A stretch of DNA of 64,000 bases from Chlorokybus atmophyticus (GCA_009103225.1 RHPI01002262.1:412317-476316), one strand, 5' to 3'. Numbered from the stretch's first letter, positions 1-64,000 are shown. Notes: a model not told the origin generated them from the letters alone. Numbers and translations: made by a program.

Positions 1-283
1 GACGCGCAACCTCACGACTCATGAAATTGCTGTTCGCGCCGCAATCCACCAGCATCTTGCACTCCATCCATGGCCCATTGCCCTCACGGATCAGAGCCAT
101 GACTCCCAACAGCTGCCTCGCCTTGTCGGGCACTCGAACCATACCGCTTTGCGTTGCCGTTGCGCACATGCCGCCAACCGTCAACAACGCTTCCACGCCA
201 GCCGCTGGACATTCAACATCATAGTGAGGCTGCATCACCACCTCAGCAGGAGCCTCTCCAGCTACTGAGGTGAGCCGTTTCCC
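1..283 (-). CDS. pol: pol N-terminus (aspartic protease), -1 frame relative to gag, partial
   Basis: Open frame from the slippery site to the window edge: ...GPWMECKMLVDCGANSNFMSREVAR, matching the retropepsin LVD(S/T/C)GA-x-x-N-F motif. Missed by the ORF track because it has no start codon of its own. Confidence 0.85.
239..283 (-). promoter_or_regulatory. -1 programmed ribosomal frameshift signal (G GGA AAC plus stem-loop)
   Basis: Heptamer GGGAAAC at 283-277 is in X XXY YYZ phase with gag. After a 4-nt spacer there is an 11-bp stem CACCTCAGTAG/CTGCTGAGGTG (272-262 with 249-239, one G-U pair). Confidence 0.8.
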
Positions 284-1308
284 GGCTGCAACATCTCCTC
301 CTCCACCATGTTCACGCGTCCACCGCTGCGAGCGTTGCGGGCATGTGCAGCAGACTTTGCCTTATAGATAGGGCAGTTGGAGCGCACGTGATCAGCAGAA
401 GAGCACTCCCAGCACTTCCGAACAGCCTTGGCAGCCTCCCGACCCTTTGGGGCCTTCATAGCAACATGGAGCGCACCCAATTCCATTAGAGTTGGTCCAA
501 AGCCAGCCCCCTGAGCTGCTGCAGCTCCCGAACCAGCCCCAACAGATGCGTATGAGCGATACGAACCTCCACGGAAGTGATTGTAATGTCCACGGTCAGT
601 GTTTTTGGCAGCCCCCTTGAAGTACAACACGTCCGTGCGCTCAGCAATGCGAATGGCCTCCGCGAGAGTCTTGGCGTCACGAAGCTCAACTTCCTTGCGA
701 CAAAGAGTCTTCAACCCGCGCGTGTAGCGGTCCAGCTGCTCCTCCTCAGTCATGTTCGGTACAGAGAGCACAAGACGCTGAAACGCAGAGGTATAGGCCA
801 TCACGGACTGCGTTTGCACAAGCGTAGAGAGCTGGTCGCGTGCCGTCTTCACACTCTCCACCGGTACGAACTGTTTCTTCACCTCAGCAGCCAGCTCAGC
901 CACGGTAGTGAAAGGAACCTCAAGACCAGCTTCCACACGAGCACAACGATGACGCCACCACACAAGTGCAGCTCCCTCAAAGAAAGTAGCAGCCACATCG
1001 ACACGGAGATGTATAGGTACCTCGGTGAGCTTTAACCATGTCGAAACGGCAAACACCCACTCCTCCACACAGTCACCGTCCCTCTGACCCTTGAATGGCT
1101 TTGGTTTTGGTAGCTTCACATGACGAGAGGCTGATGGGGCAACCACAGGAGCTGTAACGGGCGTGGACGCGCGCGCTTGCGCCATGGCTTGTTGAAATTG
1201 TGCCACTTGAGCTTGGGCAGATGCTTGGACACGTTGCAGCTCCTCATGAGCAGCTACCAGCACTTGCTGAAGCTCCACAACACGTGCATCATCCATGGTA
1301 GCGTCCAT
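262..1308 (-). CDS. gag: Retrotransposon Gag (capsid domain plus CCHC zinc knuckle), 348 aa
   Basis: KPKPFKG...VEEW, Q...V..Y...F..L, and YTRGL motifs of the retrotransposon gag domain; CWECSSADHVRSNC = CX2CX4HX4C. Confidence 0.92.
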   Translation of the reverse strand: MDATMDDARVVELQQVLVAAHEELQRVQASAQAQVAQFQQAMAQARASTPVTAPVVAPSASRHVKLPKPKPFKGQRDGDCVEEWVFAVSTWLKLTEVPIHLRVDVAATFFEGAALVWWRHRCARVEAGLEVPFTTVAELAAEVKKQFVPVESVKTARDQLSTLVQTQSVMAYTSAFQRLVLSVPNMTEEEQLDRYTRGLKTLCRKEVELRDAKTLAEAIRIAERTDVLYFKGAAKNTDRGHYNHFRGGSYRSYASVGAGSGAAAAQGAGFGPTLMELGALHVAMKAPKGREAAKAVRKCWECSSADHVRSNCPIYKAKSAAHARNARSGGRVNMVEEEMLQPGNGSPQ

Positions 1309-1381
1309 AAACAGAAAAATACCTCACACACTAAAAAGATAGTTAATATCCCCTTAAAACAAGAAACCCAACCCCTCCAAG

Positions 1382-1394
1382 GGCTCCGATACCA
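1382..1394 (-). promoter_or_regulatory. Primer-binding site, initiator tRNA-Met type
   Basis: TGGTATCGGAGCC, 1 nt after the LTR end. Differs from the canonical TGGTATCAGAGCC by one A>G (wobble). Confidence 0.85.
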
Positions 1395-1395
1395 C

Positions 1396-2036
1396 TGTAA
1401 CGATGCTCGTGCTCACATACACAGCACACAAGTCATGCAACACATGTGTGCAGCTGAGCACAATCTTCACACCGGAACCTTGCCTTCACTCGCGCACGCA
1501 CGCACGCGTCGAGCGCGCCAACGCACACGAACACTACTACTTCTCACGCCAAGCAAAAACGCAGCAGTGTGCCTTGGACCACAACTCCCTCAAGTATGCA
1601 CCAGCATACTCACAGCAGAGAGCAAAAAACAAAGTTGGTTGCCTTACACAGGTTTTTTCTATTTATACAAGCACTAGGAAGAAATAGCCTAATTAACAGG
1701 CATTTCATTATTCACTACCAAATCTAAAGGCAGGTCCAAGTGCAGGTTCCCCGCCACGCGCGTTGGGCCTCCGGCGGCTGTGTGACTATGCAGTCCGCGT
1801 CACCTGGCACTGCACAGCGCGTGTCCAGTCAGCGGCTGTGTCACAACCGCGTGGCAGGTGGGTCACGTCGCCGAATTAGCTGCTGTCGAGCAGGTCGCAG
1901 GCGAGTCGCGCGCGGCAGTAGGGGCAGGCGCCACATGGGCTTAATAAAGCTCATATAAGCCCTCATCAAGCCAGCAAAAAAGGCAAAATAAGTACTTTAT
2001 GTACAATAAAATACAAAAATGGCCCAGGCTGTTACA
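1396..2036 (-). repeat. 5' LTR of element A (641 bp)
   Basis: Starts TGTAACA at 2036 and ends GTTACA at 1396 (6-bp inverted termini); TATAAATA at 1667-1660; abuts the PBS. Confidence 0.85.
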
Positions 2037-2332
2037 GTTTAAGACTGTTTTTGGGTCTTATGCTGACTAGACCCGCCTTGTATACTATTTTGAGCTTGTA
2101 TATCAAGTTCTTTGTAGTGTTGACCGTTATTATTAGGTATAAGAGGACGCCCACACACGTTTAACATGGTTCACTTTACTTGTGCGTAAGTCTGGTGGCG
2201 GCAAAAGCCTTGGCCTAGGCGTGGTTTGGACTGGTCAAGTTTGGCATGGTTTAGTCTGTTCTTTTCTGCTTGCATAGACGGTTTAAGGGTGTTGTGTTGT
2301 GTGTCTACGCCTAGGAAGCTTGCATCTCAACA
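2037..2332 (+). repeat. 3' part of a copia-type LTR, interrupted by element A
   Basis: Ends GCATCTCAACA, identical to the end of the solo LTR at 11175-11623; TATA-like TATAAG near 2138; RT homology of element B stops exactly at 2333. Confidence 0.65.
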
Positions 2333-2732
2333 TGATCTTCCACTGATGCAGCTACCGGTTGCCCCAAAAAGAGGTCTTGTGCTTGTCCACCTCCTTGATA
2401 GCGATCTGGTTGTACCCCTGGCGCATGTTTAGGACACTGAAGACGGTGCAGTATTCTACATCATCAAAGATGCCTTCTACAGCAGGCATTGGATACCTGT
2501 CTTGCTTGGTCTTGTTGTTGAGGGGGCGGTAGTCACCGCACTTACGCCGGTCTGTCCAGTTGCCTGCGGCATCCTTCTTCAGGGGCATGATGGTCGCGGC
2601 CGCGAAGTCTGTTGTGGACTCCTCGATCAGGACTGCACCTAAAAGTCTTGCACCTCTGCTCCACCAAGTCTTCTTCCAACTTGGAGAGTCTATACTGACG
2701 TTTGAACACCGGTTTGGTGTCCACCAACTCAA
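2333..2732 (-). pseudogene. Ty3/gypsy reverse transcriptase, N-terminal part (truncated by LTR insertion)
   Basis: KKD...RKCGDYRPLN..T..DRYPMP.VEGIFD....VFSVLNMRQGYNQI.....HKTSFWG matches RT domains 1-3. Confidence 0.9.
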
Positions 2733-3066
2733 TGTCTATCTAGTAAACGGAGTAGCTGCCCACCTCCTTCACGCTGAAGCTGAACTGGCTTCTCCACTTG
2801 TTGAGGAGAGCTTCAAGTTGTTCTCGTGTCTGGCCTATAGCCAGCGGTCCAATGGCATGGGACCAGGAGGTGGTGTTGTCGACCACTGGATTGTCCTCCA
2901 CAATGACTGCTACCTGCTCCTTCATGTGGGCGATCTCGCGGGCAGTGTGTGCCGCTTTGATCTCTTGAACGCGATCAGCCCACCCCGCCAGGTGTTCGAG
3001 CTCATGGAAGGACACATGGCGGTCATGGAGAGCAAAGCAAATCCCTAACAACCACACCATGCTGTT

Positions 3067-4056
3067 CTAATCCATGGCGCGCCCCAGCAACTGACACTGC
3101 TGAATGTTGGTTAGCATGGAACCTGTGATACTGCCTGAAGAGAATCCCATGGCGCGTTCGCACTCACGAGCGTTTGGTTCCTTCAGCTGGCCTGTGTTAA
3201 AATCCAACACCATGCCGTCACCTCCGTTGCGGACGGCGTATGCACCCGGGTAAGACACCAGAGTGGGGAGCCCACGGCGCGGTTGATCAGGCCGGTTGCA
3301 CTGGTAAAAGTGCTGGTGGTCGTATCGCGTGACCGGTTGTGCTGTGCGCCTAGGGTCCAAGATAGCGTCAACGGTGATATTGCGTGGACGACTGCTATGC
3401 AAATATTCAGCAAAGAGATTCTCCAATGTGGCCAGGTTGGTCCACTTGGCGCGGATGCAATGAGCACGGGATTTATGACGCGCTGCGTTGATTTTAAGAG
3501 GATGCCCTAGCAAGAAACACACCTATCGAAAGCTGTTGGCCACGTGATGACGCTTATCGTCCTTGGAGTGCACGTTTTCGATGATGTACCCCAAAGGCCT
3601 AAAAAGCTAGTTGCTATGCAGGAGTTTATTGACGCGCATCAGCTCCTACAAGAATTGCGAGCGAGGATCTGAGAGTGCTTGGGCTTTGCCTGCTCTGGAG
3701 TGTTCTTGACACTCCCATCCAACTATCAGCAGGTCGATGGTGCCCACAGCCAGGAGGTAATCCGCAGTAATTAAACGGATGTCCTGTGGCAGTGCCTTCC
3801 GACGACCTTGTAGTGCGGATAGTGGCAGCTTGTACGAGTAGCATTTGAGTAAGTGGCGCAAGTGGTGGCTCAGGGCAATATGTGCGTGTGGATCACGGTT
3901 ACAGTAGAGATACTTGATGACCGTTGCGCCAATATTGAGGACAGCGGCGAGGCCACTGCCTATACCTCCAAACAGTTCCAACACGGTGATGCCTTGTTGT
4001 CGGCGAAAAACGTGGAACTCCACTGCTGACATACACACGTCTACATTGGCAAGCAC
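3067..4056 (-). pseudogene. Cytosine-5 DNA methyltransferase domain within pol
   Basis: Motif I VLELFGGIG; motif IV DLLIVGWECQEHSRAG followed by LSDPRS; motif VI YIIENV (about 3573-3590, read through stops); motif VIII-like SRAHCIRAKWTN; motif IX RECERAMGF; motif X QLLGRAMD. Three internal TAG stops. Confidence 0.9.
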
Positions 4057-4686
4057 TGCGTGCGCTATACTCAGCCGTTTGCTGTTCTGTAAGTTAAGCT
4101 GTCTAGCTCACAACCAGAGCTTTCCAACAAGCTAAGCCACGCCTGCTAAGCTTATGTATCCACAAAGCTACGCGATTTCTTCCAAGGCTCTACCAAGCAG
4201 CCTGCTCCGGAGTCCGTCATGACTCGACCGTCTTGCTAAGTCTGAAGTCCACGCGCTTCTTCCTAGTATCTTCGACCCTCGACTCCTGTATGAAGGGCAA
4301 GCTGACCGGATACAAGCATCACCCATGTAATACCTTCAACATCCACTACTATAGTGGCCACCTGGTGTTGCTCCTGGACTGCAGCTTGATCCTTGTAGAG
4401 AGGGAACCGTATAATGAGCCGTTGTCTGGTCGGTAGTAAATGTGCGACCACTTGTGCGCGCCGACGGCGTTTAGATGGTTTCTGTGGGGCCACTTCTTCA
4501 GTGGCATCCTCCTGGGGATCATCGTATAGGTTAGAACAGTCCTGGTCATGGTTGTGGGTGGCCTCTGCTAACCTGTTGTTGGTTATCGAAGCCGACCTGT
4601 AGGTGGTTGTTGCAGCTGATCTTTGGTGAGAGCAAGTGCGAGCCATCAGCTCGAGAGGCAGATATCCGTGAACCTCTCTATCCTCC

Positions 4687-5040
4687 TCATCCCAATGGGG
4701 ACAAAACCATGCCTTCTCTGTCCAGCAATCCATGCCCCATGCCAACAGGAAAGTTGAAGTCCAATCCCAGCAGCAGGTCGAAGGATCCCGCGTCGGTGAC
4801 CACACACTTTTGTATGACCTCAGTGCTGTGGGAAGGGTCCAACCCTGTCAAGCGAATGCAGAGGGCCTGTTTAGTGATGCCAATCACCTGGGCACAGCTT
4901 TCGGTTGCTGTGTCGAACACGTATGGGCAAGGCATCAGCTCAGCGATGATAATCCCGAGGTCGCGTACGAGGCAACGTTCGATGATGACAGACTAGGCTC
5001 CAGAGTCCAGCATCACGCGCTTGGGTGCTCGACCGTTGTT
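4687..5040 (-). pseudogene. Aspartic protease domain of element B
   Basis: KRVMLDSGA*SVII (D-S-G at 5007-4999) and C-terminal FDLLLGLDF. Confidence 0.85.
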
Positions 5041-7369
5041 GGTAACATGCTTGCCTTTGTTGGAGATCATGGCTGCATTGGCGTTGATGCGCAGACACTT
5101 GAATCGTCGGTAGCGTGTGATTGGGGTGACTGCTGCTATAGTTTCCTCCGAAACAATTGAGCGCAATGCGGCAAGCGCCCCTCGATCGGCTGGGTCTTAA
5201 AAACCTCCTTGTTCATGGCCTGGCCCGAATCGTCCTTGTCTTGGCTGTTGGTATACTTGCTGCGGCCTAGATGCTGGTGGCGCTGCCTGTGGCTGCCCTG
5301 GTTGTGGCGCAGGGAAATTGCGCCTTTGTGTGGCCGGGGTCATACCTGGCGGCGTGGCCAGTGGCTGTGGGGGAAACGCTGGAGAACCGGGTGTTTGTGG
5401 GCCCGCCTCCCGTGCAGCATTAACTTCCACATCAGTCCAGCGTATGACATGAGCCGCCTCCATGACCAGTGTACCTTTCCAGTAGTTGTTAAATCGTCGA
5501 CCACGTCACTCCAGCGATGGTTCTGAGGCATGGGCTGAAGATATACTGCGCGCAGGAGCCGCTCTTGTATTGTGGGTGATGGTGGGAACCCTTAGGATCC
5601 TTGCCATGTAGGCATCCCGTCTGCCATTGACCACCCACTTCTGGCACCGTTGTTGCTTGTGCATGCACATTAAGGTAGATCTCTCAACGTTCGACATGCT
5701 ACTCATAAGCAGCTGTGATGCGTCTGGTTGTCGCGCTGCTTCCACTCCTGGCAACCTCAGTATGGCCTCTTGAGCTACTTACAAGGTGTTAGCGGCCGAG
5801 GCAACCTCGTCATGGCCTTGCCGTAGCGAGCGAAGGAAGGCGTCCAACCATAATAATCTTGTGCCAAATGTGAACAAAGGGACTGCGGGGTGATTAATGA
5901 CTAGCCAAGGCACTAATCTTGCTCGCGCTGCATTACCACCTTCTCGCATCTCCAACATCCGTCTCAGGCCGATGCCTTCTTGTCGATGCAGCATGGTTGC
6001 TTGTCGCAACAGGGCAGTGCGAAGTTGCTGTTCTTCGATTGAACCTGCTCCATCTCGTTGTGTCCACCCTTGCGGTGTGAGGTAGCCTCTTCCTGGATCC
6101 CGTTGATCGTCAGGCAAGTCTTCCACCAAGGCGGGTAGCAGCGGGGCGATCACCCCCTTGGTGTGTTGGGCCAGCGCCCTTGCCTAATCAATGTCGGTCT
6201 CGACGGCGAAAGGTGTGGTGCTGAACGATGGGCAAGCGATTGTTGGTGCGGAAACGGAAACGGCGCGAGCAGCGGGAAGGGCTTGCGCTCGTGCGTTAAT
6301 GGCTGCATTTTTGTCTTGCCGCCAGGTGAACGCTTGTTCAAGAGCGGCGTAGCGCTCGTGAAGCCAAGGAGTAGTGAGGGTCCTCATTGCTAAGTCGGTA
6401 CCCAAAGGCATGACAGCTGCATCGCTGATGTGCTGCTGCACATTGGGTTGCCGGTCTCGATACATGTCCAGCGGACTTGGCTCAAAAGGCTCGTGACGGA
6501 CTTGTGCGGGCTGGCGTGGCGCTGTCTGCATGTTGTCAGGCGGAGTCTAGAACAGCTGCAGGGCCAACTCCAGCACAACAGGTATTTCGACCACAAGAAC
6601 GTGGTCTCATACGGGAGGCGCCGTGCCGGCGAGGATTTCATCCTCCAATTGCCGCTGAGTCTGCTTTAGCAGGGTGTGATATTCAGGCAGTGGGAAGACG
6701 CGATCACTGCGTTCAACACGCGTAGTGCGCTCTCCTCGCCACCCAAAGCAATGGTAGTGTGATTTGCTCCACGCATGATGATCTCCCATGCGCGCTCAGT
6801 TTGCTGACAACGCGGGAAAGCCTAAGTGACGTCGAGGACGGGCAACATAGCTGCGCGCGTCGCTGCAGTGGCAGCGGATTCGGCGATGGCACTGGCAGTG
6901 GTTGCGATAGTGCCGGTCAATGACGCAAGAGTGGTCACAATGCTCGCTTACACAAACGCTCCTGCAGTTGGACTGGGACCGGTGCGATCTACTGCTGCAA
7001 AGTCGATAACAGCACTGGCTGTCGCCATCGTGCTTACAAGTGTTGGCGTCACGATGCCCACTGATGCACCAAATCTTCGTGCAAATGGAGTAGTTGCTGC
7101 TGACATTGATGGAGTCGACGTCGTAGCCGGTGTGGCTGTTGCTGCTGATGCAGCACCATTGGTGGCTTTAGAAGAGGTAGCTGCTAACAATGTTGCGGCT
7201 TCCCCTCGTGCTCGTCGGGATGGTTGAACGCGTGCTGGAGTGCTCGTGTCTTCCGTGCGCTTTGGAGCCATTAGTGCCCATCGGGCAGCGTAGCAGGTGC
7301 GATAGCCCTGCTCCTTGTTTTCCTCCAAGCGTGCCATACGCGCCATGAGGGCAGCAGTACGGTCATCAG

Positions 7370-8961
7370 CTAACGAGTTGGCTGGAGCCTTGGCGGCAAC
7401 AGCAGCGCGCGCGGACGTCCTTCCGGTCCCTTGCGCTGAGGAGAACGATTCTTCCCCCTGAAGCCTTGCTCTTCCATGCGAGCGTTGGCGTAATTGTTCT
7501 TGTTATTATGGGCAGTGTTGTTGCTGTTGTAGCCATCAGAGTTGTTGCCGTTGTGGCCTCCAGTGTTATTGCTGTTGTAGCCACCAGAGTTGTTGCCATT
7601 ATGGCCTCCAGTGTTGTTCTCTTCGGTGCACTCCTTTTTATAGTGCCCATGCCGTCCACAGCAATGACACAGCACAAGGGCAGGCAAAGCAGTATAAGCA
7701 AACCGTTTCCCTTTGTTGTGTGCTGGTGGAGCGTCTCGGCCACGTTTGCGGCGAGGAGGCTCAATAGTTGTGCTGGCTACAGGCCGTGAGGCGCTGCGGT
7801 TGGTGTCCGGCACTGCCTTCTCACACACCAAGCGCTTGTGAATGGTTTATGCAGTCTCGAAGGCTTCCTTGAGCGTGCACGCTCAAGGACACGTGTAGCC
7901 AAGGGGCTTGTTGTATTTCAGGGTCAGGTGCGTCGACTCGCACAGGGTCACATCCAACTCATTGACATACACCACTGCAGCAGCCTCATCACTGACAATC
8001 TTGTAGTCAGTGTCTTTCAGCAGACCTTCTGGTTTGGAGTACAGGTGTAGAGGGTCCTCGTTGGGCTTGCGTCCAAACCGTCTCAGCTCCTCCACTTTGC
8101 TGGTGGTCTAAGGTGGGAAGGTGCGACAAAGTGCAGCGTATAAGTCCTTAAGTGGAGTCAAAGATGGCAGCACCTACAGTGATGGCTGGTGCGCGCAGTG
8201 TAACTGATCCGAGGGTGAAAGCATTGCCTCCCGCACGAGAGCTAGGTGTTGCCAGAGGTAGAGGCGTGCCCACCTCAACAACTGCAGCTCATTCTACAAA
8301 GATAGCAGCAGAATGGTCCAGGATTCGGGCTCGTGGTGCGACCGTCTTAGTCTTAATCTCGGCAGGGGTTAGGCTGACATTCACCAACTCAGGCTCCTCG
8401 TCCTCTGCCCTCTCGATGGCTGCAGCTATGAACTAGCCGATGACTGCAGCTGGAGTGGCAGGTGGAGTGATGGCTGCTGAATTGTGTAGTGACGCAGAGG
8501 CTATGGTGCTGGCGAGCTCGCCATAGCCATAAACTCGATGCAATTCAGCAACAGACATCGTGTGCTTCATGGTCTAGATACCGAGCATCAACGTGGAAAA
8601 ACATCTCATCTGACCAGTCCTTGTTCTTTAGAGCTTGCTGTCGCATTTTGGAATAAAACTTGATGACGAATTCGTCAAGCGAGGTGGTGCCAGCACGTCC
8701 GGAGAAGCGCATGGATGTGGTTGAGCTGAAAAACTCCATCTCGTAGTCGTCGCTGTTGGACGATTGTGGGGAAGCTCGATGGCGAGGAGTAGAACGGAAC
8801 GGAGTGAAGCGGGAGACAGAATTCGAGCCTTTGCTGCTGCGATTGCTGCTTCTGTTGCTGGTCCGCTCGTAAGTGAGATTGGAGGTTGGGCTCCAGCTGC
8901 TGAGGTCACCCTCGTCTATTGAAGAGAACGGGATGGGCCTGCTCATATAGCTAGTCCACAA
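7370..8961 (-). pseudogene. Gag region of element B (fragmented)
   Basis: RFSGRAGTTSLDEFVIKF capsid-like segment, EELRRFGRKPNED segment, and zinc knuckle CHCCGRHGHYKKEC; several frameshifts and stops. Confidence 0.7.
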
Positions 8962-9020
8962 GTGAAAGTGTATGCGGGGTAGAGTGTTTGTGCCCTACTG
9001 TCTGTCTTGATGCTACTACT

Positions 9021-9688
9021 TGTAACAGTCAAGGCCAAATTTTGTGATTTTCATGGCCGTTTTAGGCCTTATTTGTAAGGTACATGTTCTTAATGACTTG
9101 TGGCGGATATCGGCGAGTTATGAGTCTGCCGCGGATATCAACCGGGGCCCCAAGACCAGTCCGGAAGGTGCCAGAAAACGGAGGGCCAGTCGAGAAGGGC
9201 TCGACCAGATTTCTGGCAGGGCCTGGCGCCAAGTAGTATAACTTCACCATATGAGCAGCAAATTAGGAGATCTTTGGTGCGTTGGAAAGGTCTAAGTGTA
9301 CTACAAGATTCTGCAATTATATCTTAGCTTTTAGTTCCGTCTAGCGCTAGAATCGTCTAGACAGTAGCATGTGCAGACTGGTAGGTATAAAAGTGACATT
9401 CTACAATTTGCAATACAACCTTTAGCTCCCTAGTTTTTGGTGTGCAAGCTTGGTGGTGGTTAGCAGGGGTTGCTAGCGTGTGTCCACTGGTGTGCTTGCT
9501 TGTGTGACGATCCAAGGCGCTACTCAAGTCAGTGTGTAGCTTGGAGCGCATGCGCGTGCGTACGCGAGTGGCGGGGCGCGCGTGTGTGCTTGGCAGAGGG
9601 GGCAAGGTTCCGGTGTGAATACCGTGTCTTGGTGAGAGGGTTGTGGATTGGACCAACTCACAGGTGACAAGGCACGAGCACCGTCACA
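9021..9688 (+). mobile_element. Solo LTR (gypsy-type, related to LTR A), 668 bp
   Basis: TGTAACA...GTCACA termini; 5-bp TSD CTACT (9016-9020 and 9689-9693); TATAAAA at 9386; 19-bp block GGCAAGGTTCCGGTGTGAA and 3' end GCACGAGCAyCGTyACA shared with LTR A. Confidence 0.92.
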
Positions 9689-11174
9689 CTACTACTCACC
9701 ACACTAGTGCTTGCGTGCGCACTATGTGATGACAGTAATAACAAATGCACAAAACTGTATCCCTAGGTACAGACCGCATCTGATGCAGAATGTGACGCAC
9801 TCACTTAAGCATAGAGGGTGACACTGTGAGTAAACAAGCCACTACGATAGGTAGTGCTGTATACATAGTTCTTTGCATGAGTGGATGATGTGTTACATTG
9901 TTGAGTGAGGTGAATGAACAAGCAACTCAGATATGCTACGTCCTGACTAATGCAGCAAACACACTACTGCCAAGCTCACAGCAATGACAAGCACAGCGCA
10001 CAAGAGCATACACTGTGTCTCACGCAGTACGGCAATTTTTAGCAACTGGTACGGTGTGCTTCCAGTCTAAGTCGCTTCGCAAGCCATTAAAGTCAGAGTC
10101 TTTACCCTTAGTACTCACTCATAGTGTCACCAGTGAGTCTAATGACATGACTTCCTACTTATACATGTAAAATTATGACTGTGCAGTGCCACGCGAGCAC
10201 TAGGCCAACGGTCACATCGAGGCCGTATGCTACTACGCAATCCCCTCAGACTCGATATAGCACAGAGCTAATAACAGGTTCCTAACTAATCAGCTACGCG
10301 CGGTTCCTACAGCGAGGTCGATAGAGTAGCCCTAGCTACATGCTACATGAAGTATGAAGTAGCTAGCAGTAGGCTGGGCCGCGCGCGGTCTTCATGCTGG
10401 TAGCCCGGGCTTGGGGCTGGATGCAGGCATGCTCGAGGAGGACCGGCATGCGAGGGTATTTGGCATGACATCCTCAACGACACAGACGCTTACGGAGTTT
10501 CCCGCGCAAAACAATGAAATAGATGCAAGGAGATGGATAATTACAGCAGTTACAATAGCCGCCACGAGGACGATGGTAAACATACCCAACTAGCATTCTC
10601 AACTAGTAAGCTGGCAATGCAAGTCTTTTCCGCTTCCTTTCGTTACAGCGCCGTAAACTCGTAGCTTTCCCTATACATTGTGGGTAGCTGCTTGAAGTGG
10701 AGATCTTTGGCTTGAACTCTGTTGCAATAACAGTTCTTGAACTTGAAAAATATAAATGTTGTGAGAGTGTGTTTGTATTGTGAGTATAGTGCATGCCGAC
10801 GAAAAGCCTGCAGCTGTCCCACACAGATTGCAACCACCCCGACACCACTACTTTATCAAAAAGCCGACCCTGTTCTTTTCACACCAGTAAATTGTACGGT
10901 ATTGTGCATTACATGCTTGCATTGCTACGGTTAAGGTGTGTGCAAAGAGCATTGAGAGTAAGTTAGCGCGAACCAAGTGATGCTTTCTGTGCTCATTCAT
11001 GGGATTACCGTATTGTGAATGCATACATGTCAGAAACACTCAATGCATGATATGCATTAAGTGTTTCTGACTTGTAAGCTTGCAACTACCAGAAGAACAA
11101 CCGTTGTGCCTTACCTCATCATTGCCTATTATCACACCTCCTCATTATCATAAATAGTAGGAGAGCGAGCTGTG

Positions 11175-11623
11175 TGTTGAAGATATTCCTACATCCAGGC
11201 GAACGGTCAGCTTGCCCTCTGAATAGGAATGGCCGCGAGAAGGCTCTAGGCGAGGACTCAAGTCGAAGGTTCCAGGCGCGTGAGGGTTCCAGGCGCGGAC
11301 TCGAGTCCGGAGTCTGGCGACTTCCAGACCTGCACGAGAATCGTCATAACTCGGTGGTTACTGCACCGATTTGGACGTTCTAGAGCTTAGTAGATAGCCC
11401 TTGAAAGTAGCTACAAGATGCTTCTTAGAACGCAGCATTCAAATGAGTGTAGCAAACGTAGTGGCTTCTAGAGTAGACAGGTGTATTCCTGGCGGGTATA
11501 AAACCCGCGGACATGATGGCAATAGATGGTCTTAATCTTAGTCTTGTTGTTGCAGCCTCTTGGCGTTGCTGTTGAGTGGCGTGCACACATGTGCATGTGT
11601 AGGTTTGTCAACGCATCTCAACA
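11175..11623 (+). mobile_element. Solo LTR (copia-type), 449 bp
   Basis: TGTTGA...TCAACA termini; 5-bp TSD CTGTG (11170-11174 and 11624-11628); TATAAAA at 11497. Confidence 0.92.
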
Positions 11624-12979
11624 CTGTGCTGGGCAAGATTCATTTTCACATATAAGACACAACCAGGTTTTCAACACACGGCAAGCAACATCTCTAATTC
11701 ACAAAGAGCACAAGCTTTGCAATTGCATATATACGGTTATTCACAAGAGTCCAAGCCTGCGTCCTTATCAGGATTTTGAGGCTTGATGTGCCATTGCACC
11801 AAGGAGCGGTGCAATGCAAGGCAACCGCATGCACAACGTTGTTGCTCACACCACGCACACGTGTACACAGCAAGGCTTACCAAACTGGCACAAGACTGCA
11901 TATCCGGGAAGGAGAACACTCGGAGAAGTACACTCTGATTGGGTGACACCAACGTTGCGTCACTCCTCCCAACCAGTAGTCAGGTGTAGTAGAATCATTG
12001 CCAGGCTTAACCTTCCATGTCGGCTCGTAGACACGCATAGATACGGGTCTGCCACGACAGCGAAGAGGTGACCAGTATGCTGGCGTATACCAGCAAGGCC
12101 AGTCGCTAGTTGACAGCCAGACAAACGGGGGCGATGGGATCACCACCGCTGTGCCACCCCAACACGGCTCTGTCACCTCCACCACCTCCTCCACATTTGT
12201 TGTGAGGAGGCCAGCGCTCACGGATGTAGCCTTACTTTTGCTGGGCCATATTGCTGTGTCGCCGCCATTATAGACCAGCTAGCCCACATGTACAAGACTA
12301 AGAGCATCCATCTGTTACGAAATGAGGGGTTTTGCACTAGGCACATCAGCACCAGGCGCTGATGGTTGAGGATCTCTATGGATTTATGCTACAATTGTAA
12401 CACAACCTTGCCCAAGGCACTGCAAACCTTTGGGATGACAGACCGTCATCTTAAAATCCCGAGGAACAAGACATCGAATTCACCATAAAAATTGTATCAA
12501 GCACCAGCTTCCACGACAGCTATCAGCACAACATGAGTTTGCGAGTTTGAGACAGAGCGTACCATGGTCGTGTCATCACTACATTCAGGGGCCATATTGG
12601 GGTCTTGCAGGGGTTGAAATTTTCAACTTGAGAATGCGTTTGGAGGGTCTGAAGGTGTGTGGTGTCTAGAGCGGTGGAGTCATAATAGGGTTTGAAGGGT
12701 CTGCTGGTGGGGTTTGCGACTGCACATCTCATCAAGCAAATCTCACGGCGCCAATTAGAGTGTCACGAAGGTCTGCACGTGGCACTAGACTTCTGCTAGA
12801 GTTATATCTCTTAAGCTTATATGGCTTTAACGATAGGGCTTTCTTGAACATGCACATTTTAGCTGCTGCACTGGTCTTGTAAGACCAGTGCAGAGGTCTT
12901 TTATGAATATATTGTGCCAGTATCAAACTTGTTGGCTTTTCGCAACATATTTTTCTCATCACTTGTCTAAAAGTTATTT

Positions 12980-13262
12980 GTGCCAGATCCGACAAACTGG
13001 TAAAAAGTCTAGCCTTAGCAAGCCAAGCCTGGCACGAAGTCCTCGAAATTAGCACTGTCAATTAAAATTGTGCCATCAACGGCAAACTGGTAGAAGTCAG
13101 GGCTTCATAAGCTAGTATTGGCATGAAAGTTCTCGAAATCAGCACGAGCAATAAGCAGTTTATGCGCATCAATGGCAGACTAGTAGAGTCTAGCCTTGAC
13201 AAGCCAGTCTTGGCACGAAGTTCTCAAAACCAGCACTAACAAGTAGATTATGCCATCAACGG
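12980..13262. repeat. Degenerate tandem repeat, about 90-bp period, 3 units plus start of a 4th
   Basis: TGCCATCAAC-like anchors at 12981, 13071, about 13163 and 13251, each followed by related AAACTGGTA...GCCT...TGGCACGAAG...GAAA..AGCAC blocks. Confidence 0.7.
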
Positions 13263-13530
13263 TTGTAAACTTGCAATGAAAGCACTGGTCTTATGTAGTT
13301 TGTTGCAATATTGGCACAGGTGTTGTCAATGCCGGAGCAGGCTGGGAAGTGTTTGTGCTGATGTTGGCAATAAGACTTTGAGCTATTATTAGTGATGAGT
13401 GGCCTGTTTCAGAGTTGGTACTGAACGCTTTGTGCCCGCAATTTGTAAGAGAATTAAGACTCTTTACTGACACAAGCCGTTTTGTGCAAGGTTTTAGGAA
13501 ATCTCGGTATAGGCCCGAAAGGCAGGTGCT

Positions 13531-13561
13531 AGTATTGGCACAAACAGTTTGTGCCAATACT
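13531..13561. repeat. Perfect palindrome, 15-bp arms, 1-nt centre
   Basis: AGTATTGGCACAAAC-A-GTTTGTGCCAATACT. Confidence 0.95.
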
Positions 13562-14946
13562 GGCACAACCTGCATGCATCATGTGGGTGCGTGGGTCGCA
13601 GCCAATATCCTCAGCAATGCACGCCGCATTGGCAAACTTACATTGCGAAATCACAAAAACAAGATACGAATTTAGGTGCGTTTACCACGCATAGGTTGCA
13701 AGTGGCTGCTGTCATGCTTGCTGACAACAACTCTTGTGTTGTTCAGGTGTAATTAGCATCATGTACACGCACGCGCACACGCGCTGTATGCAAACCCAAA
13801 GTGCGTCAAATGTGTCACCAATTGTCACTTGTTTCCTATTTATTAATATCAATGTCCTTTTTATGCACAATCTGGCATGATGTGCAGTGACATCATAAAC
13901 AACCCCTACTTATCAGATGTTTAAGTACTGCGCAAGCTAACCTTACATTTCTACAAGTTTATGCTCCGATTCCATGATATAAGCAGCATTGCGAAAGAAT
14001 CTGCAACGTCGCAATCCTGTTGCAGTCGATCACTCGCGCAATCTATCGCACACGTCAAGCAGTCCATTTGCGGCATATCTCATATGCCTTATTGATAGCA
14101 TCATACGGATCAACATAAGTTGCCACAAGCCACAATCAGGGGGTGATAATGCATGCCATCGGTTGGGCATAGTGACGGCGCTACGCGGCTATTGCATTTG
14201 TTGTGCTGCGGCTATGTGCTTGCAATTGTTGTAGTAAATTTTATATACCTGCTTGCAGTGCTGCCGTCGCGCTCTAGATTGCCTTGCCTCTGCCTTCAAC
14301 GCCGCCCTCACCCAAGCGCCTCTTGCACAGGTCTGCCTATCCCTTTGCCCCAACCTCTGCGTGTCTACTCGCCTGCTGTCCCCTTGCGTCGTTGCACTAA
14401 GCTGCGGTACATAGCTAGTTGTAAGCCCTTGTCTATTCTATTCGCCCTATGGTGTGCTGCTTGCTCTTTGCTGCCTTGCTTGATGTGCGTGCGCATGTGT
14501 GCAAGTTACTTGCATTGATACGACTAGAAAGCCTATACCTTGTGCCCGTCTTTGTGCTTCAAATGCAAGTTACCGTGTCCCACTGGTTGGCCCATGCTTC
14601 TTATCAGGCAGTTGCTGTATCCTATGCCTTGAGGCATGCTGTATTGTATCACATAAGGAGGAGACTATGATAACCCGCTACTTGGCCACCCCTTCAAAAT
14701 TATCAGCTTCCACCTACCTCCATGCCTGTGTGAGCTTGCCAACAACTGCACACAGCACTTTACCTCAGAACACCTAACAACAGCTTCGAGCACCAGCATG
14801 ACAGCTGTTGCTATGTAGGCGCACATCTTGCATGCAACGCACACCAGTGCTTGTGGCTCAGTGGGCACAAATGTCATTGGATTGCCAATTCCAATGTAAA
14901 TTTGCAATGTACAGAAATAAATGCGTGACAATTTCAGGCCCTGAAC

Positions 14947-17900
14947 TTAGCAGAAATTCAGCAGTGCCGCCAGAGCTGGTTGTCTGGATCGATGGCGCTC
15001 ATCGGACTCGCAATATGTGAAGAGGTTGATGTTGCCATCACCGCCACACGACAACAGACCAAGGGATGTTGGCAAAAGCTGCGTGACAGCAGACTGCGAA
15101 ACAATTACATCAGCATAAGCCATATAGCACATGTTGTATGCAATGCCTGCTCATGTCATTACTTTGCTGATGAGTAAGTATGGGCATAGCACACACGTAT
15201 GTACACGCACGCGCACGCACACATGCACGCACAGATGGCGCACACACATGCACATGCGCGCACCCACGGAATCAGAAACATACATGCAATGTAAGAGAGT
15301 GTTGTCTGCGTGGGTGTGCATACGCGTGTGGGCATAGTATGCATAATATGGTAGCACCCACCTGCATGACGCTGTTGCTACCGCGAGCATTGAGGAATGC
15401 GCGCTTGCGATGGACGCCGTGAAAGCTCTGTCTCAGTTCACACGTACTTGCGTCCCACACGTTCACGTCTCCATCACGGCAGCTGGACACGAACGCCTTC
15501 TGCGTCATGGACCTCAAGTGAGCTGACAGCATGCAAGACACAATGTACTATTCAGACAGTAACAAAATGCTAGCTTAAGTTGCAGCACGCTTATAAAAAC
15601 ATCTCACACTGTGCTTCAAGCTTGCCTGTGATGTCATGCTGGCCGGCAATGCGACGATAGAGGTGACACTGTCGCTGTGAGCCTCGCGATTCTCCCAAAC
15701 CGATTCAGACCGACCGCCTTTGATCAACACCAGCATTGTTATGGAACTGCATAATGCCACACAACTATGCTGAGTCCACTACGAACCACACACCTTTGCG
15801 CAAATCATGGACAGCGAGATGGCCCGAGCGCCCTCCACTAGCCAACATCTGTGCGGTGTCTCCGATGCACGTGACAGCGCGTGCACCACCTAAGCAAAGA
15901 CATACTTGGTGAGGCACTCATTGCGATATTTGAACCACCTGCCTGATACAGACAAGTGAAACTCTCATACCAGCATGGCACTTAAATGATGCCACAATTG
16001 CCGAGCGCGGCGGCATCATTGTGTCCCATACACACAAGTTTTCATCATTAGCGGACAAGCCGGCAGCCACCAGAACGCTCTCACTTGAACCCAACATGCT
16101 GACCGCGTTGCCTGTGCACCAATCAACTTACTGCCTGTGCACGAATATGCCATACAAGCAGATGTCTGTGTCCACCTTGCTGTTGAAAGCAGTGACGCGT
16201 GTCGGCAATGCGCCCGTGTTCGAGGCGCCACAACGCAATCGCGCCGTCACCACGCACAAGGGCGAAGCGATGGCCGCTGGCGCTGAAGTCAAGGCCGCAC
16301 ACGGCTGCTGGAGGACTGAGGGACGTACCCGCCTGTTGCAACAACAGAAATGCAGACGGTTAAAGCAACTGCGAATGTGCGCATACATTTGTGCGTTTGT
16401 GTGCGCGTGCGGGAGCACGTCGGTATGCACGCGCGCGCAAAATCTGCACGCGTATCGGCGTATGCACGGGAATTGATTTTGCATATGCGTGTGCGTAGGC
16501 GTGTGCGCATGTGCACACATGTGCTTGATTGCGTGCATACATGGATGCATGCTCGTGGGCACGTGCAAGACCGATTGTAGCAACAAATGTACCGGTGAGT
16601 ACAGCGCCACCGCAGAGTGTTGCCCAAACTGCCACAAGTGCACGTCGCCCTCGACCGATCCCGACAGGTAAAGTGGGCGTACGGGATGCGACGCAAGCAC
16701 CTGTGTTTCCATGTTATTCACAGGGCATCGCGCGTTGGACCAACAGGCATGAATAGGAGCTCCAACACACTGCATGCCTTGCACGTGACGTCGCCATGCC
16801 GTTCGTTCAACACCACCCACGCAGGAGAACCCGCCAGTGCAGCTCTCTCGGACCATGGATCCGGCGGCCACTACACACACACACACACATCACTCACCCG
16901 GCAGTAACGCATATACAACACACACACCATCACCCCTTACCTGTACTTGACTCCACAATGTTGCTGCGGCCGCCTGCTCCACGATGGCATTGACGGCCTG
17001 GCCAGAGATGTGCACATGGCCGCCCTTTCTGAGGTCGAACTCGAGGATGCCGCGTCGGTTGGTCGCGATGGCGAGCCGGTATGGATCACAGGGGTGCGCG
17101 CACACGCCTTCAAGGAGGTCTTTGCTCAAAGAATGTGCGAGCACGGGTTCATTGAGGACGTGGGTGGTGTTCTCGTGTGACCATGACCGAGGAGATTGCG
17201 CATCTTCACGCTCGTGTATATTGTGTATGCTGCGCGCGGGACTATGCATGTGGCCGTGCGAAGGCGCGTGCAGCACAGACACGTCAATGCCAACAAGTGC
17301 ACGCAGCCGGTCCGCGCGCACAAACTGCTGCCACAGCGGCTGAAACCTTGCGGGTACACGCACGTAGCGTAGCGCAGTCTTGCTGTCGCCTGATGTTGGC
17401 TCGTGCATGGGTGCTGCGCTGCTGCTGGCAGCTGGGTTGGGACTTGGCGCTGGACTGATGTTTTCTGCTGCTGTGATGATGAACAGCGCCAGCGGCAGAC
17501 TCGCATGCACCTGGGACTTGGGCGCATCCGTAGGGCCATCATAACCCATACAAGCTGCTGCTGCCTGGTAAGGTATGAGTTAGTCGGTGACACAGTGGCC
17601 TGGATGTCGCAAATAAACCACGATGAGTGAGGCATGCTGCTGCTGCTGCTGCTGTGGTGATTACCCCTCGTGCTGGTTTATTCACCACCATCGCCACCAC
17701 CACCACCACCAACAACAGCATCATAATAATCATCATCATCAGCAGCAGCACCAGTATGATGACGTTGACATCATAATTGTCATCATCATTGCCATCCACC
17801 CGACCATTTGACCGTCCAAGTTTGTACCTGAAGTATGCGGGACCGCAATTGGCGGGCAAGGCCCGTTTTGAGTTTGAACATGCCTTCCACAACCACCATG

Positions 17901-20900
17901 ATGAGGTCCTCGCGCTCTTTGTCCTCGCCGTCATCAAAGGCACTGCGCTTGAGCAGCTCGACACCCGCCTCGTGCATGAAGTGTGCAACGGCGGTCCCAA
18001 GCAGCAACCACGTGTCGGCCTCATTGAGATCCGTCTCACCCGCGCTCGCAGCATTGGAGGTGATGATGCTCTGCCAGCTGATGATGCCAAATAGCTTGCG
18101 CAGTGTTGTCAATGCGTCCAGCAAGCGCGAAGTATTACCCGCAAGCCAAGCTGCCAACACACGAGTGGCGAATGCAGCGAACTCTTGCTTGCCAGCACCT
18201 CTGCATTGCAAAACGCCCGTTAGTATGCAACATGCACATGCATGCACACCCGGGCGCGCACACATCCACATTGCAAGCACGTAAGAACGCACGCACAGAC
18301 ACAGGCGCGCCTGGACACACACATGCACACGCACACACCTGTCTGCTCTTGCATGCTCCTGCTCATCTGCAAACCGCTCGAGCGCTTGCAAGCTTTCCAA
18401 GGGCATCCCCCCCGCATCATTGATACGTGTCATTGGCGCACCGCCATTTGCCCACAGAAGCGGCACTACCGTAGAAATGACGCCTTCAGCAAGGGCACCA
18501 GGCCGGCACCGACGGCGTGTGTCCTTACACTCGTTGTTGACTTCAGTCTCAGCCACATTCAAAGCTGTGTGTAGCGAGGCAGCTACATCGTCATAACCGA
18601 AAGCCAAACAATCAGCCGTGTAAGGCATTCGCAACTGCCGAGCAGCTTGTACAGCCTGTTGGATCGCACACAACACATGCAATGCTCAGCAAGTTGTGAC
18701 TACATAACAAAATGACAACAACGACACACGCGCACTCACCACTTCCAGCAAGGTGGCCTGGTCACAAGCAAACTTCTCACAAGCATACTCGATGTCTTTG
18801 CGAACGGCTTGCACAACGTCTTGATCAATTCCCGCAAAGAGAGCACGCGTGACACACGCTTGCGCTACGCGATGCCGCATGCCCGACTGGACAGAAGCAG
18901 CAAGCAACTCACTACCATTTGCACCATCGGTGATTGTCGATAGCGCACTGAGGGCCTGAAGATGCATTCCACACGCTTCATAGGCAAACGCCGATCGCGA
19001 AGCCGCCGTTGCAACCAACCCTGCGGCACGCAAAGCTGAAGCTGGGATCGCGAGTACCGACCGTCTTGCAGCCAACATACTGCAATACTCGCCAACCGAA
19101 GGGTCCATCACAGAAGGATTGTGGTTGTTCTCTTCAGGCACGACAGCTTGTAAAGCTTCAATATGGTTGCCGAGCAGCCACATTGCCACGGACTTCATCC
19201 ACATGTCGTTCTGTTCTATAGCTAGGGGCATGATGTGGTCCCGCACGAGTTGCATGTAAACGTGGCCGCCATCGCCTTCGCGCAGCCGGCACACGAGCAG
19301 CGCGAGTGCAGGATCTGGCAGCCCCTTTGCGAGGACGTTCGCGGCGTCTTCGAGGCTGCCGCCAATGAGGAAGAAGGCGGCAGCCAGCTCGTGCCGGTGC
19401 TGACCTAGCAGCACGTACGCGTTCTTCAGGGCTGCAGTCTGATGGCGCGGGTCGGTGAAGTCGCGCGCAAGGAACTCAAACATGCGCTTGTCTTTTTCAT
19501 TCCTGCAAGAGCAAACAACTGTAACAAGCGGTGACAACTGTGACAATGATATTACTGTAGCATCTGAGCAACGCTTAAGCGGATACGGCCTGCAGATTTG
19601 TGGCCGATTCTGAAAATGTTGGTTTGCCACTCAAGACTCATATGACTTTGTATACCTGAATGACCATACATACTGGATTTGACAAACTGGTTGAAAGAAT
19701 TGCAGGACAAAGTTAAAGACAGTCCACATGCATCCTGTTAGCAGCCTCTGTGCCACAAGCTGCTCACTCTTGCTCTAAACCTGCAGCATGCGACATGTTT
19801 GTGTCTGCCACATCCCCCAACATTATCTCCTCAAAGAGACACGCGGTGACTTGCTGGCTCATTCATACCTGCTTGTTTTGAAGAGGCCGATGAGGACGGG
19901 GCGGCGGTCCAGAGCCAAGTATAGCAGGGCGCAGTCATGAGGATCTTTTGACTTGACAAACTGCGCCCGTGCGAGCTTCTCCGCCCACGAGCGAAGCGTG
20001 CCGAGGTTGGACACCCAGAACGGCACGCCCAGCGCGCGGACAGCGGGCCACGTCAGCTGCTCCGGCATGATGGTGTTCAGGAGGGACTCCTGCGTCTCCG
20101 AATGCAGAGCCCAGGCGAACTCCCGAGATGTCAACATCGCATGCCCATCACGCCTGCACAGTAACATGGCAGTGTGTTTGCGTGGGCGCATGGGCGCGTG
20201 CACGTGCGTGAGTGCATTTGTGGATGTGCGCGTGCGCAAACATGGTGTCACACATATGCACACACGCGTGCACGCACATACAAGCACAACATGGTAACAC
20301 CCACACCCACACGCCCACAAACACGCCCATGCACGCGCGCCTGGGTAACTGATATAGTTGCATGTGTGCGTATATTACGCGTGTGCGTGCACCTATGTGT
20401 GTGCGCACGCATGCTTGAGTGTGGCCACGATTTAGTCAGCACTCGCTCACCTATGAATGGCAGCCGACATGCGCAGGGCAGTGCGCAAGTGTAGGGCGCC
20501 CGTATCGAAGGACAGGTTGGCATCACGGCCAGCATCGAGCTCCGCAAGGTTGTCAATCAAAGCCAAGAGCTCCACCCTTTCCGTCGCCAACACGCCCGGA
20601 AGATCAGGCTTGCCGGCAACGAGCTCAGCTAACGACTCAGCTTCTTGTTGGCTCATCGGCTTGGACCCAACATGATCATTGCCGGTATTGTTGCCGCCTT
20701 CCGTCCCACCACTGCGTGCGCTGAAGAGGCCAGTTGCGCCTCCGACGCCACCCAACGTGCTAAACAACTTCACGCGATTGATGGTTTCTGTTGGCGGCTC
20801 TGTAGTGCTGCCAGCATTCTGCACATTACCGGCACTCAGCATACCAGAAGACAGCTCGTCCGAGCTTGCTGCTGACTCTGCTGCCTTCAAGTCCAACACA

Positions 20901-23900
20901 AACCGCTGCAACTTTGGCACCACCAAATCTGTACGTGGAGTTGAATACTAGATGAGAAGGACTTTTATATTCAAAACCATAGCGACACAACTGCGCACAA
21001 ACGCGCATGCGCACACAGGCCATACATACATACACCCGAGTGCAGATGTCGTTGAAAGTACACCAGCATACCTGCCAATGGTAGAAACCTACTGTTGCCG
21101 CTTTGCGAGTTCAATCGGCCAGCAAGCAGTCTCAACGCAGCCCGGGCTCTAGGCTTGTCGTCTGATCAGTTGGGCTCCTTAGTTCACGCGCATCACCAAT
21201 CAGAAACTGATCTGATGTCAACTCAAGACCGATGCAAATAGCAACAACTCACACACCTCTCGACAGGTGGTGCAACAGGACCCGAGGATGATACTCCGGC
21301 AAGGGCCCGCTAATACTGGCTGCAACTTGAGCAAGCTGCTGCTGCGAAGCCGCGCTATGTACAAAGTCATTATACACAAGAAGCTTTGACCCGCTTGCAG
21401 CGAGTAGGGTGGCGCTGCGCGACCACGCGAGAGTGTGCACGGGTTGCTGGCAGTGAACTTTGCTCAAGCAGCGCCAATTGGATCGAGAAGGGCAGAAGAT
21501 GGATACGCTTTCAATTGTAGACACTGCCAGCAGCTGTACACCTGTTGCGTGTGGTAAGTGTGATGTGTGCACGACAACATGTGTCAACACTACTGCAGGT
21601 ATCAAATTCTACAAAATGTTTACGCGCACGGACTTGCAAACAGACCTGATGCAGTTTGCAACCAGGCAGCTTCAAGAGCGGGTGACTGCAAGTCTAGAAC
21701 TGCCTCTTGGCAGAAGCTCCCACCCGCTGAGTATGCCTGTTCATCACGCATAAGAATTGATATTCAAGGGGCAGGAATATGCAACTGGGTATGCTGCCCA
21801 CCCACCTCACAAACCCTCGCGGTGGAACTGTGAGCCTCAGCAATAAACACTCGGCCGCCATCCGCCGTGGCTTTGACGAGAGCTTTATCATCACAAGACA
21901 GTTGGAACTCTGCGCCGCGTTGAAGATGCAAGCCATTTGTTGATTCAACCACCCACAGCTGCGCGTGGCCCTGACCCACACTTGTGGCAAACCCAACACA
22001 ACAGGGAGATGTTCCCAGTGATGGTTGTGAGAGGCTGTGGAGCGACACTCCTTCCAACTTGCATGCTGTGCTTCTGATCACTGTCAAGGCTGATCCCTTT
22101 TGTTGGACAAGCCACAACAAGCATGTTGTGCGGTCTTCGCTGATGGCGGAAAGGAGGACTTGTGCGCTGGGTCGGCTGAATGTGGACATGTGGACCACAC
22201 GTCCACTCGCTGCTTCCCAGCCAGCTGGCATAGACAGCTCTCCTGACTTGTGCATGACAGCATCCTTGGCATCATCCGCTTCTTCTCCGTTCTTGTGAGA
22301 CACGTCACTGCTGGAAGAGTACACCTCAATCGCACTTCTGGTCGCGCACAACAATGTGATTGTTGTGTTGATTGGGAGCCAAGCGATCGTTGTTGCCTTG
22401 CACGACAATGTTGTAATGTAGTGCAAAGACGGTGAGCCAAGAGCATGGTCCGGTGTCAACTGAGCAATCAGTCCTGAAGGCGCCTGATCATTTAAGCTCC
22501 ACAGCACACTTGTGCCGTTTTCATCCAGCGTGGCGACAAACGGCGTGTGCACGTTCGGTTGTATGCTCACGACCTTCGCAGCATGACCAGCGAGGTCCAA
22601 CGAGAAGTATTGTTTGAGATGAAGCTTCCCACCTCGCCCGACACCACTCACACCTAACGCGCCGTGCGTGGCTTCCGTGGCGCTGATGCTGCTTGGAGGC
22701 GGGAGACGCACCAGATTGCTCCTCAGCGTGTTATTGGGCAACAGCTCATGAAGCTCGAGCTTGGCTGGTGGCGTGCCCCCGCCCCCACGCGACGTGTACA
22801 CAACCACATGCAGAGCGGCGCGCTGCAGCACAGCAGTCTGTTTTGTTGGGCTTCTCGGTGAACTTAGCTTCATCGAGCCAACATCCCCATGCAGCAACAA
22901 GTCCGGCGCGCGAACCCACAATACCACTCGTGGGGCTTTCAACAACACGCTGTCGTCAAGCTCGTGTATGGCCCAAAGAAACAAACTTCCATCACGTCCA
23001 ACACCAGCAAGCCAATCACACTTTGTCATGGGCTCATCGAGTGGGACGCTGGGTCCATCCAGCTGTTCTATTTTGGGCCAGCCGACAGGGAAGCACGCGA
23101 CAGGCGGCTGTATGACAGCAAAGATGCGATAGACAGGTAGCTTTGATGAAGATGATGTTGATGATGAACGCTTGGTTTGGCCGTGTGAGGAAAAAGGTAC
23201 TCCCATCCACAAGCGCACTATGCCATCGGCGCTGTTTGTGAGAAGCGCCGGTGTCAATGCGGGTTCTGGCCTCCACTGCAATGCTGTCAGAGCAGCTGGA
23301 TGCTGCAACACAACAGCTGTCCTTGCTGCTGCTGCTGTTGTTGCTGTTGAAGTCCTCTCATCTTGTTTCACCCATATGAGTGCAGCGCAGCCACCTTTGG
23401 TCTCATTGGTTTGACACGCGCTTGCAGCGGGACTGTTGAGTGTTGTCCCAGCAGCAACAAGAGTGTGGTCTTGTTCAAAGCTTTCAGCTCCTCCTTCGCT
23501 TATCCACAAAGCGTGCCATCCACCAGCTTCAGTCCTTGCATAAACAGCAACCGAACTGCCGCAGACCAAGAGTGACCGAGAATCGCCCGACCATGAAAGC
23601 GCGCGAACAGCAAAGCTAACGTTGATAGTTGCCTCCTCCTCCCAAACCAGCGGGAGCGCTGCAAGCAATCAATCAGTTTTTTGCTTAGAAATTCTCCTCA
23701 CATGCAGTTGCCTTGAGGCAATCTGAGACATCTTGAGATGGACACACACACATGCAGGCACACACACGCACACGCACACGGGCGCAAAAACACGCAACGA
23801 TGCTTACAAGTGCCGGAAGCTCCTGCGGTGTTGCGAGCCGAATAGATGCAGACGCAGCTGCCGGCGGCCGCCGCAAGATGTCCACTCTGGTCTGGACACC

Positions 23901-24699
23901 ATGCTAGCGAACTTGGAGGAGATGAGGGGGAGGACTCTGTTGACACGGGCAGCACCTGCTGGTAAAAAGGCGTCCTTCCTGTGCCCACACCTGCCCCCAA
24001 TGTGCACAAAAGTAAGCAGCTGTGTTTACGCACACAACAACATTGGCGTAAAAATAACGAGTTGAACGCTCAATATCACCTTCCTTTCTCGCATTGTCAC
24101 CTCACTAAAGTTACCAGGTACACGAAATCACAAGTGCGCCACTACTCTGGCATATGCTGCAAGGTGTAGGCAACTAACAGAAATCTGCTCACATGCTAAC
24201 TGTGATTACATGCTGAACTAAGCAAACCAGCCATATGCTGACTGTACCAGCAACCAAGCAGCTGCATGTATTCCAAGATTCTGTTGTACTTCATAGCACA
24301 ATGCAAGGGTCGAGCATCAGTTGTGCGACATACGGCAAGCTTGAGCAACAATCAGCATCCGAATGAGGCTGTTATGTTTGCATTGCCTATACTCAGATTG
24401 TTACTTACAAGTGAGCTTAGCTAAATGTCTGTCGTCTCACCTGCAGCGGAGGCCTGGCTTGAGACTGGTGCAGGTGGCACGGCCAGGACGACGGCTGAGC
24501 CGGCGGGGGAGGCGTAAGCCAGCCAGTCGCAGCCTGCCAGGCCATGCAGCCAGTCGGAGGCGGCGGCGGCATGGCCTGGCGCCTGGCCGCCGCCTCCTTC
24601 AAGCTTGCTGCTGCTGCTGGCAGCATATGCAGCAGGCGGCCCTGGCACTACCTGCTGCACTTTCAGCTCTCCTACAGCTTCTCCACTGCTGGCGATCAT
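14947..24699 (-). CDS. DMXL: DMXL/Rav1 (rabconnectin-3 alpha, RAVE V-ATPase assembly) WD40 protein; 20 exons, about 2190 aa
   Basis: Hand-built phase-consistent exons: 24699-24441, 23990-23808, 23658-21806, 21736-21646, 21541-21257, 21161-21072, 20928-20451, 20153-19869, 19502-18740, 18655-18339, 18200-17828, 17564-16941, 16870-16778, 16700-16593, 16332-16176, 16111-15971, 15889-15794, 15717-15626, 15499-15362, 15093-14947 (6573 nt). Rav1p_C hallmarks: LPEYHP, FAWALHSETQE, LGVPFWV, KDPHDCALLYLAL, FLARDF...AALKNAYVLLGQHRHELAAAFFLIG. C-terminal WD40s: SHPVRPLYLSGS, LCVWDT, LLSCGGDG. Confidence 0.9.
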
Positions 24700-26449
24700 C
24701 CTGCGCCCCAGGCCATGACGGCAAAGCATACAGTTCGCCTGTGCAGCGACATGTGTATGCATGTGCAATTAAATCTTTATAAGCAGGGATTGAATGGAGC
24801 GATTCGCTCGCTCATCATACCAGAGAACGCTTCTGAGACTGGAGCAGTGCATGACAGCTGAAGACTCTCTCGCCCAGCCCCTCACAATGGAGGCCAATGA
24901 AAGGCAAGCCACACGGCAAGAAACATGTGGGGTGTTTAACAATGTATAAGTCCATATTTTGAAAGGTGTATGGATCTGATCAAGCGACACTATCATGTGT
25001 GTGCGGTTGAACAAGGGTACAAGACTTGAATCGTTGCATGCGTGTTGCAATTTTAATCAAACTTGTATGAGCATTTGAAAGTGCAATGAAACCCTCTGAA
25101 AAGCGTATAATGCATGGTGCAAACCGGATGTGTCAGGTTTCTTCGCATGTTTTGTTGTGCTCAATAATCACTTCAGCAATGAAGTGACTTTGTACGTAAG
25201 CTACCAACTTGACTTCATGAATAGCGGGTATCATATGCCCGCATATCTTGAGCAAGCTGTAAACGTTTGCAATCATAACACTAAAATAACACCAATTGTT
25301 TCATGATTTTACATGCATGTATTAGAAATGGTCAGAGTTTGCGTTGCATTGTTATAAAATGACGGGTTTTCATTGAGTCACATTAGCAAAAGGCGCCGAT
25401 GGTTGATGATTTCATGTGGATTTATGCTACAATGGTACCAAGTTCGATCATGAGGTCGCGAGTTGAATTTTTATTGCACATATACATGCTTCATATGTAT
25501 GGCTCCAAGCAAAATGTAAAAGGCCGCATGAAGAAAGTAGTGTTCAACACGATTATCTATAAGTCACACAAATTCCCACAGCAGCATGACCCGCAATGCG
25601 TCAACACGAGTAATATTCTTATTTATAACATGCTATATCACGCACTCAAAAAGTTAAAAACTTAACCACGGTCAACATGTGTTAATAACCACATGTTTGT
25701 GCCTATTTGCGCAACAAAGCACCATCATGTTTATGGTGTTGCTCGAGTTATACCATTGCAGCACATTGCTCAGTCGCAATTTGTATCACCAAAAATACTT
25801 TCAGACTGATCACTTCCTTTGATATCCCAATCAGCTTAACAAGTAAGTCCCCATGTATGCACACATTTACAATTGCTCTTCTATGAGGGTGTGATTCTTT
25901 TAAGTCTACGAGCGCCTATTATACCACGTTACTTGAAATTCATTTCCCTGAATTTAATATGACATAACAGCTAGTACAAAAAGTACTCTAGCTACCACTT
26001 AGCCCCGTGTTAAGCATACAAAAATAATTGTGTATATTGTCGGGTCATATGTGTTGTTGTTTGCAATGTAGCCCAACTTGTGCTACAAAAGGGCTTTTGA
26101 GAGGTATTGTAAATTTTGGTGTTACAAGTTACAGCAAGACATGAATGCTCTAGAGTATATCTTCTCACATACAGTTTGATCTTATCATGAGTAGTAAGTA
26201 TACAAAACAACTCACATGCGCGCTCGTAAGCTTAGATTATCTATCAAGTAGTGCATATGCATACTTGCTTGATGTGTCACAATTAGTGATAAACATATAT
26301 GCGTTGACAGCAAACCAAACATTAGTCATCACAATGGAGCAACATATTCTTCGATTGCTGAATTTCTCTTTAAGATCGGATTAAAAAGGGACTCGGACTC
26401 CCCGCCCTCCTATATGTTGTCGTTGCAAAGGGGGGGGGGGGGGGGGGGG

Positions 26450-27336
26450 NNNNNNNNNNNNNNNNNNNNNNNNNNNNNNNNNNNNNNNNNNNNNNNNNNN
26501 NNNNNNNNNNNNNNNNNNNNNNNNNNNNNNNNNNNNNNNNNNNNNNNNNNNNNNNNNNNNNNNNNNNNNNNNNNNNNNNNNNNNNNNNNNNNNNNNNNNN
26601 NNNNNNNNNNNNNNNNNNNNNNNNNNNNNNNNNNNNNNNNNNNNNNNNNNNNNNNNNNNNNNNNNNNNNNNNNNNNNNNNNNNNNNNNNNNNNNNNNNNN
26701 NNNNNNNNNNNNNNNNNNNNNNNNNNNNNNNNNNNNNNNNNNNNNNNNNNNNNNNNNNNNNNNNNNNNNNNNNNNNNNNNNNNNNNNNNNNNNNNNNNNN
26801 NNNNNNNNNNNNNNNNNNNNNNNNNNNNNNNNNNNNNNNNNNNNNNNNNNNNNNNNNNNNNNNNNNNNNNNNNNNNNNNNNNNNNNNNNNNNNNNNNNNN
26901 NNNNNNNNNNNNNNNNNNNNNNNNNNNNNNNNNNNNNNNNNNNNNNNNNNNNNNNNNNNNNNNNNNNNNNNNNNNNNNNNNNNNNNNNNNNNNNNNNNNN
27001 NNNNNNNNNNNNNNNNNNNNNNNNNNNNNNNNNNNNNNNNNNNNNNNNNNNNNNNNNNNNNNNNNNNNNNNNNNNNNNNNNNNNNNNNNNNNNNNNNNNN
27101 NNNNNNNNNNNNNNNNNNNNNNNNNNNNNNNNNNNNNNNNNNNNNNNNNNNNNNNNNNNNNNNNNNNNNNNNNNNNNNNNNNNNNNNNNNNNNNNNNNNN
27201 NNNNNNNNNNNNNNNNNNNNNNNNNNNNNNNNNNNNNNNNNNNNNNNNNNNNNNNNNNNNNNNNNNNNNNNNNNNNNNNNNNNNNNNNNNNNNNNNNNNN
27301 NNNNNNNNNNNNNNNNNNNNNNNNNNNNNNNNNNNC
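26450..27336. other. Assembly gap (887 N) preceded by a poly-G run
   Basis: Run of n characters. Confidence 0.99.
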
Positions 27337-27656
27337 GTTATTTTGTGTCATTACCTTGGGGGGGGGCATGCTTGTAGGCCCTACATGCCAAGCAAATGCA
27401 AAGGGGCGGGTGCAGGGGTTGATGTGAAAACACCGGGAATAAAAAGATACGCGAAAAAATAAAAATTCATGTCAAACGGCCTGAATGCTTATTGACGTTG
27501 GCCGAAATTTGTTGATTCACGTGCTGTATGCATGAAATTCAACAACCAAGCGTGCAGTCTGTCTTATTCCTGCCGAAACGAATATACAACATTCACCCAC
27601 CCGCATACCAAATGTTTATTGCCGTTAGCGCGTGCAGTTAACACATGCACATTCAT

Positions 27657-27711
27657 GGCATAAAGTGCACATTCACGGCATACCATATGCCGTGAATGTG
27701 CACTTTATGCC
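27657..27711. repeat. Perfect hairpin, 26-bp arms, 3-nt loop
   Basis: GGCATAAAGTGCACATTCACGGCATA-CCA-TATGCCGTGAATGTGCACTTTATGCC. Confidence 0.95.
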
Positions 27712-28207
27712 GTAAATGCTTAGATCATTGATAAACAACAGGATGCATGCCACATGATGACCTTGAACGGCCGAAGATGTTTGACGAGTGCCTATGAATA
27801 ATCAAGGGCAACATTGCCGTTAATGCAGATTGCCCGTACCAGGCCAGTTACTGGCCTGAGTAATTGGGCCTGGTCTGGTGGCAAGCCGGGCGCAGCCAGG
27901 CCGGGCGCACCAGGCCAACTGGCCTGGTCGTGTCAACCTGGTGGCGTGTAGGTGTCACGGCAATGTGGCCTTGCCACGCAAAGTAGACCACGTCAGCCTG
28001 CTTGGCCTGCCTGGCCAGACCGCTGCACCAGCGGCTGCTCTGGCGGCGCTTGGCTTGGCCTCTTGCAGGTCTATGCTCGAGCCGACCACTTTGCGGGCGG
28101 AGAGAAAAACTTGTCTCCGTTCACGGCACGAGGCTGAGGGTGAGGGCGTGAGAGGACGAGGGGGGAAGTGGGAGAGCGAGCTCGCTGGAGGCAGGGTGGT
28201 GCTGCGC

Positions 28208-28236
28208 AGCTCTCTCTCTCTCTCTTTCTCTCTCTC
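28208..28236. repeat. (CT)n microsatellite
   Basis: ctctctctctctctctttctctctctcc. Confidence 0.85.
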
Positions 28237-30661
28237 CACTAAACCAGTACTCCCTCATCACTCTTTTCAGTGTGTGAGATGCTCTCACAAAGACAGCCAC
28301 ACACTGTCATCATAGCATTTTGTACACACACATTGGCACACGTATGCTGTGTACGCACGTGCTACAACCTCTGTACGCACGTGCACACGCATGCATGCAT
28401 TGTCCTTGCTGACTGCTTGTGGTCATGCTGAGGGCACGACGCATCATTGTTGGGTCCGTTTGCCTTGCTGCGCTTGCATCAACTGCTGGTTGTTGCTATT
28501 GCCCATTGGCCTAGAGCTACCTTGGCTCTGTGCATTTGATTGCTGCTGCCTTTGTCGCTACTTACTACTGCATGCGCCCTAGCACTAGTTTGGCTGCTTA
28601 CGTGCTCACTACTACTGATGTGTGGCACTGCACTGCATAGCATAGAGAGTCACCTCATTGTTTTTGCATGGGCTGCTTGCTAGCTGGCCTTCTAGTGTTA
28701 AGTGCATGCTATGCTTGCATGCACGCGTACACAAGCACACGCATGCATGCATGCATGCATGCACACGTACACAAGCACACGCATGCATGCATCACATCAT
28801 GTGTATTCATCTATATCACCATAACCTAAACTACTTTAACTATGCACTCTCACTATAACGCCGTCTCGCTAGCTCATCCGCTCGCCCTTGTTAGGCCGCC
28901 CCCGCAGCGCCCAGAGGCCTTTACGGTTGGCCAAGTGCCGCCGCTCCACCCCCACTACCGCCATCTTTGCCTTCGCAGCCGCCTCCACCACTCCCATTAC
29001 ACCACACACACACCGCCGCCACCGACGACGACGACCCCACCGCCAGCAAAGCGATGATGGCGGAAGTGGTAGGGTTTTGTCGCCAAAGGCCCCGAAGGCA
29101 GTAACAGTAGCGTTGATAAGTTACATATTGCACTACAACGCTGCTATTGTGTCTGCGTAGTCTAGGTGTTAAGTAAGTGTCTGCCATGCTGAAGGTCTTG
29201 TGTTCAATTCCTGCCTACTCCATCTGGCTGCCAGAACTGCCATGTTGACGTTGCCATGAACTCCGGGCTGTGAACATCGCACTATCAAATTTCGTTCATT
29301 TTCGCGCGTGAACATTCATGCTCCACGTTGCGTGCGAATGGTCAATAATTCAGAGTGACCATGGTTCACAGCCAAACCAAGTTAATGTTCTACAGCACAC
29401 TTCATTGCCAAAGGACGTGAATGTTCACGTGATCCGGTGAAGTCGTTAGCAGCCCTATAATTTCAAAAGCAATGCACATTCATTAGCAAATGACGTAACT
29501 TTACACAAACAATTCGGGTTAATGTATAGTAAGGGGGGTCTTCAAAAGACCGGTGAAAACTGTGCTTTATAACGCTTCAAGCTGTTGACAACACATTGCA
29601 TTCAACATGTAAAAGGGCAAGCATTGTATTATATAGACACATGCACGGTTCGTGCAATGCACGAATAGTTGATCGTTTTGTTGTACGCAGTACTGCGGGC
29701 TAGTAGAAAGATCCCTAGTATGCTTGCGAACAACATACTCTACGCGGTTACGCGTGTCATGTATAGCATATATTGACTTGCATATGTTTCGACTTGAAGA
29801 CACAGTTGGCGCAAGGCTTTGTCTTCTTGAATTCGTGATTTAAAAAAAAGTTGTCCAAGAGTGCCCTCCGCGCATGGGTTGGATGAAGTTGTTAATGGAA
29901 AAGCATATCCAACTGGTGTTGTCGTGACATCTACCGATATGTCCCTGAGTTGACTGTAATCATTGCTTTTGGCACAAGCATCGTGCAAACCAAGGCAGGC
30001 CTCGCTATGCTAACAACACTGCAGTGATGCATGCTTGTATGTGCCATACAAGTAGAGGCGTCCTAGGGGCCCTATGCCTGGTTGGTTGCAAACTGCAGGC
30101 GACTGTTACGGATAGGTTGATGACGCTACAACAGGTTGGCGCCGTCATCGTCTCAAACCTCACCGAGTACCTCTCTGCAGCGTGTTCAATATTGTCACGA
30201 CACCAAGCGTGAGGCACCCAAGCTTTGTAGCAACTACTTGATGACAGAAGCACACAGCATTACACGTACAACAGCACGCACATGCACGCACCCACACATG
30301 TCACACATGGAGCAGTTGTGACGCATGTGCGCGCCCCGTAGAGAGTGGTCGGGGGGATACATGCACACGCATATGTACAAGCACAAAATAAATCATGCCT
30401 GTGCCCGCAAACCTTGTAAGTAGTTGGTTACAAGCACTAGGTAAGTTGGAGTTGCCCTCCAGGTATGTGATGGTAGCCACAAGCTGCACAGCCGCAGGCA
30501 TCCAATATGAACTGATTGACTTGGGGATCAGCTTATCTCTGTCCATCTACACTAATGTACAAAATGCAAGAGCCAAACTACCACGGACTTCAGTGCTACC
30601 TGCACTGGGTATCAGATACAATAGCTTTCCTAACTGCACCTGGCAATTGTTCGCCAAATAC

Positions 30662-32485
30662 TCAACTGGCTGGCGTTGACAACTTTGAGGGCTTGTTGTA
30701 AATTACCACGCTTGCGGCTACAACAAGCAGCGAAGTAATAGCAATGCCCAATGCTGCATGCGCATGGTGAACATTGTCGACTACAATGTAGAAGCCAATA
30801 ACACTGGCAATGAAGGCACAGACGATGGCCAGCACCAGTAGCAGCACTGTGCAAAGAAGTACACCAGCTACGCCACTGTGGTTGCACTTGTAAGCAGCCC
30901 TGTAGGACGTCCTCAGCACAACTCTGAATGCCCACGCTTGCTGGCCAAAAAGCATGAACAGTGAGGCTAAGGAGGCAAAGAGCGCCCCTGCATTGAATAA
31001 CACGAATGTGGCAACCACTCCACCACCTGTTGCTGCTCCATGTGTAGGCAGCTGCGCCTCCCAAGCACCCGGAGGAGACGTAATTACTGTGTATGAGACT
31101 GCAGCGATCAAAGCGGCCACAATGCCACTTACGTTCACAATGGCAGAGTTGGTCTGTTCAGCCCGAGCAAGTTCTTTCTTGGCTCTCACATCCATCAAAG
31201 CATCTTGGACGCTCCCATCCAGCTTCTCAACCAAGTTGAGGCCCTGTGCGACTTTGTATGGTGTTCTCATGTCACTGTCAAGCTGCTCAATGTCCTCCGC
31301 AGAAACAATAGGCAGCAGCAACGTTATCAAGTTCTGCTGCTTAGTTGCTACCACTTTATGCAGCACGTTGGCGTTTCTGTCACCCCACACCTTCTCCAAC
31401 GCCTTGTCCGTTGTCAGCGAGAAAGAGACTTTGAAAATTGACGGAGGGCTCAAGAGCAGGTCCAGAAATCTCATAGCCCTGAGCTTGACCGCTGTCTCAA
31501 CAATGAACGCGATGTCCCCTGTACTCACTTCTGGTTTATCTGCCTTGAGCCGGCACTCCCTTTGGTGCTGAAGGTGTTCAACAACTATTTGCGTAATCAG
31601 TTCCACGTTGTTGTTGTGTCGCCGCCCGCGCTTGACTGAAGTAACAGCCCAGTCGAACATCGCATCATTGAACTCGCCACGATCCAAGCAATTAGACCTG
31701 CAACCTGAGTGTTCATGGCACTGTGCAACGAGGTTCAGCAACTTGCCGACACAATTGATGTGCTTCCGGATGATGTTGGTGTCGGCAGTGGCAGAGGTAG
31801 CAGAAGGGGTGGCTTGCATTGCGCATTGTATAGCTGAGAAGCCACCACTACTACTTATTCCCTCCAAACGCCGCAGGATGTGATTGGGGCTTTTAGCTAG
31901 TTGGAAGGCCCTTGGCAATAGAATTTCCAACACTCGATCATGTCCTCGCTCTGCAGCAAGCCACCAAGGGGCACGGTGATTGGTATCATAGGCGTCTGCA
32001 AGGACGTCTCTTTCTGGCGGAGCAGTAGGTGTAGCAATTCCTTCAGCCTGGAGGAGCTGAAGCAGTTCTTTCACAACTTCTTCCTTTCCAATGTAAGCAG
32101 CATGGTGCAGCGGGGTCCACTTCTTGGTGCCTCCTACGGACCAAAGCAGGGGTCGTCGCAGCTCTTCATCTGCGAGCAGCTCCCGGAGCTGCTGGCAGAT
32201 AGTAGTCTTGGCCTGTTCACTATCAGCTTGACTAGCCTCCTCAAGTGCCCGAAACAGTTGACCAACTTTGGCTTGGAAACACGGAGAGCATACGGAAGCT
32301 GGTACTTTCACATTCTGCGTGAAAAACAGAACAAGCAGCTGTGCTGACTCCTCTGCAGCTCGCTGCTGAATCTCAGCATTACATATCCTGCAATTTGACA
32401 TGGGCAATGTCGCCGGCAAGGGTGTGGTCAAAAGTTTTGCGTCCCCAATTGCAGCTTCTATTGCAGCGGGCGCTGGCGCTGTCAC
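30662..32485 (-). CDS. Ankyrin-repeat plus PGG-domain transmembrane protein (ACD6/ITN1-like architecture); 5' exons may lie upstream (about 33.0-33.5 kb)
   Basis: 607-codon ORF. Ankyrin motifs WTPLHHAAYIGKEEVVKELL, APWWLAAERGHDRVLEILL, NVLHKVV, RTPYKVA. PGG-domain-like VAALIAAVSY...SPPGAW...FVLFNAGALFASL followed by hydrophobic TM helices. The ORF call begins at GTG; the first in-frame ATG is at 32401. Confidence 0.85.
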   Translation of the reverse strand: MTAPAPAAIEAAIGDAKLLTTPLPATLPMSNCRICNAEIQQRAAEESAQLLVLFFTQNVKVPASVCSPCFQAKVGQLFRALEEASQADSEQAKTTICQQLRELLADEELRRPLLWSVGGTKKWTPLHHAAYIGKEEVVKELLQLLQAEGIATPTAPPERDVLADAYDTNHRAPWWLAAERGHDRVLEILLPRAFQLAKSPNHILRRLEGISSSGGFSAIQCAMQATPSATSATADTNIIRKHINCVGKLLNLVAQCHEHSGCRSNCLDRGEFNDAMFDWAVTSVKRGRRHNNNVELITQIVVEHLQHQRECRLKADKPEVSTGDIAFIVETAVKLRAMRFLDLLLSPPSIFKVSFSLTTDKALEKVWGDRNANVLHKVVATKQQNLITLLLPIVSAEDIEQLDSDMRTPYKVAQGLNLVEKLDGSVQDALMDVRAKKELARAEQTNSAIVNVSGIVAALIAAVSYTVITSPPGAWEAQLPTHGAATGGGVVATFVLFNAGALFASLASLFMLFGQQAWAFRVVLRTSYRAAYKCNHSGVAGVLLCTVLLLVLAIVCAFIASVIGFYIVVDNVHHAHAALGIAITSLLVVAASVVIYNKPSKLSTPAS

Positions 32486-33724
32486 GGCTTTGCCTTCGAA
32501 TTGCGCAGCAGTCAGCTACCAACGCAGAGTAGAGTGGACAAGGCGCAGCCTGCCAAGCACATTTGCTGTGTTAACGAAGGGACTGCAAATGAATGGCTGT
32601 TGTCAAGACCGTCGTCTGTTACATTGAATGCTGCTTCTAACTAACTGCTGAAACAGCAGCTAGTGCCAACGCACACAAGCACTGCGTGGCTACACTGCCT
32701 GGGTACACTGCCAATCTCAGAACTATCAAGTACCACGTTGCGGTTGAATATCTCAAACATCAACCAAGTTAGCAAGCAGCTGGTTCGTTCGTCTACCTAC
32801 ACGCAGTTGAGTGCTTCCTCTGCCAGACTGCTGACAGGGCAAGCGCTTAGCGGCAATCAAGGCTTGAGTTTGCTCTGCTTGTGTCAAGTGCTACTCGCTG
32901 AAGTGATCGACCATACAGCATGCAGACACTGTGTCGCTAGCTAGCGTGTGTGTTGCCATTATCACAAGCCAATATGCACATTTTTACCTGGCACTGCGGC
33001 AGCTCCAACTGTTGCGCCCACTCCGTGAAGCAGGCTGCCTCAACTCCTAAGCTCCTCCCTTTGGTGGCTCTGAAGGGCTCTTAACTTGCGGTACCCAAAT
33101 ACGATGTACTGGACAAGCACTCAGCATGTCAGTGCAAGTTTCAACAATGCCAGCAGCAGAATGACAAGCTTGCAATCAGCAGACAATACCAGCAGTCGGT
33201 GGCTTCACCTCAGCTAGACTATCAACTTCAAGCAGCTGTTGCAGCTGTGCTTTGGGGTTCGGCTGTCGCCACAAGCAGCTCAAGCAGCGCAGTGAAAATT
33301 GCACTGAGAAGCGGCGCAGATCAAGGCTCCACTCCCTATCAACGCCATCATGCATGGCCAGGTGAGCTGCAGCATCAATCGGGGGGGGGGTCAGTGGCAA
33401 TGAATGAATGTTTTCTACAGGCACACTTTGCCGCCGGACAAAGCTCGTCTTGGCCGATCGCTTCATCATGTCATGCGACAGGCAACCCCTATACGATCGA
33501 TGCAGTCTTCAACAATGACCGGCAACGCAAGGAACCAATTACACGTTCAGCGTTATTTTGTGTCATTACCTTAGGTGGACTGGCCTAATAATGCTACAGC
33601 CTTGGCAAATTCCTATTGTTACTCGCATCCTAGTCGACACTGCTGACAGGTGCTGATTCAGCATAGCGTAGTAAACGCCGCGCTTACACGTGTCGCTAAG
33701 CCACCGGCTTGTTCAACGAGCGGT

Positions 33725-33845
33725 GCGGCTGATTGGGCGGGGCGGCCGGCATTAGGGCACACGCAAACCTCACCCGGAGGGCATTACATGCGGCACCCGC
33801 GACTGCCGGGCTGCGCGGCCCGCATGCCGCTCATTGGCTAGGCGG
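33725..33845. promoter_or_regulatory. GC-rich promoter-like segment with CCAAT and GC boxes
   Basis: GATTGG-GCGGGGCGG near 33730 and CATTGG near 33833, upstream of ANK-PGG and between the divergent genes. Confidence 0.4.
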
Positions 33846-35029
33846 CGTTTATTAAGTATCAGCCGTTCGATCTGTTAAATGTAGATCTCGACCGTCCAAA
33901 GCACATCCCCACATCATGCAACTGCTCACAATATATGCGAATAAATATCAATAATGAGCACAACGTGCACGATGCCCATGCCGGCATATTGTTGCAAATG
34001 GCCCATGTGATTTGAGATGTAACACACTTATCTAAGGTGGCAAAACAATATCTCTGATGTGTTGCAATATGAAGCACATATGTTGCGGCATGAATACATA
34101 TGGTGCAATTTGGTTAGCAACAAGTGTTTCAAAACTTACTATTCAATGTAACGTTCACGCCAAGGTATGTGCTATAATACTCAGCAAGTAATGCCGAGGT
34201 TACAACCATTAAAATAATGCTAACCTGAATTACCTTGACGTTAAGATTAGACTAAACAAAAAATTGCATCGTTAGGCCACCATTTGGTCACGCATGATAT
34301 TGATCAAATGGGATCGCAACGGTGACAACAGCCGTTGCTGAAAAAGGCAGCGAAATGGCCAATCATTGCAAAGATGCGTAAAAGATGCTGAAAACTATCT
34401 CAGCGGCAACTGCTGACCAACGGCGACTCAACATCGCAAAAGATTCGGTACAATTGCAGCACAGTTAGTGGTTAAATCGGCCGCGTTTTTGGCGGTACGA
34501 GGTCGGGGCAGGCCCCATACCCCAAAGACATGCCGCCACTACTCACCCTCGTTTTAACTAATCCACTCTACCATGTAATGCTAATTGATTACACGCTATA
34601 GTTACTGCGTCATCAAACATGGACAACAGCTGAACTACACTAACCGACTTAACCGTGACAGCCGGGGGGCCGAGGCGGGAGCCCCAAGCGATTATTCAGG
34701 GTGCATTCAGAGCCGCCGATATACATTTGGCTGGTGTGGCTTCATCCTGTGCGTGGGTTTGAAGTGTACATCATTGCGTGTCACCACATGCGACTGTTGA
34801 CTGGTGTTAGATCTTGTGGTTACTACACCGTCGCGGGGTGTTATGCTTTGTTGCTGCAACGCACTATGATGCGTGTATAGCGCGTGTCAGTCTGCTGTTA
34901 ATGTCGCTTCGTGGCTGACACGACGCTGATGTGTGTGGTTGTATGTTGATTTATGGTTTTTGAGCGGTGTCACTTGGGAGCTTGGTATGGGTTGGTGGTG
35001 GTGGTGTGGGCGGCGGCGGCGGCTGTGGT

Positions 35030-35534
35030 GTGAGAGATGGCGGGGGACGGTGTGACGCCTGGTAGTGTAGGGGAGCAGGACGCGGGGGGGGGAGGGGGGG
35101 GAGGGGAGCAGTTCGTAGCTACCCTTGCACGCAGCATGTACGGGGTTGTTGAGGGGTTGTATGCTGCTGGACGGGGCCGATGGGGGCGCTAGAATGGGGG
35201 CTTGCCTCTTGAGGACGCTAGGTACGAGCAGCATGTGATCCGTGCCCTGGGTTGCTGCCTCGACCGTGGCCTGGAGGTGCATGTTAGCATGCACGAAGAT
35301 CGCGCGTGGCGCAGCGGGCCTGGCGCAAACCCTGATGCGCAGTCGCCTATGCTGCCTCTGATTATGTGTGTGGATGTGGGGGGCGCCGGTAATCCTGTGT
35401 TGCGGGTGCTCCTGGAGACCGGCCTTGTTCGCCGCTGGTGGTTGAACATGTTTGTGGGACGTGGCGCCGATCTTGCAGCTGAGACTAGCTGGGCGTCAGT
35501 TGCTTCAGGCATACTCTCCTTTAATCCTTTTTAA
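35030..35534 (+). pseudogene. Possible second, convergent ORF inside the Academ element; unknown product
   Basis: Frame reads QFVATLARSMYGVVEGLYAAGRGRWGR*NGGLPLEDARYEQHVIRALGCCLDRG...LSFNPF with one TAG; no family recognised; 5' boundary approximate. Confidence 0.35.
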
Positions 35535-36191
35535 GGTTTCCCTCGGTCACAGCAAGGTGAGTTCTTGATGTTTAAAGGGTGCGGATGTCTCATTTGCACT
35601 GTTTCCTCGTGCATTGTGTGCGGGCCTGATGGTGTTGTCTTGTCCTGTGTAGGTTCATTCGTGCGCGCGTTTGTTACGAGCCTGTATAGTGCGTCACTCT
35701 GCTGGTACTTGTGCGTGTGACGAACCACTGGAAGTACTGTCGTGTTGATTGTGTGGAATGCAATTGTACTGTTGTGTTCAGATTGGTGGGCACTCGGAGT
35801 GTACAATGTGTTCATGCAACAAGGTTGGCATTGCCTCACACAATGCTGCTTTACCAAGGGTCCAATTGAATGTCATTCGATTGCATGCTATCGTGTCCTA
35901 CGCTGCTGGAGTCAGACTCTGAGTGATCGGAGTCCGAAGGCTGGTTGCTCTCAACATGGTTGGTGGTTTGGGGCAATGGCGTTAACATCTCGTCGTTCCC
36001 TTCCCCATCGCTTGAGTCACTGCTGTTGCTGGTCCATCCTTGTGTGCTATGGTCGCTATTGGGTGTCTGTGTGTACATGGGTGTACCTGTTTGCATGGGT
36101 GTGCCTGTTTGCATCGGTGTTCCTGTATTGAAACTGTGGTTAGCATATTGCATGTAGTCACCACGCTGTGGTGGCATGTACCAACGTGCTT

Positions 36192-39100
36192 TTAGTCACC
36201 TGCTGTGCGCAATGGTGGCTCTCGAACGGGTGCATGTGAGTTGGCATTGAGGTTGTTGCTGCATGACAAACATGTACAACTGCTGGTGCAGCATACCCCT
36301 GCTCTCTTGCATTTGCATTGGTTGTTACCGCACCCATTCTTTTGGCAACCACACCCGTGGAGCAGCAGGCTTCGTTGCTGTCTTGCCATTGCCATGTTTT
36401 CTGGCGTGTCCATCTCTGCCTTGTACATCCCATCTTTCAAAGTGTACTCATACTCCTCAAGATCAGGCATCTGCATGTCGCTGGAGCATGCTTGCATCCA
36501 CATGCCGAACACCCAAACGCTGCGCAGGCAATGAAGGCGCAATGCCTCCACTGTTGGCATGCGGTCGGCTTCCTTCCAGATTGTATGCCAGCAGCCGTTG
36601 TGGATTGCTTCAAGCCATGCACGGATAGCCACGTGAGACTCCTTGTCCGCGCTGATGCCATTGACCTCTACAAAGAGAGCCTGCGCGGATGCAGCTTTCA
36701 AACAGTGGCGGTGCTTGATGAAGTACGCTGTACCCAAGAGCCTGAGGTACATGCCAATATCCTCGCTAATGTCTTCTTGCGTTGTGGAAGTAATGAAGTC
36801 GGTGCATGTCATGAGTGCCTCTTCCCAAAAAAAAACCTTGCTCATGCCTGCAGTGAAAGATGTGTAGTCGGATCCAGTGACTGCAAAGAACTTAAGCAAG
36901 TACTTGGCTCTCAACTGTGGGGGTACGAATCTGAGCTGGGGGAGCAGTTGTATGGAAGAAAGCAAAGTGTTGAGGTGTATAAACAAGGGTCTGCTGGTGG
37001 ATGCGCTGGACGTTGCAAGCTGGATGTGAATTGTCTTTGGCATTAAACTTGTGAGTTGCCAAGCCTCAAGCATTGCAAGGCCGATCATGGTTGTGTCTGT
37101 GTTTGGGCTGTGGATGAGGACGTTAGAGTCAGCGGTGCGCTGGGCGTGCACCCAAACTCTGCTGTCTGCCTCCGCATGGTTGCATGCATATGCATAGGAG
37201 CATGAAAAGACAAGGCCGGCAGCGGTCATCTCCACCACCCTGGCTGTGCCATCGTAAGCCTCAAGATCGCTGCCTCCAGCAATAACCAGTTGCTGTCCAA
37301 TACGGAGGTAAGGTGCCGCCAACTCTGGCAGCCTCTGTGTGTTGATGTCGCACAGCTGATGTTCCGCTGTCTGTTGCCCAGCAATGAGCGTTAGCTGCAT
37401 GGCATGGGTGTAAGAACGCTCAAGTATTCACTCTGACTCGGCTGTGCTGAGTCGGAGTCTCTACGTGCTTAAAGCGACGTCTTAACGCCAGTTGCATGGT
37501 TGGGGTCGTCGAATACGATGTGCATGGATCTCAACGCAGGGTTGAACAGTCTTGACATCACTGCAGCACGAAACATGTGTTCAACGTAATCTCCCAAGTT
37601 GTTGCAAGCTGGACCGGGTAGCATGTTGATTAAGAACATCCCCTCACCAACAACGCACTGCACACCATGGGGGAAGGTACGCAATTGGCATTTTGGACTA
37701 GCGTCTGCAAGCTTGGCCAAGCAAGCGGATTTGTTGCCTTTTCGCATCAACCCGTCCATTTCAAACAGTGCCTGAGGCACTTCCAGATACCGCGCTCTGA
37801 CTGTCACGGTGGGCAGGTCGTTCATTGCGAGTTGCTTCAGCACCAGAGTCTGCGCGCCAGATATCAGTCTTGAGTTGCAGCTGCTTTGCACATGTCAAGT
37901 TGTGTCTCTAACTCACCTGACTTCTCACAATTGCTGTGAGAGCGCGGGCAGCCTTGCCGTGCGCCTTTGGTTTGACCATTGTCTTCAGGTTGTGGCGCCG
38001 ATTAATCCTAGCTGCTGGCACACCCCTCTCAAAACGCTGGTTGCGGTTTAGCTCAAGTGAGTCACGCCCCACGTTGTAGTGGCGAGCTAGATCAGACGCT
38101 TCAGTGTCCGCTGCGACCTGATCACTCTCACCAAGTGCTTGTGTTGCCCAGGTAGTTCTTCCTAAAATGTTTTGGCAGTTCTAAGTACACCCATCATGGC
38201 AGCAACAGTCTTTTGTGTCTTGGCAGAGTCACTGACAGATTGGGCCCTCAATGGCTACATGCGTCTGCGCAGGTGTTGAGGCCTCAATTGCAACCGGAAT
38301 TGCTTCCAGCCCTCAACTCTGTAAGTACAATGTACTGTTTTCTCACGCATGCCATCAGCAGTCGGCCTAGACAGCGTCGTCTTGAGGTCTTTGTTGATGA
38401 GGGTCTCATGGGCCTCATTAACTGCAACATTGCTGCCGGGGGTGCCCTTCATTGAAACCGTGAAAGCCCCACCTTGAAGTGCCTCCATGACTGAAGGGGG
38501 GTACCCAAATGTGTCTGCTATGTGCCCAACCACCAAACGCTGATAGTGCGGGCGGTCCCACGCGAAGTACAGCGGGGCAAGCACCTTGTATGCTGCGAGC
38601 CTCAGGCCCCATTGTGCTGTGCGCATGGCTATGAAGAGGCCTAAGTAAGCGAGGCAGTCTCGCTGAGTGAAGGACCACCAGAAACTCCAGGTGAGATCCC
38701 TGGTTGCACGTAAGTCTCCATAGTCTTTGAATGCTGCGTAGTGCTCTGCAGCCATCACTTCGTCTACTTTGCCCTCTGATACACAAATCTCGCCACGCAG
38801 GCCGATACGCGCAGCCTCTGCGCTTTCCTGAAAGGTCAGTATCTGCTTGCGGGTGATGGCTTCAAGCAACTGTAGCAGCAGCGTGTGTGCTCTCTTCCAG
38901 TTATGCCCCTCAACTAGCTGGTTGCGTGCACTGGCAGATAATAACCCCGCAGCAAGCGCCATGGGCTCTATGCCCGCATCAAAGGAGTACTTGAACAGCA
39001 CGGGTAGTGTGTTTAGGCATGCATGCCAGTCTCTCACAAAAGGAACAACCCATTCCCAAAACACGGGGTCCTGCAGCTTCAGCATGTTCATGAGCGCCCA

Positions 39101-42100
39101 GGTCTTCTGATCACCTTCAACAAGCAAGTAAGTACTCCCATGTTGAACTTGCAGCTTTGATGCCAGCTCCATCTACGCAAGGCGCAGGTTATCAGGGCGA
39201 TCTGGGTTGTACGGGAGGAGGGGCAAGTATACAACATGACTCTGAACTGTGTCACTCATGCCACCATATTGATCCTACTATGGTCTTCTTCAGACTGCAG
39301 TTGTGTTGCTCTGGGCATACCATATGAGCCAGCATTGCTGCATGTGCGTGGTGCCTGAAATCAAGCCATGCCTTTTCTTCCGTAGTGTCATGGTGGGTGA
39401 CCTGAGAAGGCTGTGGGCGAGGTGGTCTGCGCACAGCACCAATCATGGGCGCGCGCAGTGCTGGCACAGATGGAGCGTGGAGCCCCCCCTCAGTGAGCGT
39501 GCGCCACCTAACATGTTGCGTGCCAATTTGTTGTGTCATTTCACACGAGCAGCATAACGCCGCGTCTATGGCCATCAATTACACGTGGCCCACCTGTACA
39601 TCTTGAGGGTATGCCGGAAGCTGGATGTTGCATATTGGTTGAGGAACAACCACTTATGTGGTGGTGCAATGCAGATCAGCCTCTCCTCGCCCATTGAACC
39701 GAAGAGAATGCTGTGTCTTAAAATCCCAATTATCAATTGACGCGGATACAATACAAAATTGCCACCATCGAGGTCAACTGGTGCTGGGTTGTTGATGACG
39801 ATGTCAGCACGCGCGAAGATGTGCCAGCACATCACATGAGGTTGATTTACATCATAGCACACACGCTTGCCACAGCACATGTGCCCATGTACCTGTTGAG
39901 TGTTGCCTTGCTGACACATACCGCCAGCTGATTCATCGCCTCATGCAGGACTCTTGAACTGCTCAGTGCATCAATGGCATCTGCCAGCGCCAGGTGCACT
40001 GAGGAGTAGGCCTTGCAGTTTCTAATGTACAAAGCTGTGGCGAATAGGTAAGATGTCTGCACTTTCAAGGCGTGCAGTCTTGGATTGGTAGACAAGCCAG
40101 AGGTGTCTTCACCACATGTTAGCAGTTTGTGCTGCATCACTCTCAACCCTAAGATCGCAGCGAACAGTTTATGCAGCTCCTCACCACTGGGTTGCAACAC
40201 ATCCACTTCGCAGATCAGGTACGAATGCAGACCCTAATTTAGCCCGCATGCGCGACTCCGTCATCAGCTTCTGCACGTGCTTCAGCACAGAGTTACTGAT
40301 GACAATAGGTGATGATGTTGATGATGCTGATTGGCTTCCTTCACTCACATGTATTGGAGTTTGCACTCTCCGCAAAAGACAGTTTCAGGGATCTGACCAC
40401 CCTCCCAATAGCAGAGTACCCAGTCGCGGGCTGGAGGTATGTGTGTGCAGCAAGGGTCCAAACACTTGCTTGCACATGTCCATTAGCTGCCTTTTGTTGA
40501 CACAAAAAGCAACAGCTACTTCGCCTAAGGAAAACAAGCATCGATAGGGAGCAGCTTACTAGCAATATGTTTCATGGCAGCATCCAAGGCGCTATCACCA
40601 GTCACATGCGATGCGCACAGCTTCCACTCGTGCAGCTGTTTTGGAGTTCTCTGCGTGCGACCAGGTGTGCCAAAGGTGGACTGTAATTGTCTCGTATGGC
40701 TAGATGTCCCGGGCATCCGAGGAGCACGCTGCGGGCCAGCTCTTAGCTCTGCAACTAGCAGCTCGTACTTAGCACCATCAGCCATGGCGTCAGCCAAACT
40801 GTTACAGGCTGTGGCACGATCACGTTCAACCTCTTCCATGTCCTTCCGCAGCTGCTGTTCATTGGCTTCATACAAATCCAAGTCCTCCATGGCCGCAGCC
40901 AGACTGCGCTATACCTCCGCACTTACACTGCGTGCAGCTCGCAGCTTCCCATCCAGCCTTGTATACTTAGCATCAAAGTCTTGTGAATACAAGATTAGCA
41001 ATTGGTTTCAAGTGCATGCACGCTGGCTGCGTGCACGCTGGCTGCATGCACTCATTTGCCCGCCCCACCTTTAGTGTTGCTTGAGAGTGCCTGTGCCTTG
41101 CCTCCCAAGTCTGCTTTGCCGCCTCATTCGACTGCAGCAACTCGTTGTATTGTTGTCTAGCAATGCGCTCCCTCTATACAGCAGTTGCTTGGGCAGCCTC
41201 AATGTCCAACGCACGCTGCTTCATCTCGACCAATGCTAACTCCAACTCCTTCACATTGCACAGTCAAGCCACTATCAGACACTGAACCCAGCAGGCCACT
41301 CTCTCTGTGTACAATAATAGCTTACCGCGCACACAGCGTGCAATGCTTGATTCTCAGTCCGCAGCAGCTCTGCCTCATCACTCAATGCATCAGAATCATC
41401 ATAGCAGGCACCCCAACACACTTATTCTAAGCTTTCAGACACATAAAGAGATGCGCCCTCAGATTCATAGCACATAGTGTAGACAACACAACACTGCACT
41501 CATCATCGCACACCTCCAACGCAGCTTCCTCAAACTGCCTCATTACACGGTTGTGAACTGGCTGTCTTGGCTGCTGCACATCACTTCCACGGTCTTCATC
41601 TACACATGCAACTCAAGCACTCAGCACGCTGTACAATATACACAATGCAGCGTGCCAATGTATCAAAGAGCAGTGTATTACAATCCACATAATAATACAC
41701 AATGTGCCCTTGTCATTTCTTACGTCCGAACCTCTTAATATAAGACAGTACACCTGCTGTTACGGTTGGACTATGAGCAGAGAACTGACTGGCTGCCGTG
41801 ATACGTGGCCCTACCACAGGGCCAGTTCTGTGAGACAAATTGATTTGTGACCAATCGAGACTGCTGGTGCTCGGCACTGCCTGCTGCACAGTCTCTGGAC
41901 GTGCTCCTATCACGGAATTGGCTCGCGGAACGGGCACAAAGCCCCCTTGCGCAGATGAAGCATGCTTGCATACGAGGACATCGCACACAAATACGATGAG
42001 TAACCAACACACATGCACATACCTCGCGGGTCCGCATGTACACCGTTTCAGGGATTGCTGTGTGCACAGATGCATGCTCAGCATCAGCTCGATCAGCTAG

Positions 42101-42700
42101 CGAGGGCCCAGCATCGTCGCCGAGATCATCATGCTCAGAGGATGGCTCGCTGCTGGCTGCGGCACGAGGATCATCAGCATTAATACCATCCTCCAGCTCG
42201 GCGGATGTTAGCACAGGCAGAGCTGCTCGCGGAGGTTTCCCTGCATCACCAAACTCCCCCGGATCACATCGTGCCACGCGGTTACAAACCCCAATCACAC
42301 ACAAAGCAATACAAATTAACACACAGGCTATATGACACAGCCACACCTCTATCCAGGTGAGCGTGTCATCTGAATACCTCTCCCACTTGCAACCATGCAT
42401 CAAGGCATGAAGCTGCACAAGATATAAAGACATCGTGTCATGCAGCTTGCAATCCCTCCTTACCGAACTCCACATCTTCTCCATGCGCTTACGATTAGTT
42501 TGCACCGACTTGAGCTGGGAGGCAGCATGAGCCTTGCGCTTGGCCTCTTCTTCGACAGTGGCCGGTGCTTTGCGCTTGGACTTCTTCTACTGCGGAGGGG
42601 CGGGCGTCTGCTCAAGCTGGTCAGACGACGGCCAGATGTCGCGCAGCGCCTGGCTACATGCCTGCCTACCTATCTCAACACGCATCACTTACAACATCAG
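36192..42700 (-). pseudogene. Academ transposase-XPG nuclease-Cys8 gene, multi-exon, with a few nonsense mutations
   Basis: SIDNWDF...HCTT (about 39730), YLPLLP...VEGDQKT...PFVRDWH..LN, FIAMRTAQW...YFAWDRPHYQR...GAFTV...NEAHETLINK, DGLMRKGNKS, GEGM...HIVFDD, NHAEADSRVWVHA, SPNTDT, GSDYTSF..GMSK, and C-terminal CGCQKNGCGNNQCKCKRAGVCCTSSCTCLSC. In-frame stops at 39654-39656 and 39173-39175. 5' boundary approximate. Confidence 0.82.
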
Positions 42701-43727
42701 CGCCGCCCAGCTGGACGTTAGCTACCCCGCCGCCAGACATGGCGGCACAATTCAAACAACGCCAGGCCTACTGATGCAAAGACGAGATACAACAACCGTC
42801 ACTGTTGATTGTAGTCGCAGTGGGTCGAGACACCACGCTACAACGCAGATCACCTATGACACGCGTTGGCAAAACCGCTGTCTCAGAGCACGCAACGACG
42901 ACAACGCAACATCACCTAACAACTACACGCGTTACATCTCGCCAGCCAGCACACGCGCAAGCACATCTAGACCGCCCACAGGTCCCCCACATCCGACGGA
43001 CCTCCCTAATGCAAAGCAAACCCCCCGCCTCGGCCCCCCGGCTGGTGACGAGATCGGACACTCTGTGCTAAACGCAGCGGCCAACGCGTCAGACCACGAC
43101 CGTTTGAACCTGAGTCAGCCACTCGGACCGCGTTAGGGCTAGATAAGCGATGCCCGGCTGCGAGCATTGACTGATGACTGCAGCGTGCATGCGTTTGCCC
43201 AAAGCCCGGTTCAGGGCCGAAACGACACAAGGGTCCAGGACGACCAAGAAAAAAATGCAGGTGCCACCTGCTTGCCTATCAGGCGGTGCCCTTGCTCAGC
43301 AAACTGTCAGCAGCAGGCTGACTCCAGGTTGGTGGGATTGGGTTTTGCTGACAGATGCCTTCTTTTGGCTGCCTAATCTTGCCAAGCAGCAGCAAAGTTG
43401 CACGTTTTTCTCAGCGCCAAATGCCGCTCACCCATGCATGCGGTCTTCGGACCGTCCTCATGGCTGCCTGCCTGACATGCAGTATCTTTAGAGATGAGGC
43501 TGTAGGTCCTGGCTCAAGTCATGATTCGTCAGCAGCGTTGCTGTTGACATTGCTAATGTCAACTCTCCAAGAGATGCGTAAGTGTGCGTAAGCCACAACC
43601 ACACGTACTATACATACCGTATGTTGGTCTCTGCTTCAGCCAGTGCGCTCTGGTCTCGTCTGTTGTGTTGGACTAGTTTGAGACAGCAGCAGCCCAGCCC
43701 AGCCAGAGACTCATCCAACAGCCAGCC

Positions 43728-44827
43728 ATGGCCAAGCTTGTCCTCTTGCTCGCCTTCCTCCTTGCCACAAGCGCCACCCTTAGTGGTGTCGTCCATGCGT
43801 CGGATCCCGACCCCACCTACGACCTCTTCGACCCCAACGCCCCCGTGGCCGCCACCTTCAATGGACTCCCTGCAGGCCCACACCTTGTAGGCCCTGGCGG
43901 GATGATCCAGCGCCTGGATGCCTCCACCTTCCCCGCACTCACGTACGTGTTGGTTTGCGTCTTCACTATTGCATCTTTCCTTGCCTGGATCATGACGCGC
44001 ATGTGGTACTTCACTTCTCTCATGCATGCTATCACGACGATGCATATGCACTATTTGACGTGATGGAGGCTGCTGTGTTTGACAACGCTGGCTCTGGTGC
44101 TGAGTTGATGCTTGTGTGAAGTACTCACTGCTGCGTTGGTTGACTGCAGGGGTCAGGGGCAGAGTCTCGCCCTCCTGACATTCAAGCCATGCAGTCAGAG
44201 TCCACCACACACGCACCCGCGTGCGTCCGAGTTGGTGTACGTCATCAGCGGTCAGATCACCGTCATGCTCATCGATACCTCTCGTAAGTTACTGCCCAAT
44301 TGCAAGCCAGGCAGACAGTTGGATGTTCCCAACTGTGCGCACACGTCACGTCAACCGTACATACGGTATGTGATGGTTAACAATTGCATGTATGTATGTG
44401 CAGTAAGGATGAGAACCAGCACGCTTCGCGCTGGAGATGTGGCGTTGAACCCACGTGGGATGCTTCACGTCCTGACCAACTTTGATTGCGAGGAGGGTGC
44501 GGTCGTTCTCGAAGCCTTCAACAGCCAGAACCCGGGCGTACTGGTCAGCAACATGCATACAACCAACCGTTTTTTGTGTTGTGTATGCCTGTGAGTGCGG
44601 TTGTAACACATCAAACTCTGCCCACGCAGCTTGCCACAGACTCTCTCTTCAGCACTCCATTTGACACCTTGTCGATCACGACGGGTCTGCCCATACGCAA
44701 GCTCGACAAGATCCAAACGTTGTTGAACAACACACTGCCTGGGGCCTTCCCTGCCGGTGACCCCGGAGTCTGCCACCGCGCCCAACACAACTACCCGCTC
44801 ACCTTCCCGAACGGTTATCAGGCTTAG
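43728..44827 (+). CDS. Germin-like/spherulin-like cupin, copy A (exons 43728-43942, 44150-44283, 44404-44543, 44630-44827; 228 aa)
   Basis: Signal peptide MAKLVLLLAFLLATSATLSGVVHA; germin box 1 PPHTHPRASELVYVISG; box 2 GDVALNPRGMLHVLTN; FNSQNPG; all introns GT-AG and phase-consistent. Confidence 0.93.
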
Positions 44828-47018
44828 ATTGGCATGGATGGGGGCAGTGCTGTGATGATCCCATGCCAATGCCTGGGCTCAGCAGCGGTGCAAAGGGTTT
44901 TGTTAATGGCCTCTCTAGTCAGATACACTGTCCATATTATTGGAATGCCTATACAACGTTTCTACATGTCACGGACCCCTTGTGTATTACATGTGCCATG
45001 AGATGGATAAAACGGGGAAATCTGCTGGCCTTTCTTCGCTGCTAGTTTGTTGGCTACTTGTTCCTGCAGTACAAACATCGTTACAGAACAGTTGTATCCC
45101 TTCTTGAATGCCTGCTTCACGTGATTCAGATCGCAATCGCAGTGTGTGCTGCGTGTGAACTCATGCATGCATGGCTCAATGAGCGCTTGTGGCTTACTAT
45201 TATTACAGACCCATGTATATGAGAGCATGCCATGCAGTGCGCTCATGAGCATATTCTTCTTACCATAACAGTTGAGAGTGACTTAGGCAGCTGGGTTGAT
45301 GCAACTGTGCAAGTCAGCACTACTCCACAGCAAAACTGGAACTTCTCTGTACTCAGGCCCTGAAAAGATGGATGTGGCTGCCACGCAACAGTCTTATGCT
45401 AACTATGACACAAACTTAGCAAGACAAGCAAAAGTCACACAGAGTAACACCGCAACTTTTGTGCAAAGCCTTTTGTGAAACAGATTCACAAATTTTCTGC
45501 TCGGTCTGCAAACTGTTGTATGCTAACAACACCGCCACATACAACCATGTCAATCGATGCACTTGCAATCAGCTTCTGTCACCTCATCAAGGCAGAAGTG
45601 CTGCCAGCACGAAGGGCACAGATGCAACAGTTATCCTCAGCAGTTCGCTTCCAGAAATCTTCGGATTAGGGCTGGTCATCCTCTATCAGTTTAGGCAGCC
45701 TCCTGCCATTGTATGACAATGGTCAACATCCTTTGCAGCAACCACAGCCCAAAGTCATGACATGTACGTACACTCTCACTCTTGCGCACACATGCATTCA
45801 CACACTTGCCACAGTCTCCTCGGACATCGCGCCACGGCAGCAGATTACCGTGTGCACATTCTCACCGTCAAACATCCCCGAGGGTGCCGAAAGCCACGTA
45901 CAGCATGGTCACAGTCACCAGGCTAAGATCTGCAGTGCACATGACACCAACATGTTGTTGTAAGCAGTCATATGTGTGCACTCACCTTTCACGTATTGCC
46001 AGATATGACACAGGCAGTGAGACAGATTGAATGATTACTCCAATTTGGTGGCCATTTGCCACTACAAACTACAAGCAGAAGTGCAGCTGCACGTCTACAG
46101 AAATGTTACCTCATAAGCATGGACACAAGCAATCATCAACATCACGTCTGTCAACGCCTTATGAGAAAAAGCATTCCAGGTTGTCACCTTAAGAGCTGAA
46201 CAGAACCTAACCTGCAGGAATGTCCAACGACAGCGTGGGGCACAATATTGCTTTTCCTCACGCTGCAAACGCAGCAAACCCTTGAGGGAAACCACCACAG
46301 CACGAGAATGCGGTACCTGTCGATTGACACGCTGCAAGAGCACATGGCAACTCGAGACATGAGCACGAACACTATGGCCAGCAGGGAGACCTAGCGCTAC
46401 GCGGGCCAACCTGACAAGAGACAACACGCTGTTCCTTTGCACAGTCACGCAAAAGCCCAACATGCAAAAACGGTCAGACTGATCGCCCTGTCCAGAATGC
46501 TGCTGCTTCTTGAATGCCACCGGCAGCACCAGCATGCCCGTGCCGAGCATACCCAGGTGAAGTACTGAACTATTTGTCCTTGCCCACATGGCCGTGATGA
46601 CTACTCCTTTGCATGTGTTGCCCTCTGCTCAACCCTTCCTTCCCGGTTGAGTAACCGAGCTGCGCCAATGCTTGCTGCTGTTTGCAGTATATGCTGGCAA
46701 TGAGAGTTGTTCACTAGACAACAACTGCCATGCTGTGCGTGCAGTTGTCACAAGTACTTCAGCACACAAAGCACTTCAGAATCAACATTAGCAAGTTGCT
46801 GTACTTCAAGCTGGAGACTGAGTGAGTGCTCACGTAGAGTCCTGTCATGTGGCATAGCGTAAGATGTTGCACGGCAATGCAATCTGTGTCAAGCAAACAG
46901 GACGCAAACTACAGTGCGAACGACTGTGAGTAGCAACACAAGTGGAGGATTGCGACCGAATCAGTGCGTCTCCACAACTGGACAAGGTTTGTGCCATCTC
47001 ACACCTACTGCATTGTGA

Positions 47019-47052
47019 TGTCAACCAGTTGCAAGCATGCAACTGGTTGACA
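47019..47052. repeat. Perfect hairpin, 15-bp arms, 4-nt loop
   Basis: TGTCAACCAGTTGCA-AGCA-TGCAACTGGTTGACA. Confidence 0.95.
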
Positions 47053-47759
47053 CCGGCATTCACATTGATTGGTTCACAGGCGGTGCTCTGTTTGCAACAA
47101 AACTTTGCTCACCAAACTATTCTATGTGCCGTTGTGCTGCACATACACAGTCAAGTAAACAACGTCACACTGCTCTTCCTCGTCATGGTGATGATGATGA
47201 CGACGGTGATCATGACCATCATTATCACAACCATCAACATCAGATTAGATGAACACTCTCACCTGTCACTTCCAGCCCGTCGCCGCCGCCCCCTGAGAGA
47301 AGAATGCTCCAAAGTAGCAGCCGGCCTACGTCGCTGTGGTGCCGTTGCTGGCGAAGTCGTCGGCCAGGTCGGCAGGATGGCTGGCTGTGTGGCTCTGCGG
47401 CGGTGGCCGTGAAGCTAGGGTAAGCTGCAAAGCTGAATGCTGCTGTTACTAACAGCATCCTGTTAGACAGGCCACAACAAGCACGTTTGCGCGGTCTGCG
47501 CTGATGGCACAGATGAGGACTTGTGCATTGGGTCGGCTAACAACGGGGGCGGCGGGCGGGGGCGGGGGCGGGGGCTCTGTGCTTCTCAAGAGGGAGCATT
47601 GACATTGCTTGGTACACAATTACTACGTTGTTTTTAAAGACAATGGCGTGCATACGCCACCACCACCACTGGGTTTACATCTGGAGCATGCATGAAGTAA
47701 TTGTGTGGCTCGTGCAGTATAGACACTGAGTACACACCCTTGTCGCTGTTGCTAACAGC

Positions 47760-50700
47760 ACAGCAGAAGTAGTAGCCTACTACTACCACTGCTACAGCAG
47801 CCACACAGCCAGCCACCCTGCCAGCCCTTGCCGACCTCGCCAGCAACAACATTACAGAGACATAGGCCAGCAGCTTCTTGGAGCATTTTTCTATCAGGAG
47901 GCGGCGGGGGCGGGGGCGTTGGCTGCGGCGACTGGCTAGAGTGGGATGCTGGTCGTGGTGTCCGCATGCTGCTGCATGAGGCGGTGGTGACGATGGGCGG
48001 CGCTGCTAGGGTTGAAGATGACGAGGAGGAGGAGGACGAGGCGGGAGTGCCGGGCAGAAGTGACAGGTGAGAGAGGTTGGGTCTGGTGCTGGTCTGATGC
48101 TAGTGTTGGTGATGATGGACAGTACCACCGTCATCGTCATCACCAAGACGAGGAAGAGGAGTGCAATGTTAGCTGGTTTGATTGTACATGTGCAGCCCAA
48201 CAGCACACAGCGAAGCTTTTTTGCGAACAGAGCATTGCCTATTCACCACTCATTGTATTTGACTGCCCGTGTGTTTTGTGGATCACAGCTAAGGTGGACT
48301 CACATTGTTATAGCGGGAGACTGCCCAACAAAGCTTGTCCGATTGTGCAAGCGCGTTGATGGCCTGAGGTTGCATTTCTTCACTTCAATTGCTAATTGCT
48401 ATCGCAGCGAAAAACGCCTCAAGCAGTCAGGACTCTACCTGAAGGAGTCTATCTCCAGCTTAAAGCTCAGCAATTTGCGGTTGATGTTGATTTCCAAGTG
48501 CTTTGTGCCAACTCCGGTGACCACTGTACGCACAGCACTTGCAGTTGTTGTCTAGTAAGCACAACTCTAATTGCCAGCATAACTTTGCGCACAAAAGTTG
48601 TAGTGCTGATCTTCGTTGACACATTTGCTTGTCACAAAGACTCACATTGTAAGGAGGTGACAAACTTGATGGGTGCTGCAATGCCTGTATGGCCTTTGTT
48701 TTACCACCGTTCTTGCGCATGAATTCGTCGTGGAGTCGGATGTTGCATCAGCACTTGACAATGAACGGACTCACTTCAGCCGTAAGTAGCATGGGGTTCG
48801 TGAACACCACTGCGGCATGCGTGTGGGAGATTGCTGCGTTTGTAGTCGATACAACTTGGATTGCACATTGTATATAACTGCAGCATCAAAGTGAGCTTTG
48901 GGGTATACCAACTGTTGCTGGAACTGGTGTTACTAGCACAGTATACTAGCGTGGCAGCAGCATTCATTGTTGTAGGGCCTGTATACAGGGAAGTTTCAGT
49001 TTTGCTGTGAAGTAGTGCGAACTTGCACAGTTGCATCAACCCAGCTGCCTGAGTCACTCTCAACTGTTAGGGCCAAAAGTACTTGCTCACGAGCACATGC
49101 GCTCGTGTACACGGGTCTGTAGTTATACAAGCGATTATTAAGCCATACCTGCATGCGTTTACATTTGGCATACACTGCCGTCATTGACGCTGCTGCTCGT
49201 GCTTGTACAGGTGATTCCAGTTTGCTGCATGCATGCTTGCATGACTAACGGGGTGGTGGTGTAGTTGTTGGCCTAGATGTAGTAGTGTAGCCCGGTGGTT
49301 GAATGTATGTGAGAGTGTGCGCCTGCTGGTTGCTGTCTGCATGATGACATATGCATGACACGATGCATGAGCAAGCACGCCCCGCATTGTTTGTACATAC
49401 ACATTGTGGTTGCAACCCGAATCACGCAACGCAGGCATTGAAGATGGGACACAAAATGTTCTGTTTACATACATTGTTACAACAATATATGCACCGCAGG
49501 AACAAGTATCCAACAAACTAGTAGCTAGCGAGCAAAGGTTAGCAGCAAGCTAGCACAGGCCACACAGATTGCTCCGGTCTATCCACCTTATGGCATGTAC
49601 ATCACACAAAGGCTCCGTGTGACTTGTAGAAACGTTGTGTCTCTGATCAAAGAGGCCAACAACAAAACCCTATGCAGCGCTACTGAGCCCAGCCGTTGGC
49701 ATGGAAGCATCACAGCACTGTCCCACATCCAATGCCAATCTAACCTTGATAACCATTTGGGAAGGTGAGCGGGTAGTTGCGTTGGGCACGGTAGCAGTTG
49801 CCAAGGTCACCGGCACGGAAGCTGCCCACAGGCAACTTGCCGGTGCTGTTCAACATCGCTTGGATCTTCTCGAGCTTGCGTATGGGCAGACCCGTCGTGA
49901 TCGATAAGACGTCAAACGGAGTGCTGAAGAGAGAGTCTGAGGCGAGCTGTGTGGGCACAGTTTGGTATGTGTTAAATTCAAGCACACACAGGCATACACA
50001 ACACAGAAAGGTTGGTGGAATGTATGTTGCTAACTGACCAGTGTGCCAGGGTTCTGGCTGTTGAAGGTTGCAAGAACCAGCGCATCCTCCTCGCAGTTGA
50101 AGTTGGTCTCCATATGAAGCAGCCCGCGCGGGTTTATCGCCACATCTCCAGCGCGAAGCGTACTGGTCCTCAATGTCACTGCACAAACATGCAGTTGTTA
50201 ATCACCAACCACGTGTGTGCACCCACGCGCGCACAATTGGGAACGCGTTCAACTGTGCCTGGCTGGGCAGTGACTTACGGGAGGTGTCGATGAGCATGAC
50301 GGTGATCTGACCGCTGATGACATACAGCATCTCGGACGCACGAGGATGTGTGTGCGGCGAATTCTGACTGCATGCCTTGAATGTCAGGAGGCCGAGACTC
50401 TGCCCCTGGCCACTGCAATCAATCAACGCAGCAGTGAGTGCTTCACACAAGCATCGATTATCAGCACCAGGCCAGGGTCTGACACAGCATCCAACCATAA
50501 CGCCCGAACAGTGCATCATCATGATGGCATGCATGAGAGATGAAAGCGAAGTAACTGTATCATATCCAGTGACAGAAGAAGCTGCAGAACAAGCATCCAA
50601 GCCAGCGCGTACGTGAGTGCGGGGAAGTTGAGAGCATTCAGGCGCTGGACCATCCCGCCAGGGCTCACAGGGCCAGGGCTTGCAGGGAGGCCATTGAAGG

Positions 50701-51624
50701 TGGCGGCCACGGAGGCGTTGGGGTCGAAGAGGTCGTAGGTCGGGTCGGGATCCGCCGCATGGACGACACCACTCAGGGTGGCGCTAGTGGCAAGGAGGAA
50801 GGCGAGCAGCAGGACAAGCTTGGCCATGGCTGGCTGCTGGCTGAGTCTCTGGCTGGGCTGGGCTGCTGTTGTCTCAAACTAACCCAACACTACAGAAGAG
50901 ACCAAGCAAGAGCACACTGGCTGAAGCAGAGACCGACACAGAGTATAAATAGTACGCGTGGTTGTGCCTTACGCAGACATGGAGAGGTGACATCAGTAAT
51001 GTCAACAGTGCTCGTTGATGACGAAAGACTATGTGAGCAAGCGAAACTACGCAGCATTACCTTCTTGGTGTACTGCATGTCAGTCAGGCAGCCATAAGGT
51101 ATTGGAAAATCGTGTGGCCACTTGTGGCTGCCCAATGTTAGGCTGCCTGCCTGCCTGACTTAGGCAGCCATTGCTCTGTCAGCAAAACTCAATCGTATCA
51201 ACCTGGAGCAAGCCTGCTGCTGAGTATGTGCTGAGCAAGGGCACAACCTGACAGGAAAGCAGGTGGCACGTGCAGTTCTCTGCTGGCGTCAAGCCTGGGA
51301 CCCTTAGTCACTTGGCCCTGAAACCGGGCATTAGCAGCGACGCGCGTCATAAGTAGCGGCCAAAGCTCGCAGCCGGGCATCGCCGCAAGTGCTTGCCCAG
51401 CCATGATACTTTTCAAACGCATCGCACTGCTGACTAAGGTTTATCGGTCGCGGAAGCACGCGTTGACCGGTATGTGCGGCACAGCGTGACTGGTTTCATC
51501 ATACCAACGTGGGTCACTGCAGCTCAATAAGCCGGTCACGACGGTGTAAGCGCGGCGCTTACCACGCTTTGCTTGTTAAGCACTTATTTTATCACCTGTC
51601 AGCAGAGTCGACTCGGGTGCGCCG
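47760..51624 (-). repeat. Right inner arm of the inverted duplication
   Basis: Mirror of 43049-47450; 51540-51624 additionally matches 33620-33710 upstream of ANK-PGG. Confidence 0.88.
49740..50827 (-). CDS. Germin-like/spherulin-like cupin, copy B (exons 50827-50613, 50412-50279, 50178-50039, 49946-49740; 231 aa)
   Basis: Same intron positions and first three exon lengths (215/134/140) as copy A; SPHTHPRASEMLYVISG and GDVAINPRGLLHMETN intact. Confidence 0.93.
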
Positions 51625-51631
51625 TAGGGTA

Positions 51632-54600
51632 GGGTAAACTGCCTAAAGTTGGGGATGTTTTGGGGTTTTAAGGGTATAGCGCACGGGCTATTGGGATTTT
51701 GGCGGACATGTATATAAGTTAATTGAAGCTAAGAATATATGCTGTGCAACGCATACTTTTTCATGATTTATGGAGCCCTGTAGTGTCAGTTATCGCGCGC
51801 CAAAGTAGGGTGTGTGGCATCAAAAAGTGAAAAGTCGATTTGCCCGAACTTGGTGACTCGAGAAAGGCTGTCAGCAGCCTTTCTCGAGTCCTCAAGCACA
51901 GTCAGTGTGGGCAGCAGCCATTGCAAATCGGCTGCTGTCTGGCGCTACAGGCTGGGCTGCAGGTGGCTGACAGCCTTGATAGGTGGTGATGGCCAGGCCT
52001 TTCCAGCTGCAGCCGTTTGGCGCCGTCAAACGACGCAGCTGGCGCTAAAATGCCTTGCACAATTACATGCAAGGTTAGGCAGCAGGGAGGCGGCGACATA
52101 GCTCAGGGTGTAGGCAGCATGCATGAGGTGAGCAAGAGTGGGCGCTTGTATTGCATGCATGTCTATGTACAAGGTGTTGTGTGTTTGCTTGTTCCTAGCT
52201 ATCTATGCTTGGCTGGCCGTGTGGTTCTGGCGCCTCTTCAATCTCCATTTCTTGCCCGCCTCCTTGGCGAGGTGGTTGGGCTGGGGGGCGAGCTGGTGTC
52301 CTCGGCAGTCCCACAGAGAGTCTAGAGAGTTGCTGTAGGTCAAGGGGTCAGCAGTGTACTTGTTCAGCAGTTCTCCAGCCTCCCTTGCTGTGCGCTCCCT
52401 CTGCTCTCTCTCTCTGTCGAATACTTGTGCATGCTCAGCCTTCTCTCTCTCAGCTTCTGCCTGTGCCTCAGCCTTTGCCTGCCTGCGCTTCTCCTTCTCT
52501 CTCTCAGCCAGCATCTTGTTTAGGGCTCTTTCCTTATTCTTGGTTGCCAATTTCTCTGCCTTGTTGATTGCCTCCTGTGTTGCCTGCTTCTTCTTGTGTG
52601 CTGCTGCCTCCTTGCGTGCTTGCTTGGCTGCTGCCTGGTCTGCCTTCTCCTGGTCGATCCTCTCCAGTTTGTCTGCTATCTCTTGAGATGTGAGTAGCTC
52701 AGCTGGCTTGAATCCCTTCCTTCTCTTCGCTGGCTCCTGTGTGCTTGTGCCAGCCTCTTCGTTGTTGTCTTCATGCTTGTCCTCAGCCTCCTCTTGTATA
52801 GCTGTTAGCAGTGCAGACAGGCCAGGAGGGGGAGGGGCCTCTTTTTTGTCGGTGAAGTACTTGTCGCACACATGCAGGTCCAAAAACCATAACCCACACG
52901 CGCGGAAGCCGTTGATGATGTTGGGGGCAGAGAGACCAGCATGGTAAGGTGCCACCAGCATGCTCAAGAACTCCTTCCGGGAGAGGTCATACCCAGAGCG
53001 CTCATCGTTTCTCCTTCGATATTCTTTCCTGTAACACTCCTTGAAGGGGTGAAAACAGGAAACATCTAACACTTGCAGTCTGTGTGTAGTGTGAGGGGGG
53101 AGGATGAGGATGTGAAGGCCATGCTCTTGTGCGTATCATGCTCACATTGTATCTACTAACGTGCCCGTCCACCACCAGCAGGGCAGGGTTGAAAGGGCTG
53201 CAACCTCCTGGCATCCACTCTGCTAGCGTTCTAATCCACATCTCAAAGATCTCTGTTGTCATCCAGGCATTTTCCTGACAGTAGAACATGGCTCCTGGCA
53301 CGCTGAAGTTTTTATTGTCAACTGTCAACCTCTGCCCCTTGACAATCACCAACGGTGGGGCAGCCATTCCAGCACCGGTAACAGCACACATCATAGTGAT
53401 ATGTTCTCTGCTGCTAGTAGCTGCTATTTGAGCCCACTTGGCACCACTGTGCATCACAGGTGTGTATCAGTCTCTGCATGTAACATGCATAGCTCAACAT
53501 GCTAACATTGCTTACCACTCACAGATGATTCTCTTATTGTTGTTGGCAGTGTCTGGCTCGGTGCCAACTTCGTCCGCACTTATGATCCTCTCTAGCCCAA
53601 TCCCCAACTCGTCAACAGTTTCTGCTAGCAGGTGAAAGTATTGGTAGACTGCATCCCTCCTGAAGCTCACCCTCCTAGACTTGTCCAAGGGCTCTGCTTT
53701 CCTGCTGACCAGGTTCTGTCGTGCCTGAAAAAGTTTGCACCACTTGTAGCCAGGTACTCCCCCCTTTAACATCTGCTTCCTTGGATCACTGGCTAGCCTT
53801 TTGACAGCCTCCACACATATTTCTGACCAGGTAACTCCCCTCCCCCATTTGTTGCGTTGAATGACCCACTGTGCCAGGTCAGTTTCTTCCTCTTCTGTAA
53901 AGAGTGTAGGTGCACCAGTGCCTCTGCATTGCATATTCTTGTGTGAGAACCCTTGCATTATGCTGCCCAGAGGCACAGCTGCACAGTTGCACCCAACATG
54001 CTAACATGCTAACGGTTGTACACTTGCACAGGTGCACCAGAACTCACTTGTAGGCTGAGAGATCAGAGGCTGCACAGAAGCGTCTCATGGTGGTGTCCGG
54101 AATGCCCAAGTCTTTGCAAGCATCAGCAACGAACATACACCTCTTGTTGATGGAAGCCACAGCCAGCTGGATCTCCTCCATCTGGCCCTCGTAGGTTGTG
54201 TAGCTCCTTTTGTTTTTTCTGGCAGCAGGGGTTGTAGCCTTGACACGCTTGCCCTGCCAGCATGCATACATGTCAGAGGATGCAAAGGTGGTCTGAGTGC
54301 AAAGGCACAGTAATGACATGCGTGCTGCAAACAAGCAGCACCCCACCCTTGCGGATTTGCGTGGCATGCTTTATTATTAGTAGAGTAGCAGGATGTAGTT
54401 GAGTTTGAACTCCTTGCAGTGTTGTAATGAACGCGTCTCCCTCACTCAGTCTCCTAGCTGTGCATGCCCACCACACCTCACCTCTCCTTTGCAACTCACA
54501 CCAACACCTTCAATCTCAAAACCCACACAAATACTTAGCTAGAACTAGAAGCTTCTAGCACCTCACAACAACTAGCAATGCAACAAACACGGCACCCCCC

Positions 54601-55034
54601 AACTTGCAGCATTTACAGCAGCCACAATGGCCACCCCCACCACCATTTTAAGCGTAATAATACTTCTAAAAAGTGTGGCACACTAACTTCTGCACCCCCG
54701 CGCCAAAGTGCATGAAACTCTGTAAATAAGGTCTCCTAACCAATAGGAACCCAACAAAAAAACAATCACTCAGTTTCGATTTGCAAAAGTTACAACTGCA
54801 CAAGTACAGGAGAGGCTGACCCTCATTTGAATCCGCAAAAAAGCAAAATTTGAAATTCCATAACTGGCGCCATACTTGGCCGTTTGGGCACGTGTTTGGT
54901 TCGCTGCATAGGTCTATAGGACCCTAATCTACCCTCAAGATATGGCCGGGAAAGACCCATTGGTCCGCCAATTACAGGCCAAAAACGGCTTATCCCCATC
55001 TTAGGGTCGGTTCCCAACTCAGGACAATTTACCC
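51632..55034 (-). mobile_element. pogo-like DNA transposon P2, inner, 3403 bp
   Basis: Imperfect TIRs GGGTAAACTGCCTAAAGTTGGG and GGGTAAATTGTCCTGAGTTGGG; TA TSDs at 51630-51631 and 55035-55036. Confidence 0.85.
52203..54367 (-). pseudogene. P2 transposase (psq HTH, CENP-B HTH, DDE_1, long charged C-terminal tail); one frameshift near 53130
   Basis: GAPTLFTEEEE..L..W, GYKWCKLF, ISADEVG, REHITMMCAV..AG...PPLVI.KG, NAWMTTEIF, LLVVDGHVSR, then a 1-nt shift to ILPPHTTHRLQVLDVSCFHPFK. Confidence 0.9.
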
Positions 55035-55832
55035 TAATTGTTCCTAATTTCGGATTGAGCCCTAATTTCGGCGGTGGGTAGTTTTCACAGGTTATCTTCC
55101 AGCTCATGCATAGGATCGCGCTAGACAATTGCCAGCCCGTAGAGGGCGCCTAGGCCTACCCGCAGCGCAAGAAACCGCGCGATTTGGCCCAGTAATGCGC
55201 TGCTTACATAATTTTGAATGCGCCAATTATGGCGCCAATTTATAAATATGCATAGTTGATTGCTCAATTAGTTATAACTTTCTGCTCACTACTTTTTTCC
55301 TCATGCGGTCTTTTGCAATCGGTTATACACTACACAATACAACTTCTATCAAAGTTTCAGACTTATTGGTTCAGTTTTGAAAAAGTTGATATGCCACCCT
55401 TTTTAGGGTAATGCGTTGAGGTTTTGCACATGCTTGGGGGGTGATAGCTGGGCATCACCGTGTTGCTTGGGGGCGGGATTAGTGTTGTGGTAGTGTTCAA
55501 GGCATGCTAGGAGTGTGCGTGAGTATGCTTTAATGCTAGTGTTGGGTGTTGGTCTACGTGTGGGTGTGTGTGAGGGTGAGCACACGGGCAAGCATACAAG
55601 GACAAGGGAGCAAAGAGAGGCTGCATTGCCAATGCGTTCTGCTACACAGGTAATGCTAGCTTATTCTATTACTATCTATCACTAGTACTACCTACTGTTG
55701 TGGGCTCAGTTGGGCTTGGGTGAAGGCTTTCCCATGAGGGGGTGTAGTTGCAGTGTTGCAGCATTGCCCGTATTCATCCTTGCCCATGTGTTGCAACATT
55801 GCCCGTATTCATCTTTTCCCATGTGTTGCTAG

Positions 55833-58062
55833 GTGAGGCGCTCAGCAGCATCCAAGCGCGTCACCAACAAGAGCGTCCATTTGTTGGAGAAGGCAAGGGC
55901 GAGCAAGCACAAGAGGGGCCCCTACATCAGCAAGCAGCAGCGAACAGGCATATTACCAGAGGTGCTGAAGGCCCTCAACGCAGTTAAGGGGGGGTGCATG
56001 TCTCTGGCTGAAGCTGCACGTGAGTGTGGGCTCCCCACTTCCACCCTTTCAGACTACATGAAGGACCCTGCGTGCCTGCAAGAGTACAAGTAGTGCATGC
56101 TGCCGTCAGTAATTGTAATGCACATGCACTGCACCTGTTACATACACATGCACTGCATACACATACACAAGCAATGCATCTGTCACATACGTTACTTACC
56201 TTGTCTTCTTGCAGAGGTGCAGGTAGGCCCTGCGTGCTCACAACCACTGAGGAGAATGAGTTAATTGATGTTCTGACCACAGCAAACAACATGGGCCAGG
56301 CCATGACTGAGGCAGCAGTGCGTGTGTACGTTGCTTTGATGCTGGAGGGTGATGAGAGAAGGCACGCCTTCACCAATGGCATGCCTGGACGCAAGTGAAC
56401 ATTGGCATAAAGGCGCAGGCACAAACTCAGCAAGCGTATTGCTGAGCCTGTGGATGCTAGCAGGAGGACAAGCTTCAAGCGCTGGATTGTAAAGGATTAT
56501 TTCTAGCAAGTCAAGCGTGTGGTGGAGCATCTCAACTTGTGTTGTGTGATGAGGTGGGCATTGAACCGAAATCCTGTATGACGAACAGAACAGTGATTGT
56601 TAAGAGGTACGCAATGAATGTGGTGCATGCATGTGCAAGCATTGTAAATGCAAAGTGCCTTACACAAGTGTGCTGCAGCAATTCCAAGTTTGCTCAGCTT
56701 GCTACAGCAGGAGGGAGACAGCACATTACCGTCATGGCAGCAGTTACTGGAGCTGGTTAGGCCATCCCATGCACGGCCATACTAGCTGGTGCCCATGTGA
56801 GTGCTGAGTGGTATGATGCATGGTCATACCCGGGGGGAGATTGTCAATGCAGGAGAGAACGCTTGGATGACAACGGAGCTGTTCGAGACATGGATTTACC
56901 ACTTAGCTTTACACATGCCATGAGGGCTCAGTGTTGACAACCCTGCACTGCTCATATGTGACGGACATGTTAGCAGATACCACTTAAAGACCATAGACAA
57001 GTGCAAGTCCCTGGCCTGGAGGTGCTCGTCCTGCCACCTCACACAACACACCGTCTTCAAGTGTTAGACGTTGCATGCTTTGCAAGCATGAAGGCAAGAT
57101 ACAAGAAAGAGTATGAAGCTTGGATTCATGCAAATCAGCACGTGAGAGGCTTACCCAATAAAGCCTTCCTTGCCATGCTTGTGCCAAGCTTGCAAGCAGG
57201 CCTCAGCAGCACCAACAGCCTCTCGGGGTTCAAAGCATGTGGTAGCCTAATCGCATGTGCATGCATGCATGTTGCACCCTGTGTCCAGCATGCATGCATT
57301 CTACCAACAATGCTAACTTGTGCATGTGCACGTGCAGGAATCAGCCCCTTAGAACAACTGTGCCGTAGATAAATTCTTACCCCTAGAAGAGCCACAAGGA
57401 GCCTTGGACCGCCTGCTGGATGCCATGGAGGAGGGGGAGGGAGCAGCCCACATACATGTACCTGCACCCTCTGCATCTACACTCAATACTGAGACACCTC
57501 ATGCAACTCAGCTGCAAACCCCCCGACCAAGAAACGCAAAGTGAGAGTCAAGCCAAAGACAGCAGAATGGCTAACCCATGAAGATGTGCGCAATCGCCAA
57601 GCAGAGATAGAAGAAGACAGGAGACGAAAAGCAGCAGCGATTCAGCAAAGAAAGGCGTCAAGGATAGCAGAGAAGAGGCGCAAGCAAGTAGAGGCAACAC
57701 AACGGGCTGAACAGGCAGCAACAAAGAAGGCAGAAGCCGAAGCAAAAAGAGCAGCAGCAGCAACAGAAAAGGCGGCCAAGGCAGTTGAGCGTGAAGCTGC
57801 AAGAGCACGCAAGCAGCATGCAGAGGAAGAGCATGCAAGAGAACAAGAAGAAGGAAAACGCAAGGAAGAGGAGAGGAGAGCTAGGATTACCAGGGAGGCG
57901 ATAGAGCTGCTCGCCACGTGGAACTGGGACCTAGTCACCTGGGTCAGCGAGGCACATGAACCCTTTATGCAGTGGGCGGAGGACCACCTTCTCAACCTCA
58001 GCCGCCGCCGCTCTGATGTGCTGCAGTCTCACCAGCGCTGGCGTGCTCGCCGCCGCCACTAG
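55833..58062 (+). pseudogene. P1 transposase, multiple stops and deletions
   Basis: MSLAEAARECGLPTSTLSD (psq HTH), GRPCVLTTTEENEL, DEVG, RQHITVMAAV, ENAWMTTELF, LPPHTTHRLQVLDVACF; no DGH segment found; in-frame TGA/TAA/TAG. Confidence 0.85.
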
Positions 58063-59009
58063 CCTAGCTTAGCAGGAACACCTTGTACATAGTGCAATAA
58101 AACTACTTGCCTATTTTTGCATGCACACTGCTGCACACCTCCCCCCCAACCCCCCACATCACTCATGCCGCCGCCTGCTTGCCCCCGCCACCTATCACCT
58201 CACGCTAACGCCAATCACTGCCTGAGGCAGTGGTTGGCAGTGGTCGAAATTAGGCATCATGCCATTCTTGAGAACCCCTCACACACCCTCAGCTTTGCAG
58301 CGTCATAACTGACGCTACAGGTGTCCAAAAAATAAAAAAAATATATTGGGTCCATAGCTTATATTCTCTACTACAATACTCTCTGCCACATGTCCGCCAA
58401 AAAAAACAATAAATCAGCAAGTTATCATCCGTGGCGTCTTATTTGCACGAAATTAAGAACAATTACCCTAGTGCCAGGAAACATTCAGCTCTTGTTGCGA
58501 GTTGGCGAGTTGATTTTTCATGCAATTTTTCAGCCAAAGGCGTTGCAAGTATTCGACTAGACTTGACACTCATGGCCGTTTGTGGCCAATATGTGTGCTG
58601 ATAGGCCTCTGCGCGTTATATCGACTTTATCTCTGGGGGGCATTGTTCTAAACGTGTTACACGTTGTACAGACTTTGGACTAATTTTGGCTTGACGCCAT
58701 TGAAACTTTTTTACTGTCGGCTTCAAAGCATCAACAAATAGCCGAATGATCCCTGGCACTACGGTACTGATACATGTACATGTATGTAATCACAGAGCCA
58801 ATGTCTTGTAATTGTGGATTCTGGTTTTCAACTGTTGGCTTTTTAAACTTATCACATCGAACAATCCCTAGCACTACGTTATCAATACATGTACATGTAT
58901 GTTAGCATACAGCTACTGTATTTTTATCATGGTTGCATGATACACATACAATATGACATAAATACGAGTATTGCATGGGTGGTAAAACTTACGATTAAAT
59001 ACTGATGAA

Positions 59010-60267
59010 GCGATTGGCTAAGATGAGCTCTATTTAGCGGCAACGATGCATGTACTATTGGTATTAATTCATAGTTGCCCAAATTGCTGCAGCTCACCTG
59101 GCCATGATGGCGCTGATGTGGAACGCCTATAAAGCTATGCTATGTGCCGCTCCTTTAACATGGCCAATGCAAGTCAGTCTACCATTATGAGGCTTGTTCA
59201 CTATGCACTGCTTTTGATTGGGAGGGGGGGGAGGCAGGCCACACAGATTGCTCCGGTCTATCCACCTTATGGCATGTACATCACACAAAGGCTCCGTGTG
59301 ACTTGTAGAAACGTTGTGTCTCTGATCAAAGAGGCCAACAACAAAACCCTATGCAGCGCTACTGAGCCCAGCCGTTGGCATGGAAGCATCACAGCACTNC
59401 TGCTGACTGTAACCTTATTTTTCTCTTGTTCTGACATTGTCGCTTGCATCCTTCTCTTGCCACTTGCGCTAACATGCAAGTGTTTGTTTGGTAACATTGG
59501 AAGCTGCAAATTAAGAGCCCTACGGAGCCACCAAAGCAGGAGCTGAGCATCTGCAGTTTTGAGTTAGTAAGCATTTTCGCAAGTGTTAGAGGTGTCGCAA
59601 CTAGGTGTGAGGTTGTGCATGTTGTTGCCGAAGTTGTGCATGCTTGCAACATACTTGCGGTCTTATGACTCAGCGTCTGTATGATGTTCACTTGTGTGAT
59701 CAGTTCAGCAAGTAAAACACTTGACACAAACTAAGCAACGTCAACTTGACGCTTAAAGTGCTTGACCTGTTGGTAGTCCGAATGACAGGGAAAGCATTAC
59801 ACTGCGTGTAATAATTCAAATGACACGTAAGCTGCTATATGTAGTAAGTAAAGAGTGCGATATGGTTTTGGGTCGTTTTGCAGCTGGCAATGTTAACATG
59901 TTATGGTTATGCGTTTGAACTAGCTGGTTGTTTCAGCAGTCAGAAAGAAGTTTATAACCGATCGGTTCTCGCGAGGAGGTCCTACAAGGCTTTTAACAAG
60001 TATGATTAAGATGGCGTTATTATTGTCATAGTGCTGCTTTGCACAATGCTGCTACTGGTGCTGGCCAGCGTCTGTGCCTTCATCCCTGGTGTTGTTGGCT
60101 TTAATATCTTTTGCATCAATGTTTACTATGCACATGCAGCGGTGGGCATTGCTCTTGCCTCACTGCTTATCATAGCCTTGAGCGTGGTAGTTATAACAAG
60201 CCCTCAAAGTTTATACAACAGACGAGAGTACTTTTTAAATAAAAATGCGCAAGGTTGGTGCTGTTAA
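59010..60267 (+). pseudogene. Internally deleted paralogue of the ANK-PGG gene
   Basis: Collinear matches to the reverse complement of 33470-33285, 33185-33055, 32915-32830 and 32665-32640, then directly to the last TM exon region 30865-30670 (LLCTMLLLVLASVCAFI...AHAAVGIALASLL). About 1.7 kb holding the ankyrin repeats is missing. Confidence 0.8.
59235..59398. repeat. 164-bp exact copy of 49556-49719 next to a single N
   Basis: Base-by-base identity by eye; preceded by a G-run and followed by N at 59399. Confidence 0.93.
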
Positions 60268-61865
60268 CAACACAAGCCGTTGCATTCGGCACCCATTGAA
60301 GGTAGCAGTAACTAGCTGGTGGCAGAGTATTAGCTTCAAGCAAATAGTGCATGCCAAATAAATGCTGTTGATTGCACGATAGTGCAGATGTACATATATA
60401 GCAGCTTAATCTATATTAGTAACACTGATATTATCAACAAGCACAATGCCATACGAACTCGGAGTCCGTAACTTATACAGAACTATACAGAACAACCCCA
60501 AACGTCGACTCTCTTTATATGAAAAGCTATGCTAAGTCGATGCATGCTTGGTGTGGCATATCTTTGCATAAGTTGTATTGGGGTGAAAGGCAGTGCAACA
60601 GCATGCTACAAAGCCAGCGGTTGCGGAAACTTCAAATAAGTGATTCAGCATGTGAACTTAAAAGTGCCAACTACCCTGCCAGGAAAGACAATATCAGCTG
60701 ATGTAATTTTTGTGTGGTGCGTGCATGCGTGTAAGCGCTTGCACGCACATGTGTGCATGCGTATGTGTGGCGATGTATATGGTGTCTGATAAATGGGCGG
60801 GCGTTCTGGTGCCACCAGAGTGTGGGTGAGACCATCGGTGTGCATTGTGGCATGCGTAGATGCAAGTGTGTGTTGGTATTGAATAAACATCCAGTGCAGG
60901 CCTACAAGCAAAGTCTTCATGAAAAACACCGCACTTGAACCAACTTGTGCTGTTTACAATGCACAATGCTTGTCATATTTCAATAGCACTATGCGATGCA
61001 CTGGGAGGGTTTTGTCAGCGCACACACAGGCCACCACGCGGGTGCATGCGTGAGCATGTATATGTGGTGTGTGGTCGCGCCTGTGCATGCGCATGGCCGC
61101 AATTGTTATGTGCATGTTGAAAGCCAAGCCGACAAGGCGTGGTGGCATTTGAACAACATTAGCTACAAGCAATTCTTCGAATTGTAAAGGGCTTGTGCCT
61201 TTCCGGAACAGATGGAACGGCTGGGCTAGTCACTTATTCTGTTGACATGGCATGACGAGAAAACATGACAACCTGGAGTTGAACTGTGCAACTCTGACGG
61301 GGTTTGGGGGTGCACTGCTGTTGTTTGTTTTGCATGCAATTAAATGCGAATCTTGCATGCGTTGAGCAATTTTTACCATTGAAGTGGATGCCGGAGATAA
61401 GATTGTCCTCAGGCATTGAACACCATGTTTTGCTTAATGTGGTTATCAATGTTGATCATTTGCAAGCGCACACGTGATTTGGGTGAGCCCGTGCGTATGT
61501 GTCACACATACGCACACTCTGTACGGTGCATGTGCCCCACCCCACCCACCCTCGGCGCCTGCGGCGCATTTAAGGAGAGTGGGGTGGGGTGGGGTGGGTA
61601 TACGAGCAGTTACTTGACAAGTACGGGACTCCTTGAGATTGACTACAATGGGCAATGGGCATACGGTTAATAGCTGTCGCGATCAACAAACACATGTAAG
61701 GTGGTGCGATCATTGTTCGTGATGTTCATTTTGTAGTATTTGTCAATTAGGAAGTGTGCATACATACTTGCATCATGTGAGCACCTTTACATGAGTGTGA
61801 AGACAGGAGCACACAAGACTCTCGTGTCTGCACTCCTTTTCGAGAGAACCAAAGATACTGTAAAG

Positions 61866-61908
61866 TGTAAGTAGAATGGGACATTGACAATGTCCCATTC
61901 TACTTACA
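61866..61908. repeat. Perfect palindrome, 21-bp arms, 1-nt centre
   Basis: TGTAAGTAGAATGGGACATTG-A-CAATGTCCCATTCTACTTACA. Confidence 0.95.
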
Positions 61909-63357
61909 AGGGGTAGTCTAAAAAGGTTCAAATCAGTAAGGCAGAGATGTGAAGAGGGAAAATAAAGTACAATGTTTATATGCATAACATCACAAACATT
62001 AAATGCCCGTAACTTGGCTGTCAACAAATCCCAAAAAACATGCATTATTACAAGTTGTGCCAGCGCGCTCGTCACATGCGGTTTTTGTAGCATAATACGG
62101 GAAAACAGGGTGCTTGCAAACTCGGCGCTATTGCGGTAACTTTCGACATCCTGCTAATAGATTTGTACCAGTTGGCATCTTGCGCATTGTTATGTTGGTA
62201 CTATGAGATGTGAAGAAGCACGCAGTGTTTTTGTGTCAATGGCCAATTGTTTTTTAGCAAGCTATCAAAGATTACAATAGTGTGCATACAATGGCAATCA
62301 GGAGGATGTGTTAATTAAGAATTTGCATCTACAACTCAAGCACACGTTGTCTCATAACCAGTTTTGACATGTGGATGCTGTAAAATATAAAAAGTAATGG
62401 CCAGCACCCTTGTGTTCTGGGACTGTTAGCCATAACTCTATTTACAACTTGGCAACTATGCGAAGCGAATTATAAACGTGCATGTTGCATTGCATCCGTG
62501 TTGATGTTTTTCTTGATATGTTTGCGTACGCGTTTTGTTATGCATAATGATAGCAAGAAATCATAATTGCTACTACTACAATATAGCCAATTGGTATTCT
62601 AGTATTGGAGTTGTTACCTTGGATTGAATGATGGTACTCTTGGTGCTTATCTTTGCACATGCGTGAGATAATCGGAACCACAAGCAATGCAATCATCAAT
62701 CATCATTAAAGCATGAAAGACTTAAACTTGGCAGATCACTTTCAAGTAACACAGGTCATCAACCAAATTGAAAAGCGTTGCTGATACATGAGCGCTTCAA
62801 ACATAAACCGTCCGGAAGATGTTCTGGGTGATGCCAGAGTTACCAGGTGAGGTCTCCCTTGGTCATGTAAGGTATGAGGGTGACTACAGCAGCCCAATGT
62901 ACACGGCGCCACCACGACATCAGAGCGCTGCGCCGCGCCGTACTAACTAATATGACATGTCACGTGACAGCCGATTTAGCGCGAAGTCACGTGTACTCAC
63001 TCCTGCCACCACCGTCCGATGCGCCATTCCCGCAGGATCGGACGGCCTCAAGGCCCTGTTGCCATTTCCAGCCACATACGAAAGCATAGCTCAGAGCTCA
63101 CTCACAGACACGCGCACACATACACACACGATTGTGGGCAGGAAGCTGTGGCATACACAGGCATTGAAGCAGTGGGTTGAGCTTGGAGTAGCATAGCATA
63201 GCAGAGCTGTGAAGTGTACACACAAACACACACACTTGAATCAAACACACTTGGCACGCAGTGTGAGTGTGGTTGGTGCTGCTGCAGTAGGTGAGGGAAG
63301 GTTTGAGGCTGCAGGAAACAGCAGACACAGAGAGGGAAGAAACAACCAGCAGCAGCC

Positions 63358-63880
63358 ATGGGTATCTTTGGAAGGTGAGAGACTTCCAGAGGAGTCCACC
63401 TGTGAGCGTGCGTGTGCGTGTGCGTGTGTTGTGAGTATGCGTGTGTGTGCGTGCATGATTACATGGGCATATGTGTGCGTGTGTCTGAGTGTGTCTGTGC
63501 GTATGCGTGTACATGTGCCTTTTGTCTCTACGTGACTGCATGGGTGTGCTTGTGTTCATGTGCTGCCAACACCAACATTGCAATCCGCACTTGCAGGAGG
63601 CGACTGCCAAGATCAGAGGCTGCTGCGGCCGCAGCGGCAGATTGCGGCGCAATCCGGATGCAGTTGGATGGCACCACAGTCCTGTTTGAGAAGGGTCAAT
63701 GGCGCTGCGGTGAGTTGATCAATTGCTGATGGCTTATCATCGTTCTGCGTAGAAGTGTGGAAGTAGCAGTGGCTGACTGGGAGCTCACAAATTGTCGCAG
63801 AGGGTATGCAAGGCCTTCCCAACTCAAAGGAAGGCATAGAGCAGGAGCTTATGGAGCTGAGGAACACCAACAAGAAACAG
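63358..63880 (+). CDS. Chibby-like ciliary basal-body protein, 5' exons (63358-63374, 63597-63709, 63801-63880); 3' end probably outside the window
   Basis: Spliced product MGIFGR RRLPRSEAAAAAAADCGAIRMQLDGTTVLFEKGQWRC EGMQGLPNSKEGIEQELMELRNTNKKQ. IRMQLDGTTVLFEKGQW resembles the Chibby core (MNLAGQSLKFENGQW) followed by the start of a coiled coil. GT-AG and phase-consistent. Confidence 0.65.
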
Positions 63881-64000
63881 GTATGTGCCATCTAAAGCAC
63901 ATCGCTCTATATACAATTGACCATAACCCGCACAGTACGTCCATGCTGCAAGGTACATTATTCAAGTCTGTTGGTGTGCCTGCTGGAAGGCAGAATGCTT

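Follow-up and report, generated by a model that had tools for sequence, protein, structure and literature searches.

Head-to-head ankyrin-PGG and germin-like genes within an old inverted duplication in Chlorokybus: co-regulated module or chance neighbours?

Two intact genes of the streptophyte alga Chlorokybus face away from each other in a transposon-rich part of scaffold 22 (JGI Chlat1, strain CCAC 0220): a minus-strand gene for a protein with ankyrin repeats and a PGG domain (ANK-PGG) and a plus-strand gene for a germin-like protein (GLP-L). In land plants, both the ANK-PGG (ACD6-type) and germin families have roles in defence and ROS. A reading of this DNA made from the sequence alone (the sequence-only reading) had proposed that the pair is a co-regulated unit of a sensor and a ROS effector, copied as a block and repeatedly hit by transposons. 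Is the arrangement a functional module, or are the two genes side by side by accident? We examined the question in a window of 64,000 nucleotides, i.e., the whole stretch of DNA analysed, and favour the second answer, with a probability of roughly three in four: two unrelated, separately promoted genes that are neighbours by chance inside an old inverted duplication.

The locus and its inverted duplication

Both genes of the left pair are already public gene models, and these models lie head to head, as originally described. The left pair carries the gene identifiers Chrsp22S08808 and Chrsp22S03504. The intergenic distance had been put at about 2 kb, measured to a putative ATG at 33469; since the public ANK-PGG model starts at 32760, this figure has to be corrected. 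From ATG to ATG, the genes lie 10,967 bp apart, and subtracting the Academ-type transposon leaves 2,577 bp; examination of ORFs and Pfam matches gave no support for a coding exon at 33176–33469.

The pair sits in an inverted segmental duplication that covers both genes, in agreement with the block duplication proposed earlier, and in which about 30681–47406 pairs with 60211–47786 around a centre near 47.6 kb (Table 1). The arms are ~75% identical, with many indels and a dS of 0.30, and no homology between them was found beyond 30681/60211. This outer edge falls in the last codons of ANK-PGG; because the breakpoint cuts the 3′ end of that gene, the copied unit is not defined by the gene pair. 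Through the spacer runs a colinear inverted chain, pairing 32634–33689 with 59950–59003 and 51621–51544, whose first position falls inside ANK-PGG intron 1. The short match between arms reported at 51540–51624 and 33620–33710 was recovered as 33624–33689 vs. 51621–51544, with 73% identity over 78 nt (E = 6e-8). Upstream of GLP, 43147–43727 and 51383–50828 are 75.1% identical, compared to 67.5–81.7% in introns and 79.4% in the 3′ flank. Since the upstream identity is no higher than that of introns or 3′ flank, no shared regulatory block stands out. In the inner part of the palindrome (44828–49739), ORFs have neither a Pfam match nor protein-level conservation between the arms.

Table 1. Features of the locus, in positions of the window.
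Feature	Position	Strand	Remarks
ANK-PGG exon 2	30662–32515	-	Chlat1/3224 (P0001) residues 10–626; stop TGA 30662–30664
ANK-PGG intron 1	32516–32733	-	218 nt, GT-AG
ANK-PGG exon 1	32734–32760	-	9 codons; public model is the sole support
ANK-side spacer	32761–34658		33690–34658 without right-arm counterpart
Academ-type DNA transposon	34659–43044		TIRs, TSD
GLP-L upstream region	43049–43727	+	aligned part 43147–43727
GLP-L gene	43728–44827	+	Chlat1/3225, P0002, 228 aa; four exons
Palindrome inner part	44828–49739		includes 379-nt central spacer, 47407–47785
GLP-R gene	49740–50827	-	Chlat1/3227, P0004, 231 aa; intact
Two pogo/Tc5-type transposons in right-arm spacer	51621–58470		TIR pairs; DDE_1, HTH_Tnp_Tc5
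Right-arm counterpart of ANK-PGG upstream region and intron 1	59003–59950	+	patches, 70–86% identity
ANK-PGG pseudogene remnant	59944–60267	+	last two putative membrane helices only

DNA transposons inserted independently in both homologous spacers, a few hundred bases apart, so that the repeated transposon hits claimed for this locus are real. The Academ-type element on the left has perfect 21-nt TIRs (34659–34679 and 43024–43044), a 4-bp TSD, GTGA (34655–34658 and 43045–43048), and a DUF6589 match in one ORF (Pfam). The nested pogo-type elements on the right have TIR pairs at 51630–51653/55013–55036 and 55035–55052/58448–58465, and their ORFs carry DDE_1 and HTH_Tnp_Tc5.

The sequence-only reading also saw the gene arrangement repeated in the right arm, which holds for GLP-R, an intact gene, but not for ANK-PGG, of which only a remnant with a stop is present. 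Its ~90 remaining C-terminal codons, 47% identical at the amino acid level to P0001 534–621, contain an in-frame stop (60007–60009) and are detected by a home-made PGG HMM (E = 1.8e-6). About 1.6–1.9 kb, from intron 1 to residue ~533, are deleted: the arm alignment skips from intron 1 (32634–32673 vs. 59950–59910) to residue 534 (59944), and the tail of the remnant diverges past 60213, the end of between-arm homology. In its mirror-order arms, uniform divergence of ~25% at the nucleotide level, and later transposon insertions, with one paralogue kept (GLP) and the other pseudogenised (ANK-PGG), the locus resembles known palindromes with differential gene loss. Compared to other inverted segmental duplications, nothing is unusual, the arms being old and heavily rearranged by indels.

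The ANK-PGG and germin-like proteins

ANK-PGG contains a 607-codon ORF on the minus strand (30662–32485), 100% identical to Chlat1/3224 (P0001, 626 aa). In Pfam, the protein exceeds the cut-offs for Ank_2 (about 34.3–34.4 bits vs. 27.3), Ank (31.4 bits vs. 21.1), and the PGG domain (PF13962; about 28.4–28.6 bits vs. 24.1, E = 1.5e-6). The ankyrin repeats span residues 131–211, a short detectable block of one to three repeats, and the PGG domain covers residues 469–580. Hydropathy analysis gives four Kyte–Doolittle peaks (468–486, 513–531, 561–579, and 596–614), which define the helices referred to here; a single-sequence AlphaFold model was too poor for use (pLDDT 41.7). The motif that follows the first helix, at residue 491, resembles P-G-G but reads P-G-A. 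Among its language-model neighbours (Atlas), 29 of the 30 are PGG clusters, and the closest sequence relatives are all ANK+PGG proteins; the best match to the PGG region has 31% identity (E = 1.7e-12), and close relatives are lacking among the matches.

This architecture, in which ankyrin repeats at the N-terminus precede a PGG domain with four predicted hydrophobic helices, is that of the ANK-TM/ACD6-type proteins of land plants (PF12796 + PF13962). Compared to these, the Chlorokybus protein is very divergent, has ~230 helical residues without assignment after the repeats, and bears CxxC...CxxC in its N-terminal region. We infer that ANK-PGG belongs, as a divergent member, to the family of membrane proteins that combine ankyrin repeats with PGG, and that it has a cytosolic ankyrin region and four putative membrane helices; by analogy, it could be channel-like, as put forward for ACD6.

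GLP-L is encoded by exons at 43728–43942, 44150–44283, 44404–44543, and 44630–44827 (plus strand), separated by introns that are all GT-AG and whose positions are shared by GLP-R. The two proteins have 82% amino acid identity, and a dN/dS of 0.34 (dS 0.30) shows, at the level of the coding sequences, that both copies have been kept intact under purifying selection. Their description as secreted germin-like proteins agrees with the Cupin_1 matches (E = 1.7e-22 for P0002, GLP-L, and 1.2e-23 for P0004, GLP-R) and with a signal-like hydrophobic stretch at residues 4–22, recognized by inspection and hydropathy only, that is followed by a small-residue motif before Asp-Pro-Asp-Pro. GLP-L matches barley oxalate oxidase with E = 2.8e-18; the Mn ligands H92, H94, E99, and H138, equivalent to barley H88, H90, E95, and H137, are invariant in an eight-sequence alignment. 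The likeness to the barley enzyme (PDB 1FI2, 2ET1, 2ET7) comprises a ~220-aa monocupin, a signal-like N-terminus, the germin boxes, and the His-His-Glu-His set, and the mature part opens with Asp-Pro-Asp-Pro, as in germins. Both proteins are probably secreted, Mn-binding monocupins.

In contrast to land-plant GLPs, those of Chlorokybus lack the N-terminal Cys pair and ~20 residues (both Cys columns and the intervening segment are absent in all four), and they differ from germins by an additional C-terminal tail of ~25 residues containing a Cys. The four form their own clade (100/100), in which GLP-L and GLP-R are sisters (80/74). At the positions of barley Asn75/Asn85, P0002 has Ala/Ser, unlike an oxalate oxidase. 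Mutant structures from 2006 reportedly established that the barley enzyme requires both active-site asparagines. Since the GLPs lack them, the better guess is a different redox enzyme, e.g., SOD-like, and not an oxalate oxidase.

Module or chance neighbours

We found no positive evidence in the sequence for a co-regulated module of a sensor and a ROS effector, several results speak against it, and no functional link between ANK-PGG and GLP is indicated. As formulated, such a module would be a divergent stress unit in which a membrane sensor or channel and an apoplastic H2O2-producing enzyme share spacer elements. Its appeal lies in what ANK-PGG and GLP-L have in common with known co-regulated divergent pairs, i.e., a head-to-head orientation and joint duplication, in the land-plant roles of both families, and in the transposons of the two spacers, whose insertion so close together fits open, promoter-like chromatin. 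However, chance alone places one in four adjacent gene pairs head to head. Bidirectional promoters usually have less than 1 kb between start sites; the spacer here is longer, 11 kb today and still 2.6 kb after subtraction of the transposon, and its conservation does not exceed that of introns. The duplication edge truncates ANK-PGG, and the right arm lost this gene while GLP-R stayed constrained, leaving one duplicate without its partner.

Nor did the pairing recur elsewhere. The sequence-only reading had called for a search for ANK-PGG/cupin neighbours, and none of the other loci fetched (five relatives, 80 GLP loci) showed this adjacency. P0001 stood alone in word searches, and an exhaustive phmmer search matched its PGG region to five representatives only, originating from Logan, ENA, or JGI/IMG; there was no eukprot (Chlat1) entry among the five, and the public proteome holds no Chlorokybus ANK-PGG besides P0001. 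No cupin lies beside these five distant relatives (E from 1e-12 to 6e-4), which are weak proxies for orthologous loci. Similarly, no PGG or ankyrin was found in 80 metagenomic GLP loci (559 kb; 36 of at least 7 kb), again weak proxies, as the contigs are mostly short and probably of land plant, moss, or fungal origin. The loci of the other two Chlorokybus GLPs (Chrsp1S03224 and Chrsp112S01630), judged through the public proteome, have no ANK-PGG partner in that proteome, which would miss unannotated or decayed copies. On balance, a co-regulated unit is improbable. Even more doubtful is its extension, whereby the intact left pair would be stress-inducible and the right-arm GLP would have been freed from control once the duplication truncated its partner.

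It is very unlikely that the mirror layout is an assembly artefact, produced when two haplotypes or two paralogous regions were wrongly joined in inverted orientation. Such a join could be suspected from an 886-N gap (26450–27335) and from a lone N at 59399, next to a 164-nt stretch (59235–59398) that is an exact copy of 49556–49719. However, this suspect join touches only ~165 nt of the right spacer, and GLP-L and GLP-R are distinct public gene models. The arms are ~25% different, numerous indels separate them, and the transposons in the two are not the same, which identifies them as old paralogues rather than collapsed or duplicated reads.

Least credible of all is a live remnant, i.e., a 78-codon ORF (60031–60267, two putative membrane helices) that is expressed and modulates full-length ANK-PGG: the ORF is open, its two PGG-derived helices are recognized by the PGG HMM, its dN/dS relative to ANK-PGG (0.66) is below 1, and a preprint reports a parallel in the modulation of Arabidopsis ACD6 by small proteins (bioRxiv 10.1101/2021.01.25.428077), but 0.66 over 80 codons is the value expected from one constrained and one neutral lineage, the ORF starts with GTG and has neither an evident promoter nor an annotated model, and the upstream homology is fragmented and broken by the possible join at 59399.

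In the preferred reading of chance neighbours, an ancestral segment, with ANK-PGG outward, a spacer of ~1.7–2.6 kb, and GLP inward, was copied once in inverted orientation, at a dS of ~0.30, the outer breakpoint landing in the last codons of ANK-PGG. A large deletion and a stop codon made a pseudogene of the right ANK-PGG copy, and DNA transposons entered each spacer later and independently.

Implications for Chlorokybus and for the two families

Were the module real, the streptophyte lineage that branches earliest would already have linked an ankyrin membrane protein resembling ACD6 to an apoplastic Mn-cupin, placing a sensor/ROS pairing in the style of plant immunity at the base of streptophytes; the evidence points the opposite way. 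What the locus does offer is an ANK-PGG protein that is very divergent yet recognizable, which makes the architecture older than land plants, and a four-member GLP clade, private to Chlorokybus, that has neither the asparagines of oxalate oxidase nor the disulfide at the N-terminus. It also illustrates how inverted duplication, differential loss, and transposon insertion can make a chance neighbourhood resemble a repeated design.

The ankyrin-PGG gene and its germin-like neighbours

The minus-strand open reading frame (ORF) at 30662-32485, of 607 codons, is 100% identical to the JGI model Chlat1/3224 (Chrsp22S08808), and the cupin ORF at 44112-44594 retrieves Chlat1/3225, 3227, 123, and 1166 from the public proteome. 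These matches place the window on scaffold 22 of CCAC 0220, the Chlorokybus strain whose genome was published under the name C. atmophyticus (PMC7027972) and which has since been renamed C. melkonianii (PMC8611356). All whole-protein steps were carried out on the public models P0001-P0005, namely the ankyrin-PGG protein (ANK-PGG, P0001), the germin-like proteins (GLPs) of the left and right arms of the palindrome (GLP-L, P0002; GLP-R, P0004), and two further GLP paralogues encoded outside the window (P0003 and P0005).

Coordinates of genes and transposons mapped in the window
Feature	Positions	Strand	Description
ANK-PGG exon 1	32760-32734	-	public model P0001 mapped to window
ANK-PGG exon 2	32515-30662	-	public model P0001 mapped to window
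GLP-R (P0004, 231 aa)	50827-49740	-	intact
DNA transposon, left spacer	34659-43044		perfect 21-nt terminal inverted repeats, GTGA target duplication
Two pogo-type elements, right-arm block	about 51621-58470		DDE_1 and Tc5 HTH domains, two TIR pairs

The two exons of ANK-PGG are separated by a 218-nt GT-AG intron and encode 626 aa. Pfam matches above the curated cut-offs assign residues 131-211 to Ank_2 and Ank and residues 469-580 to PGG, and the hydropathy profile predicts four membrane helices, with P-G-A following the first; a single-sequence AlphaFold model (pLDDT 41.7) was too low for use. A further coding exon at 33176-33469, with its ATG at 33469, was considered and rejected, as it has only a sub-threshold Pfam match and is absent from the public model. 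The N-terminal region of P0001 (residues 51-88, window 32515-32300) contains two CxxC motifs, CRIC (residue 51) and CSPC (residue 85), which could be a zinc-binding pair; ACD6-type proteins are not known to include such a pair.

GLP-L consists of four exons, its splice sites are canonical, and its 228-aa product has a hydrophobic N-terminus and a Cupin_1 domain (E = 1.7e-22). It aligns to barley oxalate oxidase (E = 2.8e-18) and likewise has the four Mn ligands of that enzyme; it differs in having Ala and Ser in place of Asn75 and Asn85, and it lacks the N-terminal Cys pair of land-plant germin-like proteins. Judged by the barley enzyme, these differences make oxalate oxidase activity of GLP-L doubtful. 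GLP-R shares all three intron positions with GLP-L, and the four exons, computed one by one and then pooled, give dS 0.30, dN 0.10, and dN/dS 0.34, so both copies have been kept. All of the Chlorokybus GLPs, four in total, fall into a single clade (100/100) in which GLP-L and GLP-R are sisters (80/74). All four (P0002-P0005) carry a C-terminal extension of ~25 residues, with one Cys and ending in a conserved Y-P-x-T-F-P-N-G-Y, that land-plant GLPs do not have.

An inverted block duplication with separate transposon insertions

ANK-PGG and GLP-L lie head to head, and the pair with transposable elements between its members, as described by the sequence-only reading, is borne out: both genes were mapped and the transposon ends found. 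The spacer of ~2 kb, measured by that reading to an ATG at 33469, has to be revised, given that the public model lacks this ATG and starts at 32760; counted from ATG to ATG, the two genes are 10,967 bp apart with the left-spacer transposon, which has a DUF6589 match in Pfam, and 2,577 bp apart without it. Upstream of each GLP, 0.6-0.8 kb of sequence private to that gene separates the ATG from the nearest transposon. Roughly 1 kb of the left spacer (33690-34658), partly AT-rich, has no right-arm counterpart; terminal repeats were looked for in this stretch and none were found, and it could be either a left-arm insertion or a right-arm deletion.

Self-comparison revealed a diverged palindrome: 43147-45147 aligned with 51383-49399 in inverted orientation at 75%, with further inverted matches inward as far as 47406/47786. 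Sensitive blastn extended this into a colinear inverted chain that runs from ANK-PGG intron 1 into the upstream region (32634-33468 vs 59950-59003) and resumes across the right-arm transposon block (33624-33689 vs 51621-51544), this final link being the match noted by the sequence-only reading. This chain, together with the different transposons in each spacer, shows a single inverted duplication of the ANK-PGG/spacer/GLP block, after which each spacer gained its own transposons. Both the duplication as a block and the repeated transposon hits had been proposed from the sequence, and both stand.

The proposal that the arrangement itself recurs in the right arm holds for the intact GLP-R and the short match upstream of it, and fails for ANK-PGG, of which a remnant is left. 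The alignment of the right ANK-PGG skips from intron 1 (59950-59910) directly to residue 534 (59944); the ~1.6-1.9 kb thus lost comprised, among other sequence, the ankyrin region and one half of the PGG domain. The remnant comprises ~90 codons, 47% identical, with a stop at 60007-60009 and a dN/dS of 0.66, and is detected (E = 1.8e-6) by a PGG profile custom-built from six proteins. The right ANK-PGG has not been retained, unlike GLP-R. Inter-arm homology ends at 30681/60211, where the ANK-PGG stop codon is still ~17 nt away, and no alignment continues past this point. Because this edge falls inside the last ~6 codons, the right copy probably never had the native stop codon and 3' end; the duplication itself seems to have clipped the end of the gene.

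In the palindrome centre (45.1-49.4 kb), no Pfam matches and no protein-level conservation between the arms were found, and Chlat1/3226 received no position in the analysis of this region. Within the 379-nt central spacer, 47461-47538 is a 78-nt direct match (84.6%) to 22101-22177, inside a WD40-containing ORF (21764-23668). A minus-strand run of long ORFs at 16000-24000 has matches to WD40 and Rav1p_C (E = 1.4e-41), suggestive of a RAVE/DMXL-like gene. Immediately after the GLP-R stop, 164 nt (49556-49719) recur 100% identical in the right-arm spacer at 59235-59398, where a G-run precedes the second copy and a lone N at 59399 follows it; this exact repeat suggests gap filling or a join made in assembly, not biology. 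Other features of the window include a Ty3-type gag ORF at 262-1308 (minus strand), an assembly gap of 886 N at 26450-27335, and, just past it, a near-perfect palindrome of 69 nt at 27650-27718.

Spacer constraint and gene adjacency elsewhere

Between the arms, the GLP upstream DNA (581 vs 556 nt) is 75.1% identical, compared to 67.5-81.7% for introns, 79.4% for the 3' flank, and 80-90% for exons; the upstream DNA is thus no better conserved than introns and 3' flank, and no shared regulatory block under additional constraint is apparent.

In word searches, the ANK-PGG ORF and its PGG region each retrieved P0001 alone, and on this footing the protein is without a close relative. An exhaustive phmmer search with P0001 yielded 120 hits, nearly all generic ankyrin matches. 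Only five representatives (P0040, P0045, P0050, P0093, and P0145) matched the PGG region, all of them ANK plus PGG or PGG proteins by Pfam. Their sources are the Logan, ENA, or JGI/IMG sets, and none is a eukprot (Chlat1) entry. Since the Chlat1 proteome is part of the searched collection, no annotated ANK-PGG relative lies beside the other two GLP paralogues. The best two of the five, P0040 and P0045 (L086 and L087), come from the same Logan run, SRR32661575, which could be a useful source of ANK-PGG relatives.

No cupin gene was found beside the five relatives in the fetched contigs (up to ±10 kb for three, contigs of 3-6 kb for two), and neither tblastn nor the PGG profile found PGG or ankyrin sequences in 80 metagenomic GLP loci (559 kb; 36 loci of at least 7 kb), although both sets are weak proxies, being distant in homology. 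This absence of adjacency lowers the likelihood that ANK-PGG and GLP form a co-regulated sensor and ROS-effector unit with a shared promoter, and does not eliminate it. A positional link between germin-like proteins and ACD6-type genes was not found in the literature; the Chlorokybus genome paper leaves cupin, germin, and ankyrin unmentioned, and the gene ids of this locus were not found in the supplementary files searched.

Overall, the functional unit proposed by the sequence-only reading gains no support, and it is opposed by the differential loss of the two genes, a breakpoint through one of them, a long unconstrained spacer, and the lack of recurrence. The locus is ordinary genome architecture, comprising two catalogued genes of known families.
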